Source of the DNA: an uncultured Clostridia bacterium
GTDB taxonomy: Bacteria > Bacillota > Clostridia > Oscillospirales > CAG-272
Length of the DNA stretch: 64,000 bases
Reading direction: 5' to 3'
Assembly (NCBI GenBank): GCA_904501985.1
Contig: CAJGCT010000003.1
Span: forward strand, 4,809 to 68,808
Positions 1-64,000 of the stretch are shown here, piece by piece. How positions within the stretch are numbered: position 1 is the stretch's first letter; each line of letters begins with the position of its first letter. Position numbers and translations under genes: made by a program. Below the pieces are notes generated by a model. That model worked only from the letters and a program-made list of their open reading frames with translations. It was not told the DNA's origin and ran no database searches.

Positions 1-805
1 CGATTTCGCACAGGGCGTATCTTGCAGGATGGGAAGCGCGCTCTTTTTCGGAGAGATTAGGCTTTATCTGCTCCCAGAATGCCTTTGCGGACGCCAACGA
101 ATGATTTCCGTCGCCCATAGCAAATAAAAGCGGCTTGTCACAGCTTTGTTCTGCCGATGCGGTATCATAAAGTGTGTCAAGAGCCGCGGAAATGCGGTCA
201 ATCTCAGATTTTGGGAGGAATTTTCCGAGAGCGTGACCGCCGTTTGCCATAAGCGTGAAGTTGTAGGCGGTATCGTATCCGGATGTATTGCCGATAAGCG
301 GCTCGATTACAGTACGCTTCGGGTCATCAATAAGTATCATGATATGAGGAAGCTCAACAGGTGCACCCTCGCGTATTTTTACACGTGGCGGAATACGGTC
401 AAGCACGGTGCCCTCTGTGGCGCGGACAAGAGATTTTGCACCCTTGGTGTAATCGTAGCACTCAAGGTCAATGGCACCTATAAGACCGCGGCGGATATTT
501 CCGTTATTCTGCGTGCGCTCAAGGTATATCATTGTGTTTTTGTGCTCACAAAATACATCTTTTTCGTATTTTCTCATGGTTTCATTGATGAGGGGAATGC
601 GTTTTTCGGCATCTTTAAGAAAAATTTCGGGGAGAGTTATGCGGAGCGTTGACGGTGCGTCACCAACGATGCTCTCCACGTTGTCCCAATATTCCGGCTC
701 TGACGTGTACTGATCGCAGGCTATGCACGAATAACGTCCCATGGCTTCCGCATCGTCTGCGAAGCTTGGGAGAAGTATATTTGCAGGGTAAAAGCAATGT
801 TTCAT
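1..805 (-). CDS. DUF1015-family protein, partial (C-terminus lies beyond the window start)
   Basis: Absent from the ORF track because it runs off the edge. Hand translation of the minus strand from the ATG (803-805) gives MKHCFYPANILLPSFADDAEAMGRYSCIACDQYTSEPEYWDNVESIVG..., an N-terminus I associate with DUF1015 proteins. AAGGAG RBS at 812-817. The + ORF 146-652 is its antisense shadow. Confidence 0.7.
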   Translation of the reverse strand, partial: MKHCFYPANILLPSFADDAEAMGRYSCIACDQYTSEPEYWDNVESIVGDAPSTLRITLPEIFLKDAEKRIPLINETMRKYEKDVFCEHKNTMIYLERTQNNGNIRRGLIGAIDLECYDYTKGAKSLVRATEGTVLDRIPPRVKIREGAPVELPHIMILIDDPKRTVIEPLIGNTSGYDTAYNFTLMANGGHALGKFLPKSEIDRISAALDTLYDTASAEQSCDKPLLFAMGDGNHSLASAKAFWEQIKPNLSEKERASHPARYALCEI

Positions 806-988
806 AGTGTACTCCTTAAGAGGAAATATTTTATAATAATATAATATCATATTTTTGCATATGAATCAAGATTTTTGAAAAAATATATTTCTTTCGAGAT
901 AATTTCTTCGCGTCATCATACAACCGTCACATTTGGGGTATATACTGTATATACACGATGGATAGTAGCCAAAAAGGAGGATAATACA

Positions 989-2437
989 ATGGATAATGAA
1001 CGCAATTTTAATGAACAAAATACAAATAATACAGAAGATGTGCAGGAGAATGTCACTCTTACAGAGCAGAATCCTGACACTGTGAACGCAAGCGAGACTG
1101 AATCGGAGAGCATCGGGCAGACGGAAAATATTTCCGAAGTTCCCGAAACCACAGACAATCCTGTATATACTGCGGAGTCAACATATAATGCGCCGCGTGA
1201 GACTTTTTATGCAGGAGAAGCACCGAAAGAGGAAAAGAAGCCTGCGACACGCTTCGGATTTCGCTCTGCGGCAATACTTGTTGCTGTCTGTGTGATTCTT
1301 TCCGGAGGCGCGGCGTTTGCCGGCACTTATGCAGCACAGCGGCTTGGAGGTGCGCCGGATGGGGCGATGGGCGACGGCGGGAAAATATCTTCCGGCGTTC
1401 CGTCCGTGCTTCTTCAGGCATACACCAATCCCAATGAAGCTTCCGGCACATATGAGCAGGTGGCAGAGGTGGTGTCTCCTACGGTTGTTGAGATTACCAC
1501 TGAATCAATAGTTACTGACTCGGTGTTCTGGGGCGGCAACTATGTTACCTCAGGCGCAGGAAGCGGCGTTATAATCAGTGCCGACGGTCTTATTGTTACA
1601 AACAACCACGTTGTAAGCGGTGCTAATGCTATCACTGTTACGCTGACGGATGGCGAGGAATATACAGCTGAGGTTATCGGTACGGATTCCGATTCCGATA
1701 TCGCGGTTATAAAGGTTAACGCAGAAAATCTTCCCTTTGCGCTTCTTGGCGACAGCGATAAGCTTGTTGTAGGTCAGGAAGTCATGGCAGTGGGCAATCC
1801 TCTCGGTGAGCTTGGCGGAACGGTTACAAACGGAATTGTCAGCGCACTTTCCCGTGACGTTAACATCGACGGTACGGAAATGACGCTTATCCAGACCAAT
1901 GCGGCGGTGAATCCCGGTAACTCCGGCGGCGGTCTTTTCAATATGTACGGTGAGCTTATAGGCATCGTAAATGCAAAATCCACCAGCACATCGTCGGGAA
2001 CATCCGTTGAGGGCATCGGCTTTGCGATCCCTGTAAATACGGCGGCAAAAGTTACCGAGGAGCTTATAAACTATGGATATGTGCGCGGCAAGGTCATGCT
2101 TGGAATAACATATGTTGACGTTGACAGCTCCTACAAGGCTATGTACTACCGCGTGAGCGCACTCGGTGTATACATCGCCACCTCGGAATATACCGACGAG
2201 CTTAAAGCAGGGGACCGTATTGTTGCTATTGATGGCGAAGAGGTAACATACGGCGCGGATGTAAAGGCGGCACTTCGCGGACACGAGGTAGGCGACGAAA
2301 TAACCGTTACGGTAGTGCGTGACGGCAAATATGTGGACGTTAAGGTGACGCTGCGCGAATATGTGCCTACCGAGGCACAGGCGACCGAGGAGGATTCCTC
2401 AAGATTCGAGGATAACTTCGGCGGTGGCGGATATTGA
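989..2437 (+). CDS. HtrA/DegP-like trypsin-family serine protease with C-terminal PDZ domain and one N-terminal TM helix
   Basis: Contains TNNHVV (His), DIAVIKV (Asp) and GNSGGGLF (Ser) triad motifs, with a PDZ-like tail (GDRIVAIDGEEV). Start moved to ATG 989, which follows AAAAAGGAGG (971-980); the track ORF begins at 875. Confidence 0.85.
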   Translation: MDNERNFNEQNTNNTEDVQENVTLTEQNPDTVNASETESESIGQTENISEVPETTDNPVYTAESTYNAPRETFYAGEAPKEEKKPATRFGFRSAAILVAVCVILSGGAAFAGTYAAQRLGGAPDGAMGDGGKISSGVPSVLLQAYTNPNEASGTYEQVAEVVSPTVVEITTESIVTDSVFWGGNYVTSGAGSGVIISADGLIVTNNHVVSGANAITVTLTDGEEYTAEVIGTDSDSDIAVIKVNAENLPFALLGDSDKLVVGQEVMAVGNPLGELGGTVTNGIVSALSRDVNIDGTEMTLIQTNAAVNPGNSGGGLFNMYGELIGIVNAKSTSTSSGTSVEGIGFAIPVNTAAKVTEELINYGYVRGKVMLGITYVDVDSSYKAMYYRVSALGVYIATSEYTDELKAGDRIVAIDGEEVTYGADVKAALRGHEVGDEITVTVVRDGKYVDVKVTLREYVPTEAQATEEDSSRFEDNFGGGGY

Positions 2438-2620
2438 TAGAATAGGGAATACCAAAAGGAGAACGGACAGGTGCCGTTCTCCTTTTTGTATTTCAAAGCA
2501 TTTCAGAAAATAATAGAAGCGGCAAAATACCGTTATAATTATATTGTAACTGACATAATGTGCTAATATTTCCGTCATATTCTTGTCCCGTGTCACATAT
2601 ACATCCCACGAGGTGATTAT

Positions 2621-3763
2621 ATGAAAATCAAACGGTTTCTTTCCTTAATAATAATGGCGATAATATCTCTCGAAATCGCCGTGCCGCTTTCGGCGGCAGA
2701 TTACAACGCGCGCTCCTACATATTGATGGAAGCTTCCACCGGCACGGTGCTGCTTGAAGAGAATGCCGATGAAGCACTTCCGCCTGCTTCGGTTACAAAG
2801 ATAATGACGCTCCTTATTATAATGGAAGCAATTGATGACGGACGGCTATCCTGGGATGAGGCGGTGCAGACCTCGGAATATGCCGCGTCCATGGGCGGCT
2901 CGCAGGTGTTTCTTGAGCCAGGCGAGGAAATGCCTGTTTCGGAAATGGTAAAATGCGTGGTTATAGCAAGCGCAAACGACGCGGCGGTGGCTCTTGCGGA
3001 AAAGGTTGCAGGCAGTGAGGAAGCATTTGTCGGGATGATGAATGAACGCGCGGCGGAGCTTGGCATGACAAGCTCTGTGTTCAAAAATACCAACGGTCTT
3101 GACGATGACGTGGAGGGGCACGTAACAAGTGCCAGGGATATTGCCATTATGTCGCGCGAGCTTATCACAAAGCACCCCAAAATTCTCGAATATTCCTCCA
3201 TATGGATGGACAGTATTCGCAGCGGAGCTTTCGGTCTTACCAATACCAATCGCTTGGTGCGGTTTTACCGAGGCGCAAACGGACTTAAGACAGGCTCTAC
3301 CTCAAAAGCGAAATTCTGCATCTCCGCAACAGCGGAGCGCGACGGCATGCAGCTTATCGCTGTGGTCATGGCATCCCCCACAAGGGACGAGCGCAACGAA
3401 ACCGCAAAAAAACTGCTGGACTTCGGCTTCGCAGGCTGGGAAGTGGCAAATCTCACGCCCGAAGTAACGGCTTCACCGCTGAAGGTGGTCGGCGGAGTGT
3501 CAGACAGCGTACCTCTTGCCTGCAACGGGAGCAGTATACTGTTAAAGAAGGGTCAGGCGGCGAAGCTTACACAGGAAATATATCTTCCGGAATATGTAAG
3601 CGCGCCAATAAGTGCAGGTGACGAGGTGGGACGGATAGATTACTGTGCTGACGGCGAGGTTATAGCCACAGCACCCATAATTGCGGCAGAGGATGTGCCG
3701 AAGATAGGCTACGGCGGCATATTTATGCGTATTCTTCGAAAAATGCTGGTTGTGGAGGCGTAA
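2621..3763 (+). CDS. D-alanyl-D-alanine carboxypeptidase (PBP5/DacB-type, S11 family)
   Basis: Signal peptide, SVTKIM (SxxK), SAND (SxN-like) and KTGST (KTG) motifs, plus a C-terminal PBP5_C-like beta domain. Confidence 0.85.
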   Translation: MKIKRFLSLIIMAIISLEIAVPLSAADYNARSYILMEASTGTVLLEENADEALPPASVTKIMTLLIIMEAIDDGRLSWDEAVQTSEYAASMGGSQVFLEPGEEMPVSEMVKCVVIASANDAAVALAEKVAGSEEAFVGMMNERAAELGMTSSVFKNTNGLDDDVEGHVTSARDIAIMSRELITKHPKILEYSSIWMDSIRSGAFGLTNTNRLVRFYRGANGLKTGSTSKAKFCISATAERDGMQLIAVVMASPTRDERNETAKKLLDFGFAGWEVANLTPEVTASPLKVVGGVSDSVPLACNGSSILLKKGQAAKLTQEIYLPEYVSAPISAGDEVGRIDYCADGEVIATAPIIAAEDVPKIGYGGIFMRILRKMLVVEA

Positions 3764-3786
3764 GCGAGAGGTTGTTGCCGTATTCC

Positions 3787-3811
3787 GTAGGGCGTGGCCT
3801 TGTGTCCCGCC
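3787..3811 (+). repeat. REP-like element: GTAG followed by an imperfect GC-rich hairpin
   Basis: Sequence GTAGGGCGTGGCCTTGTGTCCCGCC: GTAG, then GGCG..CGCC and GG..CC pairing. The general architecture matches the elements at 7916-7939 and 8260-8283, but the stem is weaker. Confidence 0.35.
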
Positions 3812-4037
3812 GTCCTAACCGAAAAAATATGTTGAACGATGGGAGCAAGCACACACCCTACAGGAAAATCTTTGCGGATGCAGTGCAGAAAACGTGTTGT
3901 CAAGACATTTTTTGAAAAAATACAAGAAAACCCGAAAAAACGCTTGTCATCTGACAAAAACAGCTTTTTACAGCACGATATCTGAAATATTAAACCCCAT
4001 TTAAAATTACAAATACCTTACAAGATATTAAAACCAC

Positions 4038-4066
4038 TTGCAAAAAAAAGGGACTTGTAGTATCAT
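4038..4066 (+). promoter_or_regulatory. Putative sigma-A promoter of the S-layer gene (TTGCAA-17-TATCAT), implying a 5' UTR of roughly 130 nt
   Basis: TTGCAA at 4038-4043, a 17-nt spacer, then TATCAT at 4061-4066. AAAGGAG RBS at 4187-4193 before ATG 4203. Confidence 0.45.
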
Positions 4067-4202
4067 ATGTACAGGGAAAATCTTCATTAACAGCGAACTT
4101 ATCTCAAAACCGGGCGCTCATGTGAGACCGAGCGCCGCAGGCTTTGCGAGGGATGCTCGGAAGATCTAACCGACAATATTTTATTAAAGGAGAACATTCA
4201 CA

Positions 4203-7200
4203 ATGAGAAATCTCAAGAAGTTTCTTGCATTAGTGCTCGCTATGATTATGGTAGTAAGCGCTACTGCTATGGTTTCCGCTGATTTCACTGACGTTGCAGC
4301 TGACAGCAAGTATGCTGACGCTATCAACGACCTCGCAGTGAAGGGTATCGTTAAGGGTACCTCGGATACCACTTTTGGTCCTGAACAGGACGTTACCAGA
4401 TGGCAGATGGCTCTGTTTGTAGCAAGAGCTATCACCGGTGAAGTTGAGTCCGACGACGTTTGGGCTAACGGCATCGTTCCTTTTACCGATGTTACCTCTT
4501 ATAAGGGCGCTATCCAGTGCGCATACCTCAACGGTATTATCAACGGTACTTCCGCAACCACTTTCGCTCCCAACGACGGTATCACCTACGTTGCAGCTCT
4601 CAAGATGGCAGTTTGCGCACTTGGCTACGGCGAGGATCTTACCTGGCCTTGGGGCTACTACAACAAGGCAGCTGAACTCGGTCTCACCGCTAACATGGAT
4701 CTCGATGATCTTAACGTTGAGCTCAACAGAGCTGAGACCGCTCAGATCATCTACAACATGATCTATGCTGCTCCCGCTGACGGCGGCAAGACTTTTGCAG
4801 CTGAGAACTTCTCTATCGCTGCTCCCGAGAACACCACTCTCTTCGCTATCACCGCTACTCCTAAGCAGTACGGTTATACCGAGCTTGACGAGGCTGGTGA
4901 GGTTGTTGCAGCTTACAACTCCGCTTCCGATGTTGACGGCGAGTTTGTAGGTCTCCAGCAGCTCATCAACGGCGTTCCTGCGGGCAAGATGCTCTACGTT
5001 GCAGTAGAGACCATCGGTCTTACTGCTGAAAACGTTGAGGATTACTTCAACTATGCAGTTGAGCTCGTAAACTTTGACGAGGCTACTGGTGCATTCACCG
5101 GCTATGTAATGGGCGATGCTCCTAAGACCATCACTCATGCAGACGTTAAGTACGCTTCCAACAACGACAAGCTCGTTATTGACGGCGCTACTTACACCGG
5201 CGTTGACAGCTTCACCGGCGCTTCCCTCATCAATGAACTCGTTATCTACAACGGTACCGGCGTAGCTGAGGGTGCTAAGATGCTCCTCACCAACAAGGAT
5301 GGCGACATCATTGACTATGATGGCACAGTTATCGCTAAATTTGCATATGAGTCTTCCACCGGTGCTAAGTACTACTACGATGGCACCAGCAGCAAGGTTA
5401 TCACCGCTGCTAAGGCTCTCGATACGTACGGTATTTATGTAGAGGACGCTGAAAGCTCCGACTACATCAAGTACGAGACCATCACTTCCGCTAACAACGA
5501 GATCGAAGATAATCTTTACCTCAACGCATTTGAGCTTAAGATGTTCGACGACGACCGCGACGGCAAGTATGAGCGTGCTTACTATGCTCCTATCTACATG
5601 AGCGTATACTACACCTTCAAGGCTGAGATCGACAACAAGGAAGTTGACGCTGACGGTCTTGTATACAACGTATACGATGAGACTGTAGCAGCAGGCAATG
5701 TTACTTACACCAACGATGCTGCTAAGAAGGAAGGCGCTGTTTCTGTATTCACTTACAATAAGCAGCTCAACAAGATCAACGTAATCGACGTTCTCGAAAT
5801 GAAGACCGGTTATGTTGAGGAGATTGACTCCACTAAGTACGATGTTTATCGCGAAACCGGCGCAGTAAAGGTTACTGTTGACGGCGTAGCTTACGAACTC
5901 GGTTACTATGGAGAAGAGGCAAGCGGCAAGACCACTCAGGGCTCCGCTATGGGTGCAACCCTCATTCCTTACGATGAGATCAGCACCAACAAGTACGGTG
6001 TTGATGAAGTAGCTACCAGACCCTTCATCCAGTACATCGTTGACAGAGATACTTGGATCGACGATATCCAGCTCGACACCTACATCGGCTTCTACGCTTA
6101 CAACGGCGTTATCATCTACGCTTCCGAGCTTAAGATCGAAGACCTCTACGATTTCGTAGTTGTTGAAGATTTCGCAGATTACGACCTCGCAAAGATCTAC
6201 CTTGATCTTTGGGTAGGCGGCAAGCTTGAGGAAGAGGCTCTCGTTACCGAGCTTGACGGCAAGGAGCTTGAGGATCTTTCCACTTACAAGTTCTCCATGC
6301 TTCTCTCTGAGAAGGAATACTTCTACACCGGTAACATCTATGCAGCTCAGAAGGGCGAAGCTGGCTACGTTCTCGACGAGATCGTAACTCGCGACAACTT
6401 TGCTGGTGACCGCGAGGATGGTGGCTACGAGCTTATCGACGCTAAGATCGCTGCTGAAACTCTCACCCCTGACACGATCGTATTTGACGACGGTTCCACC
6501 AGAGGCGATGACAGAGCAAACAGAATCCGCACCTCCAATACCACTGTATTCTACTTCATCGAGAATGCAGAGTGCGACTGCGATACTCTTTGCACTAGAG
6601 GTTCTGAGGCAGGAGAGTGCGATTCTACCAACGCTGCAATGAAGAAAGTTTCCGTATTCGTTGGTCAGCCTGAAGAAGCAACCATCGTATTTGACGCGAA
6701 CACTGACATCTGGGTTGACGCTCTCGGTCACGGTACCGCTGAGACCAACGGCAGAGCTTCCGTAGTATTCGTAATCAACCCTGTTGAGCATTCCGGCTTC
6801 TTCGGTCTTACCGATGGTACTTATGTAATGACCAAGCTTACTACTAAGGCTACCAAGCTCGCTTCTGCTGAGAAGCTCGGTCTTCCTGAGGATTACAGCG
6901 GCAACTACTATATGTACAGCAATGCAGCTGTCAGCCTTGATGACGCTACTAAGATGACCATCTACTCTAAGGTAGAGCTTGATCGCAATCGCGTTTACAA
7001 GGTTGACGCAAATGGCGTTGTATATCTTAAGGACACCGATAACTTTGGCGCAGGTAATGTGCTTAACGATAGACCATTTGAACATCATCAGAAGTGGAAC
7101 ACCGCACCTGTTGTAAGCTTCATGGCATCTAACCGCAACTACGTTAAGTACGGTATCACCGATGTGAACAGTGATGTAACTACCACCACTGATACTAAGT

Positions 7201-7820
7201 GGGGAGTGAAGGACGGCCTCGTAAGATACCATGACTTCGTATGGTACACCAAGGCTGACAAAGAGGAGATCAAGCTGGAACAGGTTGACTTTGCTGCGCT
7301 CCTCGCTCAGGTTGCTAACGATGCTATCGCAGGCACCATCACTACTGATGCTGAGTACGCTACAGCTCTTGGCTACAAGGAAGCTAAGGATGCTAAGGCT
7401 GTTAAGGCATTCCTTGCAGACCTCGTTGCAGATGGCATTGCAAACGGCACAACAGTTACTGCAGCCGACATCGAGTTTGAGGATATTCCTGATTCCATCC
7501 TCGAGGTTGAGCTTGTAACTCCTCTCCTCAACGCTGAATATGTTGACGACTATGTAGAGATTGAGATTCTCTCCGGCGATAATGCAGGTACTTACCTCAT
7601 TGACGAAGACAATGAAATCACCGATATCATCGTTGTTAAGCAGGACGACCTTAAGGTAACCACCGGTGAGGATGCTATCGAGATCCTCAACGCTGCTCCT
7701 CAGGTAATGTGGATCGGCGATAAGTATGATGTTGGTACTGATTTCGAGGAACTCTTCGACGAGTATCTCGATGACGGCTCCATCCTCTTCGTTGTTGGTT
7801 ACACCAACGCTGACAACTAA
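4203..7820 (+). CDS. Large S-layer / cell-surface protein with N-terminal signal peptide and three SLH repeats (1205 aa)
   Basis: Signal peptide MRNLKKFLALVLAMIMVVSATAMVSA, followed by SLH-type repeats (FTDVAADSKYADAINDLAVKGIVKGTSDTTFGPEQDVTRWQMALFVARA; FTDVTSYKGAIQCAYLNGIINGTSATTFAPND...). Codon usage is strongly biased, and a strong terminator follows. Confidence 0.85.
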   Translation: MRNLKKFLALVLAMIMVVSATAMVSADFTDVAADSKYADAINDLAVKGIVKGTSDTTFGPEQDVTRWQMALFVARAITGEVESDDVWANGIVPFTDVTSYKGAIQCAYLNGIINGTSATTFAPNDGITYVAALKMAVCALGYGEDLTWPWGYYNKAAELGLTANMDLDDLNVELNRAETAQIIYNMIYAAPADGGKTFAAENFSIAAPENTTLFAITATPKQYGYTELDEAGEVVAAYNSASDVDGEFVGLQQLINGVPAGKMLYVAVETIGLTAENVEDYFNYAVELVNFDEATGAFTGYVMGDAPKTITHADVKYASNNDKLVIDGATYTGVDSFTGASLINELVIYNGTGVAEGAKMLLTNKDGDIIDYDGTVIAKFAYESSTGAKYYYDGTSSKVITAAKALDTYGIYVEDAESSDYIKYETITSANNEIEDNLYLNAFELKMFDDDRDGKYERAYYAPIYMSVYYTFKAEIDNKEVDADGLVYNVYDETVAAGNVTYTNDAAKKEGAVSVFTYNKQLNKINVIDVLEMKTGYVEEIDSTKYDVYRETGAVKVTVDGVAYELGYYGEEASGKTTQGSAMGATLIPYDEISTNKYGVDEVATRPFIQYIVDRDTWIDDIQLDTYIGFYAYNGVIIYASELKIEDLYDFVVVEDFADYDLAKIYLDLWVGGKLEEEALVTELDGKELEDLSTYKFSMLLSEKEYFYTGNIYAAQKGEAGYVLDEIVTRDNFAGDREDGGYELIDAKIAAETLTPDTIVFDDGSTRGDDRANRIRTSNTTVFYFIENAECDCDTLCTRGSEAGECDSTNAAMKKVSVFVGQPEEATIVFDANTDIWVDALGHGTAETNGRASVVFVINPVEHSGFFGLTDGTYVMTKLTTKATKLASAEKLGLPEDYSGNYYMYSNAAVSLDDATKMTIYSKVELDRNRVYKVDANGVVYLKDTDNFGAGNVLNDRPFEHHQKWNTAPVVSFMASNRNYVKYGITDVNSDVTTTTDTKWGVKDGLVRYHDFVWYTKADKEEIKLEQVDFAALLAQVANDAIAGTITTDAEYATALGYKEAKDAKAVKAFLADLVADGIANGTTVTAADIEFEDIPDSILEVELVTPLLNAEYVDDYVEIEILSGDNAGTYLIDEDNEITDIIVVKQDDLKVTTGEDAIEILNAAPQVMWIGDKYDVGTDFEELFDEYLDDGSILFVVGYTNADN

Positions 7821-7856
7821 TTCGATCGGTTAGATTGATTTATAAGTCATAATATG

Positions 7857-7885
7857 AAAACCGCTCCCTTCGGGGAGCGGTTTTT
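7857..7885 (+). terminator. Rho-independent terminator of the S-layer gene
   Basis: CCGCTCCC-TTCG-GGGAGCGG stem-loop (7861-7880) followed by TTTTT. Confidence 0.85.
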
Positions 7886-7915
7886 GTGCGTTGTGGGGGT
7901 GGGATGGAAAATGGC

Positions 7916-7939
7916 GGGCGATTCGTGAATCGCCCCTAC
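7916..7939 (-). repeat. REP-like element: GTAG + 9-bp hairpin (minus-strand reading GTAGGGGCGATTCACGAATCGCCC)
   Basis: GGGCGATTC / GAATCGCCC perfect 9-bp stem with a 3-nt loop, immediately preceded by GTAG on the minus strand. It lies about 100 nt from the RAYT-like gene. Confidence 0.5.
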
Positions 7940-7996
7940 GGGAAGTTGCAATTTTGATAAATTGTGGCTCTGTGTCAATAGTTGAGGTAAAGAAAA

Positions 7997-8044
7997 CTAA
8001 AAAACCGCCTGCAACCGAAAAAAACGGTGTGCAGGCGGTTTTTT
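7997..8044. terminator. Bidirectional hairpin terminator downstream of the RAYT-like gene
   Basis: AACCGCCTGCA (8003-8013) pairs with TGCAGGCGGTT (8030-8040). There are A/T runs on both sides, and the hairpin abuts the stop codon at 8043-8045. Confidence 0.7.
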
Positions 8045-8576
8045 ATACAGAGATATGATTTGTGGGGGAATATAATTTGTCGTGCTGCCAGCGCATAGGG
8101 TTTTCTTTGATATATGCTGCAATCTCGTTATAATCGTCTTGGTTTCGTATGACGTGGTCGTAGAATGAGCGTTGAAAAATCTTTTCACCAATTGTTTTGT
8201 TGGTTTGATTTATCTCTTTTGTTATTTGATATTTAAGCCATCCGATTATCGCATCTACCGTAGGGGAGGGGTCTCCCCTCCCGTCCTTCCTAATAACGGA
8301 TAACAGCATATGTACATGATTTGGCATAATAACGTGATAATCAACGGTTACTTTTTCAAATTTTTCAGGTATACTTTCAATCCACTTATTGGTGATTTCT
8401 CCGTAACGGGATAATTGCGGGAGGGGAGACCCCTCCCCTACGATCGATGATAGAATACTTTTCCTATCCCTTGTACATATGGTTATAAAATACGCGCCGG
8501 TGGTGGCGTAATCAAAATTTTTTAGCCTGATTGATTTCCTTTGCGGCAAATTATGTCCCGTATTCATTATTATCAA
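8043..8576 (-). CDS. IS200-like / REP-associated tyrosine transposase (RAYT-type Y1 HUH enzyme), stand-alone
   Basis: The 177-aa product has the HUH motif in IMPNHVHMLL and a C-terminal Tyr region (RSFYDHVIRNQDDYNEIAAYIKENP). The N-terminus FDYATTGAYFITICT is typical of this family. No IS ends or TnpB are present. Confidence 0.75.
   Translation of the reverse strand: MIIMNTGHNLPQRKSIRLKNFDYATTGAYFITICTRDRKSILSSIVGEGSPLPQLSRYGEITNKWIESIPEKFEKVTVDYHVIMPNHVHMLLSVIRKDGRGDPSPTVDAIIGWLKYQITKEINQTNKTIGEKIFQRSFYDHVIRNQDDYNEIAAYIKENPMRWQHDKLYSPTNHISV
8260..8283 (+). repeat. Intragenic GTAG + hairpin motif, copy 1 (GTAGGGGAGGGGTCTCCCCTCCCG)
   Basis: GGGAGGGG-TCT-CCCCTCCC 8-bp stem preceded by GTAG. 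It lies inside the RAYT CDS, where it encodes GRGDPSPTV on the minus strand. Confidence 0.8.
8418..8441 (-). repeat. Intragenic GTAG + hairpin motif, copy 2 (exact reverse complement of 8260-8283)
   Basis: CGGGAGGGGAGACCCCTCCCCTAC is the reverse complement of copy 1 at 24 of 24 positions. It also lies inside the RAYT CDS, where it encodes GEGSPLPQ. Confidence 0.8.
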
Positions 8577-8585
8577 TACATCAGC

Positions 8586-9560
8586 TTACGATAACTTCTG
8601 CAACCGTATATCCTTGCCGGTGAAACGGTACACCATGAAATCGCCGAACAGACGGCTTGTTATACGGTCGCTGTAACGCTCGCGAATCTCGCTCTGAGTG
8701 AGATTCGTGCTGATTATCATTGACTTTCGCTGATTTATACGGGTGTTGATTATATTGTAGAGGCAGGAGACGGTGAATTGGTTCGCCACCTCTGTTCCGA
8801 GATCGTCTATTATAAGTAAATCGCAGTCGAAATACTTGTCGGTACGTACCTCTGAGGTGTCGCTGTAACCGCGCACGAAGCGTTCATATTCGAAATCTGC
8901 AAGAATGTTCTGAGATGTGTCGTAAACTACGTCAAATCCGCGCTCTATTACCGCTTTTGCCACGGAAGTTGAGAGATGGGTCTTGCCAAGACCTGTAGTG
9001 CCGCAGAAAAACATATTTTTGCCGTTGTTTTCGGCGAAATTGTCTGCATACTCCTTGCAGGCGGCAAGTGTAAACTCCATATTCGCGCGCTCATCCATTG
9101 AGCGGTTGTAAAAATCAAGGCTGAAGGTGTCAAAGCTCTGAGTGCGCATAAGATTGCCTATACCGGAGCTTTCATAGCCCGCAAGCACAAGATCACGGCG
9201 CATACAATCGCACAGCTTAGTGCCCACAAATCCGGTGTCACTGCATTTCTCGCATTCGTATTTAACAGCGGTATAATCCGCCGGATAGCCTATGGACTCC
9301 AGATACTGCGCACGGATAGCTAAAAGCTCGCGATTATTCTCACGGAGCTTGGCAATACGCTCCTCAAGTCCCTCTTTGCCCTTAAGTGATTCACGCATGA
9401 TGGAAAGACCCGTTTCGGAAAGAACACGGTCTATCTTAAGCAGTTCAGGATATTTTTGATGAAGCTCATTTGCCCGGCGCTCTGCGGCTTCCTTGGCACG
9501 CAGATTTTTGTCGGCATATTCCTGCCGTATTCTCACATAGTTTTCTTTGTTGTATCCCAT
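8586..9560 (-). CDS. dnaI: Primosomal helicase loader DnaI (DnaC/IstB-like AAA+ ATPase)
   Basis: N-terminal Cys cluster CEKCSDTGFVGTKLCDC, Walker A GTTGLGKTHL, Walker B LLIIDDLG. It sits directly downstream of a DnaD-domain gene, as in the Firmicute dnaB-dnaI operon. Confidence 0.8.
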   Translation of the reverse strand: MGYNKENYVRIRQEYADKNLRAKEAAERRANELHQKYPELLKIDRVLSETGLSIMRESLKGKEGLEERIAKLRENNRELLAIRAQYLESIGYPADYTAVKYECEKCSDTGFVGTKLCDCMRRDLVLAGYESSGIGNLMRTQSFDTFSLDFYNRSMDERANMEFTLAACKEYADNFAENNGKNMFFCGTTGLGKTHLSTSVAKAVIERGFDVVYDTSQNILADFEYERFVRGYSDTSEVRTDKYFDCDLLIIDDLGTEVANQFTVSCLYNIINTRINQRKSMIISTNLTQSEIRERYSDRITSRLFGDFMVYRFTGKDIRLQKLS

Positions 9561-9579
9561 GCTTTACCTCGCTTTGCGA

Positions 9580-10575
9580 TCAGGTGGCGGATTCGCTTTT
9601 TTTAAGATGTTTTTTGGTGTTTGCTACCGCCGCTTCGAAATATTCATCGGTTTCGAAGCCTGAGCCGGTCTTTTCGGCAGCTGCCTTGTTTCGCTGATAC
9701 TGTTCAAGTGATGCTTCCACCAGTGTTAGTGTGGTAAGACCGCTGTTATGCCAATTTTCAAGAATGCGGTTCATGTATGCTATCGTGTAGCCGCCGATAC
9801 TGTCTACTGTGGCTTCATAAGCTCTTTTAATAACGTCCATAGACAATTTCCACTCGTCTGACCATCTATCCACAAACTGTTTCTCTCTTGCGGTCAGTGA
9901 GCGCGATGTGCCGATTATAGACTTGAAACGCGAGTAGATCTCATCATGATGAGCACGCTGCTCTATGTACTCGCTGAGCTGTGCTGTGGTGCTGATATCC
10001 TCGTCGTGCATGGTCAGAGCCACTTTTTCGATGTATCTTGGAGATGTTTTGCCGTTTGCCTTACAGTAGGAGTACAGAGTTTCGATATACCCGGGATCGC
10101 TTAGTTTAAGATAGTCGTACAGGCACACGATAGAGGCGGTCTCCGCCGGGGTGAATATCTTGCCCACGATCTGCTGACAGGAGTCGATGATTCCTTTAAG
10201 TGCGCTGTGCTTTTCCATGGCATCAGCGGTCTGACTCTCCGTGTAGGTGGGAAGAGAAAAGGATTGAAGCGTTTTTGCGGCGGGCGCGGATGAATTTTCA
10301 GCCGCAGGCAGGACGGTGCTGTCTCCGGCATCCATAACACCTGCTCTGCGCCAAAAATCAAGGGCGCGTCCAAGCGCGGTCTTTGTGCAGTCAAGCTGTT
10401 TGCATATTTTTTCGCAGGCACTGTCGTAATCGGCGCGCAGAGAGTCGTCGGCTGCCGCAATAAGCAGTACCTTAAGCTCAAATTCCCGTGCGGATTGGAG
10501 AGACAGCATAACATTCTCGCGTGGAAGCGCAAAAACACTGTCTCCGTATTTGATTTTCAGTTTTTTTGCGCTCAT
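9580..10575 (-). CDS. DnaD-domain replication initiation / membrane attachment protein (Bacillus DnaB-type)
   Basis: Call rests on position upstream of dnaI and a DnaD-like C-terminal repeat (REKQFVDRWSDEWKLSMDVIKRAYE...NRILENWHNSGL). Start set at ATG 10575 after a GGAGGG RBS; the track ORF starts at 10608. Confidence 0.65.
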   Translation of the reverse strand: MSAKKLKIKYGDSVFALPRENVMLSLQSAREFELKVLLIAAADDSLRADYDSACEKICKQLDCTKTALGRALDFWRRAGVMDAGDSTVLPAAENSSAPAAKTLQSFSLPTYTESQTADAMEKHSALKGIIDSCQQIVGKIFTPAETASIVCLYDYLKLSDPGYIETLYSYCKANGKTSPRYIEKVALTMHDEDISTTAQLSEYIEQRAHHDEIYSRFKSIIGTSRSLTAREKQFVDRWSDEWKLSMDVIKRAYEATVDSIGGYTIAYMNRILENWHNSGLTTLTLVEASLEQYQRNKAAAEKTGSGFETDEYFEAAVANTKKHLKKSESAT

Positions 10576-10591
10576 ATTTCCCTCCGAGGAT

Positions 10592-11266
10592 TTATTTGGT
10601 AAGCTCATAGCAGAGCGTCATAAGAGAGTCGCCCATATGTACATTTTGTGTCACTACACCCTTGTGTGTGAGGTCGATTTCAGTGCTTGCGAAGTTCCAA
10701 AGGCCCTTTATGCCCATATCTGCAAGCTGTTCGGCGGTTTCGCGAACAACGGTTTTGGGAAGGGTAAGCACAGCGATATTCACGGTGTTATTTTTGCAGT
10801 ATTCTTCAAGCTCATCCATGGATTTTACGGTATAACCGGAAATTTCTTTTCCGATTACATCGGGAGAATTGTCAAATAAGGCTGTGAGTCTTATTCCGCG
10901 GCGCTCGAATATGGGGCTTGCGGCAAGTGCTCTTCCGAGGTTGCCCGAACCGATAATAACTGCACTAAAATTGTGAGAGACGCCAAGAATCTCGCCGATT
11001 TTGCCGTAGAGATATTTAACGTTGTAGCCGTATCCCTGCTGTCCGAAGCCGCCGAAGCAGTTCAGGTCCTGGCGTATCTGGGAGGCTGTGACGTGCATAA
11101 GCTTTGACAGCTCACCGGATGAGATACGGAGTATGTCATTTTGCAAAAGCTCACGAAGATAGCGGTAATATCGCGGAAGCCGCTTGATAACTGCAGGCGA
11201 GACATAGCTTTTGTTCTCGTCGGACGAAGCTTCATCACGGAGTTTGTCACGATTTTCCGAATTCAT
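10592..11266 (-). CDS. rex: Redox-sensing transcriptional repressor Rex
   Basis: The wHTH N-terminus RLPRYYRYL...SSGELSKLMHVTASQIRQDL and the Rossmann motif VIIGSGNLGRAL are characteristic of Rex. Confidence 0.9.
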   Translation of the reverse strand: MNSENRDKLRDEASSDENKSYVSPAVIKRLPRYYRYLRELLQNDILRISSGELSKLMHVTASQIRQDLNCFGGFGQQGYGYNVKYLYGKIGEILGVSHNFSAVIIGSGNLGRALAASPIFERRGIRLTALFDNSPDVIGKEISGYTVKSMDELEEYCKNNTVNIAVLTLPKTVVRETAEQLADMGIKGLWNFASTEIDLTHKGVVTQNVHMGDSLMTLCYELTK

Positions 11267-11338
11267 AAATGTATTCCTTTCATAGTTCTTTCGGGGAGAC
11301 GCAAACGGTGTGATTACACCGTTTGCGGATTATATTTC

Positions 11339-12508
11339 TTAAAGACTCTTAACGGTGTCCATTACATATGCGGCAAATTCGTCGCAGGTAGCACCTGTGT
11401 CGCGACCTGTTACCACATACTTCTTGTCCTCGAACATACAGTAGTCAAGTGCCTTTTCAAGCTTGTCAGCCTCATCCTGGCGACCGATGTGGGAGAGCAG
11501 GAGAACTGCCGCACGAAGCATGGAGCAAGGATCGGCGTACTTGCCGCGGCCTTCCTTTATCATCCTGGGCGCAGAGCCGTGAATAGCCTCGAACATAGCG
11601 TACTTCTTACCGATGTTAGCGGAGCCTGCGGTGCCTACGCCGCCCTGGAATTCAGCCGCCTCGTCGGTGATGATATCGCCGTAAAGGTTAGGAAGCACGA
11701 ATACCTTGAAATCTGTGCGGCGCTTTTCATCAACCAGCTTTGCGGTCATAATGTCGATGAACCACTCGTCGGTGTTGATTTCAGGGTACTCCTTGGCGAT
11801 CTCCTCGCAAATACGGAGGAACTTGCCGTCTGTGGTCTTGATAATGTTTGCTTTGGTAACGATGGATACGCGATCCTTCTTGTTCTTGCGTGCATATTCA
11901 AATGCGAGACGTGCGATACGGTTTGTACCCTCGGTGGTGGTTACGCAGAAGTCCACAGCAAGGTCATCGGTAACGTTTACACCCTGCGAGCCTACAGCAT
12001 AGCTTCCCTCGGTGTTCTCGCGGAAGAAGGTCCAGTCAATGCCCTTATCGGGAACCTTAACAGGGCGTACATTTGCAAAAAGGTCCAGATTCTTGCGCAT
12101 AGCAACATTGGCAGATTCAATATTGGGCCAGGGATCGCCTGCACGGGGGGTAGTGGTAGGACCCTTAAGTATAACGTCACACTTGTAAAGCTCTTCCATA
12201 ACATCATCGGGGATAGCTTTCATGCAAGCGGCACGGTTTTCGATGGTAAGACCGTCAATAACCTTGAATACTACCTTGCCTGCCTTAACTTCGTCGGCGA
12301 GGAGAAATTCAAGTACATCCTGTGCGGCTTTTGTAATAATCGGACCGATACCGTCACCGCCGCAGATGCCGATGGTAAGTACGGGGAGCGCGGTGTAATC
12401 TACGAAATCCTTTGCGGCGTTTATCTTTTCAACGCGCTCAAGCTGAGAGCGAAGAACTGCCTCGAATTTTTCAACAGCAGATTTGATGTTTGCGTCATAA
12501 TTGTTCAT
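11339..12508 (-). CDS. Isocitrate/isopropylmalate-family NAD(P)-dependent dehydrogenase
   Basis: Motifs GGDGIGPII, FRENTEG and NLYGDIITDEAAEFQGGVGTAGSANIG. The substrate (isocitrate, homoisocitrate or IPM) cannot be assigned by eye. Confidence 0.8.
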   Translation of the reverse strand: MNNYDANIKSAVEKFEAVLRSQLERVEKINAAKDFVDYTALPVLTIGICGGDGIGPIITKAAQDVLEFLLADEVKAGKVVFKVIDGLTIENRAACMKAIPDDVMEELYKCDVILKGPTTTPRAGDPWPNIESANVAMRKNLDLFANVRPVKVPDKGIDWTFFRENTEGSYAVGSQGVNVTDDLAVDFCVTTTEGTNRIARLAFEYARKNKKDRVSIVTKANIIKTTDGKFLRICEEIAKEYPEINTDEWFIDIMTAKLVDEKRRTDFKVFVLPNLYGDIITDEAAEFQGGVGTAGSANIGKKYAMFEAIHGSAPRMIKEGRGKYADPCSMLRAAVLLLSHIGRQDEADKLEKALDYCMFEDKKYVVTGRDTGATCDEFAAYVMDTVKSL

Positions 12509-12711
12509 TTTTTGTTACTCCGTTTCATAGAATAGGTATTTATGATTGGTGGGAAGTCCCACATTATCAACAGGGTTATCAACAGGCATATGCCTGATTT
12601 TTTTTAAAACAGTGTCGTTTTTAGAAAAAAACAGGGGATTTTACGGGATAGAACGTGAGTTTCCACTCACCTTTCCACAGGCTGTGGAAAACGAAAATGA
12701 GAAGCCGGCAA

Positions 12712-13719
12712 TTATTTTCCCGTGGCTTTTGCATTAAGCGAGGTGTCGGCACGCACACCTGCAAGGTACTCAAAGTACCCCTGCGCCCCAATCATTGCCG
12801 CATTATCACCGCAGAGTGAGCGTGGTGGCAGGTACAGTTTAAGCTTCCGTTTTTCGGCAAGAGCTTCAAGTGCCGTGCGAAGATGGGAATTCGCCGCAAC
12901 TCCTCCGGCGATAACAATGTCGGAGAGCCCTGTGGCTTCAACCGCCATAGTGAGCTTTTTCACGACTGATGACGTTACTGCCTTTGTAAATGAGGCGGCA
13001 ATGTCCTCTTTTACATATGCCTCGCCCTTTTGCTCGGCATTGTGCAAGTGGTTTATAACAGCGGTTTTAAGTCCGCTGAAAGAGAAGTCTAAATTATCGC
13101 CGATAACTGCGGCAGAGGGGAATTTTACGGCATCGCTGTTTCCGATAGAGGCAAGCCTGTCCATCTCTGCGCCTCCGGGATAAGGCAGACCCATAACACG
13201 CCCCACTTTATCAAAGGCTTCGCCGATGGCATCATCCCTTGTCCTGCCTACGGTCTCAAATTCAGTATAGTCCGTGACTTTTATAAGCGATGTATGACCG
13301 CCGGATGCCACCAACGCCAAAAACGGCGGTTTAAGTGATGGATGGACAAAGTAGTTTGCGGCAATATGACCGCGGATGTGATTTACGGGGATCAGAGGCT
13401 TGCCGTTTGCGAAAGCCAGTGCTTTTGCGAAATTTACGCCAACAAGCAGTGCACCGATAAGTCCGGGGTTTGATGTGACAGCAACAGCATCTATATCGTC
13501 AAGCGTTACACCGGCACGCTCAAGTGCCTCGTAGGTTATGGAAGATATGGCATCGCAGTGTGCACGGCTTGCAATTTCGGGTACGACTCCGCCGTAAAGC
13601 TTGTGTGTTTCTATCTGAGATGCGATAATATTCGAGCGAATTACACTTGTGTCGCCGTCAAATTCGCAAACGGCGGCAGAGGTTTCATCGCAGGAGCTTT
13701 CAATTGCAAGTATCAGCAT
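12712..13719 (-). CDS. tsaD: tRNA N6-adenosine threonylcarbamoyltransferase TsaD
   Basis: Opens MLILAIESSCDETSAAV, with the HxxxH metal site (NHIRGHI) and a Kae1/TsaD-type C-terminal half. It overlaps rimI by 20 nt. Confidence 0.92.
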   Translation of the reverse strand: MLILAIESSCDETSAAVCEFDGDTSVIRSNIIASQIETHKLYGGVVPEIASRAHCDAISSITYEALERAGVTLDDIDAVAVTSNPGLIGALLVGVNFAKALAFANGKPLIPVNHIRGHIAANYFVHPSLKPPFLALVASGGHTSLIKVTDYTEFETVGRTRDDAIGEAFDKVGRVMGLPYPGGAEMDRLASIGNSDAVKFPSAAVIGDNLDFSFSGLKTAVINHLHNAEQKGEAYVKEDIAASFTKAVTSSVVKKLTMAVEATGLSDIVIAGGVAANSHLRTALEALAEKRKLKLYLPPRSLCGDNAAMIGAQGYFEYLAGVRADTSLNAKATGK

Positions 13720-14191
13720 GGTTTTGATCCTTTTTTGTATTACGGTGAATTATGCGGCTCATAAGAACGGCATCCTCCCGTGGCTTTGAGTAGAAACCCT
13801 TTCGGATTCCGTCAACAGAGAATCCGTGTTTTTCATAAAGTGCCCGTGCCGCTGTGTTTGAAACACGCACATCAAGCATAAGCTTTTCTAAAGACTCCGT
13901 TTCGCAGAGCTTATTTAGCAGTGCGGCGGCGGCACCTTGGCGTCTGAATTTTTGCAGAACGGCGATATTGGTGATCTCACCCTCGCCGAGTATCAGATTC
14001 ATTCCGGCGTATCCGCATATTTCGTTATCTATGAGCGCAACAAGGCAGTGTGAACAGCCATTTGAAAGGAAATCCTCAAAGCTTTTTGCGCTCCATGGAG
14101 TAGAGAAGCATTCATTCTCAATAGCGCATAGCTGGGGAATGTCCGACACGGAAGCCGACCTTACGGTAATTTCAGTCATAGTGTGTGTCAC
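13700..14191 (-). CDS. rimI: Ribosomal-protein-alanine N-acetyltransferase RimI (GNAT)
   Basis: GNAT motif A (FRRQGAAAALL) and the standard position directly upstream of tsaD. Confidence 0.8.
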   Translation of the reverse strand: MTHTMTEITVRSASVSDIPQLCAIENECFSTPWSAKSFEDFLSNGCSHCLVALIDNEICGYAGMNLILGEGEITNIAVLQKFRRQGAAAALLNKLCETESLEKLMLDVRVSNTAARALYEKHGFSVDGIRKGFYSKPREDAVLMSRIIHRNTKKDQNHADTCN

Positions 14192-14814
14192 CTTGGCAGA
14201 TAGTCGTACATTACATCTCCCACCGCGGAGCAGGTTTTTGTGGAGCGGTCGTAGATGTAATTCTCTCCGTTATCCGCCTCAATGTACAAAAGATTGTAAT
14301 AGATACCCGGATATTTATCCGAAGCAAATTTGAGCTTATAGAAGTCTCCCTCCGGGATGATGGTGGTGCGCTCACCGTTTATAAAGGCATCTACAATATT
14401 TTCGATGTCACCTTTGTCGGAAACGGTGCCGATTCCGGTGGTTATCGTCTGCTCTACGCATATGACAATAAGGTTGGCATCAAATTCATCTATAGAGGGA
14501 AGCTCGTCCTCCTCGCCTGCAAAGTACACATAACCGATCCCCTCGAATTTTTCGCTGAGCCACTCAGAGGGGTCACATCCAACTATACCGAAAAGCTCCA
14601 ACTCCGGCTCGGTACATACCGCATACGGTTCAAGCTCGGTTGCGATAGGCTCAAAGCACATAGGGGTGATCATATATGTGATACCGCTTCTTTGGTCTGT
14701 AAGATTACCTTTATCATATGTGAGCGTCAGCGGACCGCTGTCCCTGCAAGATACGAGAAAGAGGGCGACTGCTATGAGCGACGACAGGATAAGTGATATG
14801 CGCTGTTTTTTCAT
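14188..14814 (-). CDS. Hypothetical lipoprotein
   Basis: MKKQRISLILSSLIAVALFLVSC gives a lipobox (LVSC). Start set at ATG 14814, 1 nt after the comEB stop; the track ORF starts at 14850. Confidence 0.6.
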   Translation of the reverse strand: MKKQRISLILSSLIAVALFLVSCRDSGPLTLTYDKGNLTDQRSGITYMITPMCFEPIATELEPYAVCTEPELELFGIVGCDPSEWLSEKFEGIGYVYFAGEEDELPSIDEFDANLIVICVEQTITTGIGTVSDKGDIENIVDAFINGERTTIIPEGDFYKLKFASDKYPGIYYNLLYIEADNGENYIYDRSTKTCSAVGDVMYDYLPR

Positions 14815-14815
14815 C

Positions 14816-15304
14816 TTAATATCCGAACTTTCCGGAAAGGCTGTCGTCATCGTCGATCCAGCTTTTCACATCAATACAGTTGTATGTATCGGGAGTTGTA
14901 CGGATAATAACCTTTTCAATTCCCGCATTTATAACAAGACGCTTGCACATCATGCAGGAGCAGGTATCTCCCACAAGCTCGCCTGTTTTTCCGTCGATGC
15001 ACGCCATATAGAGCGTAGCCCCAAGCATCTGATCTCGGGAAGCGGCGATTATTGCGTTTGCCTCCGCATGAACGGAGCGGCACAGCTCATAACGCTCACC
15101 GCGCGGAATGTTCAGCTTGTCACGCATACAGAAACCGAGGTCGGTGCAGTTTTTTCTGGCTCTGGGGGCACCGTTATAGCCGGTGGAAACGATGGTATCG
15201 TTTTTTACGATGATCGCACCGTATTTTTTTCTGAGGCAGGTGGCGCGCTCTGCCACGGTCTGCGCGATATCAAGGTAGTAGTTTTCTTTTGAAACTCTTT
15301 CCAT
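14816..15304 (-). CDS. comEB: dCMP (deoxycytidylate) deaminase, ComEB-type
   Basis: Zinc site HAEANAI ... CSCMMCKRLV (PCxxC-like). Size is about 160 aa. Confidence 0.85.
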   Translation of the reverse strand: MERVSKENYYLDIAQTVAERATCLRKKYGAIIVKNDTIVSTGYNGAPRARKNCTDLGFCMRDKLNIPRGERYELCRSVHAEANAIIAASRDQMLGATLYMACIDGKTGELVGDTCSCMMCKRLVINAGIEKVIIRTTPDTYNCIDVKSWIDDDDSLSGKFGY

Positions 15305-15316
15305 AGTAATCTCCTT

Positions 15317-16192
15317 TTATTTAATGGAATCGGCAAATTCAATCAGGAATTTTTTGAAATCCTCGCCTATTTCAGGGTGATTAACGGCAGATTTGACATT
15401 TGCGGTAAGGAAACCAAGCTTGGAGCCAAAATCAAAGCGCTCGCCCTCAAAATCAACCGCGGTCATGCCTCCGTTCGTGGCAAGCACACGCATAGCATCT
15501 GTAAGCTGAATCTCGCCGCCTGCTCCCGGCTCTGTTTTTTCGAGTATATCGAATATATCGGAGGTAAGCAGAACTCTTCCGAGAATAGAAAGATTGGAGT
15601 AAGCCTGTTCCGGCTTGGGCTTTTCTATCATGTCTGTAACGTGATAGGTATTGTCGCCGTTAGATTCGGCTTTAAGAGAGCAGTATTTGTAAACAAGCTC
15701 CCACGGAACCGGCTTTACTCCGCAGCAAGGCTTGCCATATTTTTCATATGCCTTTGCAAGCTGTGTGCATACAGGAGTTTCGGAGAGAATAACATCGTCG
15801 CCGTAGAGTATGTAGAACGGTTCATCTGCTATGAAGTTCTTAGCGGTGAGTACCGCATGACCGAGACCCTTTGTCTCTTTCTGACGAAGAAAATACACGT
15901 TTGCCATGGAACAGATGCGGCGCATTTCCTCTATCTCGGCATACTTGCCCGATTCGGTAAGCTTTTTCTCATATTCAACGTTAAAGTCAAAGTAGTTTTC
16001 GATGGTATCCTTGCCTCTGCCTGTTATGATGAGAACATCTGTGACGCCTGCCGCGGCGGCTTCCTCAACGAGGAATGAAATTGCGGGACGGTCAACGATA
16101 GGAAGCATTTCCTTGGGAACAGACTTTGATATTGGCAGCATACGGGTGCCAAGACCCGCAGCAGGAATTACGGCTTTTGTTATCTTTTTCAT
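15317..16192 (-). CDS. galU: UTP--glucose-1-phosphate uridylyltransferase GalU
   Basis: MKKITKAVIPAAGLGTRMLPISKSVPKEMLPIVDRP is the canonical GalU N-terminus. Start moved to ATG 16192. Confidence 0.92.
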   Translation of the reverse strand: MKKITKAVIPAAGLGTRMLPISKSVPKEMLPIVDRPAISFLVEEAAAAGVTDVLIITGRGKDTIENYFDFNVEYEKKLTESGKYAEIEEMRRICSMANVYFLRQKETKGLGHAVLTAKNFIADEPFYILYGDDVILSETPVCTQLAKAYEKYGKPCCGVKPVPWELVYKYCSLKAESNGDNTYHVTDMIEKPKPEQAYSNLSILGRVLLTSDIFDILEKTEPGAGGEIQLTDAMRVLATNGGMTAVDFEGERFDFGSKLGFLTANVKSAVNHPEIGEDFKKFLIEFADSIK

Positions 16193-16378
16193 TTTCAAAA
16201 TCTCTCCTGTGAAATAAAGTGTATTCTCAGAGTGCTGATAAAAACAATTTATCACTATATATTATAGCGCGTTTTTGTTAATAAATCAAGTGTTTTGATA
16301 CACAAAAACGGGGTGTAATACAGGAAAACGCTCAATATGTGAAAAAAACGGATAAAAATCACATTTAGAAGAAAAAAG

Positions 16379-16407
16379 TTGACACACATGTCAAGACATG
16401 GTATAAT
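16379..16407 (+). promoter_or_regulatory. Consensus sigma-A promoter (TTGACA-17-TATAAT); first of two promoter-like copies upstream of the MFS gene
   Basis: TTGACA at 16379-16384 and TATAAT at 16402-16407. The block CATGGTATAATATGC recurs at 16522-16536. Confidence 0.6.
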
Positions 16408-16608
16408 ATGCGCAGGGAATCCCGCTTCACAGGCTTCCACGGCTTCGCCGCTCCGCGCTATGGCGCGGCTGCGCAATTGACGGCTTCGCAAAAATGCCCT
16501 TGCAAGCAAGCATTTTTGCTTCATGGTATAATATGCACGGAAAATTACGGTGCGTTTTTTTAATGCCTAATGTGGGCTTCATATCCGCATAATGAGGGGA
16601 GTAAAACG

Positions 16609-17847
16609 GTGGAAAAGATTAAAAAGAGCAATGCTGAGCGCATGGCGGCATTTTTTATGCTTTTGTGCTCGGCTGTTTATTTTACAAGCTACATAACAAG
16701 AATAAATTACGGTGCAGTGCTGGTCGATATCGTGTCGGATACCGGCATATCACAAAAGGCGGCAGGCCTTGTAAGTACGGCGGCGTTTTTTACTTACGGT
16801 GTGGGACAGCTTATAAGCGGATTTATCGGTGATCGCGTGAGACCTCGTCTGCTTATTGTTATAGGTTTGTCTGTAACAGCAGTGTGCAATCTTCTTATGC
16901 CGTCGCTCACGAGCGCAGTTCCTATGATGGTGCTTTGGGGAGTAAACGGCTTTGCCCAAGCGATGTTCTGGCCGCCAATGGTACGCATGATGGCGGACAA
17001 TTTAAGTGAGGAGAATTACAACCGCGCCTGCATATGGGTATCTGCGGCAGCGTCCATTGCCACAATTGTAATATACCTTTTGGCATCCCTTTGCACAGCT
17101 CTCTTTGATTGGCGCTCGCTTTTTATAATTAGTGCTGCTATCGCTCTCACAATGGCAGTGGTGTGGCAGATTTTTGCTCCGAAAAAGGATCTGGATAAAG
17201 ATGATGAACCGGCAAAGATCACAGAAGATGCGGCGCCTACCAAAAAGGCGACTGTCGGTGCGGCTGTGGTACTTCTGCTTTTCCCAATAGCACTTGCCAT
17301 AGTTCTTCAGGGAATACTCAGAGACGGTGTTACCACGTGGCTTCCTACCCTTGTTTCGGATACCTTTAATCTGCCGTCGTCTGTATCTATACTGACCGGC
17401 ATAGCTCTTCCCGTATTCTCCATGATAAGCTATAATGTGTCGGCAAGACTTGAAAAGAGGATCGGAAACGAGCTTGTGACGTCTGCGGTGTTTTTTGCGA
17501 GTGCCGCTGTATCGGCAGGGCTTTTAACACTCATTCTTAACGTAAATCCCATTATATCCGTGCTTCTTATGGCGGTCATTACCGGATGTATGCACGGAAT
17601 CAATCTTATGCTTATTTCCCGTGTACCGAGATATTTTGACAGGTACGGAAAGATCTCCACGGTTTCGGGTATTGTGAACGCGTTTACATATGTGGGAAGC
17701 GCAATTTCTACGTATCTTGTAGCTGTTATATCCGAGGAATACGGATGGAGCTTCACCGTTTTATCCTGGCTGCTTATTGCGGCTGCAGGTGCGGTTGTAT
17801 GCATATGTATTATCGGCGCATGGCGAAAATTCAGGTATAGCAGATAA
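16609..17847 (+). CDS. MFS transporter
   Basis: About 12 predicted TM helices and the MFS loop motif GFIGDRVRPR. GTG 16609 follows GAGGGGAG (16593-16600); the track ORF begins at 16570, and the start is uncertain. Confidence 0.75.
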   Translation: MEKIKKSNAERMAAFFMLLCSAVYFTSYITRINYGAVLVDIVSDTGISQKAAGLVSTAAFFTYGVGQLISGFIGDRVRPRLLIVIGLSVTAVCNLLMPSLTSAVPMMVLWGVNGFAQAMFWPPMVRMMADNLSEENYNRACIWVSAAASIATIVIYLLASLCTALFDWRSLFIISAAIALTMAVVWQIFAPKKDLDKDDEPAKITEDAAPTKKATVGAAVVLLLFPIALAIVLQGILRDGVTTWLPTLVSDTFNLPSSVSILTGIALPVFSMISYNVSARLEKRIGNELVTSAVFFASAAVSAGLLTLILNVNPIISVLLMAVITGCMHGINLMLISRVPRYFDRYGKISTVSGIVNAFTYVGSAISTYLVAVISEEYGWSFTVLSWLLIAAAGAVVCICIIGAWRKFRYSR

Positions 17848-17852
17848 TAATT

Positions 17853-17881
17853 AAAACGGAGCTGTCTCGGCTCCGTTTTTT
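17853..17881 (+). terminator. Rho-independent terminator after the MFS gene
   Basis: CGGAGC...GCTCCG stem (17857-17875) followed by TTTTTT. Confidence 0.75.
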
Positions 17882-17967
17882 GCCATTTCGGATTTTTCCA
17901 ACCATGCCTTGCAATCGGTGTCAAAATGGTGTATAATATAAGTACTACTTAAAATTGGAGTCGTATA

Positions 17968-19086
17968 ATGATAAAGATTTTACACTGCGCTGACCTGCAT
18001 CTTGACAGTCCGCTGTCAACTCTTGATTTTGAAAAGGCAGAGCTGCGCCACAGCGATATGCGCGCCGCATTTACGTCGCTCACCCTGTCGGCTAAAATGA
18101 ATAAAGCGGATTTTTTGCTGATATCGGGAGATTTCTTTGACGGAGCTTTTGCTTCGCGCGATACTCTGTCTCTCATATGCCGCGAATTTGCCGCCATACC
18201 AGACTGCAAAATAATAATAGCTCCCGGCAACCACGATCCGTATACCCCGTCGAGCTACTATCGGCGTGTGGATTTTCCTGATAATGTGTATATTTTTGAT
18301 TCGCCGGAACTTTCCTGCTTTGATTTTCCGGAAAAGAACACCACTGTATACGGCTGGGCGTTTACTTCTGAGCATATGGAGAGCTGTCCCCTTGAGGGAT
18401 TTTCGGTGGAGAATCCTAACAGAATAAATCTGCTCTGTGCACACGGTGATCTTGATTCGGGTGACTCAAAATACTGTCCCATACCGTCGGTACTGCTTGC
18501 TGACTGCGGCTTTGACTATGCGGCTCTCGGTCACGTTCATGCTCACAGCGGAGTGAAGCAGATTGGAGGCTGTCACATAGCATACAGCGGATGTCTTGAG
18601 GGGCGCGGCTTTGATGAATGTGGGGAAAAAGGAGCGGTGCTTGCTGTTGCCGACAAGGATGTGATGCTTCAGTTTGCCGCTAAATTTGTACGGTTCTGCA
18701 AGCGAATTTATATAAGTGAGACACTTGATATCAGCGGTGCAAGATCAAATGCCGATGTGGCAGACCGCCTTGAGGCGTTTATCGCAGAGAGACATTTTGG
18801 CGAAGATACCGCACTTCGCATAAGACTGACGGGCGATGTGTCGGGGGATTTCAAGCTGTCGGCAAGCTTTCTTTCCGAGCAGTTTTCAAGGCTGTTTATG
18901 CTTGAGGTGATTGATGCTACAATGCCGCTTCTTGACTGCGAAAAGCTTCGCTTCGACCCCACTCTGCGCGGGGAATTTTACCGAAGCCTTGAACCCATGC
19001 TGCTTTGTGACGATGCCGAGACGCGTGATACTGCCGCAATGGCACTGCGGTGCGGACTTGCGGCACTTCTCGGAGAGGAGATCTGA
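17968..19086 (+). CDS. SbcD/Mre11-like metallophosphoesterase DNA-repair exonuclease (YhaO-type)
   Basis: Calcineurin-like motifs HCADLHLD, GDFFD, GNHD and GHVH. It is paired with an SMC-like ATPase downstream. Confidence 0.8.
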   Translation: MIKILHCADLHLDSPLSTLDFEKAELRHSDMRAAFTSLTLSAKMNKADFLLISGDFFDGAFASRDTLSLICREFAAIPDCKIIIAPGNHDPYTPSSYYRRVDFPDNVYIFDSPELSCFDFPEKNTTVYGWAFTSEHMESCPLEGFSVENPNRINLLCAHGDLDSGDSKYCPIPSVLLADCGFDYAALGHVHAHSGVKQIGGCHIAYSGCLEGRGFDECGEKGAVLAVADKDVMLQFAAKFVRFCKRIYISETLDISGARSNADVADRLEAFIAERHFGEDTALRIRLTGDVSGDFKLSASFLSEQFSRLFMLEVIDATMPLLDCEKLRFDPTLRGEFYRSLEPMLLCDDAETRDTAAMALRCGLAALLGEEI

Positions 19087-19094
19087 GGTGCGAG

Positions 19095-21254
19095 ATGTTT
19101 ATTGAGAAAATACATATAGATACATTCGGTAAGCTCTCGGATTTTGATCTGGAGCTTACACCGGGAATGAACATTTTAGAGGGTGCAAACGAAAGCGGCA
19201 AATCCACCCTTGCGGCTTTCATTAAGTTTATATTTTACGGAGTATCTTCCCGTGAGCGTGAGCAGATCATGTCCTGGAAAACAGGCGGTGCGGCAGGAAG
19301 CCTCACTGTGTCCGTGGATTCTCACAGATACCGTATAGAGCGTGCTGTAGTGGGAAACCGCGAGGCTGTACAGCTTGTTGACGGCGAAAACAATATGCCC
19401 ATAAGACACGCTCTTGACGAAAAAACGCCGGGTGAGCTGTTTTTCGGAGTAGATGCCGAAATGTTCGTATCAACCGCTTTTGTGTCCCAGCTTGGCGGTA
19501 CAACCGCAGGGGGGACTAAGCTCAGCGAGGGAATCGAGAATATACTGTTTTCGGGGGACGAAAACGTAAACACCCAGCGTGCCATTGCCAAGCTTGATGC
19601 GGCGCGCGCCGCACTGCTTCACAAAAACGAAAAGGGCGGCAGACTTTATGAAATCGACAATGAATGTGCGCTTCTTGAGGTAAAGCTTGCGGAGGCACTG
19701 CGTATCCATGAGGATATTCTTTCAAAAGAGGCACAGCTTGACGACTCACGGGAGAAATTAAACAGTGCCGCGCAAAAAGCCGACGGAATCGGTGCGAAGA
19801 TACAGCAGTTTGAGGCTAATGCGCTTATTGAGCTTTTTGAGCGTAGGCGGCTGATAGAATCAAGAATTTCCGTGCTTGGTGAGCGGCTTCGGACCGACAA
19901 CGACAGAGAAAGTGCCGCGGCATCCCGTATGGATAAATATTGCAGCAGGCTCGTAGTCCTCAAAAAAGAGCTTGATGAGACGATTTTGCGTGAGGAGGAA
20001 TGTCAGCAGTATCGTGTGAGCCGCGAGCTTGAGGAATTTTTGAAAATGGGCGGAAAGGATGCTGTTGAAACTAAGAAAAAGCGGCTTTTTGCAAAAGCGA
20101 AAGGATGCACTGCGGCAGGAGTAATCGCTCTGCTTGCCGGCATTGCCCTTGTTTTGTTCGGTATCATGCCAATACTTAACGAGGCGGCAATAAATGTACT
20201 TTTTGCGGCGGCAGGCGGCGGACTTAGCATTGTTGGCGTTATACTCCTTGCCATCGGGGCGCGTTTTCGCGGACAGGCTTCCGATGTTGAGCTTTACTAT
20301 GACCTTGACACTCTTGAAGCAGAAGCGGCGGAATACAGGAGTGCGCAGGAGACCGCCAAATTCACAAATCTTGCCGTTATTGATGCTAAACGCCGATACA
20401 ATGAGCTTTGCGATGAAATAAGACAGGAATACGGCTGTGCTCCGGATGAGCTTTCGGAGAAACATGAACAGCAAAAGAGAAAAGCACAGGAATCAAGCGG
20501 AGTTAAAGCCGAGTATGACAAGCATATTTCCTTGCTTTCACAAATAGATGCTCAGCTTAAGCCTTACAGCGAAGAAGAGCTTCGTGCGATGGTTGACAGT
20601 GGTGTTGACATATCGGATGTGGATGCATCTGAGCTTTCTTCTATGCGTCGGGAAGCGGAATTTGCGGCGAAAATGGCGGCTTCACTTGAAAAGCACTGCA
20701 TAGAGCTTGAAAAGGAGCTTGCCGGATTGTATCCTATCGCCGATGACCCTAAGCTTATAGCGGACAGGCTGTCATCAATGAAGGCTCGCCGTGCAGAGCT
20801 TCAGAAAAAGCACGCGGCGTATAAGCTTGCCAATGAAAAGCTGAGCGAGGCAGGCGAGTCGCTCCGTCTCAGCATAGCACCGAGACTTGCATCCGAAGCG
20901 GCGCGGAATATGGCGGCAATTACGGGAGGGAAATATAATAATCTCGGAGTTGGAGCAGACCTTTCCATGTCTGCGGAGACCGAGAGCGGACAGCGGGCTC
21001 TTGGTGTTCTCAGCGCAGGCACACAGGATGCGGCGTATCTTTCACTGCGCCTGTCGCTTATATCACTCCTGTACAGCAAGACAGAGCCGCCCGTAATATA
21101 CGACGAGTCGTTTATACGTCAGGATGATGAGCGTCTTAAAAAGCTTCTTCGTCTTATTGCTGCCGGTAAATCCCAAAGTCTTATATTTACCGCAAATAAC
21201 AGAGAGGCGTCTCTCATGCGTGATATAGGTGAGTTTAAGCATATAAGAATGTAA
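19095..21254 (+). CDS. SbcC/Rad50-like AAA ATPase with coiled coil (YhaN-type)
   Basis: N-terminal Walker A GANESGKST, a long coiled-coil middle, a C-terminal signature LSAGTQD and Walker B PPVIYDE. Start set at ATG 19095 after GAGGTG. Two hydrophobic helices lie mid-protein. Confidence 0.75.
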   Translation: MFIEKIHIDTFGKLSDFDLELTPGMNILEGANESGKSTLAAFIKFIFYGVSSREREQIMSWKTGGAAGSLTVSVDSHRYRIERAVVGNREAVQLVDGENNMPIRHALDEKTPGELFFGVDAEMFVSTAFVSQLGGTTAGGTKLSEGIENILFSGDENVNTQRAIAKLDAARAALLHKNEKGGRLYEIDNECALLEVKLAEALRIHEDILSKEAQLDDSREKLNSAAQKADGIGAKIQQFEANALIELFERRRLIESRISVLGERLRTDNDRESAAASRMDKYCSRLVVLKKELDETILREEECQQYRVSRELEEFLKMGGKDAVETKKKRLFAKAKGCTAAGVIALLAGIALVLFGIMPILNEAAINVLFAAAGGGLSIVGVILLAIGARFRGQASDVELYYDLDTLEAEAAEYRSAQETAKFTNLAVIDAKRRYNELCDEIRQEYGCAPDELSEKHEQQKRKAQESSGVKAEYDKHISLLSQIDAQLKPYSEEELRAMVDSGVDISDVDASELSSMRREAEFAAKMAASLEKHCIELEKELAGLYPIADDPKLIADRLSSMKARRAELQKKHAAYKLANEKLSEAGESLRLSIAPRLASEAARNMAAITGGKYNNLGVGADLSMSAETESGQRALGVLSAGTQDAAYLSLRLSLISLLYSKTEPPVIYDESFIRQDDERLKKLLRLIAAGKSQSLIFTANNREASLMRDIGEFKHIRM

Positions 21255-21268
21255 TCTGCATTACAAGA

Positions 21269-21317
21269 AAAGCATATCCCCTAAAAGACGTAAAATCAAA
21301 GGGGATATGCTTTTTTG
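21269..21317 (+). terminator. Rho-independent terminator
   Basis: AGCATATCCCC (21271-21281) pairs with GGGGATATGCT (21301-21311), followed by TTTTTT. Confidence 0.8.
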
Positions 21318-21382
21318 TGTATAAAATTATCTTCATCGGTTAATTATATTTTCAGAAAATATTAAAGCTGGCGGAGAGAATA

Positions 21383-21796
21383 ATGGGAAAAATCGGAGAA
21401 TATGCTGTAGTCTATTCGGTGGGAGGCGTTGGATATACGCTTATTGAGGTGTTGTGGAGAGGGCATTCACATTGGACTATGGCGCTGACGGGCGGAATGT
21501 GTCTTGCGTTCATTTATATGAATGAAGCGCGGCATAATAAAGCCCCCATGTGGAAGCGCTGTCTTGCAGACAGCCTTATTATAACGCTTGCGGAGCTATC
21601 GGTTGGATTTGTGGTTAATATACTTCTCGGATGGAAGGTTTGGGATTATTCAAATCAATTCATGAATTTGTTTGGTCAAGTTTGCATTTTGTATTCGGGA
21701 TTCTGGTATCTTTTGGGCATACCTGCCTCATATCTCTGTAAGTATCTTAGAAAATTACTTTGTGCTAAGAAAACGTCTTACCCACAAAAAGTATAG
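21383..21796 (+). CDS. Small integral membrane protein (possibly CmpB / 'putative ABC-transporter type IV' family)
   Basis: The 137-aa product has 4 hydrophobic segments. The family guess comes from the GGVGYTLIEVLWRG...WDYS pattern and is not verified. Confidence 0.5.
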   Translation: MGKIGEYAVVYSVGGVGYTLIEVLWRGHSHWTMALTGGMCLAFIYMNEARHNKAPMWKRCLADSLIITLAELSVGFVVNILLGWKVWDYSNQFMNLFGQVCILYSGFWYLLGIPASYLCKYLRKLLCAKKTSYPQKV

Positions 21797-21857
21797 TGCT
21801 GTCGGCTTTCGATATAACCTCGGAAGCCGATTTTTTGGTAGGAAAATACTCATATCT

Positions 21858-21887
21858 GCATATTTTTGTACTTGATGTAATATAAAT
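21858..21887 (+). promoter_or_regulatory. Possible sigma-E-type sporulation promoter upstream of spoIVA
   Basis: GCATATT (21858-21864), then 14 nt, then AATATAAAT. This resembles KMATATT-N14-CATACAnT only loosely. Confidence 0.3.
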
Positions 21888-21919
21888 ATGTCAGGAATTA
21901 TCATAAGGAGGATAAGATC

Positions 21920-23398
21920 ATGGCAGATACATCAATTTACAGAGATATTGCCGAGCGGTGCGCCAATACATTTTATCTGGGGGTCATCGGACCTGTTCGC
22001 ACAGGCAAATCCACATTTATCAAGCGGTTTATGGAGGCAATGGTGATACCTGCAATTGCAGACGAGCATGAGCGCGAGCGTGCCAGAGACGAAATGCCGC
22101 AGAGCGCCGCAGGTAAGACCGTAATGACCACTGAGCCGAAATTTGTTCCCGATGAAGCGGTGGAAATAACACTGTCGGACAATGCGGTGATGAAAGTCAA
22201 AATGGTGGACTGCGTGGGGTACATAGTTCCGGACGCCATGGGGCATATCGAGGACGGTCATGCCCGTATGGTGCACACACCCTGGCAGGCTGAACCGATG
22301 CCGTTCGTTGAGGCGGCTGAATACGGTACACGCAAGGTAATAAGCGAGCATTCCACTGTCGGTATGTTGGTTACAACCGACGGCACTATCGGCGAGATCC
22401 CGCGCGAGAATTACGTTGCGGCAGAGGAGCGTGTAGTCAAGGAGCTTCGCGAGGCAGGGAAACCCTTTGCCATTATTCTGAACTCCGCCGCACCTGAGAG
22501 CGACGGCTCTATTAAGCTTGCTTATGAGCTTGAAGAAAAGTATGGGGCACCCGTTGCGCTTGTAAACTGTCTGCGCCTTGACGGTGACGACATACGTCAT
22601 ATTCTTGAGCTGATACTCATGGAATTCCCTGTCTGTGAGGTGAAGGTAAAGCTTCCCGAATGGACGAATGCGCTGGAGAGCACTCATCCTCTGCGTATCG
22701 CCCTTGATGAGTTTGTTATGGAACGTGCCGCCCGTATTTTCAAGATAGGCGAGATAAATGACGTATTTTCCGAGCCTTGTGAGAACGAATATGTTAAATG
22801 CATACGGGCGGATAAGATCGATCTCGGAAAGGGAACGGCGGAGCTATCGCTTGAGGTTGCCGACGGGCTGTATTACAAAATTATCAGTGAGATGTGCGGA
22901 TTCGATATTTCAAGCGAAGAGAAGCTTATAACGCTTCTTCGTGAGCTTTCCGTGATGAAAGAGAAGTACGACAGGGTGTCACAGGCACTTGCGGATGTAA
23001 ACGAAAAGGGATATGGAATAGTTATGCCGGAGATCGGTGATCTGCGGCTTGAAGAGCCTGAAATCGTTAAGCAGTCGGGAAGCTACGGCGTGCGGCTTCG
23101 GGCGTCAGCACCCAGTGTTCATATGATAAAGGCGAATATCGAAACCGAGATAAATCCCGTGGTTGGCACGGAACAGCAGTCCGAGGAGCTTGTAAAGTTT
23201 ATGCTGAAGGAGTTTGAGGAGGACCCAAGAAAGATATGGGAATCCAATATGTTCGGCAAAACTCTGTACCAGCTTGTGAACGAGGGCCTTCATACAAAGC
23301 TTGGACATATGCCTGAGGACGCGCGCGCAAAGCTTTCGGAGACCTTGGGGCGTATTATCAACGAGGGAAGCGGCGGACTTATCTGCATAATTCTGTAG
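21920..23398 (+). CDS. spoIVA: Stage IV sporulation protein A (SpoIVA, spore-coat morphogenetic ATPase)
   Basis: 492 aa. The N-terminus IYRDIAERC...YLGVIGPVRTGKSTFIKRFME carries the Walker A, and the ending GGLICIIL is diagnostic of SpoIVA. Confidence 0.93.
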   Translation: MADTSIYRDIAERCANTFYLGVIGPVRTGKSTFIKRFMEAMVIPAIADEHERERARDEMPQSAAGKTVMTTEPKFVPDEAVEITLSDNAVMKVKMVDCVGYIVPDAMGHIEDGHARMVHTPWQAEPMPFVEAAEYGTRKVISEHSTVGMLVTTDGTIGEIPRENYVAAEERVVKELREAGKPFAIILNSAAPESDGSIKLAYELEEKYGAPVALVNCLRLDGDDIRHILELILMEFPVCEVKVKLPEWTNALESTHPLRIALDEFVMERAARIFKIGEINDVFSEPCENEYVKCIRADKIDLGKGTAELSLEVADGLYYKIISEMCGFDISSEEKLITLLRELSVMKEKYDRVSQALADVNEKGYGIVMPEIGDLRLEEPEIVKQSGSYGVRLRASAPSVHMIKANIETEINPVVGTEQQSEELVKFMLKEFEEDPRKIWESNMFGKTLYQLVNEGLHTKLGHMPEDARAKLSETLGRIINEGSGGLICIIL

Positions 23399-23627
23399 AA
23401 TGATGATTTGAGCCGCTGCGGTTATTTGTTCTCCTGACATAGTTTTTGCGTTTTGTCTCTGATTTATGACAAGGTAAAAAAGCAGTTGATAGCATATCTG
23501 CGGAGCCATCCTGTTATCACTTGATTAAAAATCTAATATTACATCCATATAAAGGGTGGATTTTTTCTTGACAAATTCCGATTTCTATAGTATGATTATA
23601 GTACCATCTATAGAAGGAGGTTTTACC

Positions 23628-24683
23628 ATGAAGGAAATGAAAATGACATTCCGACATTACGGTGACGGCGATCCCATAAGTCTTGAGTATATCTCACAGA
23701 TTCCGGGCATGAGCGGCATCGTGTCGGCTGTTTACGATGTGCCCCCCGGAAAAGAGTGGAGTGCAGAGAGCATTGCCAAGATCAAATCCTCCGCAAATGC
23801 TCATGGCCTTGCATTTGAGGTAGTCGAGAGTGTTCCCGTACATGAGGATATCAAGCTCGGCAAACCGTCCCGTGACGAGTACATCGAGGTTTATCGCCGC
23901 AATATCAAGAAGCTTGCAGATGCAGGCGTTAAGGTTATCTGCTATAACTTTATGCCCGTGTTCGACTGGCTTCGCTCTGACCTTTCCCATAAGAATCCCG
24001 ACGGCTCCACCTGCCTTATCTACCGCGATGCGGAGGTTCTGGCAATGGATCCCAACACCAAAAAGCTGTCTCTCCCCGGCTGGGATGAGAGCTATACTCA
24101 GGACGGTCTTCGTGCACTGCTTGCAGAGTACAAGTCTGTTGACGAGGAGAAGCTTTGGGAGAATATGCGCTACTTCCTTAACGGAATTATTCCCGTATGT
24201 GAGGAGAGCGGAATCAAAATGGCTATCCATCCGGACGATCCGCCGTGGGGTATTTTCGGTCTGCCCAGAGTTATCACCAACGCAAAGAATCTTGAGCGCT
24301 TCTGCAACCTTGTTGACAGCGAGTGCAACGGTCTTACCCTTTGCACCGGCTCTCTCGGCGTAGATCCTGCAAACAATGTTGTTGATATGATCCGCCATTT
24401 CGGAGCTAAGCGCCGCATTCACTTCCTCCACGCACGCAATATCAAGATCACCGGTCCCCGTGACTTTAACGAAACAGGTCATCTCAGTGAGAACGGTTCT
24501 CTTGATATGTACGACGTACTTAAGGCGGCTTGGGATGTGGATTTCGACGGCTACATACGTCCCGACCACGGACGCATGATCTGGGGCGAGACAGGCAAGC
24601 CCGGTTACGGTCTTTACGACCGTGCTCTCGGTGCTGTATATCTTAACGGTATCTGGGAAGCTATTAACAAAGAGAACAAGTAA
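23628..24683 (+). CDS. uxuA: Mannonate dehydratase UxuA
   Basis: MKMTFRHYG... and TIM-barrel motifs typical of UxuA. Start set at ATG 23628 after GAAGGAGG. A TTGACA-17-TATGAT promoter at 23570-23598 lies inside the spurious N-terminal extension of the track ORF. Confidence 0.85.
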
Positions 24684-24685
24684 AA

Positions 24686-24724
24686 CAAAAAATTTGCACT
24701 TCACATGAAGTGCAAATTTTTTTA
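24686..24724. terminator. Bidirectional terminator between convergent uxuA and hom
   Basis: AATTTGCACTTC-ACAT-GAAGTGCAAATT perfect 12-bp stem flanked by an A-run and a T-run. Confidence 0.85.
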
Positions 24725-24735
24725 TCTTTATAATC

Positions 24736-25929
24736 TTAGAGTACGCGCATTGCGGTGAATTTCTCGCTGAGTGTCACACCAATCTCAAGGAGGCTGACTT
24801 CGCCTGTTACCACTGCGTAGCAGTCCTCGCTGTCCTCGATAACCTCTGCATCAAGCATACACAGGCAGTGATTCGGCTTCTTGTCAAAGCGCAGATACCA
24901 CCGGGATTTAAGCTTGTCTGCCGGAAGTATTTCATCGTCTGACAGACGCTCCCATACAGGTACATTGTGTGTCGGATGAGTGAGGAAGGTGGCAATTTCA
25001 ATAATATCCGAAACAACCGCGCTTGCTGTGGGAAGCTTGCCTGCACCGCGTCCGTAGAACATTACGTCGCCGATTGCGTTGCCGTTTACAAGCACACCGT
25101 TGTATACGTCACCGATGCCCGAAAGGGGATTTGAGTGACGCACAAGAGTAGGAGATACACAGGCACTTATCTTGTCGCCCACGCGCACTGCCTTTCCGAT
25201 AAGCTTGATGGACGCACCGAATTTCGCCGCATTGGCTACATCGCGGAGAGTTACATTTCGAATACCCTCGGTCTGCACCTTATCCGGTGGAACAAGCTTG
25301 CCGAAAGCCATAGCAGAGAGAATGGATATTTTGCGGCAGGTGTCAATGCCGTCAACGTCAGCCGAAGGATCGCGCTCGGCATAGCCCTTTTCCTGCGCTT
25401 CTGCCAGAGCAGTACCGAAGTCCTTGTTTTCGTTTATCATCTGGGTGAGGATATAGTTGGTAGTGCCGTTCAGGATACCGTTGACCTCTGTTATATCATT
25501 TGCGGTGAGGCAGTTGCCGATAGGATGAATAACAGGAATGCCTCCGCCAACACTTGCCTCGAAAAGATAGCGCACATTGTTCTCGGATGCGATCTTCAAA
25601 AGCTCCGGACCGAAGTTTGCCACAACTTCTTTATTTGAGGTGACAACGCTTTTTCCTGCTTTCATAGCCGCGCTTGAAAATTCAAATGCGGGATGAGAGC
25701 CTCCCATCAGCTCAGCGCATATGCTGACCTCCGGGTCGTTTAAGATAACATCCACGTCGTGAACGATTTTATCCTTAAAGGGGCTGTCCGGAAAATCACG
25801 CAGGTCAAGGATATATTTTATGTTGATGTCGTCACCTACACGTTCCGAAATAAGCTTGGCGTTTTGCGTGAGGACCTCGGCGGTGCCGCTTCCGACAACA
25901 CCAAATCCGAAAATTGCTACATTTATCAT
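24736..25929 (-). CDS. hom: Homoserine dehydrogenase
   Basis: NAD-binding N-terminus MINVAIFGFGVVGSG, a catalytic domain, and a C-terminal ACT-like region. Confidence 0.88.
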   Translation of the reverse strand: MINVAIFGFGVVGSGTAEVLTQNAKLISERVGDDINIKYILDLRDFPDSPFKDKIVHDVDVILNDPEVSICAELMGGSHPAFEFSSAAMKAGKSVVTSNKEVVANFGPELLKIASENNVRYLFEASVGGGIPVIHPIGNCLTANDITEVNGILNGTTNYILTQMINENKDFGTALAEAQEKGYAERDPSADVDGIDTCRKISILSAMAFGKLVPPDKVQTEGIRNVTLRDVANAAKFGASIKLIGKAVRVGDKISACVSPTLVRHSNPLSGIGDVYNGVLVNGNAIGDVMFYGRGAGKLPTASAVVSDIIEIATFLTHPTHNVPVWERLSDDEILPADKLKSRWYLRFDKKPNHCLCMLDAEVIEDSEDCYAVVTGEVSLLEIGVTLSEKFTAMRVL

Positions 25930-26017
25930 AGTCGTTTTCCTTTGTACAAAATTGAATATGTCCTAATTATACCACATACAGTGCTGTAATGCAATAAAAA
26001 CACGTAAATTTTGCGTA

Positions 26018-27451
26018 TCAGCTGAAATACCGCAGAACGGTTTTTATTAACGAATAGTTGTCATCAAAGGGAGGGTAACGCAGAGGATTGAGGTCAAGGC
26101 TTGTGGCTTTGAGCACCGAGGATATGGTGCTGAAGGTATCAAAACCTGCCTTGCCGTGATAGCGACCCATCCCGCTCTCCCCGACACCGCCGAAGGGAAG
26201 GTTGGGGTTAGCCATCTGGAGAAGTGTGTCGTTGACGCATCCGCAGCCGTAATCGAGATTTGTCATAACGTTTCTCTGCATGGCTCTGCTTCTTGTAAAG
26301 AGATACAGTGCCAGCGGTTTTGGGTGCTTGCGTATGGTGTTGATGACTACATTTATATCGCTGAATTCAAATACGGGAAGTATCGGACCGAAAATCTCCT
26401 CGGAGAGCAGTTTGCTGTCCTTGTCTATCTCTTCCATAAGAGTAAGTGCGATACGACCTGTTGCCTCATTTGTATCACCGCCAAGGATGACCTTGCCGTC
26501 GTCAAGGTATCCGCGCAGACGGTCGAAATGCATACGGTTGACGATTCTTGGATAATAACTGTTCTCGCATGGCTCGTCAGTGCAGTATTTGTTGTGATAT
26601 TCCTTTATATAGCCCAGCAGCTCGTCTTTTACAGAGCTTTCAACGAAAAGATAGTCGGGAGCAATGTTGGTTTGACCTGCATTTATAAGCTTTCCGCACA
26701 CAATGCGGCGTGCCGCAAGACGGAGGTTTGCTGTTTTGTCAACGATACACGGACTTTTTCCGCCAAGCTCAAGCACCACGGGTGTAAGCTGAGCCGCTGC
26801 CGCTTTCATTACGATGCGTGCCACCGCGGCGCCACCTGTATAGAATACAAGACCAAAGGGCTCGCGGCGGATAGCCTTTATGGCTTCAAAGCTGTCCATA
26901 TATGCCGCGATATATTCACGGTCGAAATATTTGAATATCAGGTCGCAAAGCAGACGGCTGGTGTTGGGAGCGTGCTCCGACAGCTTTAGGATGGTGCAGT
27001 TGCCTGCGGCAATTGATGATATCAGCGGTATCATTGCCATCTGGAAGGGATAGTTCCACGGCGAGAAGATCATAACAAGTCCGCGAGGATGCGGTATCTT
27101 GCAGCTGGTGGAGGGGAACATATAGAAGGGTGTTGGAACACTTCTGGGTGCGCTCCACGCACGAAGATGGCGGATGGCGTGATTTATCTCCTGCTCAACC
27201 ATGCCGATTTCTGTAAGATAGGCTTCTCCGTAGGATTTTCCGAGATCTGCCCGAAGTGCTTCAAGTATGAGCCCCTCGTTGTCTCTTATCATTATTTTAA
27301 GGTTTATAAGCAGCTGACGGCGGAATTTGATATCGCGGGTCTTTCCCGTAGCGAAAAATTCGCGCTGTGCGGTGATGATATCGCGAAGATCTGCCGCTAT
27401 TTCATTCACATCGGACTGCTTGCCTTTTTTGCTGTTATCTTGTATGCTCAT
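26018..27451 (-). CDS. Aldehyde dehydrogenase family protein (class-3-like, NAD(P)+)
   Basis: Motifs SPWNYPF, ELGGKSP (catalytic Glu), a catalytic Cys region (GQTNIAPDY; unusual, N where C is expected) and EEIFGP. Start set at ATG 27451 after GGAGG. Confidence 0.8.
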   Translation of the reverse strand: MSIQDNSKKGKQSDVNEIAADLRDIITAQREFFATGKTRDIKFRRQLLINLKIMIRDNEGLILEALRADLGKSYGEAYLTEIGMVEQEINHAIRHLRAWSAPRSVPTPFYMFPSTSCKIPHPRGLVMIFSPWNYPFQMAMIPLISSIAAGNCTILKLSEHAPNTSRLLCDLIFKYFDREYIAAYMDSFEAIKAIRREPFGLVFYTGGAAVARIVMKAAAAQLTPVVLELGGKSPCIVDKTANLRLAARRIVCGKLINAGQTNIAPDYLFVESSVKDELLGYIKEYHNKYCTDEPCENSYYPRIVNRMHFDRLRGYLDDGKVILGGDTNEATGRIALTLMEEIDKDSKLLSEEIFGPILPVFEFSDINVVINTIRKHPKPLALYLFTRSRAMQRNVMTNLDYGCGCVNDTLLQMANPNLPFGGVGESGMGRYHGKAGFDTFSTISSVLKATSLDLNPLRYPPFDDNYSLIKTVLRYFS

Positions 27452-27741
27452 TTGGTCCTCCGATAAAGTAGGATACTTATACATATATATTATATACTAT
27501 AAATTGTTAATAAAGCAACCCCAAATGCAATATTTGTTAGAAAAAAGTAGCGATTTTTTAATTTTAGGCCGCAAAATCCCGATTATTTGCTTGAATTTCA
27601 TAATTTTACTTAACATTTATCATCTTTTGACTCTATATAGACTTTAAATATAACATTAGGTGGTATACTATGCAAAGTAAGCTTCACATGGGTGAGCTTC
27701 ACAAGCTGTACATAGTATAAAGTAAAGGATAGGTAAAATTT

Positions 27742-29484
27742 ATGACGATTTTTGATGTGCTTACTCTTATTGGAGGACTGTGTCTGTTCCTCTTCGGCAT
27801 GAATGTTATGGGCGAGGGACTTGAGCGCCGTGCGGGAAACGGACTTAAAGCACTGCTCGGAAAGCTGACGGGCAGTAAAATAAAAGGCTTTCTTACAGGT
27901 CTCGGTGTCACAGCCGTAATTCAAAGCTCTTCGGCTACTACCGTAATGGTGGTAGGCTTTGTAAACTCTAAGATAATGACTCTGAAGCAGTCTATCGGCG
28001 TTATTATGGGTGCCAATATAGGTACTACCATTACCGCATGGATACTGAGTCTCGGAGGCATTTCAAGCGATAATATTTTTATAAAGCTTCTTAAGCCGAC
28101 CTCTTTTACGCCTGTACTTGCCCTTATTGGTACGGCGTTCCTTATGTTTGCAAAATCCGGCAAGAAAAAGGATGTCGGAACAATACTCCTTGGATTTGCA
28201 ACCCTTATGTTCGGTATGGATACCATGTCGTCCGCTGTTTCGGGACTTGCGGATGTGCCTGCGTTCCAAAATATGTTTCTCCTCTTTAAGAACCCTATAC
28301 TCGGTGTCATTGTGGGCGCAGTGCTTACGGGAATAATTCAGTCAAGCTCTGCTTCTGTGGGTATTCTTCAGGCACTTTCATCTACGGGCGCGGTTTCTTA
28401 CGCCGCGGCAGTACCGATTATAATGGGTCAGAACATAGGTACCTGTGTGACCGCACTTCTGTCTTGTGTGGGTGCCAACAAAAACGCGAAGCGTGCGGCA
28501 GTGATACATCTGTCATTTAACGTTATCGGCACTGTTATATGGCTTTCCGTCTTCAGTATAATATCCGCGGTTTTCCGTCCTGCCATACTTGATATGTCTG
28601 CCGACTATCTCGGTATTGCCGTGGCACATTCTGTGTTCAATATCCTGTGTACGGCTTTGCTTCTTCCTATGTCGTCCGTGCTTGAAAAAATCGCTTATAA
28701 AATTGTTCCGGAGGATGGCGAGAAAGAAACTACTGTTATACTTGATGAAAGACTTCTTGCGGCTCCTACCGTTGCACTTGCAGAGAGCAGCAGTCTTACC
28801 TGCAAAATGGCGCACTTGGCTGTTGACGGCTTTAAGTCAAGCCTTACTCTCATCGGTGAGTACAGTGCGGAGACGGCGGAAAATATCCGTCGGCTTGAAA
28901 ACGAGACTGACCGATACGAAGATATACTCGGAACATATCTTACAAAGATATCAAGTCATCAGATAGGTGACGAGGACAGCACGGAGGTCTCAAAGCTGCT
29001 TAAGGTGATAGGTGATTTTGAGCGTATTTCCGACCACAGCGTAAATATTCTTGAATCTGTGGAAGAGCTGAGGGAAAAAGGCATCGAATTTTCCGACAGT
29101 GCAAAGGCAGAGCTTGGAATACTGTCTGCGGCACTTTCCGAAATACTTGACATGACACTTGATTCATTTAAGAATAATGACGTTGATATGGCGTATCATG
29201 TTGAGCCGCTTGAGCAGGTTATTGACCGTCTTAAGGAAAAGCTGCGTGACAGTCACATAATCAGACTCAGAAGCGGCGACTGCACGGTTGAAGCCGGATT
29301 TATCTGGGCGGATCTTCTTACAAATCTCGGCAGAACGTCGGATCATTGTTCAAACGTCGCAGGATGCATAATAGATGCAAGAAACAGCAATATGAATCTT
29401 CACGAGTCTCTTCGCGAGATAAAGGCAGGCAGTCCGGAGTTCAAGGCGAGCTACGAGGCATATGCGGCAAAGTATTCCCTGTAA
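27742..29484 (+). CDS. Na+/phosphate cotransporter family protein with C-terminal PhoU-like repeats
   Basis: Duplicated Na_Pi_cotrans motif (QSSSATT.. / QSSSASV..) in the membrane domain, followed by a soluble PhoU-like helical tail. Confidence 0.85.
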   Translation: MTIFDVLTLIGGLCLFLFGMNVMGEGLERRAGNGLKALLGKLTGSKIKGFLTGLGVTAVIQSSSATTVMVVGFVNSKIMTLKQSIGVIMGANIGTTITAWILSLGGISSDNIFIKLLKPTSFTPVLALIGTAFLMFAKSGKKKDVGTILLGFATLMFGMDTMSSAVSGLADVPAFQNMFLLFKNPILGVIVGAVLTGIIQSSSASVGILQALSSTGAVSYAAAVPIIMGQNIGTCVTALLSCVGANKNAKRAAVIHLSFNVIGTVIWLSVFSIISAVFRPAILDMSADYLGIAVAHSVFNILCTALLLPMSSVLEKIAYKIVPEDGEKETTVILDERLLAAPTVALAESSSLTCKMAHLAVDGFKSSLTLIGEYSAETAENIRRLENETDRYEDILGTYLTKISSHQIGDEDSTEVSKLLKVIGDFERISDHSVNILESVEELREKGIEFSDSAKAELGILSAALSEILDMTLDSFKNNDVDMAYHVEPLEQVIDRLKEKLRDSHIIRLRSGDCTVEAGFIWADLLTNLGRTSDHCSNVAGCIIDARNSNMNLHESLREIKAGSPEFKASYEAYAAKYSL

Positions 29485-29520
29485 AATTGGCGAGGGAGCG
29501 CACATAATGTGAAAAAACAC

Positions 29521-29549
29521 TTGACAAACAGGTTGCTCAGGTGTATAAT
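29521..29549 (+). promoter_or_regulatory. Consensus sigma-A promoter of the thrS leader
   Basis: TTGACA at 29521-29526, a 17-nt spacer, then TATAAT at 29544-29549. Confidence 0.75.
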
Positions 29550-29555
29550 GTAGTG

Positions 29556-29842
29556 TGTAAAAGCCGAATGGATTCAACCGACAAAGCGCGTTTTCAGAGA
29601 GAGTCTCATAGCTGTGAGAGACTTAACGTGTCATCGGATATGAGACCGCCGTTCAGCAGATGCTTTCTGTTTAGCAGATGCTTTCTGCTATAGGCTCCGC
29701 GCAGGAAATGGCGCGGCGGGTGACGCCGTTATACGCCAAAGCGGTAAATGCCGCAGTACAGAGTGAAAAGATCGGGTGGAACCGTGAAGTATTTCTTCAC
29801 CCCGAAGGTATGATTTTATTATTATGCCTCGGGGTGTTTTTG
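29556..29842 (+). promoter_or_regulatory. T-box riboswitch leader (threonine) controlling thrS
   Basis: AGAGAG GA-motif near 29597. T-box sequence GATCGGGTGGAACCGTG at 29770-29786. Overlapping terminator CACCCCGAAGG...CCTCGGGGTG + TTTTT (29797-29842). A possible ACC specifier lies at 29645-29647 (tentative). Confidence 0.8.
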
Positions 29843-29877
29843 TTTCCCTGAGGAGATGAAAGGAATGGTATTTTATT

Positions 29878-31812
29878 ATGTTCAAAATCAAATTTGACGG
29901 TATGGAAGCCGTAGAATTCGATGTGCCGATTACGGTATACGAGGCGGCAAAATCCAAGGAGCTTACCGACAGATCATCTCTCGCGGCTCTTGTAAACGGA
30001 AATGTTACAGCACTTTCCTATGAGCTTTCCGAGGATGCGGATGTTAAGATTCTCACTTTTGCCGATGCAGAGGGCAAGCACGTTTTCTGGCACACCGCGT
30101 CCCATATTCTCGCGCAGGCTGTAAAGCGTCTTTATCCTGCGGCGAAGCTGACCATCGGTCCGGCTATCGAAACAGGCTTCTACTATGATATTGACAGCGA
30201 GGTTGCTTTTACTCCTGATATTCTTTCGAATATCGAAGCTGAAATGCAGAAGATAGTTAAGGAAAATCTCCTTATCGAGCGCTTTACGCTCTCTCGTGAT
30301 GAGGCTATCAAGCTTATGAGTGAGAAGGACGAGCCATACAAGGTTCAGCTTATTGAAGAGCTTCCCGAGGGTGAGGAAATCTCCTTCTACCGTCAGGGTG
30401 AGTTTACCGACCTCTGCGCAGGTCCGCATATTTTCTCTACAGGCGCAGTTAAGGCTCTGAAGCTTATTCAGTGCACCGGTGCATATTGGAAGGGCGATCA
30501 GGCAAACAAACAGCTCCAGCGTATCTACGGTGTTGCATTCCCCGCAAAGGATATGCTCAAAGAGCATCTTGCGCAGGTCGAGGAAGCAAAGAAGCGCGAC
30601 CACAACAAGCTGGGACGTGAGCTTGAGATATTCACCACCGTTGATTCTATCGGTCAGGGACTTCCCATCATGCTCCCCAAGGGTGCACGTATTATTCAGC
30701 TTCTCCAAAGATGGATCGAGGACGAGGAGCAGAAGCGCGGATATCTCCTTACCAAGACTCCTCTTATGGCAAAATCCGACCTTTATAAGATTTCCGGTCA
30801 CTGGGGTCACTACAAGGACGGTATGTTCGTTCTTGGCGACGAGGAAAAGGACAAGGAAGTGTTCGCACTCCGTCCTATGACCTGCCCGTTCCAATATCAG
30901 GTGTTTTTAAACCGTCAGCGCTCTTACCGCGACCTTCCCATGCGTCTTGGTGAGACATCCACCCTGTTCCGCAACGAGGACAGCGGCGAAATGCACGGCC
31001 TTATCAGAGTTCGTCAGTTCACCATCTCCGAGGGACATCTCATCCTCCGCCCCGAACAGCTTGAAGAAGAATTCAGAGGTTGTGTTGAGCTTGCCAAGTA
31101 TACACTCGATACTCTCGGACTCAGCGAGGACGTTTCCTACCGCTTCTCTCAGTGGGATCCGGACAACCGCGACAAGTATGAGGGTACTGACGAGCAGTGG
31201 GCAGAGGCTCAGGGCGCAATGAAGAAGATCCTCGATAACCTTGGCATCAATTATGCCATCGGTATCGGTGAGGCGGCATTCTACGGTCCGAAGCTTGACA
31301 TTCAGATAAAGAATGTTCATGGTAAGGAAGATACTCTTATCACCATTCAGATCGACCAGCTTCTTGCAGAAAGATTCGGTATGGAATATATTGACGTTGA
31401 CGGTCAGAAACGCCGTCCCTATATCATTCACAGAACCTCTGTGGGATGCTACGAGCGCACACTTGCGCTCCTTATCGAAAAATACGCAGGCGCATTCCCC
31501 ACATGGCTTGCTCCCACCCAGATCGCAATTCTTCCCATCGGCTTCGATCAGCATGAGTATGCGGAAGCACTCAATGCGAAGCTTGAGGCTGCCGGAATCC
31601 GTACTTTCCTTGACGAGCGCAATGAAAAGATCGGATATAAGATCCGTTCCGCTCAGCTTGAAAAGATTCCGTATATGCTTGTTATCGGCGATAACGAAAA
31701 GAATGCCGGAACAGTTGCGGTACGTTCTCGCAAGGAAGGCGATCTTGGCGTTATGAGTCAGGACGAGTTTATAGGTAAAATTCTTTGCGAGATTGCTACA
31801 AAAGCAAGATAA
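29878..31812 (+). CDS. thrS: Threonine--tRNA ligase
   Basis: 644 aa with a TGS domain, an editing domain (HTASHILAQA), class II core motifs (FRNEDSGEMHGLIRVRQFT) and an anticodon-binding tail. Confidence 0.95.
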   Translation: MFKIKFDGMEAVEFDVPITVYEAAKSKELTDRSSLAALVNGNVTALSYELSEDADVKILTFADAEGKHVFWHTASHILAQAVKRLYPAAKLTIGPAIETGFYYDIDSEVAFTPDILSNIEAEMQKIVKENLLIERFTLSRDEAIKLMSEKDEPYKVQLIEELPEGEEISFYRQGEFTDLCAGPHIFSTGAVKALKLIQCTGAYWKGDQANKQLQRIYGVAFPAKDMLKEHLAQVEEAKKRDHNKLGRELEIFTTVDSIGQGLPIMLPKGARIIQLLQRWIEDEEQKRGYLLTKTPLMAKSDLYKISGHWGHYKDGMFVLGDEEKDKEVFALRPMTCPFQYQVFLNRQRSYRDLPMRLGETSTLFRNEDSGEMHGLIRVRQFTISEGHLILRPEQLEEEFRGCVELAKYTLDTLGLSEDVSYRFSQWDPDNRDKYEGTDEQWAEAQGAMKKILDNLGINYAIGIGEAAFYGPKLDIQIKNVHGKEDTLITIQIDQLLAERFGMEYIDVDGQKRRPYIIHRTSVGCYERTLALLIEKYAGAFPTWLAPTQIAILPIGFDQHEYAEALNAKLEAAGIRTFLDERNEKIGYKIRSAQLEKIPYMLVIGDNEKNAGTVAVRSRKEGDLGVMSQDEFIGKILCEIATKAR

Positions 31813-31934
31813 ATAAGTACATGAGAGGGGAATGTCCAAGTTTTCGAATAAACTTCGGCATTCCCCCTCGTAATTGCCGCAACTACGGCAATTTCAAGCT
31901 TATAAAATAAAATCAAAAATATTTCAAAAACCTA

Positions 31935-31963
31935 TTGACAAACAGTCCGCGATGTGATATAAT
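31935..31963 (+). promoter_or_regulatory. Consensus sigma-A promoter of tRNA-Glu
   Basis: TTGACA at 31935-31940, a 17-nt spacer, then TATAAT at 31958-31963. It shares TTGACAAACAG with the thrS promoter. Confidence 0.7.
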
Positions 31964-31981
31964 ATTCGTGTTCTGAAGAAC

Positions 31982-32056
31982 GGCCTGTTGGTCAAGCGGC
32001 TAAGACGCCGCCCTCTCAAGGCGGAAACATGGGTTCGATTCCCGTACGGGTCACCA
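31982..32056 (+). tRNA. tRNA-Glu (anticodon CTC)
   Basis: Hand-folded cloverleaf: acceptor GGCCTGT/ACGGGTC (two G-U pairs), anticodon stem CCGCC/GGCGG with loop CTCTCAA, T-arm ATGGG-TTCGATT-CCCGT, and an encoded CCA. Confidence 0.85.
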
Positions 32057-32060
32057 AAGC

Positions 32061-32091
32061 AAAAAACCATCCCTCGCGGATGGTTTTTTTG
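32061..32091 (+). terminator. Terminator after tRNA-Glu
   Basis: CCATCC-CTCGC-GGATGG stem followed by TTTTTTT. Confidence 0.75.
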
Positions 32092-32196
32092 TTTTGTGCT
32101 ACTGCGCGCGCGGAAGTGAACCCCGTAAATTGCCGGCGCAGTGTAGTTCACCCGAAACAAAATGCAATTTACCGCGCAAGCGAGGCTTGCGCGTGG

Positions 32197-32220
32197 CGAT
32201 ATCCCGTACGGGTCACTAAG
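32197..32220 (+). repeat. Direct duplicate of the tRNA-Glu 3' end (att-like remnant)
   Basis: TCCCGTACGGGTCAC at 32202-32216 is identical to 32040-32054 within the tRNA, and the flanking CGAT and AAG also match. Confidence 0.7.
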
Positions 32221-32307
32221 ACAAATACTCATATTAACACAAATATTGCCCTCGCTATGCTTCAGAACGAGGGCAATATCCTTTTTGAAGCTTTATACTG
32301 TCAATTT

Positions 32308-32751
32308 TCACTTGTTTTCTGCATTTTGCTGTTTTTGCTTCAGCTTTTCGTTGAGTTTTGCTGTATTTTGCTTGATTATGGAATAAATAATCGCCCAAAT
32401 TACAAGATACCCAAAAACAAAAATACATGAGAAAACCAAAATGGGAGTTGTACCCCATTCCAACCAATTGTTTATGAGATAAGTACCAAGATAGCTGATA
32501 TATAAAACGCCGCCGTGAATCAGGATCGCTACCATCAAGGGAAGCCGTTCAATTTGATAGATGACATTCATGCCGCCTGCAATAAATGCAAGTGCGGTTA
32601 ATGAAAATATCCCAAGGCAGACCTGATTTACAGTCAGTGTCTCCATATCACCGCGATGCTGTAAAATCAGATATAATACCGCCAAAATAATGGGTCCAAA
32701 ACCGCAGGCAAGTAGCCCTCGGCGAAAAAATTCCAAAACAATCTTTTTCAT
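32308..32751 (-). CDS. DUF3021-like small membrane protein (partner of the LytTR regulator)
   Basis: 147 aa with 4 TM helices. It overlaps the upstream LytTR gene by 4 nt, and this pairing is common in Firmicutes. Confidence 0.6.
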   Translation of the reverse strand: MKKIVLEFFRRGLLACGFGPIILAVLYLILQHRGDMETLTVNQVCLGIFSLTALAFIAGGMNVIYQIERLPLMVAILIHGGVLYISYLGTYLINNWLEWGTTPILVFSCIFVFGYLVIWAIIYSIIKQNTAKLNEKLKQKQQNAENK

Positions 32752-33191
32752 ATGCCCTCATACCTCCTCTTGATTTCCGCAAAGCATCGTCTTGAAACAT
32801 ATTCCCGATATCCACACCCGAACACAGCATCCACACCGCCGCCAAGTGCCGCATCAAATCGCAGAATACGGTGTTCATTGGCAAGGGAGGACTTGTTAAT
32901 GCGTATAAAATAGGAGGGAAGAACATCTTCCAAATCACGAAGCTTATCCTTTATGCGATAGTGAGCGCCGTCAATGTCAATTGCAATCACTTTTCTGTCA
33001 ATAATCGTGATACATTCGATTTCTTGAAATGCCAATTTTCGCATCTCATCATCCATGTACCCCATAATGTAATCCGCACCGGAAAAGCGGCATACAAGAT
33101 TTTCTATCTGCTCTGTCAGGGAAGACGGTGCATGAGCGACTACGGTTATTTCTTCTTCCGCATTTTTATCAATAATGAGTTTGTATTTCAT
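32748..33191 (-). CDS. LytTR-family DNA-binding protein (stand-alone, no receiver domain)
   Basis: 147 aa. The pattern ...IECITIIDRKVIAIDIDGAHYRIKDKLRDLEDVLPSYFIRINKSSLAN is typical of LytTR domains. Confidence 0.7.
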   Translation of the reverse strand: MKYKLIIDKNAEEEITVVAHAPSSLTEQIENLVCRFSGADYIMGYMDDEMRKLAFQEIECITIIDRKVIAIDIDGAHYRIKDKLRDLEDVLPSYFIRINKSSLANEHRILRFDAALGGGVDAVFGCGYREYVSRRCFAEIKRRYEGI

Positions 33192-33203
33192 TGCCTCAAA
33201 TCC

Positions 33204-33935
33204 TTACTGTTTTTTCATTTGCCTGAGGAAGCAGAGCACAGCCGCCGCAGTTATAAATAAGCTGTACAGAATAACCGGCGGAATATGTGCGGCGGCAGCT
33301 TCAAAGTCCCCGGTAAATAACGATTTTTCCATTTCTGCTGCGTGTACAAATGGGAGCGCATGGGCTGTTTTTTTGAAAGTTCCACCTACAAGGTTCAAAT
33401 CAAACCATACACCGGAAAACCATGCGGAAAGATTGGTAAGCAACGCTCCGCAAATACCGCCAACCTGCTTTACTCCAAGAACACTGCCGCTCAGAAGTCC
33501 CAGAGCAATATTGAAGATCGCCATTGGGATGATTCCAAGGATTGCATAAATGATATTTACGCTGACAGTCAGTCCAAGAGGAATGGCAAACAGATAGCAG
33601 ATGATGATTTGTCCGATAGCGATGGGTAAAAGCGGAAGCATATATCCTATGATAAAGTCAAGTCCCCTGAGAGGTGTTGTATACAACCTCTGTAGGAAGG
33701 CACTTTCACGGTCTTTGGCAATCAGGGTTGCGGAAAAAAGGGTGATAAACGAAAGCCCGAATACGGTAATGCCCGGAGTCAGAGTGTCGATTTCAAACAG
33801 GCTTACCGGTATGTTTGCCTGAATAGCACTGAGGAGCAACAACAAGACCAAAGGGAAACCCAGACCAAAAACAAGATTGAGCGGATCACGCAAAATCTCT
33901 TTTGCACATCTTTTTGCAAAAGTCATCATTCTCAT
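33204..33935 (-). CDS. ABC-2 type transporter permease
   Basis: 243 aa with 6 TM helices. It overlaps the upstream ATPase gene by 4 nt. Confidence 0.75.
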   Translation of the reverse strand: MRMMTFAKRCAKEILRDPLNLVFGLGFPLVLLLLLSAIQANIPVSLFEIDTLTPGITVFGLSFITLFSATLIAKDRESAFLQRLYTTPLRGLDFIIGYMLPLLPIAIGQIIICYLFAIPLGLTVSVNIIYAILGIIPMAIFNIALGLLSGSVLGVKQVGGICGALLTNLSAWFSGVWFDLNLVGGTFKKTAHALPFVHAAEMEKSLFTGDFEAAAAHIPPVILYSLFITAAAVLCFLRQMKKQ

Positions 33936-34660
33936 ACCGCATCCTCCTTTACAATAGAAATGAAAGCGTTTTCAAAGTCATTGGTTCCGGCTTTTGCACG
34001 AAGTTCTTCCACCGTTCCTACGGCAAGAAGCCTGCCGCTTTTCATAATACCGATTCTATCGGAAAGTGCCTCCGCTTCTTCCATATAGTGTGTGGTCAGG
34101 ACAATAGTAACTTTGCCTTTCAAAGAATGAATCGTTTCCCACAGATCACGTCTTGCAATGACGTCAAGTCCAAGAGTAGGTTCATCAAGAAATAGAATTT
34201 TCGGCTCGCTGATCAGTGCCATTGCAATGCTGACACGTCTCTGCCAACCGCCGGATAGCTTGCCGGCTTTTCTATGCAAAACGGTATCCAGAGTAAACCT
34301 CTCGGAAAGCTCATTTATCTTTGCCACGGTTTTTTCTTTGGAAAATCCGTGGATACCGCATATCAGCTCCAGGTTTTCTTTCACCGAAAGGTTCGGTGCA
34401 ACAGCGGTTTCTTGGGGCGATACGCCAATTATCTGCTTTATCTTGTCTGACTGCTTCGATATACTGTAACCGCCGACTATAGCCTCGCCGCCGGAGGGCT
34501 TAGTTAGACCGGTCAGCATTTTTATTGTTGTTGTTTTTCCTGCACCGTTGACACCAAGCAGCGAAAATAACTCACCCTGACGAATTTCTAAATTAAGATT
34601 ATCTACAGCGGTCAGCTTTTTATACCGTTTGGTAAGCTTAGTTATTTTAATATCCTGCAT
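33932..34660 (-). CDS. ABC transporter ATP-binding protein
   Basis: Walker A GVNGAGKTT, signature LSGGWQRR, Walker B ILFLDEPT. Start set at ATG 34660 after GGAGGA; the track ORF starts at 34786. Confidence 0.88.
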   Translation of the reverse strand: MQDIKITKLTKRYKKLTAVDNLNLEIRQGELFSLLGVNGAGKTTTIKMLTGLTKPSGGEAIVGGYSISKQSDKIKQIIGVSPQETAVAPNLSVKENLELICGIHGFSKEKTVAKINELSERFTLDTVLHRKAGKLSGGWQRRVSIAMALISEPKILFLDEPTLGLDVIARRDLWETIHSLKGKVTIVLTTHYMEEAEALSDRIGIMKSGRLLAVGTVEELRAKAGTNDFENAFISIVKEDAV

Positions 34661-34888
34661 CAGACTTATCCTCCATTCTGCTTTTATATCATTATAGCAT
34701 ATAAACATGGAGAAATGCTGCTTTTTGTCTGTTCGGTAATTTTCGATGTCTAATCGGTTATAGGAAACTCGCTTTACTGTGGACACGGTTCGGATATTTA
34801 ACCGTCCGGATTATAACTATCCCCATACATAAACAGTAGTACCCTCCGTGGGAGCTTAAAACTCCTGCGGAGGGCACTTTTTTGTAAA

Positions 34889-37228
34889 TCAGTTGAACAA
34901 ATCGTCAGCCTCGGAGGAGAGTACAGAGTGCTTAACTCTGTCGTCAACCTCGGAACGCTTTGCATCGTTGAAGCTGTCAAGAGTACCTACAAGGTATCCG
35001 GTGATGCGGCGGATACGCTCGAATTTACCCTGTCCGTCATCCTCGGTGCGGTGGCAGTGAGGACATTCGTTGCCGATGATACCGGTGTAGCCGCATACGG
35101 GGTCGCGGTCAACAGGATGGTTGATTGAGCCGTAGCCTACGCCGGATTCCTTCATGCAGCGGATAACCTGCTCGAATGCATCAAGGTTTTCCATGGGATC
35201 GCCGTCAAGCTCAACATAGGTGATATGACCTGCGTTGGTAAGCTCGTGGTAAGGAGCTTCAAGCTTGATTTTTTCGTTTGCGGAGATAGGGTAGTGTACG
35301 GGAATGTGGAAGGAGTTGGTGTAGTAATCGCGGTCGGTAACGCCCTCGATAACACCGAATTTCTTCTTGTCTATACGGACGAATCTTCCGGAGAGACCCT
35401 CGGCAGGAGTACCGATAACCGTGATGTTAAGACCGTACTTCTTGCTTGCCTCGTCGGCGCGCTTACGCATGAAACCGATGATTTCAAGACCGAGATTCTG
35501 GGCATCGGCAGATTCACCGTGATGCTTGCCGGTAAGTGCTTTCAAGCACTCTGCAAGACCGATAAAGCCTACTGTAAGAGTACCGTGCTTCAGCACCTCG
35601 CCAACCTTGTCGTCAACTCCCAGCTTGTCCGAGCCGAGCCAGATTCCCTGACCCATAAGGAACGGATAGTTGCGGACTGTCTTCTCGGACTGAATCTTGA
35701 AGCGGTCGAGAAGCTGATCGAATACAATGTTTATCTTTCTGTCAAGCTCGTCAAAGAACCAATCAATATTGCCCTTAGCGTTGATAGCGATACGAGGCAG
35801 GTTTACGGAAGTAAAGCTGAGGTTTCCTCTGCCGGTTACAACTTCGTTGTTCTTATCGTAATTGTTTGCCATTACGCGGGTACGGCATCCCATGTACGCA
35901 ACCTCGGTTTCCGGCTTTCCGGGCTGATAGTAGCGAAGGTTGTAGGGAGCGTCGATGAACGAGAAGTTGGGGAACAGACGCTTTGCGGAAACCTTGCAGG
36001 CAAGCTTGAAGAGGTCGTAGTTGGGATCGCCGGGATTGTAGTTGATGCCTTCCTTGACCTTGAGTATCTGAATGGGGAATATGGGAGTCTCGCCGTTTCC
36101 AAGTCCTGCTTCGGTGGCAAGGAGGATAGATTTCATTACGAGTCTGCCCTCAGCAGAGGTGTCAAGACCGTAGTTAAGTGAGCTGAACGGAATCTGTGCA
36201 CCGGCACGGGAGTGCATGGTGTTAAGATTATGGATAAGAGCTTCCATTGCCTGATATGTAGCGCGCTCTGTCTCCGAAAGAGCATATTTGCGTGTGAATT
36301 CCACTATGCGAGCCACTTTCTCCTCACCGTATTTTTCGGTGAGCGCGGCAGTGATCTCTGCAACAAATGCGGAGGTGTTAGCAAGTGTAGCTTCATTTTT
36401 GAGGGATTCAAGCAGTGCTCTTGCTGTATCCTCGGCATCCTCTATATTGCAGAGAAGCTCAAGTGCCTTGGCAAGATTCTTTCTGTAATGCTTTTTGTAG
36501 GTCTTCTTTACACCGGGAGCCATTCCGTATTCGAAATTGGGAATAGACTGACCGCCGTGCTGGTCATTCTGGTTTGACTGAATGGCGATGCAGGCAAGGG
36601 CGGAATAGCTTGCAATATCGTTGGGAGCACGGAGAAAACCGTGGCCGGTGGAGAATCCCTTTTCAAAGAGCTTCAGAATGTCGATCTGACAGCAGGTGGT
36701 GGTCAGCGTCAGGAAGTCCATATCATGAATATGTATATCGCCCTCGTTGTGCGCTTTTGCGTGAACAGGGTCGAGAATGTACATCTCATAGAATTGCTTT
36801 GCGCCCTCGGAACCGTATTTGAGCATCGTGCCCATAGCTGTGTCGCCGTTGATATTTGCGTTCTCACGCTTTATGTCGGAATCCTTTGCAGCCTTGAAGG
36901 TGAGGTCCTCGTAGGTCTTCATAAGCTTGGTGTTCATCTCGCGAACACGGGTACGCTGAGCACGGTAAAGGATGTATTCCTTTGCGGTACGTGCGTGACC
37001 GTTGTTTACAAGCACCTTTTCCACGGTATCCTGTATCTGCTCAACGGTAGGAGGACCGTTCTTGCCATATTCGGTTTCAAGCTGATCTGCTACCTTGTAA
37101 GCAAGCTCCATTGCAGTGTTGTAGTCATGTCCGCCGACAGCTTCTGCCGCCATAAATATGGCGTGTGCTATCTTCTCAATATTGAACGGTGCTTCACGGC
37201 CGTCACGCTTGATTATTTTGGTTATCAT
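34889..37228 (-). CDS. nrdD: Anaerobic ribonucleoside-triphosphate reductase NrdD (class III)
   Basis: N-terminal ATP-cone (MITKIIKRDGREAPFNIEKI), C-terminal Zn ribbon (CGYTG...CPHC) and the glycyl-radical motif RIRRITGYL. Confidence 0.93.
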   Translation of the reverse strand: MITKIIKRDGREAPFNIEKIAHAIFMAAEAVGGHDYNTAMELAYKVADQLETEYGKNGPPTVEQIQDTVEKVLVNNGHARTAKEYILYRAQRTRVREMNTKLMKTYEDLTFKAAKDSDIKRENANINGDTAMGTMLKYGSEGAKQFYEMYILDPVHAKAHNEGDIHIHDMDFLTLTTTCCQIDILKLFEKGFSTGHGFLRAPNDIASYSALACIAIQSNQNDQHGGQSIPNFEYGMAPGVKKTYKKHYRKNLAKALELLCNIEDAEDTARALLESLKNEATLANTSAFVAEITAALTEKYGEEKVARIVEFTRKYALSETERATYQAMEALIHNLNTMHSRAGAQIPFSSLNYGLDTSAEGRLVMKSILLATEAGLGNGETPIFPIQILKVKEGINYNPGDPNYDLFKLACKVSAKRLFPNFSFIDAPYNLRYYQPGKPETEVAYMGCRTRVMANNYDKNNEVVTGRGNLSFTSVNLPRIAINAKGNIDWFFDELDRKINIVFDQLLDRFKIQSEKTVRNYPFLMGQGIWLGSDKLGVDDKVGEVLKHGTLTVGFIGLAECLKALTGKHHGESADAQNLGLEIIGFMRKRADEASKKYGLNITVIGTPAEGLSGRFVRIDKKKFGVIEGVTDRDYYTNSFHIPVHYPISANEKIKLEAPYHELTNAGHITYVELDGDPMENLDAFEQVIRCMKESGVGYGSINHPVDRDPVCGYTGIIGNECPHCHRTEDDGQGKFERIRRITGYLVGTLDSFNDAKRSEVDDRVKHSVLSSEADDLFN

Positions 37229-37304
37229 AGACTGTCTCCTTTGTTAAAATATGTATGTTAACTGCCCGTATATGTTGATTGGGCGAAAATCTGCAAAAGG
37301 TGCA

Positions 37305-37355
37305 ACACCACAAAATATAGTATCTTAAGAAATCGGACACCACAAGATATAGTAT
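37305..37355 (-). promoter_or_regulatory. Two putative NrdR boxes upstream of nrdD
   Basis: ACACCACAAAATATAGTAT (37305-37323) and ACACCACAAGATATAGTAT (37337-37355) are 32 nt apart. Each matches about 12 of 16 positions of the NrdR consensus acaCwAtATaTwGtgt. Confidence 0.55.
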
Positions 37356-37551
37356 TGTCGACCGTGCAGTATCTATTATATAGCATCCCGCGAAAAAAGT
37401 CAATTGGTAATTTCACCGATAATTTGGGACGTTTTTTGGTGAATGTAATGGGGTGACGAAATTTATGCTGAATATGTCATATAACTATGGTCATAATGCA
37501 AAAAAGGCATTCTCACTAAAACGTAAAAATGCCTTTTTATTACAGGGAAAT

Positions 37552-38238
37552 TTATCCTATTATTTTAGAGAGCTTCAAACCGGATTCGGTAATTTCATGA
37601 GGGTCAATAAAGTTTTGACGGTACACCTCTATAATATACTTCCCGGTGTATCCCGATTTTTCAAGTCGTGCTATTACACCGTCCACATCAAGCCTGCCCA
37701 TATATGGCAAGCGGCATTCGCCATCCAGCCAATCGTTAATGTGCACATGAACGATATCGTTTCCCATGGCGTCAAGCATTTTGTGAGGGTCATACCCTGC
37801 ACGGACAGTCTGCTTTAAGTCAAATACAAATTTGATATTACCCTCACCGAATCTGTCGTGTATCTCTTTCATAAAATCAGGGTTTCCTGCTTTGGCGGTA
37901 GACACATTTTCGTGAATGAGCGTTATACCTTGCTCCTTTGCGGCTTCCATAAGCATTGAAAGCACCTCACAGTAGTTGTCCATGCCGAAAAAGGGTGCTT
38001 TCAGGGAATCGCCGTGAAAAACGAAATAGTCCGCACCGAGATAGCTTGCCGCTTCGAAGTATTTTTTGTAAAAATAATCTATGGAGTCCCTGGCACGCTT
38101 TTTGTATGCCGAGAAAAAGTACATATATTCAAATCCTGATGTAAAGGGGTGGATTGACGTTATCTTAACCCCGTTTTCGTCGCACACATCGGCAATTTTT
38201 TTAAGATACGGTGTTTCAAGCTCCGAAAAGCTGTTCAT
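37552..38238 (-). CDS. Sugar phosphate isomerase/epimerase (xylose-isomerase-like TIM barrel); the true N-terminus probably lies upstream (to about 38345)
   Basis: TIM-barrel family features (FVFHGD, IHEN, VHINDW). The frame stays open upstream of ATG 38238 and encodes ...RIGVSSACFYPEETLDSIKKCISLGFRNIEIF, the usual first strand of the family, but no ATG/GTG/TTG is present there. Confidence 0.65.
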   Translation of the reverse strand: MNSFSELETPYLKKIADVCDENGVKITSIHPFTSGFEYMYFFSAYKKRARDSIDYFYKKYFEAASYLGADYFVFHGDSLKAPFFGMDNYCEVLSMLMEAAKEQGITLIHENVSTAKAGNPDFMKEIHDRFGEGNIKFVFDLKQTVRAGYDPHKMLDAMGNDIVHVHINDWLDGECRLPYMGRLDVDGVIARLEKSGYTGKYIIEVYRQNFIDPHEITESGLKLSKIIG

Positions 38239-38483
38239 GAATATCTCAATATTCCGAAAACCGAGGGAGATGCATTTTTTTATGGAGTCAAGCGTTTCCT
38301 CAGGATAGAAACAGGCACTTGATACTCCGATTCGTGAATTTTCCGTAACGATTCTCCTTAATGTTATTGTTTAGTTTTCACAATTGTGTGAGATTAAAGG
38401 CGGCGCTTCCATAATCCGATTGATGATTTTTTCTTTTATTTATGTTACAATAAATATAGAAAAAACTGAAAGGAAACGGAAAA

Positions 38484-38729
38484 GTGAAAAAACGAAGAAA
38501 CAAATCAAAACTTCGCCTTACGCCGACGGCACAGCGGCTTTTAATATGCTTGCTTGCCCCTATCGCGGCGACGGCACTGTATACGGCATTTTGCAGAGCA
38601 TCCCTTGATACATACGATGCTGCCAGACTCTATGGGATGCTTGGCTCCGAGATGGAGCACATACTTATGTCACTGCTGCTTGCGGTGGGTGGTGCGTTGG
38701 CACTTGATATTACGCTGAAGCGCGGTTAA
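38484..38729 (+). CDS. Hypothetical small membrane protein
   Basis: 81-aa ORF with a GTG start after GAAAGGAAACGG, a basic N-terminus and two hydrophobic helices. It is convergent with the helicase gene and overlaps its 3' end by 4 nt. Evidence is weak. Confidence 0.3.
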   Translation: MKKRRNKSKLRLTPTAQRLLICLLAPIAATALYTAFCRASLDTYDAARLYGMLGSEMEHILMSLLLAVGGALALDITLKRG

Positions 38730-40996
38730 TCTGTATATTCCGACAGTATCTGCGGAAGCCGCAACTTTATCTCATCCAAACGGAGCTTGTCTGCGGCGTA
38801 CTGACGCCGGAGCAGCTCTGCCGGAATGAAATCGTCGTATTTTTCAAATACGGGCATTTCGTTCGCGTTTACAAGCTTCGATTTGTCGATTCCCTCGCGG
38901 TCGATAATGTCGCAAAGTCCCTTTATAAGACCGTAGTCACTACCGGATTCCATTTTGAACATCATGAAATAGCAGCCCTCAAACTCAAGGTTTGTTATCT
39001 TGAAGCGTGCCGCATTCTGCATGATGAATTTGCGAAGCGTTCTGAAAGAGCGTGTGCCGAGCCATGGGAACAGACACCATGTATATCCCCCAAGGGGAAC
39101 AAGAGAATGAGAGAGCATTCCCGTGTTTCGGGCGAGGTTTCGCACGATTTCAAGGCGGTGTACGGCGTTTGGCTTAAGATACGGGTAGACGGTGTCCTCG
39201 AAGAGTATGCGGCGCATACGCTCAAGTATCTTTGTGTGTATCTCGCCAAAGTCCCCCGGCCAGGAGACCTCCATTTTGCCCTTTACCGCTTTTACATAAA
39301 TGAGCTTTCTCGGAATATCAAGCTCCTCAACCTCCCACACCCGGCCTGCAAGGGCAAATCTGTCACCCACAGGCGGCGGAGTTGTGATAGTTCCTATCTC
39401 ATCTGACTCGCACCTCACAGTATAATCCTCGCTGTCCTTGAAGACGGCATAGAATTTAAAGCTGTTTATAAGACGCTCGCCTTTAAGACCTACTATAAGC
39501 CCCTTTTCCTCGGTAAGCTCCAGAAAATCGTTTTGAAGCATACTCATAAGCAGTGTGCGGTAGTCGTCTTTGCTTATATTCTTGAAGGCAGGAAGCGAGA
39601 GAATGCGCTCTGCAAGTTTTTTGGGTGTAAGCTCACCGGAAGAAGCAAGAACCGACAGCGTCTGCTGAAACGCAAGGCTGAACGGCAGTTTTTTTGTGTA
39701 TGGAGGTTCGATGAATTTTTCTTCAATATATAGCTGAACTATGGCTATTGCCCGAAGAAAGCTCCACGGGATGAGCTGTGGTAGAGGCGCATTTGGCAGT
39801 GGATTCTCCTCACGGAATACCATCATCATTTCCGGCGGTGTGTCACGTCTGCCTGAGCGACCGAGACGTTGGAGAAAGCTTGAAACGGAGTTTGGAGCAT
39901 CATTTTGTATGATACGCTCAAGCTTACCGATATCAATGCCAAGCTCCATTGTTACCGTAGCGCAGGTAACGCATTTTTCCTCGCTGTTTTTCATCTTTGA
40001 TTCGGCTTCCTCTCGTATGGAAGCGGAAAGATTGCCGTGGTGTATGAGGAAATTGTCCCGTTCATGGCGGTTGTCGGCGATTTGACGCATGGTTGCCGTA
40101 ACATATTCCGTCTCCTCACGGGAGTTTGAGAAAATTATTGCTTTTTTGTTTTTTGCACAGTCGTAAATATACTCATATCCGGGGTCTATTTCAACTTTGC
40201 CGCGCGATGGCATTTCAGATACAGATGTGTCCGAATCCACCGACGGTGTATCGCGGCTTTGGTCGAGATTATCGCCCTGGATGAAGAAATGCTCCATGCC
40301 CAGCCGCCATTTTGTCTTGCCCTCAATTATTTCAGGTACGACAGTTTCCACATCCGTGCCGCCCCCAAGCCATTCTGCGGCAAGGGATGCATCACCCACG
40401 GTGGCGGAAAGTCCTATGCGGCGCGGCGTGTGTCCGATAAGTCTCGCCATACGCACTAACTGACATATTATCTGATTTCCACGGTCCGTGCCTGTCAGGG
40501 TGTGTATCTCGTCAATTACCACATACCGCAGATCGCCAAAAAGCCGCACTATATCATTTGAGCGGTTCATGAGCATACTTTCAAGGGATTCGGGTGTTAT
40601 CTGCAGGATTCCCTGCGGATTTTTTAGAAGCTTTGCCTTGTGTGACTGTGCCACATCGCCGTGCCAATGGAATACGGGGATTCCGGTCATATCGAGAAGC
40701 TCATCAAGGCGTGAAAATTGGTCGTTTATAAGGCTTTTGAGAGGTGCGATGTAAAGTGCACCGATACTGCTTGGCGGAGCTTCGTACATATCTGAAATTA
40801 TAGGGAAGAATGCCGCTTCTGTTTTACCTGAGGCGGTGGAGGACGTGATGAGCAGGTTTTTGTCCGTTTCAAACAGCACCCTGGCCGCCGCAAGCTGAAC
40901 TGCTCTCAGCTCCTGCCATCCGTTTCGGTATATGAAATCCTGAATGAACGGCGAAAATCGGTAGAAAATTTCGTTGTCTGTCATATCGGTCTCCAT
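38726..40996 (-). CDS. sngC: Lhr-like DEAD/DEAH-box SF2 helicase (Shango SngC-like; BrxHI-like)
   Basis: Motif I SSTASGKTEAAF, Ia YIAPLKSL, II VIDEIHTL, III GLSATV, VI QRLGRSGRR, plus a C-terminal extension of about 350 aa. It is the third gene of a tightly packed operon. Confidence 0.7.
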   Translation of the reverse strand: METDMTDNEIFYRFSPFIQDFIYRNGWQELRAVQLAAARVLFETDKNLLITSSTASGKTEAAFFPIISDMYEAPPSSIGALYIAPLKSLINDQFSRLDELLDMTGIPVFHWHGDVAQSHKAKLLKNPQGILQITPESLESMLMNRSNDIVRLFGDLRYVVIDEIHTLTGTDRGNQIICQLVRMARLIGHTPRRIGLSATVGDASLAAEWLGGGTDVETVVPEIIEGKTKWRLGMEHFFIQGDNLDQSRDTPSVDSDTSVSEMPSRGKVEIDPGYEYIYDCAKNKKAIIFSNSREETEYVTATMRQIADNRHERDNFLIHHGNLSASIREEAESKMKNSEEKCVTCATVTMELGIDIGKLERIIQNDAPNSVSSFLQRLGRSGRRDTPPEMMMVFREENPLPNAPLPQLIPWSFLRAIAIVQLYIEEKFIEPPYTKKLPFSLAFQQTLSVLASSGELTPKKLAERILSLPAFKNISKDDYRTLLMSMLQNDFLELTEEKGLIVGLKGERLINSFKFYAVFKDSEDYTVRCESDEIGTITTPPPVGDRFALAGRVWEVEELDIPRKLIYVKAVKGKMEVSWPGDFGEIHTKILERMRRILFEDTVYPYLKPNAVHRLEIVRNLARNTGMLSHSLVPLGGYTWCLFPWLGTRSFRTLRKFIMQNAARFKITNLEFEGCYFMMFKMESGSDYGLIKGLCDIIDREGIDKSKLVNANEMPVFEKYDDFIPAELLRRQYAADKLRLDEIKLRLPQILSEYTD

Positions 40997-40999
40997 GCC

Positions 41000-42367
41000 T
41001 TACAGTTCAATATCCGCCGCAGAGAAGTCCGTTATTATCTGCGGTCTGTCCTGTGTGTCGATAAGGTCGTTCTCGTCATCCTCGCCGTGGGACAGCGCAA
41101 TTGTGCCGCTTCCCACTACATCTAAAAAGGTTGTGTCGGGATTCTGAAGAAGAATGTTCAAAACCGTGATATAGTCTCTGATTATTTCGCGCGGGGTTAT
41201 CATAGTGTCAGCGCCTGCACGTTCAAGACATATCTTCAAAAATGTCAGCATATCCTCGTTTGTAACACGCGGCTCCCATGAATAGTTCTGGGCATGAAGT
41301 CCTGTTATACGCGCGACGAGAGCGTAAAGCTCATCATCCGAAAGCCTGCGCAGACGGATGACAGGACCGATAAGGTTTTTGAAGCCGTCCTTCTGAAACT
41401 GTCCGTCGGAGAGCCTGCTTCGAAGAGCCTCGTAGGAAAAGAGACCGCGTCTGGTGTCTTCAAGAAACTGCGGTGTGCCGCCGAAGATGAGAGCCAAGCC
41501 CTCGGCTTTGCCTTGAAGGGTATCATTAAACATGGACAACAGCTTTTCATAGTTATTCTCGCGTGAAATGCGGTTGGCTATCTTATAAAGATTTACGCAC
41601 TCATCAATGAAAACCACAAAGCCGCGGTAGCCTATCTTTCTGAAAAATACCGCAAGCAGTTTTATATACTCGTACCAATTATCGTCGTCGATTATTCCGC
41701 CAACGGAAATCCCCATGGCATTTCTTGCCTCGGTTTTGGTGGAATATTCGCCTCTGAGCCAACGGATGCAGGCGGATTTTTTATCCTCGTCTCCATCCAT
41801 ATATGCCTTATAATATGTGGTAAGAACCGTGGCAAAATCAAAGCCGCCGATCTGAGCTTCAAGCTCGCGGGTCTGTGAGTATATACGCGAGGTAAGCTCA
41901 CGCATAAAGGTGTCCGAGCCGATGGCGTGACCCTCGGCGGCGACTGAGGACTGAAGATCGGAGAGCCATTTGCCGATTATCTGCATGAGCGCACCGCCGT
42001 CAGGCGAGGATTTTGATGCCAGATTCCGTATAAGCTCGCGGTAGGTGGCAACTCCCGTTCCCTTAGCACCGCAGATTCGCCTCTCGGGAGAGAGGTCGGC
42101 ATCGGCGGTTATAAATCCGCGCTCCAGCGAAAATCCGCGAACAAGCTGAATAAGGAAGCTCTTTCCGCTTCCGTATTTTCCTATAACAAAGCGCATGGAT
42201 GCGCCGCCGTCGTTGACAGCTTCAAGGTCAGAAAGAAGTGCCTCTATCTCCTCGTTTCGTCCGATTGCAATGTACGGAGCACCCATACGCGGGACAACTC
42301 CTGCGGCGACTGAGGACAGAAGACCTGTGAGTATTCTTTTGGGTATCTTTCTTGCTATTTCAGCCAT
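41000..42367 (-). CDS. sngB: P-loop ATPase, DUF2791/BrxD-like (Shango SngB-like)
   Basis: Walker A IGKYGSGKSFL and Walker B GFVVFIDECV. Size is 455 aa. It overlaps the upstream gene by 13 nt and ends 3 nt before the helicase start. Confidence 0.65.
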   Translation of the reverse strand: MAEIARKIPKRILTGLLSSVAAGVVPRMGAPYIAIGRNEEIEALLSDLEAVNDGGASMRFVIGKYGSGKSFLIQLVRGFSLERGFITADADLSPERRICGAKGTGVATYRELIRNLASKSSPDGGALMQIIGKWLSDLQSSVAAEGHAIGSDTFMRELTSRIYSQTRELEAQIGGFDFATVLTTYYKAYMDGDEDKKSACIRWLRGEYSTKTEARNAMGISVGGIIDDDNWYEYIKLLAVFFRKIGYRGFVVFIDECVNLYKIANRISRENNYEKLLSMFNDTLQGKAEGLALIFGGTPQFLEDTRRGLFSYEALRSRLSDGQFQKDGFKNLIGPVIRLRRLSDDELYALVARITGLHAQNYSWEPRVTNEDMLTFLKICLERAGADTMITPREIIRDYITVLNILLQNPDTTFLDVVGSGTIALSHGEDDENDLIDTQDRPQIITDFSAADIEL

Positions 42368-44103
42368 TTTCTTATATCTCCTTCATAATCGGAAATAAGC
42401 CTGTACCCGTCGCCGTCAGATTCAATAACGCTGTCGCCTATAATATCAAAGGCGAGCTCGTTTATCTTGTCGGCGAGGGCATCCGGAAGTATGCCAAGCT
42501 GTGCAGACACATCGCTAAGAGCGTTGCTCTTGCCGTCACACAGTAAAGAGAGCACTTTTTTTGACGGCTCGTCAACAGCACCCATAAACGTCGCAAACTC
42601 ATCCTCGCCGTCCGCAGATGTGGGAGAGGTGTCGGGTGAATAAGAGAAATCATCATCAGCCGCACTTGGTATGGGCACGTTTTCGGTGATTTTTTCATCC
42701 TCGTCCGCTTCCTCAAAGGCTGCGGTGAGTATATCGGTGGTGTTCCACGATTTTTTCTCTATTTCAAGGGCGTTTTCGAGGGATAGCGATGTGGTGACAG
42801 GCTCGTAGAGCTTGTCATAGGCATTTTTAATGGAATCAGCCTCGGCGTTGTCGGAATTACGCTTCTTTTTCGGTACGGGCAGGTATTTGTCGAAGTATTC
42901 GTCAATGCAAGCCTTAAGCTTGTCTGTGAGCGATTCAACTTTCAGCCTGGATTTGATTCCAAGTGCCATTCGTATGCGATTTTCGCTGTATTTGATGATA
43001 TCGGTCACAGCAAATCTGAACTTCGGCGAGCGGGTATATGATATATATTCCACAGCGATTGAACGCTTCATATTGTATACGCACAGTGCGCCGTCGTATG
43101 CGGTGCGCTCCATACGGAATTCTTTTGCAAGAGTGTTGTCCTTTTCTGACAGTATTTCGCGGTACGCTTTCTCAAATGCGGCTTTTATATGCTTTGCAAA
43201 GAGAGCCACATTTTCAGCTGTAACATATCGGCTTTTGCGCCAATCGTATGTTGAAGAATATGAAAGAAGTCCTGCGGCAGTGCTTCCGTTTTCTTCGTCA
43301 ATGTAAAATTCCTTGAAATTCGCTGCCGCCACAACATCACCAAGGATAGGCTCAAGCTCTTTTGTGGGACAGGGAAGAGCATGGACAAGGCAGTAATCGC
43401 ACAGCCAATCGCACATATAGCTGTCAAGCCTGCGGTGCTCGGTGCGGTAATTAAGCCATATGGCGCAGAGCAGTGAAAGCCCGTCGGTGGGCGTTATAAG
43501 ATCGGGGGCGTTTATTATTTCATAAATATAGAGAAGTATATAGCAAAAATCGGTTTTCAGATATACGCCGCGGCGGACATTGTCACGCCACCAGAGATAC
43601 CATTTTAACTGCGCGTATTTAAGCTGTGAATACTGCGGAACATATGAAAAGAAAGAAACATGATCGCATGGGGTGGATGTGCGCGACCAAAGACGCTTTA
43701 CATCTGTACTGAAATTTTCGTAAAAGTTGAATCGCGAATTCCATGCCGACACTTCTACGCGTCGTATAAGTCCGCCTTTCGGCTCGTATATGAGATATGG
43801 GTCAAGAGGCTTCGAGCGGTATTCCTGCGCTCTTGTTTTCATGGAAAGCTCATTCAGCTTTCGTGCGGTATCGGCAGATGAGTGCTCACGGTGATATTCC
43901 GAGTCGTTTTTTGGAGGTATAGCCGAGCTTTTATCGGGGGTGATATCATCGGAGCCTACGGACAATTCCACTGTGTCGGTGTTTGAACGGCGAGCGGTTG
44001 GCACAACGGGACGTTTTTTCGGCAAAAGGGACTCAAGGTCCCAAAAATTGTCAATGTCACTTAGGTTTTTAGGCTTATCGCTCATACTCTCACCCCCGAT
44101 CAT
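42355..44103 (-). CDS. sngA: TerB_N / TerB_C domain protein (Shango SngA-like)
   Basis: TerB_N-like block FFSYVPQYSQLKYAQLKWYLWWRDNVRRGVYLKTDFCYILLYIYEIIN, an acidic linker, and a TerB_C-like tail LPDALADKINELAFDIIGDSVIESDGDGYRLISDYEGDIRKWLK. An alternative start at ATG 44085 has the better RBS (GGGGGTGA). Confidence 0.65.
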   Translation of the reverse strand: MIGGESMSDKPKNLSDIDNFWDLESLLPKKRPVVPTARRSNTDTVELSVGSDDITPDKSSAIPPKNDSEYHREHSSADTARKLNELSMKTRAQEYRSKPLDPYLIYEPKGGLIRRVEVSAWNSRFNFYENFSTDVKRLWSRTSTPCDHVSFFSYVPQYSQLKYAQLKWYLWWRDNVRRGVYLKTDFCYILLYIYEIINAPDLITPTDGLSLLCAIWLNYRTEHRRLDSYMCDWLCDYCLVHALPCPTKELEPILGDVVAAANFKEFYIDEENGSTAAGLLSYSSTYDWRKSRYVTAENVALFAKHIKAAFEKAYREILSEKDNTLAKEFRMERTAYDGALCVYNMKRSIAVEYISYTRSPKFRFAVTDIIKYSENRIRMALGIKSRLKVESLTDKLKACIDEYFDKYLPVPKKKRNSDNAEADSIKNAYDKLYEPVTTSLSLENALEIEKKSWNTTDILTAAFEEADEDEKITENVPIPSAADDDFSYSPDTSPTSADGEDEFATFMGAVDEPSKKVLSLLCDGKSNALSDVSAQLGILPDALADKINELAFDIIGDSVIESDGDGYRLISDYEGDIRKWLK

Positions 44104-44123
44104 AGCATTTTGGTTATTATATT

Positions 44124-44152
44124 ATTTTAACATATAATTGCCACAATGTCAA
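44124..44152 (-). promoter_or_regulatory. Putative sigma-A promoter of the TerB-ATPase-helicase operon
   Basis: The minus strand reads TTGACA (44152-44147), a 17-nt spacer, then TAAAAT (44129-44124). Confidence 0.55.
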
Positions 44153-44236
44153 TTATATTATCGCGAACTTGCGGAGATTTTGCGGTGATTTGTTCATTTC
44201 GTGGAATGGAGCGTTATTCTGTATGCGTACAACGAC

Positions 44237-44271
44237 AAAAAATCCGCATTCTTGCGAATGCGGATTTTTTT
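44237..44271. terminator. Bidirectional hairpin terminator separating the R-M cassette from the TerB operon
   Basis: ATCCGCATTC-TTGC-GAATGCGGAT 10-bp perfect stem flanked by an A-run and a T-run. Confidence 0.8.
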
Positions 44272-44275
44272 GTGT

Positions 44276-44327
44276 AAGGGCTATAAAAAAGATGTTTTTG
44301 CTAAAGTGCTTACGGGATTTGAACTTC
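44276..44327 (+). repeat. Left inverted-repeat block (IR-A 44276-44293, IR-B 44309-44327) bracketing the R-M cassette
   Basis: AAGGGCTATAAAAAAGAT and CTTACGGGATTTGAACTTC are the exact reverse complements of 47912-47929 and 47807-47825. Confidence 0.85.
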
Positions 44328-44343
44328 ACTATATTTACTTGAG

Positions 44344-45459
44344 TTAAGCAATTTCTTTTTGAAGTAGATTCTGATAATGCCTTTCAATAGCGATTATCAT
44401 TTCAATTCTTTTTTCGAGCTTTTCATAGTTTGTTACAATGTCATCCTGTTCCTTTTTCGACGGAATATCGATTTTGGTATGCTCAAAAAATCCTGTCATA
44501 TTCCAAGTACCATTGTCTGAACTGGATGAATATAGAAGAAATTCTGCTTTATATTGAATAGACAACCACTTTAAATTGATTTCATATGGTGAGTCATTTT
44601 TTACATATAAAATATATGCATCATCATTCAGTGTGTACCGACCTTTAGGTAAATATCTGACCGTTCCTGCCTTACCTTTTCTTGTAACCAACAACCCTTC
44701 TTTATCGTTAAATCGTGGTGCTTTAGTTGCGTCATCCAGCATTACAACGGAATTCTCTTTTGCGGTCGCTCCTGTAAGCAACAAATATCGTTCTCCGTCT
44801 GATTTTAAACGTTGATAGTTTTTTTCTTCCGTTAGATTGGATGTTCCGCTTATGTAGTCAATGCACTTTGTGATTTCAACATCTCGTCCTTGATATTCTT
44901 GATATTCCGCTATCAACTCTTTAGACAAAACTGAAAGATATTTTTCCTTAATAGATGTCAAAGCATCAAGTTTAATTTTGATATTCTGTATGGTTGACAT
45001 AATGTTGCATTGTACATCATACCTGGGTAAATCGAATTCCTCAGAATAAACTTGCTCCAGTGATAAAGTCTTAGAACCATCACTTACACTAAGATTTTTG
45101 TAGAAATTCTGAAAGAACAAAGCAAAGTATGGTAGACAAATTTTTTGGGTAGCATCTTTCTTTACTGTAATAAATCCAGCATGATGATTAAGCGCAAACC
45201 TTTCGCCAGTTTTGTAAGTCATACATCCTGCACTACCATCCAAGCTGATAATAATGCCTTCTCCAGAAAAAACGGTTATTGTTTCACCTTTTTTCGTTTT
45301 TGCTGATACAGATATTCTTCTTTCAGTTGAAGTATGGTCTTTATTTCCACCATAAAGAGGAACCAACTCATCTTTGTTTTGCAATGATCCATATATTGCT
45401 TCATCTGTAAGAGCATAATTGCCTTTTTGAATTTCATTAAACACATCAAGAAAGTTCAT
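44344..45459 (-). CDS. Restriction-modification specificity (S) subunit with two target-recognition domains (BcgI-B-like)
   Basis: 371 aa with two TRD-like halves (..VPLYGGN.. / ..LLLTGAT..), each followed by a coiled-coil conserved region (LDALTSIKEKYLSVLSKELI; EKLEKRIEMIIAIERHYQNLLQKEI). It overlaps the upstream methylase gene by 14 nt. Confidence 0.75.
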   Translation of the reverse strand: MNFLDVFNEIQKGNYALTDEAIYGSLQNKDELVPLYGGNKDHTSTERRISVSAKTKKGETITVFSGEGIIISLDGSAGCMTYKTGERFALNHHAGFITVKKDATQKICLPYFALFFQNFYKNLSVSDGSKTLSLEQVYSEEFDLPRYDVQCNIMSTIQNIKIKLDALTSIKEKYLSVLSKELIAEYQEYQGRDVEITKCIDYISGTSNLTEEKNYQRLKSDGERYLLLTGATAKENSVVMLDDATKAPRFNDKEGLLVTRKGKAGTVRYLPKGRYTLNDDAYILYVKNDSPYEINLKWLSIQYKAEFLLYSSSSDNGTWNMTGFFEHTKIDIPSKKEQDDIVTNYEKLEKRIEMIIAIERHYQNLLQKEIA

Positions 45460-47479
45460 CTAAAAACCTCCTAACTTCTGCATCCAATGATGAGATTTCT
45501 TTGTTAAAATCCGCTTCGCTGATATAATGAGGTGAGTAAGGACGCAAATAATATTCGGGAAGAAGCGTAATGTAATTGTCGCTCGTGATTTTGTCTATTG
45601 GGATATTTCCGCCCTTTCTTGCGATTTGTTCGAATCCTTTTTCGTCAATCCATTTTGTTGAAGATCCGCTGTCATCAAAAGTAAGCCAACGCTTTTCTAA
45701 TATTCCGGGCATTTCTACTCCGTCTGTGCTAACCCAACCGGAAATTTCATCGTGCATCCATCCATTTCGATTGTTTCTTAATTTCGTAGGGAAACGCTTG
45801 TCGGAATTTGCTAATCCGTCGTTATCGATGATGTACATCCATATAGGCTTAGTTTGCTTCTTTGTAACCTTGTTACTACGCTTTTTCAAAAACAATGCAT
45901 ATGTTTTTTCTTTTGTGTAAGGCGCAAATGCAAACTTGGGCAAAGAAACGATTGCGTAAATTTCACATTTTTCGAGAATTTCATTACGCAATTTTTTGTA
46001 AGAGGGATTTTCTAATACACCATCAGGTGTAATGATACAAGCCTTTCCACCAACCTTAAGCAAGTCAATAACCTTACAAATGAACGCAATTTCTGTTCTG
46101 TTTGTGGAAATCGCCTCCGTGTTTGCTTTTATCGTACCGCTACCATATGGGGGATTGGTGATTACGTATTGATAGGTTTTATCTAATACGCTTTTTCCTT
46201 GGCGAGTAGGTTTTAGAGTATTGTCCGAATACATGTGTGTATGCCCGTCGCCAACCAAAAACATATTTAAGCGAGTTCTTGAGATATTCTCATCCCTTAC
46301 ATCGATTCCGTAAAAACACTGTTTGGACAAAAATTCTCTTGCTTCATCCGTCAATGTGCCGCTTTTTTCATAATTGTTGTAGAGGACTTTGAAGCTCTCG
46401 GTCAAAAATCCACCAGTTCCACAAGCAGGGTCGATAATAGAAAACGTTTGCTCATCATTAAATGTTTCTTCGTCTTGAAGTAGCAACTTAGCAAAAATAT
46501 GAGTGTAATGTCTACGGGTAAAGTATTCACCAAAATCCTTTTTCTCTTTGGATGAAGCAAACATTTCATATACTGCACCAAACAAATCGAATCCCGTACC
46601 GTGTAAAGGCTTCATTGAATCAATAATGCTGTATATTTGTTTGACATCTTCAACACTTACCAAAGGCTTGTTTTTTCCATCACCGCTAATGGCAACACGA
46701 ACAACTTCCATTACATTTTTGAATTCTTTGAATGTTGTTTCATCTTCTAAACGACTAATATATCCACTTAGATTATTTTTTACTTTCTCGGCAATTTCAT
46801 CGTTACACGAAGACCAATAAACCTTGGAAGCATCCTTTGTTCCATCAATATCTTCTTTTTCCTCGAAATATTCAAGTGCTACAAATCCGACAGTGAAGTC
46901 TATCTTCTGAACATTATCCTTGAAATTGATACCGCGATACACACCTGCAAGTTCCCAAAGCTTTTTATTGAAGATTGCTTCAGAAATAGTAGAAATAGAA
47001 TCTACATTAGTGTTTATTGCATCAAGATCAGGGTTCGCAGTTAGCTTGTTCTTAATCAAGCGGTAGATATCAATAGTTTGAAACTCTCTTATTGGATTTC
47101 CATTCAAAGTCAATTGCTTTAAAGTTTTTGCGTTGTAGAAATAGGTAGTTTTGCAATTTGTAACTATAAAATATGGCAAACCCAATTTAGGAGCTTTAAT
47201 CTTTCCTTGTTTCAAAGCATCTTTCCAATCTTTATCATCAACCTTGCAATCATCTTTTGCTTCTGCATAAGCAACGAGATTCTTGATGTATTGATCGTCA
47301 TTTGTTCCGTCATATTCGAATTCTGAAATTAAAAGATCGGGACGCTTTGATCCTGTATACTTTGAAAAAGTGGTATCATTAACAATTTGGCGAAATGGTA
47401 TGCTTAACTGTGCTACAAGCACCTCGTTGATAAGACGGCTTACTGAAAGTGCCTCTTTTTTCTTTGTTCCTTTAGCCAT
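45446..47479 (-). CDS. Fused restriction endonuclease / N6-adenine DNA methyltransferase (type IIB BcgI-A-like or type IIG-like)
   Basis: The N-terminus has a PD-(D/E)xK-like motif (RPDLLISEF...AYAEAKDD). It is followed by gamma-class MTase motif I IIDPACGTGGFL and motif IV ITNPPYG. Start set at ATG 47479 (AGGAG RBS); the track ORF starts at 47521. Confidence 0.7.
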   Translation of the reverse strand: MAKGTKKKEALSVSRLINEVLVAQLSIPFRQIVNDTTFSKYTGSKRPDLLISEFEYDGTNDDQYIKNLVAYAEAKDDCKVDDKDWKDALKQGKIKAPKLGLPYFIVTNCKTTYFYNAKTLKQLTLNGNPIREFQTIDIYRLIKNKLTANPDLDAINTNVDSISTISEAIFNKKLWELAGVYRGINFKDNVQKIDFTVGFVALEYFEEKEDIDGTKDASKVYWSSCNDEIAEKVKNNLSGYISRLEDETTFKEFKNVMEVVRVAISGDGKNKPLVSVEDVKQIYSIIDSMKPLHGTGFDLFGAVYEMFASSKEKKDFGEYFTRRHYTHIFAKLLLQDEETFNDEQTFSIIDPACGTGGFLTESFKVLYNNYEKSGTLTDEAREFLSKQCFYGIDVRDENISRTRLNMFLVGDGHTHMYSDNTLKPTRQGKSVLDKTYQYVITNPPYGSGTIKANTEAISTNRTEIAFICKVIDLLKVGGKACIITPDGVLENPSYKKLRNEILEKCEIYAIVSLPKFAFAPYTKEKTYALFLKKRSNKVTKKQTKPIWMYIIDNDGLANSDKRFPTKLRNNRNGWMHDEISGWVSTDGVEMPGILEKRWLTFDDSGSSTKWIDEKGFEQIARKGGNIPIDKITSDNYITLLPEYYLRPYSPHYISEADFNKEISSLDAEVRRFLDELS

Positions 47480-47660
47480 TTTTCTTTTCTCCTTTTTCTT
47501 TATCCAAATGTTCACTGACATATCTTTCTGCTGCTTTGTTGAATAAGTCTGCCATACTTATATTATCATCAATCAACAATTTCCGTAGTTGATTGTGAAG
47601 CACGGTAGGCATACGAAATTGCACTTGTTTTGTTCTATCACTTTTGGTCGCCTGTTTCAA
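47472..47660 (-). CDS. Ribbon-helix-helix (CopG/Arc-like) small DNA-binding protein, first gene of the R-M operon
   Basis: 62 aa. VQFRMPTVLHNQLRKLLIDDNISMADLFNKAAERYV fits a beta-strand + helix A + helix B pattern. TTG start 47660 follows AGGAGG, and the stop overlaps the methylase start (ATGGCTAA). Confidence 0.55.
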   Translation of the reverse strand: MKQATKSDRTKQVQFRMPTVLHNQLRKLLIDDNISMADLFNKAAERYVSEHLDKEKGEKKNG

Positions 47661-47681
47661 AATGCCATCCTCCTGTCACAA

Positions 47682-47723
47682 ATGATATCATTCTATCACA
47701 ATACCTTGATATAAGGATATCAT
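47682..47723 (-). promoter_or_regulatory. Promoter/operator region of the R-M operon: extended -10 (TGATAGAAT) overlapped by the palindrome ATGATATCAT, with a second GATATCAT 25 nt upstream
   Basis: ATGATATCAT at 47682-47691, the -10 TAGAAT (minus strand) at 47690-47695, and GATATCAT at 47716-47723. Confidence 0.4.
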
Positions 47724-47806
47724 ATAAGGGAGATTTTGTCAACAATTTTCAACAAAAAAAGTGCATAGGTTTTTCCTATGCACAATAGAGTAGTATTCAA
47801 TTTCGG

Positions 47807-47929
47807 GAAGTTCAAATCCCGTAAGTGTTTAATATCTTTTTCTCGTGACTATGCGAGCCAAGGGCGGAAAAAACAAAAAAGCCTTGAAAAATCAAGGCTT
47901 TCCGCGGCTATATCTTTTTTATAGCCCTT
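47807..47929 (+). repeat. Right inverted-repeat block (IR-B' 47807-47825, IR-A' 47912-47929) between the R-M cassette and tRNA-Gln
   Basis: GAAGTTCAAATCCCGTAAG contains a tRNA T-arm-like CGGGAAGTTCAAATCCCG. ATCTTTTTTATAGCCCTT lies 3 nt from the tRNA-Gln 3' end. A hairpin GCCTTGA-AAAA-TCAAGGC (47881-47898) lies between the two repeats. Confidence 0.85.
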
Positions 47930-47932
47930 TTT

Positions 47933-48006
47933 TGGCTGGGGATGAGGGGTTCGAACCCCCACAAACAGAGTCAGAGTCTGTCGTGCTACCGTTACACAAA
48001 TCCCCA
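47933..48006 (-). tRNA. tRNA-Gln (anticodon CTG)
   Basis: The minus strand reads TGGGGATTTGTGTAACGGTAGCACGACAGACTCTGACTCTGTTTGTGGGGGTTCGAACCCCTCATCCCCAGCCA. Acceptor TGGGGAT/ATCCCCA, anticodon loop CTCTGAC, T-arm GGGGG-TTCGAAC-CCCTC. Confidence 0.85.
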
Positions 48007-48144
48007 ACGGTATCTTTTCCACGGACAATATTATATCACAACAAAATAGGTTTGTCAATAGGTTTTTTAAAAAAAATAAAGTTTTTGCGCAGGTAATTTT
48101 TACAAGTGCGCCAAAATAAATTTCAACTTTTTCCGCTCTCGCTG

Positions 48145-48173
48145 TTGACATGGCGCGTTTTGCGTGATATAAT
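48145..48173 (+). promoter_or_regulatory. Consensus sigma-A promoter of the SCIFF operon
   Basis: TTGACA at 48145-48150, a 17-nt spacer, then TATAAT at 48168-48173. Confidence 0.7.
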
Positions 48174-48214
48174 ATAAATAATAATGCAAAATCACATCAC
48201 AAGGAGTACATAAA

Positions 48215-48352
48215 ATGAAACATATTACTACTTTAAATACCAAGAGCCTTTGCGACAGCGCAAAGAACGGCGGCTGCGGTGAGTGCCAGACCTCCTGCCA
48301 GTCCGCTTGCAAGACCAGCTGCGGTATCGCAAATCAGGCTTGCGAAAAGTAA
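48215..48352 (+). CDS. SCIFF ('six cysteines in forty-five residues') ranthipeptide precursor
   Basis: Below the ORF-track size cut-off. Hand translation gives MKHITTLNTKSLCDSAKNGGCGECQTSCQSACKTSCGIANQACEK (45 aa). AAGGAG RBS at 48201-48206. The cognate radical-SAM maturase is immediately downstream. Confidence 0.9.
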   Translation: MKHITTLNTKSLCDSAKNGGCGECQTSCQSACKTSCGIANQACEK

Positions 48353-48360
48353 GTCAATGA

Positions 48361-48388
48361 AAAAAGCCGCCACAGGGCGGCTTTTTTG
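48361..48388 (+). terminator. Intra-operon hairpin/attenuator between the SCIFF precursor and the maturase
   Basis: AGCCGCC-ACAG-GGCGGCT stem followed by TTTTTT. Confidence 0.7.
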
Positions 48389-48426
48389 ATTTTTTAGTAA
48401 TCAGCTGATAATTAGGAGAACAGATA

Positions 48427-49794
48427 ATGATACATTGTTATAAGCTCGGCGGACTTAATATTGTACTTGATATCTATTCCGGCTCGGTTCATGTGGTGGA
48501 CGAGGTGGCATATGACATCATTGAGGGCTATGAGAATACCGATAAGGCGGTATTGAAGGCTGAAACCGTGAAAAAACACAACATCACCGAGGCGGAATTT
48601 GATGAATGCTGTGCGCAGATAGAGGAGCTTCGCTCCGCAGGACAGCTTTTTGCCGAGGATACCTTTGAGCCTCTTGCAGGAAATCTTAAGGAAAAATCCA
48701 AGGGTGTGGTAAAGGCTTTATGCTTACATATTGCCCACAGCTGTAATCTTAACTGCTCGTATTGCTTTGCAAGTCAGGGTAAGTATCACGGTGAGCGTGC
48801 TGTTATGAGCTATGAGGTGGGAAAGCAGGCTCTTGATTTTCTTATTGCCAATTCCGGCACACGCCGTAATCTTGAAGTAGACTTTTTCGGCGGCGAGCCG
48901 CTTATGAATTTCGATGTTGTAAAGCAGCTCGTGGCATATGCCCGTTCCGTGGAAAAGGCGGCAGGCAAAAACTTCCGTTTCACCCTTACCACAAACGGTC
49001 TGCTTATTGACGACGATGTTATAGATTTTGCTAACCGCGAGTGCTCTAATGTGGTGCTGTCTCTTGACGGAAGAAAAGAGGTTCACGACCGTTTCCGTGT
49101 AGACTTGGCAGGTAACGGAAGCTGGGAGCGGATCGTTCCCAAATTCCAGAAGATGGTGGAGGCGCGCGGGGGCAAAAATTACTATATGCGCGGAACATTC
49201 ACCCATGCAAATCCCGATTTCCTTGAGGACATCAAAACTATGCTTGATCTTGGCTTCAATGAGCTGTCAATGGAACCGGTTGTTTGCCCCGAGGGCGACC
49301 CGTCCGCACTTACTGCCGAGGATCTTCCTATAGTGCTTGAGCAGTACGAAAAGCTTGCTGAACTTATGCTTGAGCGTCACCGCGCAGGCAAACCGTTCAC
49401 TTTCTACCATTACATGATAGATCTGAAGGGCGGTCCATGCATATACAAGCGTATTTCGGGATGCGGTTCGGGCACGGAATACATGGCGGTTACACCGTGG
49501 GGCGATTTGTACCCCTGCCATCAGTTTGTGGGCGAGGAGAAATTCAAGCTCGGCAACGTGTGGGACGGTGTTACAAATACCGAATGTCAGTGCGAATTTG
49601 CCGCCTGCAACGTTTATACAAGACCGGAATGCCGTGATTGCTGGGCGAAGCTTTACTGCTCGGGCGGATGTGCCGCCAACGCATATCATGCAACAGGCTC
49701 TGTTAACGGCATATACAAATACGGATGCGAGCTTTTCCGCAAGCGCATGGAATGCGCCATAATGCTGGAAGCCGCAAAGACCCTTGAAGAATAA
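48427..49794 (+). CDS. SCIFF radical SAM maturase (SPASM-domain thioether-forming enzyme)
   Basis: CxxxCxxC motif in AHSCNLNCSYCFA. The C-terminal Cys-rich SPASM region is CGSG...CHQF...CRDCWAKLYCSGGCAANA. It sits directly after the SCIFF peptide. Confidence 0.9.
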   Translation: MIHCYKLGGLNIVLDIYSGSVHVVDEVAYDIIEGYENTDKAVLKAETVKKHNITEAEFDECCAQIEELRSAGQLFAEDTFEPLAGNLKEKSKGVVKALCLHIAHSCNLNCSYCFASQGKYHGERAVMSYEVGKQALDFLIANSGTRRNLEVDFFGGEPLMNFDVVKQLVAYARSVEKAAGKNFRFTLTTNGLLIDDDVIDFANRECSNVVLSLDGRKEVHDRFRVDLAGNGSWERIVPKFQKMVEARGGKNYYMRGTFTHANPDFLEDIKTMLDLGFNELSMEPVVCPEGDPSALTAEDLPIVLEQYEKLAELMLERHRAGKPFTFYHYMIDLKGGPCIYKRISGCGSGTEYMAVTPWGDLYPCHQFVGEEKFKLGNVWDGVTNTECQCEFAACNVYTRPECRDCWAKLYCSGGCAANAYHATGSVNGIYKYGCELFRKRMECAIMLEAAKTLEE

Positions 49795-51134
49795 TGAATA
49801 CGCCTATCTGCGATTTTATTGACCGTTACGCTGGGAAAAATCCCATCCGTCTCCATATGCCGGGGCACAAGGGCGCGGTGCTGACGGGGGCTGAGCCTTA
49901 CGACATAACCGAAATCTACGGTGCGGATGTGCTGTATCATTCCGAAGGGATAATACGCGAGAGCGAGGATAATGCGGCGGCACTTTTCGGTGCGGCAAGG
50001 ACGGTGTATTCCGCGGAGGGATCATCGCTGTCTATTCGTGCTATGCTCTATCTTGCGTTGCTGTATGCAAAGGAGATGGGGCGCGAACCGATCATTGCCG
50101 CAGGGCGAAATGCTCACAAGTCGTTCATGTACGCCGCGGCAATGCTTGATCTTTCGGTTGAATGGCTGTATGAGGACAACGGTGGCATTATTTCCTGCGA
50201 CATTGACCCGGCGGAGCTTGAAAAAAAGTTAGCTTCAATGGATCACCTGCCCTGTGCGGTCTATATTACATCTCCCGACTATCTCGGACACATAGCCGAT
50301 GTTGCAGGTATTTCGCGCGTGTGCCATAAGCACGGCGTATTACTGCTTGTTGACAATGCTCACGGTGCATATCTTAACTTTCTCGAATCATCACTGCATC
50401 CTATGGCTCATTCGGCAGATATGTGCACGGACTCTGCACATAAAACTCTGCCTGTACTGACAGGGGGAGCGTATCTGCATATATCGAAAAATGCTCCTGC
50501 TATGTTTTCGGAGCAGTGCGAGAGGGCAATGGCAATGTTTGCCTCTACAAGTCCGTCATATCTTATACTTCGCTCGCTTGATGCGGCAAACGCATATATG
50601 GACGGCGATTGGCGCAGTCAGCTATCAAAATGTGCGGAGAATGTGCGGCGTTTATCAAAATCCCTTGGCGAAATAGGATATGATATAGAGTATAATGAAC
50701 CGCTGAAGATTAACGTTAAGCCGAAATCAGTGGGGTATACAGGCGACGGTCTTGCAAAGTGCCTTTCGGAGCGCGGAATAGTGTGCGAATTTTCCGACCC
50801 CGATAACTGCGTTATGATGTTTACACCGGAGCTTGGGGATGGCGTTTATTCTTCGGTGCTGAAAGCATTTTCGGAGATTGCGGTTAGAACGCCTATAAAA
50901 ACGCTTCCCCCACCTGCGCCAATTGCCGTAAAGGCTATGAGCATAAGAGAGGCTATGCTTGCACCCTCTGAAGTCGTTTCTGTGAAAGATTCTGTAGGGC
51001 GTGTGCTGGCTGATGCCAATGTGTCATGTCCGCCGGCAATACCGATACTTGCCTGCGGTGAGCGCATATGCGAAAAATTCGCCGCACTGTTTGAATATTA
51101 CGCAGTAGATAAGGTAAGGGTAGTAAAAAACTGA
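49794..51134 (+). CDS. PLP-dependent Orn/Lys/Arg decarboxylase-family enzyme
   Basis: N-terminus RLHMPGHKG and the PLP lysine context DSAHKTLPVLTGGA. The start overlaps the maturase stop (TAATG). Confidence 0.75.
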   Translation: MNTPICDFIDRYAGKNPIRLHMPGHKGAVLTGAEPYDITEIYGADVLYHSEGIIRESEDNAAALFGAARTVYSAEGSSLSIRAMLYLALLYAKEMGREPIIAAGRNAHKSFMYAAAMLDLSVEWLYEDNGGIISCDIDPAELEKKLASMDHLPCAVYITSPDYLGHIADVAGISRVCHKHGVLLLVDNAHGAYLNFLESSLHPMAHSADMCTDSAHKTLPVLTGGAYLHISKNAPAMFSEQCERAMAMFASTSPSYLILRSLDAANAYMDGDWRSQLSKCAENVRRLSKSLGEIGYDIEYNEPLKINVKPKSVGYTGDGLAKCLSERGIVCEFSDPDNCVMMFTPELGDGVYSSVLKAFSEIAVRTPIKTLPPPAPIAVKAMSIREAMLAPSEVVSVKDSVGRVLADANVSCPPAIPILACGERICEKFAALFEYYAVDKVRVVKN

Positions 51135-51280
51135 TTTTATGCAAATAAGCATCTCCAAAAGCGTCTGACTTTGGAGGTGCTTATGTTTTTTTTGCGCCAA
51201 TTCGCGAAAATCACTTGATATTACTATAAAATAGTGTTATAATATAAAGTAGGTAATTATACTTTGCGGAGGACGGCGTT

Positions 51281-52213
51281 TTGAAAATACTTATAAATGA
51301 AGAATATGCCGGCCTCACAATAAAGGAATGGCTTTATAAAAATCATATCTCACGGGGACTTATAACTCACTTAAAAAAGCGTGCGGACGGCATAACCGTG
51401 AACGGGGAACACGTTACTGTGCGCTACGTGCTGAAAATCGGCGATACACTGAGTATTGCGGCGGATGATCGGCGCGAGGATGAAAATGAGTTGCTTGTTC
51501 CAACAAAAATGGAGCTTGATATACTTTACGAGGACGAAGACATTGTAGCCGTTAACAAACCCTTTGGAATGGCGACCCACCCGTCTCTCGGTCATTTTGA
51601 AGATACTCTTGCCAACGGACTTGCCTATTATTATTCATCGCGTGGGATACCCTTTGTGTTTCGCGCGGTAAACCGCCTTGACCGCGATACAAGCGGCGTA
51701 GTGCTTGTGGCAAAAAACAGGATTGCCGCCGCAAATCTTACAACGCTTATGCAGTCGGGCAAAATACGAAAGCAATATATTGCCGTTTTAAACGGAAAGA
51801 TTGAACCCTCTGAGGGAGAGATAAATGCTCCCATAAAGCGGCAGGAGGGGACTATACTGCTTCGAGAGGTCTGCTGTGACGGTGCAGATGGCTCAAAGCC
51901 TGCGCTGACAGTATACAAAACTTTGCTTCGGGGCAGTGACGCATCCGTAGTACAGGCGGAGCCTGTAACAGGGCGCACGCATCAGCTCCGCGTTCATTTT
52001 GCCCATATGGGGTGCCCTATAGTGGGTGACGGATTTTACGGAACTGCCGAGACTACACCCACCGAACACGATAAGCGTATGACACGGCAGGCACTTCACG
52101 CCTCGTCGCTGAAGATAGATTTTGGTGATCGTGTATTGAATATTACCGCAGACCTGCCCTGTGACATGGCGGAGCTGAAAAGCTTCATTGAGGGGACGTG
52201 TACCCGTGATTAG
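51281..52213 (+). CDS. RluA-family pseudouridine synthase (RluD-like, with S4 domain)
   Basis: Motifs HPSLG, the catalytic RLDRDTSGVVLVAK and TGRTHQLRVH. TTG start after GGAGGA. Confidence 0.85.
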   Translation: MKILINEEYAGLTIKEWLYKNHISRGLITHLKKRADGITVNGEHVTVRYVLKIGDTLSIAADDRREDENELLVPTKMELDILYEDEDIVAVNKPFGMATHPSLGHFEDTLANGLAYYYSSRGIPFVFRAVNRLDRDTSGVVLVAKNRIAAANLTTLMQSGKIRKQYIAVLNGKIEPSEGEINAPIKRQEGTILLREVCCDGADGSKPALTVYKTLLRGSDASVVQAEPVTGRTHQLRVHFAHMGCPIVGDGFYGTAETTPTEHDKRMTRQALHASSLKIDFGDRVLNITADLPCDMAELKSFIEGTCTRD

Positions 52214-53315
52214 AGTAAGTATATTAAAAAGATACTGTCCGCGCTTTAGCTTAGTTTTCTTTGCTGTGGCGATTTTTGCCGGCGGGGTACACATAATAAG
52301 CGAGAAATCGGCGTTTTTTTCCGATTTTGTAAACAGATATGTAAGCTCGGTCATACGCGGTATTTTCGCTGTTATTACAAGTATATTTGCGATCTCTTTG
52401 GCGGAAACGCTCATCCTTTTTATTCCCGTGCTGTTTGCGATAACGCTTGTGTTCTGTGTTAAATCGGTAAATCGAAGCACCCGTGCAGGAGTTCGGTATG
52501 TGGTGGGACTTTCGTCGGTGCTGTCACTGCTTTATACACTTTTCGTGTTTTCTTCCGCTGTGGCATATAACGGAACGCCGCTTGGAGATAAGCTGGAGCT
52601 TACTCAAAATCCTGTCAGTGCAGAGGAGCTTTATGATACCGCTGTATATATGGCAGAGAAGATAGACGAGGAGCTTGAGTTTGTAAATTACACTTACGGC
52701 GGAAGCTCGGTCATGCCATATTCGGTTAAGGAAATGAACAGACTTTTGCTTACGGCATATGACCGCGCTTCGGATGAATACCGCTTTATCCCACGGCTTA
52801 CGTCACGCATTAAGCCAATCGCTCTCTCCGGGCCTATGACCTATACCCACATTTCGGGAATGTATACCTACTATACCGGGGAAGCCAATATAAACGTGAA
52901 TTTCCCCGATTACAATCTGCCGTTTACCGCGGCACATGAGCTTGCCCATCAGCGAGGCATCATGCCCGAAAATGAAGCCAATTTTATGGCATTCCTCGTC
53001 TGCACCATGTCGGATGACCCGTATATACGCTACAGTGCGTACATGAATATGTACGAATATCTAAGCTCAGCACTGTATACGGCAGACATAGAACTGTTTT
53101 CCGAGCTTTATTCGTCTCTTGATGTGAGAATGAAGCGGGAAATGCGTGCATACAATGAATTTTTTGAAAAATATCGCGATAATACAGCCGCCGATGTCAG
53201 CAGTGCTCTGAATGACTCTTACCTTAAGTCTCAGGGGCAGTCTGCCGGCGAAAAAAGCTATGGCATGGTAGTTGACCTTGCCGTGGCGTATGTTGATTCG
53301 ATCTTGGAAGATTAA
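52206..53315 (+). CDS. DUF3810-like membrane-anchored putative zinc metallopeptidase
   Basis: N-terminal TM helices and the HExxH motif (AAHELAHQRG). GTG 52206 overlaps the rluD stop (GTGATTAG); the track ORF starts at 52188, and the start is uncertain. Confidence 0.6.
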   Translation: MIRVSILKRYCPRFSLVFFAVAIFAGGVHIISEKSAFFSDFVNRYVSSVIRGIFAVITSIFAISLAETLILFIPVLFAITLVFCVKSVNRSTRAGVRYVVGLSSVLSLLYTLFVFSSAVAYNGTPLGDKLELTQNPVSAEELYDTAVYMAEKIDEELEFVNYTYGGSSVMPYSVKEMNRLLLTAYDRASDEYRFIPRLTSRIKPIALSGPMTYTHISGMYTYYTGEANINVNFPDYNLPFTAAHELAHQRGIMPENEANFMAFLVCTMSDDPYIRYSAYMNMYEYLSSALYTADIELFSELYSSLDVRMKREMRAYNEFFEKYRDNTAADVSSALNDSYLKSQGQSAGEKSYGMVVDLAVAYVDSILED

Positions 53316-53332
53316 AAGAAAGGAGGGGGCGC

Positions 53333-54514
53333 ATGAAGAGAAAGCTTGCAGGAGCTTTAAGCGTTATTATATGCATTGCTGTCGTATTTTCGGTGATAGC
53401 GGCAGTGCGCACGGAGATTTCCGGTAAATCATCGTCCATAATATGCTATTATAACGACCGGGCATGGTCCCTTTCCGGAAGTTACCCCGTAGAGGTAAAT
53501 ACAAGCGGTGTGTACTATGTACCGCTGACGCTGTTTGTACAGCTTCCGGATGTGACGGTGCGTATAAATGAAACGCTTCAGACATTTATAATAACTCACG
53601 GGGATTTGTATCTTTCATTTGATACTGTAAGCGATTTTGCGGCAAATCAGGATAAGATACGCACTCCCATAGCCACCTATGAGCGTCACGGAGAGCGGTA
53701 TGTTCCTGTAGAGATCGTCTGTGCATACCTTGAACTTGGGTTTGAAAAGGTAATAAGTCCTGCCACCGGTGCCGCGGCTATACGTATCACGGACGGTAAT
53801 CAGGAGTATTCGTTCAGCACACTTCTGCGGCGTAAGCACCCCGGATTCTATCCAACCGATACTACAGCACCTCCGGATACAGAGCCTGTAACGCCCCCCA
53901 TAACCGTTACGCCCACTCTTACAGAACGTGTGGTTTATATTACCGTTGAAGATTCGCCCGGAGAATATACAGATAAAATATTGGATGTGCTTGATGAGTA
54001 CGGTTACGATGCCACATTTTTCGTCATTGGAAGCAAGGCAGAGGCGAGGATCGAGACCTTGTCGCGAATAGCCGCAGGCGGACACGCCATAGCACTTCAC
54101 ACAATGGAGCATGATGCATCGCTTCTCACAAGTGCGGATGACATACTTTCAGATATCGAAGCCGAAAATGAGCTTCTTTCAAAAATCATAAAGCAAAAAT
54201 CACGCATATGGCGTGCTCCCGACGGAGGAGACAAGCTTCCGGCGCTTGATAGTGATGCGCGCAGAAAACTTTCGGCAGAGGGATATATAGTTTGGGATGC
54301 CAATGTGGAGATTCCTGCAAATTACGGTCCATACAGTGCCGCAAATGTGCTGATAAACGGTATACGAAAAAACGAGATTTCGGTACTGAGATTTACGGAA
54401 AATGCCAACACTGCCGCGACGCTTAGAAGGGTGCTTGATTTTATCAAAAACAACAGCGATGCCTGCGAGGTGAGAGTTATCTCTCCGGCATTTGAAGAAT
54501 ACACGAAACCCTGA
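53333..54514 (+). CDS. Polysaccharide deacetylase (NodB-type) with N-terminal anchor and copper-amine-oxidase-like stalk domain
   Basis: The NodB region is VYITVEDSPGEYT...ATFFVIG...HAIALHTMEH. A signal/anchor helix is present at the N-terminus. Confidence 0.7.
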   Translation: MKRKLAGALSVIICIAVVFSVIAAVRTEISGKSSSIICYYNDRAWSLSGSYPVEVNTSGVYYVPLTLFVQLPDVTVRINETLQTFIITHGDLYLSFDTVSDFAANQDKIRTPIATYERHGERYVPVEIVCAYLELGFEKVISPATGAAAIRITDGNQEYSFSTLLRRKHPGFYPTDTTAPPDTEPVTPPITVTPTLTERVVYITVEDSPGEYTDKILDVLDEYGYDATFFVIGSKAEARIETLSRIAAGGHAIALHTMEHDASLLTSADDILSDIEAENELLSKIIKQKSRIWRAPDGGDKLPALDSDARRKLSAEGYIVWDANVEIPANYGPYSAANVLINGIRKNEISVLRFTENANTAATLRRVLDFIKNNSDACEVRVISPAFEEYTKP

Positions 54515-54551
54515 ATCACGAACTATAACTTTTAAAAGGAGGGTTACAAAA

Positions 54552-55265
54552 ATGCCCGAAACGACTCAGAAAAAAAAGGTCCTTGTGGTAGAGGATGAAA
54601 AAAATATTGCAATGACGCTTGCATACAATCTCATGAAGGCAGGCTATGCCTATGATCTTGCCTTTGACGGCGAGGATGGACTTAAAAAGGCACTCACAGG
54701 CACATTTGATCTGATACTGCTTGACCTCATGCTTCCCAAGATGGATGGCTTTGAGGTGTGCCGCCGTGTGCGTGAGAAGCTGGCAACTCCCATTATTATT
54801 GCCACGGCTCGCGTTGAAGAGGTGGACAAGATAATGGGACTTGATATAGGTGCTGACGATTATGTAACAAAGCCGTTTTCGATGAACGAGCTGCTTGCGC
54901 GAATCAAGGCCAATATCCGCCGCTCCTCAAACGAGGTTGTGCCTGCCGCCTCTGAGTCCGGCGAAGCTACACTGACTGTGCGCGGTCTTGTAATAGATAC
55001 GGTAAAGTATCAGGTTACACGTGACGGTACGCCAATCGAGCTTACCAAGAAAGAATATGAACTGCTTACATTTATGGCAAAGAATCTCGGAACTGTGTAT
55101 TCCCGTGAACAGCTCCTTTCGGAAGTGTGGGGATATGACGGATTCTTCGGCGACACCTCCAGCGTTGATGTTACTGTAAGCCGTCTGCGCGCCAAGCTTG
55201 AAGCGGATGCGGGAAAGCCCGAATATCTGTTTACCAAGCGCGGCATGGGGTATTATATAAAATAA
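54552..55265 (+). CDS. OmpR-family response regulator (WalR/YycF-like)
   Basis: Receiver domain (VLVVEDE...LILLDLMLPKMDG) and a winged-helix output domain (LTKKEYELLTFMA...VDVTVSRLRAKLE). Start set at ATG 54552 after AAGGAGGG. Confidence 0.85.
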   Translation: MPETTQKKKVLVVEDEKNIAMTLAYNLMKAGYAYDLAFDGEDGLKKALTGTFDLILLDLMLPKMDGFEVCRRVREKLATPIIIATARVEEVDKIMGLDIGADDYVTKPFSMNELLARIKANIRRSSNEVVPAASESGEATLTVRGLVIDTVKYQVTRDGTPIELTKKEYELLTFMAKNLGTVYSREQLLSEVWGYDGFFGDTSSVDVTVSRLRAKLEADAGKPEYLFTKRGMGYYIK

Positions 55266-55268
55266 GCT

Positions 55269-57077
55269 ATGTATAACAGTCTGTATTTTAAAATCATACT
55301 TATTCTCGTTATCTTCATGATAACGGTAATGTGCGTTATCGGTACTGTCCTTATCAATAACGTAAACAGCTTCTACATAGACGAGTTTACCGATCAGATG
55401 GCGCAGAATCTTTCAGAGGACAGTCCGCTTGCGGAAGAGCTTCAAGGTGCCCTTAAGACGGACGACTTTGCCATAGAGCAACTGAAAATACTCAACAGTT
55501 ACCGCGGCGTTTTGGGTATCGACGATTACCGTAATTTCTATATTCTTGATGCCGACGGTGTGTTTCTTGAAGGATCGGATTCCGAACTTGGAAAAAGTCT
55601 GCAAAAAACTGCAAATCTGATCGCCGCCATGCGCGGAAAGCCGGACAACTCTCAGCCGCTTGGCGCGGATTTTGCCGACTATGCGATTAAGCTTGCAGAC
55701 AACGAAAACGAGTGCATTATATATGTCAGAGATTCAATGGAGGAAATGCAGCAGTTTACATGGATACTGTTTTCCATCATTCTCCAGGCACTCATGTTCG
55801 GTCTGATATTTGCCATCATTTTGGCATTCTTCCTTTCAAAAGCTATTACATCACCCATACAGAGTCTCACACGCGGCGCGAAGCTTATTGCGGCGGGTGA
55901 ATTTTCACATGAGCTTGATATTCACGCAAACGATGAGATCGGAAAGCTTACCGACACGTTCAATTACATGAAAAAAACACTCAAGAACACTCTTGAGGAG
56001 GTGTCAGGTGAGCATCAGAAGCTTGAAACGCTGTTTACCTATCTTCACGACGGTGTTATTGCCTTTACAGATGACGGAAAGGTGATGCACATAAATCAGA
56101 CCCTTAAGGATCTTCTTGGCTCAAATTACAGCGACGATTTTAATTTCACAAGATTTATTGAGCTTCTGAACATTGAATACGATCCCGCCGACAGCGTGCA
56201 GTCAGCTGATAAAAAGGACGGCGTTGAGGGGGACGGCTATAACGTCAGCGACGTTATGTTTGACGGAAAGGTGCTTGATGTAAACTTCGGTGACATCAGC
56301 TATGTGGCAGATAATACATCTCATCGCGGTGTGCTTGCGGTAATCCATAACGAAACCGGAAGATATGAGCTTGACAAGTCAAGGCGCGAGTTTGTAGCAA
56401 ATGTTTCTCACGAGATGAGAACGCCCCTTACAAGTATCAAGGGTGCCTGCGAAACTATTCTTTCCGACCCGGATATGGCACCTGACATGGAAGATTTCTT
56501 CCTTCACATGGCAGTGGATGAGTGTGACCGAATGACCAGAATAGTATCTGATCTTCTGGTGCTGTCAAGGCTTGACAACAAGCGCACACAGTGGACAATC
56601 GAAAGCTTTGATCCTGACAAGATACTCACACATATATGTGAGGTTATGCGTGTGGATGCGGAGGCGCATTCACATGAGCTTCGTTATGCTTCAAACGGAA
56701 CACTACCCATGATCTCTGCCGATAAGGAGCGCATTGAGCAGGTTCTTATAAACATTGTATCAAACGCTATTAAGTATACTCCCGACGGAGGAACTATTAC
56801 GGTAAGGGCCGCGGCAGTCGCACAAGGACTTGAAATACGGGTAAGGGATACAGGTATCGGCATACCGAGCGAAGATCTGCCGCATCTGTTTGAGCGTTTT
56901 TACCGTGTGGAAAAATCCCGTACCAGCGAGAGAGGCGGCACAGGTCTCGGTCTTGCTATAGCAAAAGAGATCGTGGAGGCTCATGGGGGAACGATCTCGG
57001 TAGAGAGTGAACCCGGAAAGGGTACGGAAATATCACTGCTTTTGCCACTTGAAACTAAGCTTGAATCGGTGGAATGA
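55269..57077 (+). CDS. Sensor histidine kinase (WalK-like: 2 TM, HAMP, PAS-like, HisKA, HATPase_c)
   Basis: H-box VSHEMRTPLTSIKG, N-box NIVSNAIKYT, G-boxes DTGIGI and GGTGLGLAI. Confidence 0.85.
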   Translation: MYNSLYFKIILILVIFMITVMCVIGTVLINNVNSFYIDEFTDQMAQNLSEDSPLAEELQGALKTDDFAIEQLKILNSYRGVLGIDDYRNFYILDADGVFLEGSDSELGKSLQKTANLIAAMRGKPDNSQPLGADFADYAIKLADNENECIIYVRDSMEEMQQFTWILFSIILQALMFGLIFAIILAFFLSKAITSPIQSLTRGAKLIAAGEFSHELDIHANDEIGKLTDTFNYMKKTLKNTLEEVSGEHQKLETLFTYLHDGVIAFTDDGKVMHINQTLKDLLGSNYSDDFNFTRFIELLNIEYDPADSVQSADKKDGVEGDGYNVSDVMFDGKVLDVNFGDISYVADNTSHRGVLAVIHNETGRYELDKSRREFVANVSHEMRTPLTSIKGACETILSDPDMAPDMEDFFLHMAVDECDRMTRIVSDLLVLSRLDNKRTQWTIESFDPDKILTHICEVMRVDAEAHSHELRYASNGTLPMISADKERIEQVLINIVSNAIKYTPDGGTITVRAAAVAQGLEIRVRDTGIGIPSEDLPHLFERFYRVEKSRTSERGGTGLGLAIAKEIVEAHGGTISVESEPGKGTEISLLLPLETKLESVE

Positions 57078-57151
57078 GTCTGAAAATGGACTTTAGCACG
57101 GATGCTTGCAATGCAAATTTCCCACACCCCGCAGAAAGGAGCGGCACAGTT

Positions 57152-58576
57152 ATGAATAAAACTGCAAAACGGCGTTTTTCAGGTGCTTTTGAGATATTTA
57201 AGACCATTCTGCTTGTCTTGCTTGTTATCTCACTTATAGTCCTTGTGGTTGTATATATACGCGGCATGAAGGTGTATGAAAACACGGTCATGAAGAAAAA
57301 ACAGAACGAGAGCTTTGATAAGCTCTGGAGCGTGCAAAGCGGAATTCAGCCGGAGGGAATCAACAGCGATCATCTGCTGCCCGAATTTGTTGGTTACAAG
57401 CAGTCTACTTTTATGTCTCCCAGGGGATGTGTGGGTGATGCCGATTCGGTGGCTGAGCTGTATGAGTTAGTCAAGCCCTGTATTATTGAACTTTTCGGCA
57501 GTGAAGCGGTTTGCCGCGATCTTAGTATCGACAACGGAGCGGATGCCTTTGAACGGGCGAAAAAAAGCGATGAATTTATATATATCAGATATCATGTTCC
57601 TGTGCTGTACCAGCTAATATATGCTTTTGCGGCGGATACACTTACCGTCTCGGAATCAGATGTGGCTGTGGGCGGCGACGGGAATATAAGTGCGTATGTG
57701 AGTGAGCTTATAATTGTTCCCGATAAGGATTTTGCCGCACATCGCTTTGTTGCCTATGCAAGTGACGGAGCCGGGAGATATTTTGAATTCCGACCGGCAC
57801 AGCATATCGTTACATCCGGTTTCTATATTTCTAAATTGGCGGACGGTGCACAGAATATCGAAGCATACGGATTTGATTTTATAGACGGTACTAACATTGC
57901 CGTCGCGGATGCCGAAATTGAGTGCTCCGTGATTTCAAAAAGCACATCCGATTATTCGGAGCAGGCTGACAGAAATGCGCTTCTCCGTTTATTTAAATAC
58001 AATCCGGACAAGCTGGATTGGTACACAGACGGCGAGGTTGATGTTTACATTGATTCCCACAGTCAGCTCAGAATAGGCGACGGAAGCATATCATTCTCAA
58101 CCTCGGACTCCCTTGAGGATTCAGGTGGGACAATGCGCGGAATCGAAATAGAAACGCTTCTCGGATATACTGGGGACGGTGCTCCCAGCCTTTTTGATAA
58201 GCTTAGTGCTGTAGATAACCTTGTGGGCAGACTTGGTGATATATCACCTTCGCTCGTCGGTGGGGCGGCAACTCCGTGCCTTGGCGATGTGTATGCAGAT
58301 AAATCGCTCCTTACAGTGGAATACTTTCTTACCCATAACAACATTCGTATCGGTACAGAGCCATATCTTCGGGCTGTTATTACAGAGAATACAATATCTG
58401 AAATCGAACTTATGCCGGTTTCTGTTACGGGGACTGAAGAAACAGTGCTTGTACCAAAGCCGATGTACATTGTCCGCAAGCTTGATGTGCTTGGCAAACT
58501 TCCGGAAGGCGCCATAAAGGCAGTGAGTCTCAATTATACGGACGGCAATGCCGAGTGGACGGTTTCTGCAAAATAG
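57152..58576 (+). CDS. Single-pass membrane protein with large extracytoplasmic domain (YycH-like by position)
   Basis: One N-terminal TM helix (FKTILLVLLVISLIVLVVVYI) followed by about 430 aa predicted outside the cell. It is directly downstream of the kinase. Start set at ATG 57152 after AAGGAG. Confidence 0.5.
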   Translation: MNKTAKRRFSGAFEIFKTILLVLLVISLIVLVVVYIRGMKVYENTVMKKKQNESFDKLWSVQSGIQPEGINSDHLLPEFVGYKQSTFMSPRGCVGDADSVAELYELVKPCIIELFGSEAVCRDLSIDNGADAFERAKKSDEFIYIRYHVPVLYQLIYAFAADTLTVSESDVAVGGDGNISAYVSELIIVPDKDFAAHRFVAYASDGAGRYFEFRPAQHIVTSGFYISKLADGAQNIEAYGFDFIDGTNIAVADAEIECSVISKSTSDYSEQADRNALLRLFKYNPDKLDWYTDGEVDVYIDSHSQLRIGDGSISFSTSDSLEDSGGTMRGIEIETLLGYTGDGAPSLFDKLSAVDNLVGRLGDISPSLVGGAATPCLGDVYADKSLLTVEYFLTHNNIRIGTEPYLRAVITENTISEIELMPVSVTGTEETVLVPKPMYIVRKLDVLGKLPEGAIKAVSLNYTDGNAEWTVSAK

Positions 58577-58597
58577 TAAAATGGGAGGCGGAACTAT

Positions 58598-59602
58598 ATG
58601 AATTGGTCAGCGGTCAAAAATTTGCTTATTGGCATACTTGTGGCGGCAAATCTGTTTCTTGTGTTTAATATAGCCCGCCAGGACCGTGCGCGTGGGTATA
58701 TAGATGATGACGAGGTGTTGGGTGCAGTGGAACTTCTTGCCGAGCGCGGTCTTGAGGTGCCGCCTGAGTGCATCCCGAGAGAAAAATTCAAAGCACCCGT
58801 TTATGAGAGCCTGTACAGTGACGAATACTATACCAAGGCGGCGGAAGCACTGAGTGCTTCGCCGCGTGAAGTGTTGCTTTCGCTTCCAAACGGCGGATTC
58901 AGCATAACATCACAAAACGGTGCGGTTACGGAATTTGATGCAGAATTCGGCTTCACTTATTCGAAATATAACAATTTCGATGTGGTCGCATATAATGAGA
59001 TTACAGCCGAAAATTTTGCTTCGGAAGCGGTGCTTTGGGATGATGTGACCTCATCCAGACTTATCACAATGGAAAAACGCGCGGAGGAATTCCTCGGACT
59101 GTGTACGGGAGACAGCGGTGTTCTCGCGGCTGTTGTTACAGACAGCTATTTTGATTCCGAGCGCGGATTTACTTATCTTTTGGCACGTCAGGTGCTTGGC
59201 GGATATACGATCTATTCTCACTATGCGGTTTGCGTTTTTGAAAATGATGAGCTTATATATGCAGGCGGCAGATGGTATTTTGCGCCTATTGACGAAGACT
59301 ATCAAACCGAGCTTGTTGACCAGGTAAACATACTTTTTTCGGACCTTTCCGAGCTTAATGCCGGCTCTGCACAGGGATTCGCTTTATCTGAAGAGACACC
59401 TCACGACACGGAGATGCCTTCAGATGCTTTTCCGGGTGATGCGGTGCTTTCGGCTGTCAGAAATATGCAGGCGGTTTATGCTATATATTGGAATGCCGAC
59501 AAATCTGCCATTTATTTTATTCCGGCATGGCAAATTGACCACTCTGACGGCATGACCCTTGTCTACAACGCTACAAATAGCACCATATATGCGAGAAAAT
59601 AA
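58598..59602 (+). CDS. Single-pass membrane protein (YycI-like by position)
   Basis: MNWSAVKNLLIGILVAANLFLVFN resembles the YycI N-terminus. The extracytoplasmic domain is about 300 aa. Confidence 0.5.
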   Translation: MNWSAVKNLLIGILVAANLFLVFNIARQDRARGYIDDDEVLGAVELLAERGLEVPPECIPREKFKAPVYESLYSDEYYTKAAEALSASPREVLLSLPNGGFSITSQNGAVTEFDAEFGFTYSKYNNFDVVAYNEITAENFASEAVLWDDVTSSRLITMEKRAEEFLGLCTGDSGVLAAVVTDSYFDSERGFTYLLARQVLGGYTIYSHYAVCVFENDELIYAGGRWYFAPIDEDYQTELVDQVNILFSDLSELNAGSAQGFALSEETPHDTEMPSDAFPGDAVLSAVRNMQAVYAIYWNADKSAIYFIPAWQIDHSDGMTLVYNATNSTIYARK

Positions 59603-59830
59603 TAAATCTTCTGTTTAAATGTAAAAAAACTGTTAACACACTTCCATTTTCAATATAAAAGTGTTATAATATATTAAAGATAAGCTTTAATATATTAATA
59701 AAGTGTTAATTGCTTTAGATTTTATATTTGATATACCACTGTGGCATGACCTCGGCGGGTCAATGCCTATTATATATGGCGCGCCGCTATGCTTCGCGCA
59801 TTATTTTACGCCGGGAAACGAGACGAAGAT

Positions 59831-61117
59831 ATGGAAAAAATAATAGTTAACGGCGGCAGACCGTTAGTCGGCTCAGTTGAAGTCAGCGGATCCAAAAATG
59901 CCGCTATCCCGATAATACTCGCGACCCTTGCGGTAGACGATGTGTGTGTTATCGAGAATGTTCCTTCCATTAGCGATATAAGTCTGTCCCTTGAAATCCT
60001 CGCAGCTATGGGATGTCGTATAAGGATGCTTTCGAGAAACACCGTTGAGGTGGATTCCCGTGGAGCAAAGGGCGGCATATCCCCTTACGAGCTTGTCCGC
60101 AAGATGCGCGGCTCATACTATCTTGTGGGCGCAGAGCTTGGACGCTGGGGCAAAGCGTACGTGGGTCTGCCCGGCGGATGCGATTTCGGTGTACGCCCCA
60201 TCGACCAGCACATAAAGGGCTTCAAGGCTCTGGGTGCACAGATAAATGTTGAAAGCGGTTATATTGATGCCAAGGCGGATACGCTTCAGGGCACATCTAT
60301 ATATTTTGACGTAGAGACAGTCGGCGGTACTATCAACGTAATGATCGCCGCGGCTCGTGCCAAGGGCACTACCATTATTGAGAATGCCGCAAGAGAGCCT
60401 CATGTGGTTGACCTTGCCAACTTCCTTAACACCTGCGGTGCAAAGATAACCGGTGCCGGTACTGACACCATAAAGATAAAGGGCGTTGACCATCTTTGCG
60501 GATGCACCTACGCCATAATCCCCGATATGATCGAAGCCGGAACGTATATGTGTGCGGCGGCGGCAACGGGCGGACATCTGAAAGTGACCAACGTTATTCC
60601 CAAGCACATGGAATCTGTTTCCGCAAAGCTTGAGGAAATGGGCGTTAAGATTATTGAAAACGACGATTCCATTGAAGTCATCAGCACAGGTGTGCTTAAC
60701 CGTGTTAATGTTAAGACTGCTCCTTATCCCGGTTTCCCCACCGACATGAATCCTCAGTTCGGTGCACTGCTGTGCCTTGCAAACGGCGTGTCCTGCCTTA
60801 CTGAGAGTATATTCAACAACCGCTTCAGATATGTTGAAGAGCTGAAGCGTATGGGTGCTTCCATAAAGGTTGACGGTGCTACCGCTATAATTGAGGGCGG
60901 ACAGTCCATGTCCGGTGCACCTGTAAAGGCGGTTGACCTGAGAGCCGGTGTTGCCATGATAATTGCCGGAATGGCAATCAAGGGACGCACCGAGATAGAG
61001 GATATCCACTATATCGAGCGCGGATATGACGATGTCGTCGGCAAGCTTCGTGCGGTAGGTGCGGACATAAAGAAGGTTATCGTACCCGATGCCGCGCAGT
61101 TTGAAAAAGCCAACTGA
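59831..61117 (+). CDS. murA: UDP-N-acetylglucosamine 1-carboxyvinyltransferase MurA
   Basis: MEKIIVNGGRPLVGSVEVSGSKNAA, the active-site loop LPGGCDFGVRPID, and a length of about 428 aa. Start set at ATG 59831. Confidence 0.93.
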   Translation: MEKIIVNGGRPLVGSVEVSGSKNAAIPIILATLAVDDVCVIENVPSISDISLSLEILAAMGCRIRMLSRNTVEVDSRGAKGGISPYELVRKMRGSYYLVGAELGRWGKAYVGLPGGCDFGVRPIDQHIKGFKALGAQINVESGYIDAKADTLQGTSIYFDVETVGGTINVMIAAARAKGTTIIENAAREPHVVDLANFLNTCGAKITGAGTDTIKIKGVDHLCGCTYAIIPDMIEAGTYMCAAAATGGHLKVTNVIPKHMESVSAKLEEMGVKIIENDDSIEVISTGVLNRVNVKTAPYPGFPTDMNPQFGALLCLANGVSCLTESIFNNRFRYVEELKRMGASIKVDGATAIIEGGQSMSGAPVKAVDLRAGVAMIIAGMAIKGRTEIEDIHYIERGYDDVVGKLRAVGADIKKVIVPDAAQFEKAN

Positions 61118-61145
61118 TAGGATTATCCGAATTTACTTTGACTAT

Positions 61146-61174
61146 AAAAAGGGTGTACGCTGTGACACCCTTTT
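61146..61174 (+). terminator. Terminator after murA
   Basis: GGGTGT...ACACCC stem (61151-61170) followed by TTTT. It lies inside the spurious N-terminal extension of track ORF 61138. Confidence 0.65.
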
Positions 61175-61185
61175 GGTTTATTAAA

Positions 61186-61941
61186 ATGAAAATTACAAAT
61201 GACGAAAAAATCATAGATATTAACGACGGACTGCGGCTTATTGAGAAAAAAGACGGTCTTACATTCGGCACGGACGCCTATCTTTTGAGTGCCTATGTGC
61301 GAGCACATACACGCGCTGTGGGTGTTGACCTCGGAAGCGGTACGGGCGTTATTCCGCTGCTTCTTCTTAATAAAGGAAAGCTTGCGAGGATGCACGCCAT
61401 AGAGCTGCAGTCGGATTTTGCCGAGCTTATCTGCCGCAACGCCGAGCTTAACGGTCTTACGGACAGGCTCACGGTGCACTGCGCCGATGTGCGCGATGTA
61501 TCGGCAGAAACGGTGGGCGGTACGGCGGATATTGCGGTGTCAAATCCGCCATACATGAAAGTGACAGGCAAGGCTAACGAAAGTGAATACAAAAATATCG
61601 CCCGCCACGAGGTTGCAGGCGGAATAGGCGATTTTTGTGCCGCGGCGTACCGTGTGCTGAAGCATGGCGGACTTTTTTACACCGTGTGGCGGCCGGACAG
61701 GCTCAGCGAGCTTGTTTGCGCTCTTTCCGCGGCAAAGCTTGAGCCGAAGCGCATGACATTCGTGCACGCACGCTCGGAGCTTGCGCCATGTCTTGTGCTT
61801 TGCGAGGCGAAAAAAGGAGCGGCACCGGGGATGTATGTGACGCCGCCGCTTATAATGTACACGGACGGAAGCAATTACACCGATACACTTACAAAAATCT
61901 ACGAAACGGGTGAATTTGATGAGCCTTACAAAAGACCCTGA
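61186..61941 (+). CDS. SAM-dependent methyltransferase, tRNA1(Val) m6A37 (YfiC/TrmN6)-like
   Basis: Motif I VDLGSGTGVI and motif IV VSNPPYM (an NPPY-type amino-methyltransferase). Start set at ATG 61186, downstream of the murA terminator. Confidence 0.7.
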   Translation: MKITNDEKIIDINDGLRLIEKKDGLTFGTDAYLLSAYVRAHTRAVGVDLGSGTGVIPLLLLNKGKLARMHAIELQSDFAELICRNAELNGLTDRLTVHCADVRDVSAETVGGTADIAVSNPPYMKVTGKANESEYKNIARHEVAGGIGDFCAAAYRVLKHGGLFYTVWRPDRLSELVCALSAAKLEPKRMTFVHARSELAPCLVLCEAKKGAAPGMYVTPPLIMYTDGSNYTDTLTKIYETGEFDEPYKRP

Positions 61942-62815
61942 TGTATACTATGCCGATACGTCGGAGGAGAAGAATAAAATAAACGGCGGCACGCTGTATC
62001 TTGTGACCACACCTATCGGAAATCTTGCCGACCTGTCCGAGAGGGCGAAAAAGGTGCTTGCAGGAGTGGATTTCGTTGCGGCGGAGGATACGCGCAATTC
62101 CGCAAAGCTGCTTGCCATTTTCGGCATCAAAAAGCCCATGGTCAGCTACTATGAGCACAACAAACGCGAGCGCGGCGAGATAATATGTGACCGCCTTGCG
62201 GCAGGCGAGTCCTGCGCCCTTGTGACCGATGCCGGTATGCCGGGAATAAGCGACCCCGGCGAGGATATCGTCAAGCTGTGCGCCGAGAGAGGGATTCCTG
62301 TGACCGCAGTGCCGGGACCCTGCGCCGCAATGACTGCGCTGACACTTTCGGGGCTTTTTACAGCGAGATTCGCTTTCGAGGGCTTCCTTTCAACCAACAA
62401 GGGCGAAAGACGGCGGCATCTTGATGAAATCAAGCACGACCGGCACACGCTCATATTCTACGAAGCACCACACAAGCTGAAAGCCACCCTTGCGGACCTA
62501 TTTTCGGCGCTTGGCGACCGCAAAATCTCACTTTGCCGCGAGCTTACCAAGCTCAACGAGGAAATCCTGCGCACTACACTCTCCGAGGCGGTGAATATGT
62601 ACACCGACCGCGAGCCTAGAGGTGAATATGTGCTTATCGTTGAGGGCGCAAGCGAGGAGCAGGCAGCGGAGGGCGCATTCTGGAGCGACATGACTATTGA
62701 GGAGCACGTTGCCTACTACATTGACGGCGGCAAGTCGAAGATGGACGCCATAAAAGCCTGCGCCAAGGACCGCGGCATGGCGAAGAATGAGGTTTACAAG
62801 GTCGTTAATGTGTGA
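61919..62815 (+). CDS. rsmI: 16S rRNA (cytidine1402-2'-O)-methyltransferase RsmI
   Basis: GTLYLVTTPIGNLADLS, AEDTR and DAGMPGISDPG are canonical RsmI (TP-methylase fold) motifs. The start could be 61910, 61916 or 61919. Confidence 0.88.
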   Translation: MSLTKDPDVYYADTSEEKNKINGGTLYLVTTPIGNLADLSERAKKVLAGVDFVAAEDTRNSAKLLAIFGIKKPMVSYYEHNKRERGEIICDRLAAGESCALVTDAGMPGISDPGEDIVKLCAERGIPVTAVPGPCAAMTALTLSGLFTARFAFEGFLSTNKGERRRHLDEIKHDRHTLIFYEAPHKLKATLADLFSALGDRKISLCRELTKLNEEILRTTLSEAVNMYTDREPRGEYVLIVEGASEEQAAEGAFWSDMTIEEHVAYYIDGGKSKMDAIKACAKDRGMAKNEVYKVVNV

Positions 62816-62853
62816 CGGATGTGTAGCTAAACTATCCGATAGGAGATGATTCT

Positions 62854-64000
62854 AATGAAGAAATACATAATAGCTATGGTATGCGCCGCCTTTGCGGCTG
62901 TGATGCTGTGTGTCGGCGTTGGCGCAGACACGGTGGCATCCGGTGAGTGTGGCGCAGACGGCGACAATCTGACATGGGTGCTTGATGATGCCGGCACGCT
63001 CACCATTAGCGGTGAGGGGGAGATGGAGGAATGGTCGTTGTCTTCTAAGGTGCCGTGGAACAGTTATAGAAGCGAAATTAAAACAGCTATTATCGGGAAT
63101 AGCATAACTAATATCAGCAGGAGTGCATTCGAAGATTGCAGTAGCTTGACACATGTGATAATTGGCAACAGTGTGACAAACATTGGTAGATGGGCGTTCG
63201 ATGACTGCACTAGTTTAACAAACGTATACATTACAGACCTTGAAGTGTGGTGCAATATTGAATATGCAAATTCATCTTCGCATCCGTTGAACTCTAACGG
63301 CGGCAATCTGTACGTTGACGGTGTTCTTGCGACTGATATAGTTATTCCCGACAGTGTGGTGGCTATCGGTGAATATGCATTTTACAAGTGTAGAAGATTG
63401 TCGAGCGTAACTATATCCGACGGTGTAATGAGTATTGGTGCTGCTACATTCTATGAATGTAGTGGTTTGATAAGTGTGATTATTCCAGACAGTGTTACAA
63501 TTATTGGCGATTATGCATTCTATGAATGTAGCAGTTTGGCTAATGTGACTATACCTGATGGCGTAACGAGCGTTGGCAAATTTACATTTGCTGGATGTAG
63601 TAACATGACAAGTGTGACTATGCCTGACGGAACAACGAACATTGGCGAATACGCATTTGCCAATTGCCGAAGTCTAACTAGTGTGAATGTACCCGGTAGC
63701 GTTACGAGTATTGGCAGTAGTGCGTTTTTTAGGTGCTACAAGTTGTCGAGCATTACGATTAGTAGGGGCATAATTAGCATTGGTGACGATTCATTCTCTG
63801 GCTGTGTGTCGTTTAAAAAGGCTGTGGTCTACTCTCCTACAGTGGTTTGGGGGACGGATGTGTTCTCTACCACTCATGCGGACTTCACGATCCACGGCTA
63901 CGTCGGATCAACGGCGCAAACCTATGCCGAGACAAACTCACATCCGTTTAAAGCACTTGTCGAAGATAGCGGCATACACGGCGACGCCACAGGTGACGGC
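62854..64000 (+). CDS. BspA-type leucine-rich-repeat surface protein, partial (runs off the window end); probable dockerin beginning at the edge
   Basis: Absent from the track because the frame is open-ended. Hand translation gives signal peptide MKKYIIAMVCAAFAAVMLCVGVGA, then repeated IPDSVTxIGxxAFxxCSSLTSVTI units of about 23 aa, then ...EDSGIHGDATGDG at 63962-64000. Confidence 0.8.

Follow-up and report, generated by a model that had tools for sequence, protein, structure and literature searches.

This locus, three tightly packed genes on the minus strand of a stretch of 64,000 nucleotides (the window), raises the question whether they form an anti-phage operon of the Shango type and, if so, how their products might act together. 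Shango homologues were found to protect against phages in E. coli (Millman et al. 2022) and in P. aeruginosa PA14 cDHS1 (Johnson et al. 2023), and the literature consulted on the system gives no mechanism. The features of the locus are listed below with their positions in the window, and E-values are given in brackets.

38484..38729, plus strand: gene convergent with sngC (ends overlapping by 4 nt), coding for a small 81-aa protein that has two hydrophobic TM-like segments
38726..40996, minus strand: sngC, 756-aa ORF, Lhr/BrxHI-like SF2 helicase (PADLOC SngC 9.5e-243)
41000..42367, minus strand: sngB, 455 aa, BrxC/BrxD-family AAA+ ATPase (PF10923 5.8e-156, PADLOC SngB 6.3e-170)
42355..44085, minus strand: sngA, 576 aa (TerB_N 3.5e-17 and TerB_C 2.4e-12 in Pfam, PADLOC SngA 2.4e-50)
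44089..44097, minus strand: SngA RBS GGGGGTGAG, preceding the ATG at 44085, its GGAGG-type columns conserved across related loci
44124..44152, minus strand: putative sigma-A/sigma-70-type promoter, TTGACA-17 nt-TG-extended TAAAAT, score 11/12
44237..44270, strand unassigned: tRNA-Gln terminator, a perfect 15-bp hairpin with T-run, the upstream limit of the Shango promoter region

Identity of the operon and its proteins

In PADLOC the top match of each gene was the corresponding Shango profile. For SngA it was the sole PADLOC match, and it came together with both TerB_N (63.3 bits, cut-off 25) and TerB_C (47.7 bits, cut-off 26.3); the canonical TerB domain PF05099 gave no Pfam match at E ≤ 0.01. 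SngB is a P-loop ATPase that scored 520 bits with PF10923 (BrxC_BrxD), and its SngB profile ranked far ahead of BrxD (1.8e-50); with the NCBIfam BrxD model (NF033438) it reached 169.6 bits and stayed below the cut-off of 350. SngC is an SF2 DEAD/DEAH helicase (Pfam DEAD 2e-27, Helicase_C 1.2e-17), in which the SngC profile spanned residues 8-744 and BrxHI trailed at 2.5e-125. The genes lie adjacent in the order A-B-C, an order shared by 40 metagenome loci and by plasmids of Paenibacillus, Klebsiella, Sphingobium and Phaeobacter (four regions inspected). The overlap of 13 nt between sngA and sngB, with the sngB RBS (GAAGGAG) inside sngA, and the following gap of 3 nt are signs of translational coupling.

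The sequence-only reading had proposed a Shango-type triad of a TerB_N/TerB_C protein, a BrxD-type ATPase and an Lhr-like helicase, and every profile test that it suggested for the three proteins was positive. Its ORFs (42355-44103, 41000-42367 and 38726-40996, minus strand) were reproduced with their overlap and gap, and all the motifs that it quoted were found in the translations: the Trp/Tyr-rich block, acidic linker and C-terminal tail of SngA, Walker A GKYGSGKS and Walker B VVFIDE of SngB, and TASGKTEAAF, DEIH, SAT and QRLGRSGRR of SngC. Judged by profiles and gene order, the locus is clearly a member of Shango (SngABC), a kind already named, and its novelty is low. PADLOC detects such loci automatically, the family having been named and experimentally validated elsewhere.

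At E ≤ 1e-10 no PADLOC profile for a nuclease, PglX, PglZ, BrxC or PglW matched any of the five locus genes or a further 39 long ORFs (≥150 aa) in the window, which agrees with the earlier claim that nuclease, PglX and PglZ are missing. Within the operon, Pfam and PADLOC profiles detected no toxin, nuclease, pore, NADase or other effector domain, and the Rfam families in the window were two tRNAs and nothing else.

Two of the gene starts were revised. The sngA ORF as first called (42355-44103, 582 aa) stood, but its start did not: the ATG at 44085 (M7) was shared by 47/47 homologues and lies behind the RBS, and in the relative L179 a 1-nt deletion throws the upstream ATG out of frame. Likewise the ORF of sngC was retained, and its start is probably the ATG at 40984 (M5), with a GGAG RBS upstream, which would give a protein of 752 aa.

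SngA begins with the motif D-x-F-W-D-L-x-x-L-L-P-K-K-R, followed by a disordered region, TerB_N, a conserved alpha/beta middle domain, an acidic linker (net charge -9) and an acidic TerB_C (net charge -10). TerB_C may be wHTH-like, an assignment that comes from local Foldseek matches with non-significant E-values of 0.2-1; the AF2 model as a whole (pLDDT 80) gave no significant match to folds in the PDB, and no PDB relatives were found by sequence or profile. The N-terminal FW/basic motif was present in 71/89 homologues. In three proteobacterial plasmid copies SngA opens instead with a hydrophobic, TM-like segment, which the protein studied here lacks, and the conserved motif is likely a membrane-targeting alternative to that segment.

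The C-terminus of SngB is a disordered, acidic tail whose hydrophobic tip, DFSAADIEL, is kept in 53 of the 57 distinct homologues and has an analogue in the distant plasmid copies; the arrangement is reminiscent of the C-terminal tail of SSB. We know of no earlier description of either this tail and tip or the FW/basic linear motif of SngA. In the PDB no relatives of SngB were found by sequence or profile, the profile search returning the P-loop alone.

The RecA1/RecA2 core of SngC is followed by a C-terminal part of ~350 aa, which reads, on secondary structure and on comparison with BrxHI, as a winged helix, a beta-barrel and an alpha+beta C-terminal domain. Its nearest PDB folds were Lhr (5v9x, 5e-18) and MrfA, with Hel308 helicases also close, and its nearest PDB sequences were 6znp (9e-27) and 5v9x (1.2e-26). 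The Lhr core was the best structural match, as the description of the helicase as Lhr-like had implied. The Lhr equivalog models in NCBIfam were missed (TIGR04121, 206.5 vs 850; PRK13767, 199 vs 849), and Pfam WH_Lhr (PF19306) scored 19.2 against a gathering cut-off of 27. The resemblance of SngC to Lhr is at the level of the fold only.

The small gene convergent with sngC was found at the same position, with 32-48% identity, in 5/5 contexts first examined. It occurred in 16 related loci, directly beyond sngC in 14 and as a weak and more distant match in two, and same-position ORFs were also seen in L173 (78 aa) and L179 (81 aa; dN/dS 0.18). It was not detected in ~26 more distant triads, and its product had no match in Pfam or NCBIfam. 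This confinement to one sub-clade ruled it out as a fourth gene of Shango in general; it is closely linked to the operon and a candidate clade-specific accessory gene. As to fourth genes in other lineages, three loci have an AddB-like gene next to sngC, and elsewhere the genes downstream are DGOK, LacZ or BacA/FtsK, probably no more than neighbours.

Promoter region, neighbours and inheritance

A promoter scan returned 14 sites where 13.7 were expected, which is chance level. However, five related loci that have nothing else in common in their upstream flanks share an invariant -35 box, extended -10 box, spacing and RBS with the operon. The sngABC promoter is thus supported by phylogenetic footprinting, and the TTGACA-17-TAAAAT promoter claimed earlier at 44124-44152 draws its backing from this invariance, not from the scan. 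It looks near-consensus and constitutive.

The hairpin upstream (arms 44237-44251 and 44256-44270) had been read as an insulator between the operon and the restriction-modification (R-M) genes beyond it. As a perfect hairpin it was confirmed, but the role as a purpose-built insulator was ruled out. The R-M genes form a cassette of 3,655 bp with 36% GC and perfect terminal inverted repeats, and beyond it lies a tRNA-Gln gene (47933-48006). L179 is ~91% identical and lacks the cassette; there the same hairpin stands directly 3' of tRNA-Gln. We concluded that the hairpin is older than the cassette and is the native tRNA-Gln terminator, the R-M genes being a later insertion. Since Shango is intact in L179, the R-M genes and Shango are unrelated neighbours, and functional coupling between them was ruled out. 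The R-M methyltransferase scored 68.7 bits with the PglX model of BREX-1 (cut-off 500) and 14.9 with that of BREX-2 (cut-off 400). The terminal repeat of the cassette gave two single matches in viral contigs, by a rough estimate about chance level, and no convincing direct repeats that could serve as att sites were found flanking the island.

In Oscillospirales relatives the triad keeps housekeeping neighbours, either SCIFF/rSAM or AP_endonuc_2/NrdD. The NrdD/AP_endonuc_2 synteny holds over SngA identities of 47-92%, and a SCIFF-maturase-like rSAM/OKR_DC pair lies divergently upstream of SngA even at 33% SngA identity. At least 15 of ~24 NrdD homologues (≥83% identity, contigs ≥9 kb) lie on contigs equal in length to those of listed Shango proteins and, on this match of lengths, presumably share the contig with them. 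No Shango was found within 10 kb of the SCIFF maturase gene in 80 species-level genomes, a result that mainly reflects unconserved synteny on that side; NrdD and AP_endonuc_2 are the informative anchors.

SngA evolves about twice as fast as SngB and SngC. Across relatives the identities were 58/36/32% for SngA, 85/64/63% for SngB and 84/67/66% for SngC. The dN/dS ratios were 0.095, 0.044 and 0.041, respectively. Those of SngB and SngC match the neighbours NrdD and SCIFF maturase, with dS at the same level as in the flanking genes, a pattern atypical for high-turnover defence genes. From its rate, SngA would be the candidate specificity factor of Shango. The triad was missing in certain close relatives, L175 (NrdD 84% identical) and L176/L177 (82%), and is thus dispensable. 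Strict conservation at this locus in all relatives had been named beforehand as a sign against a defence role; the synteny and the housekeeping rates across the clade go part of the way towards such a pattern, yet some relatives lack the genes. SngA and SngB occurred without a nearby SngC in 15 related loci and SngA alone in one, so the full triad is not obligatory for the SngA family.

SngA relatives were found neither among 50,697 genomes of phages nor among 2.9 million viral contigs, and the search of plasmids with SngA matched four Bacillales megaplasmids only. Homologues of the ATPase were present on 696 plasmids, of which 542 are conjugative; the four plasmid regions inspected all carried the full triad, three with adjoining defence genes. 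Some relatives have defence-type neighbours, namely Fic with ResIII/Mrr (one related locus), Lit, and Fic with DUF4297. As to location in a defence island, the R-M cassette next door arrived later, most relatives have housekeeping flanks, and the proteobacterial copies are plasmid-borne, with defence genes beside them. Synteny and rates suggest that the operon has long resided in the chromosome here and been inherited vertically, and that it is probably not part of a mobile defence island. A survey of gut MAGs reported Shango in core genomes of Actinobacteriota.

Possible modes of action

We consider it probable that the locus is a Shango operon directed against phages or other mobile genetic elements, with its own constitutive promoter, in which an ATPase-loaded helicase under SngA interferes directly with the invader. 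Phage protection is expected here by analogy with the homologues in E. coli and P. aeruginosa; the loader-helicase action, the role of SngA, its membrane targeting and the direct interference are inferred, helicase loading by the ATPase under SngA control being the most likely arrangement. The literature places BrxD in the ORC/Cdc6 clade, and earlier work has suggested that BrxD and BrxHI, a dyad homologous to SngB and SngC, act as loader and helicase. SngB, as a BrxD-type AAA+ ATPase of that clade (a label taken from the BrxD literature and one NCBIfam match at E=0.004), would be the loader or activator of SngC. The latter would act as an Lhr/BrxHI-like SF2 DNA helicase with winged-helix, beta-barrel and C-terminal DNA-binding modules; a 3'-to-5' polarity is assumed, as in the related Lhr and Hel308. 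SngA would regulate or target the complex. Its aromatic/basic motif at the N-terminus, which stands where the three proteobacterial plasmid SngA proteins have their TM-like segment, probably places it at the membrane. Tethered short motifs may hold the complex together, in SngB the acidic tail with its hydrophobic tip and in SngA the acidic TerB_C. Upon infection SngC would be loaded on invading or replicating phage DNA, where it would unwind or strip replication and recombination intermediates, and replication would be blocked directly or the DNA exposed to host nucleases such as AddAB and SbcCD.

The conserved surroundings of the operon raise the alternative that the triad performs housekeeping genome maintenance, processing the cell's own DNA (stalled forks, R-loops, damage) as Lhr and MrfA do, with phage protection incidental or absent. 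The synteny with NrdD/AP_endonuc_2 and rSAM/OKR_DC, the presumed linkage to most NrdD homologues, the core-gene dN/dS of 0.04 in SngB and SngC with equal dS, the promoter of constitutive appearance, the DNA-repair helicases as nearest structural relatives of SngC and the core-genome Shango of Actinobacteriota are all consistent with it. So are two arrangements in relatives: in L155, L162 and L167 the stop of sngC and the start of an AddB-like helicase-nuclease gene overlap, and in L175 SbcCD fills the interval between NrdD and AP_endonuc_2. Still, we regard maintenance as unlikely, as homologous triads are experimentally anti-phage, the genes are missing from L175, L176/L177 and the surroundings of SCIFF maturase in all 80 genomes, the ATPase homologues travel on plasmids, with the triad in all four regions inspected and defence genes in three, and SngA has changed much more quickly than SngB and SngC. 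A further view would treat the Oscillospirales Shango as a core-like, vertically inherited chromosomal machine built through tethered motifs. Its primary task would be to survey or process DNA at the membrane, be it incoming DNA or replication intermediates of the cell itself, and defence against phages would be one output. Here the FW/basic motif of SngA would replace the TM-like segment and possibly dock on the two-TM protein. We hold this to be quite unlikely.

Very unlikely in our judgement is abortive infection, in which SngA would sense infection, for instance through a phage protein or a perturbed membrane, and free SngB and SngC to act on nucleic acids of the host or to use up ATP, so that the cell is arrested or killed. 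Helicase/ATPase systems without an effector can turn toxic when deregulated, the operon carries no methylase to mark self from non-self, and TerB-family proteins have been proposed in the literature as membrane-surveillance sensors. Against this, none of the effector domains sought was found, and the apparently constitutive expression together with strong purifying selection suggests low toxicity. The operon might also be a remnant or satellite of type 2 BREX (the BrxD-BrxHI dyad), or a partner of the adjacent R-M methyltransferase, seeing that BrxD and BrxHI were the second-best PADLOC matches and that the methyltransferase is weakly PglX-like. But SngB and SngC scored far above BrxD and BrxHI, and the score with the PglX model falls far short of its cut-off. 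The BREX-2 remnant was ruled out, with its core genes absent from the ORFs scanned and the BrxD model under its cut-off, and the partnership is refuted by the empty site in L179. In either form this explanation is barely credible.

Comparison with known systems

The Shango operon described here adds no new kind of system, but the comparative data give concrete handles on Shango, namely SngA as candidate specificity factor and two conserved terminal motifs usable for assembly tests. No solved structure was detected for SngA or SngB by sequence, nor for SngA by fold.

As in type 2 BREX, where BrxD and BrxHI are paired, a PF10923 ATPase is tightly linked here to an Lhr-like helicase, the two pairs being homologous, and the domain order of SngC agrees with that reported for BrxHI: winged helix, beta-barrel and C-terminal domain. 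Unlike BREX, the locus has no BrxC, PglX, PglZ or PglW and misses the BrxD cut-off, and a TerB_N/TerB_C protein replaces the BREX core. With Lhr-core and MrfA (YprA), the top solved structures, SngC shares an SF2 DExH core followed by C-terminal domains, whereas it misses their equivalog cut-offs widely and is encoded with SngA and SngB and not beside a ligase or an exonuclease. The label TerB and a suggested role in membrane-associated sensing link SngA to Bunzi BnzA, Dionysus DinB and the TerB of tellurite resistance. They differ from it in that SngA matched TerB_N and TerB_C but not the TerB domain, and is partnered by an ATPase and a helicase and not by pore-forming or membrane effectors.

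Within Shango itself, the operon resembles those of E. coli and PA14 in its best profiles, in the order TerB_N/TerB_C protein-ATPase-helicase, in its co-directional tight packing and in having no nuclease. The plasmid-borne systems of Klebsiella, Sphingobium and Phaeobacter have SngA proteins of 769-1035 aa with a TM-like N-terminus, whereas SngA here has 576 aa without it, and in the sub-clade studied here a small two-TM gene abuts sngC, unlike in described Shango. In contrast to the described copies in hotspots or on plasmids, the present one appears to be a long-resident chromosomal copy among housekeeping genes. Shango in gut Clostridia appears to behave as a stable chromosomal gene set, which matters when counts of defence systems are taken as markers of mobile "accessory" immunity.

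Family assignment of the triad

The sequence-only reading took the three minus-strand genes for a Shango-type (SngABC) module of unexplained mechanism, and profile searches with Pfam and PADLOC bore out this identification. In Pfam the first product (SngA) matched TerB_N (3.5e-17) and TerB_C (2.4e-12), with no match to the TerB domain proper (PF05099), and the second (SngB) matched BrxC_BrxD (5.8e-156). Of the Lhr-like helicase proposed for the third (SngC), DEAD and Helicase_C were recognised and WH_Lhr stayed under the cut-off. The best PADLOC matches were SngA (2.4e-50), SngB (6.3e-170) and SngC (9.5e-243); the second-best, BrxD for SngB (1.8e-50) and BrxHI for SngC (2.5e-125), were clearly behind. 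NCBIfam gave no name to any of the three proteins, and its BrxD model scored 169.6 bits, well under the cut-off of 350. No match to PglX, PglZ, BrxC or PglW was detected at E<=1e-10 among the five locus genes and the 39 other window ORFs of at least 150 aa. An identity as BREX was thus ruled out, and from the PADLOC ranking together with the lack of BREX core genes we concluded that the triad is almost certainly a Shango-family operon. The profile scans also agreed with the earlier statement that the operon holds no nuclease, methylase, PglX/PglZ or toxin of its own.

Millman et al. gave Shango its name as a defence system, and independent validation came from P. aeruginosa PA14. The present copy is an ordinary find for a PADLOC-type scan. 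No mechanism is given in the literature that we found, and a September 2025 preprint states that how TerB-domain proteins protect is unclear.

Translational coupling in the sngABC operon and its conserved promoter

The three ORFs (42355-44103, 41000-42367 and 38726-40996), their spacing with a 13-nt overlap and then a 3-nt gap, and all peptide motifs quoted for them were found again in the sequence and its translations. The start of sngA had to be moved from 44103 to Met7: all 47 aligned homologues start at this residue, its ATG is preceded by GGGGGTGAG, and in L179, a relative with approx. 91% DNA identity to the window, the upstream ATG is not in frame owing to the loss of one nucleotide. 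The probable start of sngC is ATG 40984, which is favoured by a GGAG located six bases before it and by the consensus MxDxxIFYRF of the homologues.

Features of the sng operon and its surroundings (window positions)
37552-38238, minus strand: AP_endonuc_2, longest canonical ORF, 228 aa
38484-38729, plus strand: small ORF, 81 aa, two hydrophobic, TM-like segments, unannotated
38726-40996, minus strand: sngC
41000-42367, minus strand: sngB
42355-44085, minus strand: sngA with the start at Met7, 576 aa
44152..44124, minus strand: promoter TTGACA-17-TAAAAT
44237-44270: perfect 15-bp hairpin
44273-47927: R-M cassette, 3,655 bp, with genes at 44344-45459, 45446-47521 and 47472-47660
48215-48352: SCIFF six-cysteine ranthipeptide precursor (TIGR03973, 79.8 bits, cut-off 50)
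48427-49794: SCIFF radical-SAM maturase (TIGR03974, 757.8 bits, cut-off 425)

The proposed promoter stood as a site, matching the consensus at 11 of 12 positions with a TG extension, but not by its scan score, as 14 such sites were counted and 13.7 were expected in shuffled sequence. It is credible because five related loci, whose upstream flanks are unrelated to one another, share without any change both the -35 and the extended -10 box (TGTTAAAAT), their spacing and an RBS of GGAGG type. The promoter looks constitutive.

The hairpin, which had been read as insulating the operon from the upstream R-M genes, is present but is the terminator of tRNA-Gln. In L179 the order is SCIFF maturase gene, tRNA-Gln, terminator, sngA, sngB, sngC, the 81-aa ORF and AP_endonuc_2, without R-M genes; at the NrdD position there is a contig-end ORF with no Pfam call. 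By comparison with L179 the cassette was inserted between the 3' A-run of tRNA-Gln and its terminator. Since L179 has the terminator and Shango without the cassette, the R-M system is an unrelated, recent neighbour, and the hairpin is the older of the two. The GC content is approx. 36% in the 44-48-kb stretch around the cassette vs approx. 48% in the flanks. The cassette is bounded by perfect 18-bp terminal inverted repeats (AAGGGCTATAAAAAAGAT; 0.01 expected by chance); it has subterminal inverted repeats as well, and A6-7 runs flank it on both sides. Inside are an RHH-like ORF, a PD..EAK nuclease fused to an N6-methyltransferase (691 aa) and an S subunit encoded separately, much as in BcgI or type IIG enzymes; neither a transposase nor an integrase was found within it. 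The cassette has the look of a mobile R-M element that is non-autonomous and has terminal inverted repeats as its borders.

Inheritance, evolutionary rates and variant loci

The window is part of a contig from a metagenome; at species level its nearest relatives are Candidatus Flemingiibacterium and further MAGs of the Oscillospirales. In genomes whose SngA is 47-92% identical to that of the window, the order NrdD, AP_endonuc_2, small ORF, sngC, sngB, sngA recurs, some loci showing local rearrangements, insertions or truncated contigs. Divergently upstream of sngA, a pair of SCIFF-maturase-like rSAM and OKR_DC genes recurs even at 33% SngA identity. The SCIFF precursor and maturase are housekeeping genes of Clostridia; they lie just past tRNA-Gln in the window and adjoin Shango directly in the cassette-free L179. 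When the lengths of the contigs in the NrdD, SngA and SngC hit lists were matched, at least 15 of approx. 24 NrdD homologues (at least 83% identity, contigs of at least 9 kb) apparently shared a contig with Shango, and inspection of three unmatched cases gave Shango in L173, other content in L175 and a different context in L176/L177. Judged from these contigs, conservation of the triad in the clade is wide but not strict.

In L175, which lacks Shango, SbcD and SbcC (12426-16318) lie between NrdD and AP_endonuc_2, the position of the triad and the small ORF in other relatives. The small ORF is convergent with sngC, with an overlap of 4 nt at the sngC stop codon, and is conserved, with the motif EH..MSL.L.VGGA..FD, in this sub-clade only; no family was matched in Pfam or NCBIfam. 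The AP_endonuc_2 gene has ATC at 38350-38352 where the L179 orthologue (266 aa) has its ATG start, which leaves the longest canonical ORF at only 228 aa; either a rare start codon or an N-terminal truncation would account for this.

dN/dS of window genes against L179 (dS 0.30-0.46 for every gene)
sngA: 0.095
sngB: 0.044
sngC: 0.041
small ORF: 0.18 (purifying selection)
SCIFF maturase: 0.025
pseudouridine synthase: 0.092
OKR_DC: 0.153

This pattern of dN/dS and dS indicates that the Shango genes diverged together with the chromosome under strong purifying selection. Across 40 loci in three divergence bins, the mean identities of SngA/SngB/SngC were 58/85/84%, 36/64/67% and 32/63/66%. SngA thus diverges about twice as fast as its partners, and fastest in two disordered linkers.

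No SngA relative was detected in 50,697 phage records or 2.9 million viral contigs. In Proteobacteria, ATPase homologues were found on 696 plasmids (542 conjugative); the triad was complete in all four plasmid regions inspected, and in three it had Lit, Fic or DUF4297 genes next to it. Independently, a gut-MAG survey notes that core genomes of Actinobacteriota contain Shango. Relatives tolerate genes inserted between sngB and sngC: a YbaK/ProX-type aminoacyl-tRNA-editing domain protein of 156 aa in L086 (13132-13602) and a GNAT acetyltransferase with oppositely oriented PadR and DUF2812 genes in L090 (13191-14627). Fifteen loci had sngA and sngB without sngC in their remaining 2.8-8.7 kb (L099, L101, L104, L111, L112, L115, L117, L118, L125, L145, L147, L150, L156, L159 and L164); the next genes in L101, L104 and L150 were housekeeping, e.g. 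BacA with FtsK, LacZ or GH20. In L084 a sngA-like gene stood entirely alone; therefore the SngA family exists outside the canonical triad too. In three distant loci an AddB-like gene (ADDB_N and a PD-(D/E)XK nuclease domain, approx. 1,080 aa) begins 4-8 nt before the sngC stop (L155:6224-9472, L162:6605-9853, L167:7030-10272), which suggests that this lineage transcribes Shango together with the recombination nuclease AddAB.

Subunit features and possible mode of action

For SngA and SngB no solved relative was detectable by sequence or profile. The AF2 model of SngA (mean pLDDT 80; disordered segments 34-74, 415-427 and 466-492) had no significant match to PDB folds. It gave local matches of approx. 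75 columns (E 0.2-1) to winged-helix domains of LysR, MarR, Csa3 and FtsK-gamma types, which probably fall on the C-terminal helix-helix-helix-hairpin unit (residues 500-582), though we take this only as a lead. Because this unit is strongly acidic (net charge -10, preceding linker -9), direct DNA binding by it is unlikely. The N-terminal motif D-x-F-W-D-[IL]-x-x-L-L-P-x-K-[KR] occurred in 71 of 89 homologues. SngA of Klebsiella, Sphingobium and Phaeobacter has a hydrophobic, TM-like segment in its place, from which we infer that the aromatic/basic motif may be another means of membrane or partner attachment. The disordered, acidic, Pro/Gly/Ser-rich tail of SngB ends in [FY]-x-P-x-D-I-[ED]-[FLI]-COOH in 53 of 57 distinct tails (DFSAADIEL in the window), and distant plasmid copies have analogous ends, e.g. 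...DDGLANFKL, ...DELASFRL and ...FLAEFEL. The C-terminal tip of SSB is DFDDDIPF, which we take, as a lead, to be what the SngB end resembles.

In a 2026 comparative study BrxD is placed in the ORC/Cdc6 clade of AAA+ ATPases, and BrxD may, according to that study, load or activate the helicase BrxHI. SngB might likewise load or activate SngC on invading or replicating DNA, with a membrane-positioned SngA controlling or targeting the pair, and SngC would then interfere directly with phage replication intermediates or pass them to host nucleases. We regard this loader-helicase model as tentative, with the chances somewhat against it. How the P. aeruginosa homologue behaves in liquid culture speaks for direct interference rather than abortive infection.

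As the main rival we see a role of the triad in genome maintenance in this lineage. Core-like synteny, evolutionary rates at housekeeping level and the kinship to repair helicases support such a role; it is weakened because some relatives lack the triad and because defence has been validated for homologues. We consider that the triad probably serves defence in this organism. Core-like inheritance, the rate asymmetry between subunits, the tethered terminal motifs and a SngA without TM segment are useful, testable leads.

Among known systems, the closest solved fold to the SngC model (mean pLDDT 69) is the Lhr core (5v9x, 5e-18), followed by MrfA, Hjm/Hel308 and Brr2, yet NCBIfam Lhr-type equivalogs scored only approx. 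200 bits against cut-offs of approx. 850. SngC is homologous to BrxHI of BREX, which the 2026 study describes as an SF2 core followed by a wHTH, a HAS-type barrel and an Lhr-CTD-like domain.

Follow-up and report, generated by a model that had tools for sequence, protein, structure and literature searches.

The stretch of DNA analysed here, a window of 64,000 nucleotides from an uncultured Clostridia bacterium, holds a restriction-modification (R-M) cassette that lies next to a tRNA-Gln gene and is bracketed by two pairs of inverted repeats. The locus raises the question of what these repeats are and how the cassette came to lie between them. The repeats themselves are present as the sequence-only reading of the window had described them. 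Repeat A (AAGGGCTATAAAAAAGAT) and repeat B (CTTACGGGATTTGAACTTC) at the far side of the cassette have exact reverse complements, A' and B', at the tRNA side, and the spacers between A and B measure 15 nt on the left and 86 nt on the right. A' starts 3 nt beyond the CCA end of tRNA-Gln(ctg), as follows from the placement of this gene on the minus strand (Table 1). The match of B stretches to 27 nt at 89% identity. These repeats are far beyond chance: A and B occur twice each in the window, even when 3 mismatches are allowed, none of 100 dinucleotide shuffles yielded two matches for the A/B motifs, and B is confined to these two places in the 1.66-Mb genome. The likeness of the 19-mer B to a tRNA T-arm, also noted earlier, holds loosely: CGGGA/TCCCG make a 5-bp stem, and the loop is the 8-nt AGTTCAAA instead of the canonical 7-nt T-loop. 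The T-loop/T-stem of a tRNA-Leu(cag) in a related MAG (L053) matches GTTCAAATCCCGT at every position.

Two congeneric genomes, G008 and G031, retain the empty site, in which tRNA-Gln-CCA leads directly into its terminator with the sequence CCAGCC-A7-TCCGC. These sites connect window position 44272 with 47928, the window having a net 3,662 bp extra, and the flanks in G008 are 94-98% identical to the window. Both repeat pairs fall within the 3.66-kb insert, whose G+C content is 34-39% as opposed to 44-51% outside, and neither end is found at the empty sites. The sequence-only reading had proposed this alignment, and it had described the repeats as an inverted duplication of the sequence 3' of tRNA-Gln. 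The latter description is wrong, because A', the 86-nt spacer and B' are missing from the empty sites and therefore belong to the inserted DNA rather than to the native flank of the tRNA; that flank is the terminator hairpin, now 3.66 kb away. The repeats are thus absent where the cassette is absent, nor are they dispersed repeats without a link to the locus. They are the termini of the cassette, and the insertion and its boundaries are demonstrated; the earlier suggestion of an insertion footprint survives only insofar as the repeats are the element's own ends.

Positions 44273-47932, together with one shared CA, constitute a discrete integrative cassette without a recombinase, inserted exactly where the CCA end of tRNA-Gln would otherwise meet its own terminator. 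Target duplication is not reproducible between insertions, since the junctions of L100, L131 and L093 are mismatched despite the 7-bp repeat in the window, and CA is seen at the tRNA-side junction in 16/16 cases and at the far junction in 24/26. The cassette and its 72-kb contig contain no serine or tyrosine recombinase domain (PF00239 and PF00589 were searched); in line with the earlier remark that the window lacks a recombinase, all matches are on other contigs.

The displaced native terminator, which immediately follows tRNA-Gln-CCA in G008 and G031, now ends the cassette operon, and the cassette supplies its own terminator for the tRNA. The cargo is predicted to be a BcgI-like (type IIB / IIG + S) R-M system, as judged by Pfam domains: a fused endonuclease-methylase with a gamma-class N6 methylase domain and, as a distinct protein, an S subunit carrying two recognition domains. 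The 62-aa ribbon-helix-helix-like ORF, for which a Pfam search gave no match, is probably the controller of the operon; a small gene is likewise placed in L093, L184 and G029. The cassette promoter region is kept in G029:C43, L093 and L184. In the tRNA-side end, B within the inverted copy of the L-end folds as the hairpin CGGGA-AGTTCAAA-TCCCG, and the alignment pairs 122-137 are retained in 15/15 R-ends. The neighbouring small hairpin appears in the R-ends as the variants CTCAC/GTGAG and CTCGC/GCGAG, and the A' arm also makes the hairpin GGCTATA-AAAAAGA-TATAGCC (47906-47926), in which the stem pair U-A is changed to G-C in four copies.

Table 1. Features of the cassette locus in the window, from the far end to the tRNA-Gln promoter
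Feature	Position	Strand	Evidence or remark
Native bidirectional intrinsic terminator of tRNA-Gln	44237..44270	-	Perfect 15-bp arms; terminator-like on the minus strand
Far ('L') end, fixed 54-nt unit	44271..44324	-	Includes B (44309-44327) and the 18-bp arm A (44276-44293); on the tRNA-sense strand GTTCAAATCCCGTAAG...GCAAAAACATCT...TTTTATAGCCCTT-ACA-CA
Candidate crossover dinucleotide CA of the L-end	44271-44272		Proposed
3-nt tip of the L-end	44273-44275
Specificity (S) subunit gene, 371 aa	44344..45459	-	Pfam Methylase_S, two stretches
Fused restriction-methylase gene, BcgI-like / type IIG-like, 691 aa	45446..47521	-	Pfam N6_Mtase, Eco57I, MmeI_Mtase
Ribbon-helix-helix-like ORF, 62 aa	47472..47660	-	Translation; stop overlaps R-M start
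Cassette promoter	47714..47742	-	TTGACA-17-TATCCT with TG, among GATATC palindromes
Second element-borne terminator T2	47761..47783	-	Insulates the cassette promoter; conserved GTGCATAGG...CCTATGCAC in R-ends
Initial ~40 nt of the L-end as a shortened, inverted copy within the tRNA-side end	47803..47839	-	AAAAAGATATTAAACA and B' (47807-47825)
Small conserved hairpin	47842..47857	-	CTCGC-ATAGTC-(A)CGAG; one compensatory pair
Element-borne replacement terminator T1 for tRNA-Gln	47876..47903	-	Kept in 15/15 aligned R-ends
Outer tRNA-side terminus	47906..47932	-	Tip AAA (47930-47932) and the 18-bp arm A' (47912-47929)
tRNA-Gln(ctg), CCA encoded	47933..48006	-	ARAGORN; Rfam tRNA, 59 bits
Candidate crossover dinucleotide CA of tRNA-Gln	47933-47934		Proposed
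Consensus promoter of tRNA-Gln, outside the element	48030..48058	-	12/12 match

The same two ends are found at more than 40 gut Clostridia loci, and these termini bracket many different cargoes behind many tRNAs. MAGs of gut Clostridia yielded 20 tRNA-side ends and 30 far ends. The tRNA-side ends with the hairpin begin with CCA, 3 nt and the arm in 16/16 cases. Upstream of them lie tRNA-Gln, Pro, Tyr, Ser, Leu(tag) and Met or a copy of the tRNA-Met 3' end; two more target sites are tRNA-Leu(cag) (L053) and tRNA-Ala, the latter with B-less variant ends, and human-gut contigs carry further such ends behind tRNA-Ala, Met and Gln. In all, the targets are eight tRNA species or a copy of a tRNA 3' end, and the 3-nt tip tracks the element subtype, not the tRNA. 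The earlier suggestion that the repeats are ends of a non-autonomous mobile cassette targeting tRNA is supported by this family and can be sharpened to the CCA end of many tRNA genes.

The far end keeps its length of 54 nt in 27/30 copies and terminates in CACA, after which comes the displaced terminator; CA and then a strong hairpin follow it in 24/26 copies. The window and all closed copies have the arm-3-CA-3-arm geometry around the putative crossover position. End identity between copies is approximately 90%, and mostly at or above this value, whereas the R-M proteins, including that of the window against those of other family cassettes, are only 21-30% identical. The cargo varies among R-M systems, other defence genes and toxin genes, and cargo of 97% identity occurs with differing end subtypes. 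In all of the ~20 copies it is oriented with the tRNA-side end upstream and the far end downstream, there are one to two copies per genome, and none of the 43 family loci has a recombinase gene inside the cassette. Some units possess the far end only ('S' units), and direct arrays are seen in L079 and L113.

Sequence alignment suggests where the mobility may come from. L184 has a terminus that can be aligned with the far end of the window's cassette, and ~105 nt from it lie two full-length large serine recombinases plus a third, fragmentary one. The alignment between the far end and the recombinase-side terminus of L184 and L188-L193 spans 54 nt without gaps, with 34/54 identical positions and the blocks GTTCAAATC, GCAAAAACATCT and CACA at the same offsets in both termini; for its non-anchor part, the observed identity was reached in 22 of 20,000 shuffles. 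This comparison covers the recombinase-side terminus of the element and shows the 54-nt far end to be homologous to it; the element, with serine-recombinase genes next to this terminus, is widespread in the gut. At five further distinct insertion sites (L188-L192; L193 shares its flank with L189), the recombinase-side terminus is directly followed by different terminators. One of these sites has an empty counterpart (L194), which reads tRNA-Pro(ggg)-GGACCA / AAAAAGTCC..., and one copy of the recombinase-bearing element is inserted precisely at the tRNA-Pro CCA. In L184, the recombinase-side terminus abuts a cassette's tRNA-side end as ...CTTCA-CA-TCA-AAGGGC, which is the predicted joint geometry. 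The genome that contains the window has two large serine recombinases of its own, but they share just 26-32% identity with those of the model element and have no matching terminus next to them. Neither viral contigs nor JGI metagenome contigs yielded the joined-end palindrome.

We consider it fairly likely that the locus represents a hitchhiking integrative cassette, moved in trans by the serine recombinase of such an element, the crossover falling on the CA of CCA. We infer the responsible enzyme, whereas the insertion itself is demonstrated. Serine-integrase sites are composed of half-sites on either side of a central dinucleotide (PMC3783163). The cassette would travel as a circle, the joined ends of which would form a quasi-palindromic attachment site with the layout of 18-bp arm, 3 nt, CA, 3 nt and 18-bp arm. 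A large serine recombinase given in trans by an autonomous element would then swap strands at the CA common with the tRNA CCA, and since this CA is non-palindromic, it would set the orientation of the insertion. Homologous recombination in the conserved ends may also reshuffle cargo between cassettes.

Against this trans-recombinase reading stand the absence of a recombinase from the cassette, its contig and the 43 family loci, the low identity of the genome's own recombinases to those of the model element, and the joined-end palindrome missing from the contigs searched. The 'S' units and the L079 and L113 arrays also count against it, as they suit a single-site scheme of an integron-like or tyrosine-integrase system equally or better. 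There, the 54-nt far end would be the sole recombination site, cassettes would stack behind the tRNA, and the tRNA-side inverted copy would be a terminator/insulator module and not a recombination arm. Such a scheme accommodates the far ends in direct arrays (1.4 kb apart in L079, ~0.3 kb in L113) and the 'S' units with a far end but no A/B on the tRNA side; moreover, tRNA 3' ends are classical tyrosine-integrase sites, and in L132 the tRNA-Met fragment has a tyrosine integrase immediately upstream. We nevertheless regard it as unlikely. Both ends arrived together in the one case with an empty site, the tRNA-side arm stands at a fixed spacing from CCA (16/16), and the reconstructed targets disagree at 2-4 positions with the 8 nt that separate the arms, a mismatch that would be unfavourable for strand exchange by a tyrosine recombinase. 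In addition, attC-type R/L boxes are absent, and the homologous terminus adjoins serine, not tyrosine, recombinase genes.

Somewhat less probable still is a transposon-like mobile insertion cassette, in which A and A' would be terminal inverted repeats for a DDE transposase acting in trans and the 7-bp TTTTTTG found at either side a target-site duplication. The terminal inverted repeat of 18 bp is perfect, the 7-bp direct repeat matches a single copy at the empty site, and R-M units with inverted repeats and 8-bp duplications but without a transposase are known, one of them a type IIG + S unit of N. gonorrhoeae (PMC2853133). However, the direct repeat is accounted for by the A-rich tip of the element meeting the A-run of the target, and a matching duplication is absent in the other closed copies. 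Outside the arms the two tips differ, with AAA/TCA... at one end and invariably xCAC at the other, insertion keeps strictly to one orientation and to CCA, copies number only one to two per genome, and the far end is homologous to the end of a serine-recombinase element. The genome holds one cassette and one related module, and no IS with these ends was seen, although DDE transposases were not searched systematically.

It is very improbable that the cassette has no dedicated mobility and that its ends are conserved 'anchors', spread by transformation or conjugation and homologous recombination with flanking DNA. The ends are indeed much more conserved than the cargo, identical cargo occurs with different end subtypes, and the long direct duplications of the terminator-containing flank in L083 and L079 resemble a Campbell-type crossover; yet the same ends join the same nucleotide of at least seven tRNA species, junctions that homologous recombination could not create de novo, and neither end is present at the empty site. 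Finally, the option in the sequence-only reading of an invertible segment, in which recombination across the two perfect inverted repeat pairs 3.5 kb apart flips the R-M cassette for phase variation, is hardly credible, as cargo orientation relative to the asymmetric ends is uniform in all closed copies and open ends examined, ~20 together, so that nothing suggests inversion, the promoter is internal to the segment, so that a flip would leave expression unswitched, and no invertase is nearby.

It is conceivable, and we propose only tentatively, that gut Clostridia maintain a general 'tRNA-end cassette platform'. This would comprise serine-recombinase elements and recombinase-less defence, toxin or RNA cassettes with a common 54-nt T-arm-like terminus, inserting at the CCA of essentially any tRNA gene, each with a replacement terminator. 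Such a platform would amount to a hitherto undescribed, functionally SCC- or integron-like form of gene exchange, and the T-arm-like motif with its inverted spare copy would aid generic recognition of tRNA ends instead of one tRNA sequence.

Several known systems resemble this arrangement in part. SCC and pseudo-SCC of staphylococci are cargo cassettes, R-M systems included, that large serine recombinases integrate in a fixed orientation at the 3' end of one conserved gene, rlmH (orfX), with 15-bp direct repeats. Imperfect inverted repeats mark their extremities, they stack in tandem, and some members lack a recombinase and rely on recombinases in trans. SCC works alike, but the cassette family of the window uses the CCA ends of many tRNA genes, shares CA alone and resides in gut Clostridia; the likeness is functional, and no sequence relationship is expected. 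CIMEs, whose flanks are direct repeats of the end of a tRNA or other gene, go back to tyrosine-integrase ICEs. In these points they differ from the cassette family of the window, which is similarly non-autonomous, keeps the attachment sites of an autonomous relative and undergoes tandem accretion with it (compare L184 and L048). With integron cassettes and CALINs it has in common that small promoter-to-terminator units, varied in content, stack at one anchor and carry no recombinase of their own. It differs from them in that the palindrome halves are at opposite ends of the integrated unit, which has its own promoters and terminators, and no attC fold or GTTRRRY core is visible in the window cassette.

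Among serine-recombinase elements, we know of no described specificity of large serine recombinases for tRNA ends in general, and the dinucleotide shared by Tn4451 is GA. The clostridial Tn4451/TnpX and Tn5397/TndX (serine integrases are reviewed in PMC3783163) are like the cassette family of the window in their short shared dinucleotide, their lack of target duplication and their quasi-palindromic joined ends, as predicted for the cassettes, and the recombinase genes beside one terminus recur in the autonomous element (L184, L188-L193); the window cassette, in contrast, has no recombinase, and its shared dinucleotide is the CA within CCA. The transposon-like R-M units of Furuta, Abe & Kobayashi (2010) are single cases at non-tRNA sites with clean 8-bp target duplications (PMC2853133). 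Like them, the window cassette has no mobility gene and its inverted repeats are missing from the empty site of a relative, and one of those units shares its type IIG + S (BcgI-like) cargo. Unlike them, it lacks a reproducible duplication and is always at the CCA end of a tRNA, its ends form a large family that also carries non-R-M cargo, and one of these ends is homologous to that of a serine-recombinase element.

The flanks of the restriction-modification (R-M) cassette beside tRNA-Gln were searched in 60 related genomes. In the closest congener (G008), whose flanks are 94-98% identical to those of the window, and in a further relative (G031), tRNA-Gln is joined directly to its own terminator, with window position 44272 abutting 47928. 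Therefore, the window has 3,662 extra bases between the two. At this empty site, a comparison the sequence-only reading had proposed, the tRNA end ...CCCCAGCCA is immediately followed by AAAAAATCCGCATTC-GCAA-GAATGCGGATTTTTT, the hairpin found at 44237-44270 in the window. Both inverted repeat pairs of that reading, A/A' and B/B', are present as it described, and A' does start 3 nt past the CCA of tRNA-Gln. However, its interpretation as an inverted duplication of the tRNA flank is wrong, because the DNA now 3' of tRNA-Gln is insert and not native flank: the extra DNA contains all of A, B, B', the 86-nt spacer and A'. Both repeat pairs are terminal sequences of an insert, whose G+C content is 34-39% versus 44-51% outside. 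Each motif occurs twice in the window even when three mismatches are allowed (0/100 shuffles), and B has no further copy in the 1.66-Mb genome.

Features of the cassette and its borders, listed from tRNA-Gln to the native terminator (minus strand = tRNA-sense), followed by the repeat pairs
Feature	Position	Strand	Remarks
tRNA-Gln(ctg)	47933-48006	minus	encoded CCA
3-nt tip AAA, then 18-bp arm		minus	directly past CCA of tRNA-Gln
Arm hairpin GGCTATA-AAAAAGA-TATAGCC		minus	formed by the 18-bp arm
Strong terminator	47876-47903	minus	now ends the tRNA transcript
Small hairpin		minus	between the strong terminator and the inverted far-end copy
Inverted, shortened far-end copy	47803-47839	minus	includes B' folded as T-arm-like hairpin
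Second terminator	47761-47783	minus	
Promoter, near-consensus		minus	amid GATATC palindromes, 3' of second terminator
Ribbon-helix-helix-like gene		minus	62 aa; first cassette gene
Fused restriction-methylase		minus	691 aa; second cassette gene
S subunit		minus	371 aa; last cassette gene
Far end GTTCAAATCCCGTAAG...GCAAAAACATCT...TTTTATAGCCCTT-ACA-CA		minus	then native terminator
Hairpin of the empty site	44237-44270		
Repeat pair A / A'	44276-44293 / 47912-47929		18 nt, perfect
Repeat pair B / B'	44309-44327 / 47807-47825		19 nt, perfect; 27 nt at 89%

The cassette lies between tRNA-Gln and a TerB_N/TerB_C-BrxC/D-like gene group (38726-44103: TerB_N/TerB_C protein, then BrxC/D-like ATPase, 756-aa ORF). 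Here tRNA-Gln is upstream of the TerB (Shango) gene in the same direction, unlike in two relatives (G018:C25, L041 11923-12646; G014:C13, L044), where the tRNA-Gln segment is divergent to it; this points to the tRNA-Gln/Shango junction having been locally inverted or rearranged within the genus. Larger tRNA-Gln/Shango-operon intervals in G013 and G001 were rejected as related elements, since they hold ordinary metabolic genes.

Scanning species-representative genomes with the B core yielded the same ends, 20 on the tRNA side and 30 far ends, in gut and rumen Clostridia MAGs. The insertion and its exact boundaries are established, and so is the existence of a family. Many other 17-mer matches in other phyla were rejected as chance matches in coding DNA, as was the single IMG/VR match, inside a coding frame. 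Five loci (L062, L099, L101, L155, L162) bear another conserved non-coding block with the same 17-mer (…TATTCTTACTTTTGGTTGTTCGTCTATCTTGCACTATRC-CTTACGGGATTTGAACTTA…), a block found in Christensenellales/Clostridia MAGs that has no relation to the A motif. The tRNA-side end begins with CCA + 3 nt + AAGGGC in all 16 copies having the hairpin, and sits behind tRNA-Gln, Pro, Tyr, Ser, Leu(tag) and Met, as well as behind a tRNA-Met 3'-end copy that another small element left. The 3-nt tips (AAA, TCA, AAC, AGT, AAT, AAG) track the element subtype and not the tRNA, indicating that the tip belongs to the element. In 27 of 30 copies, the far end has a fixed length of 54 nt, counted from GTTCAAATC to CACA; in 24/26 it is followed by CA, and likewise in 24/26 by a strong terminator hairpin. 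At seven loci, both ends are present in inverted orientation, 0.5-3.8 kb apart.

Over ~150 nt, most tRNA-side ends share 90% identity or more, while R-M proteins of other family cassettes are only 21-30% identical to those of the window. Further cargoes comprise AAA_21 + RloB, an SMC-like ATPase, DUF4379 + nuclease domain, DUF2513, barnase/barstar, an HD protein, DUF2089 and unknowns, and near-identical cargo is found with differing end subtypes. When the two serine and six tyrosine recombinases of the genome were compared by tblastn with 307 kb of family loci, only three tyrosine integrases matched, all outside cassettes. None of the cassettes encodes a recombinase, and with respect to serine and tyrosine recombinases the cassette is non-autonomous. 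No A- or B-like motif stands beside those eight recombinase genes. A phage or plasmid origin was rejected, since searches of 50,697 phage records and 72,556 plasmids gave no match to the tRNA-side end.

The tRNA-side module is more widespread and more varied than the subtype of the window. In human-gut contigs, a metagenome scan with the hairpin added more ends, located behind tRNA-Ala, Met and Gln; in human-gut and other metagenome contigs (L176-L186), GGGC(T/G)ATAAAAAAGATAT(A/C)GCC follows CCA + 3 nt (tips TCA, TAA, TAC) with no B motif within 200 nt. A hairpin-plus-terminator module of the same build lies behind tRNA-Ser ahead of an ArdA-like gene (L198), and similar ones lie behind tRNA-Gln in G018 and G017, where ordinary genes come next and no recombinase is present, and behind tRNA-Met in contig C7 of the genome that the window comes from (1-3105, outside the window). 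There, tRNA-Leu(taa)-tRNA-Met(cat) is followed by CCA|ATTA-GTGCGACCAAAAAAGATATCGCAC, a terminator, AAAAAGATAT...GGAGGGATTTGAACTACCGACCTCC, and genes for small cysteine-rich and acidic proteins up to the contig end; by its sequence, it resembles another, related element end within that genome.

The constant feature of the junctions is CA, present at both and 3 nt from each 18-bp arm, which predicts a joined-end site arm-3-CA-3-arm. With CA as the sole shared core, the two junctions of the window and the empty site are reproduced to the base. A matching arm/short-core anatomy has been published for serine-integrase sites (PMC3783163), whereas tyrosine recombinases seem to fit poorly, since 2-4 of the 8 nt that separate the arms do not match the targets. 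The best-supported explanation, which we consider somewhat probable, is that a large serine recombinase acting in trans moves the cassette. It would cross over at the CA of CCA, giving a predicted circle joint ...ATAGCCCTTACA-CA-AAAAAGGGCTAT... and an excised chromosome CCAGCC-A7-TCCGC. Neither IMG/VR nor the JGI metagenome contigs contained the joined-end palindrome, whether as circle or as tandem joint.

A candidate source of such a recombinase is seen in L184, a contig in which the tRNA-side end of a cassette abuts ...GTGTTCAAATCAAGACAGCGAAAACGCAAAAACATCTCTATTGTCCTGTCTTCACA instead of a tRNA, ~105 nt downstream of a trio of adjacent serine-recombinase genes; two of these are full-length and encode Resolvase + Recombinase + zinc-ribbon domains. 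This terminus aligns ungapped with the far end of the window over the same 54 nt (34/54 identical); for the non-anchor part, 22 of 20,000 shuffles reached the identity. The same terminus was found at five further distinct insertion sites (six contigs, L193 having the flank of L189), ending at CACA with different terminators directly after. One such site has an empty counterpart at tRNA-Pro(ggg), ...GGACCA|AAAAAGTCCTGAAAC..., and together with the terminus homology this implies that the recombinase-bearing element shares the target point and carries a homologous terminus beside its recombinase genes. The element was characterised from this terminus; its left end is a model prediction, in which tRNA-CCA + 3 nt would be followed by a hairpin arm, an imperfect inverted repeat of ...TGTCCTGTCTT. 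The L184-type recombinase is very common (8,000 relatives scored; one 90% cluster has 2,128 members). Proteins P0002, P0009, P0067-P0073 and P0075 are variants, 95-97% identical, of the widespread 545-aa serine recombinase. They differ in their C-terminal extensions (648-832 aa), one of which includes a DNA methylase domain; from these sequences, it looks as if the tail of the gene changes with the insertion site.

The main rival is an integron-like single-site scheme, with which the direct far-end arrays in L079 and L113 agree; we hold it to be unlikely. A DDE-type cassette comes next and is more doubtful still: the 7-bp direct repeat TTTTTTG in the window resembles a target duplication, but none is reproduced in L100, L131 and L093, and the repeat is explained by the A-rich tip of the element meeting the A-run before the terminator. 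Inversion of the segment, also raised by the sequence-only reading, is not supported, as cargo orientation relative to the ends is invariant in the roughly 20 family copies examined.

Several loci carry additional structure at the tRNA end. Between terminator and far-end unit behind tRNA-Met, a ~200-nt region (L079, rc 2150-2390; L083 1000-1235; L113; L048 930-1125) adopts a fold of three nested helices, made up of triplicated 9-10-nt repeats (TATATCATCA / TGATGATATA), with small tetraloop hairpins between them and a T-arm-like hairpin (B motif) at the 3' end. L048 has TATGGAAT / ATTCCATA instead, giving 11 pairs with a compensatory change. The region has no Rfam match; it may represent a structured RNA or, alternatively, phased sites for protein binding. 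Rfam searches (E-value mode, 44100-48200; gathering mode, eight family loci) returned only tRNAs and sub-threshold noise, with no HDV-like or other ribozyme past CCA. Tiny gene-less segments (0.23-0.5 kb) behind tRNA-Met or tRNA-Leu(cag) (L083 675-975; L053, rc 5970-6310; L045; L056; L093 4393-4627) begin past the tRNA terminator with an inverted tRNA 3'-end copy and finish with a direct copy including CCA, after which cassettes insert. In L083 and L079, long stretches of the flank with the terminator are directly duplicated. The 0.5-kb 'empty' element of L093 was rejected as a landing pad, being a decayed cassette (small gene + S-gene tail). In another gut contig, the tRNA-Ser/Pro cluster is taken up by a small element that encodes a tyrosine integrase, an HTH_17 protein and a Viral_Rep protein (L208 6010-8334); this element and the occupant in L209 have unrelated ends and were rejected as relatives, and the cluster is a hotspot common to unrelated integrating elements.

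An odd repeat pair has become a testable mobility system, in which defence and R-M genes are exchanged among gut Clostridia in compact, precisely bounded units without a recombinase of their own. If the serine-recombinase link is true, these recombinases would use the CCA ends of many tRNA genes as targets, an uncommon property among serine integrases that makes them potential tools; it would also explain integrase-less, tRNA-proximal defence 'hotspots' and provide exact metagenome signatures, CCA + 3 nt + AAGGGCTATAAAAAAGAT and GTTCAAATC...CACA (54 nt). No description of the family was found in the literature searched, a weak sign that it is new. Among published systems, the 'transposon-like' R-M unit of Furuta et al. 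2010 (PMC2853133) comes closest, and the nearest functional analogue is a recombinase-less SCC-type cassette.
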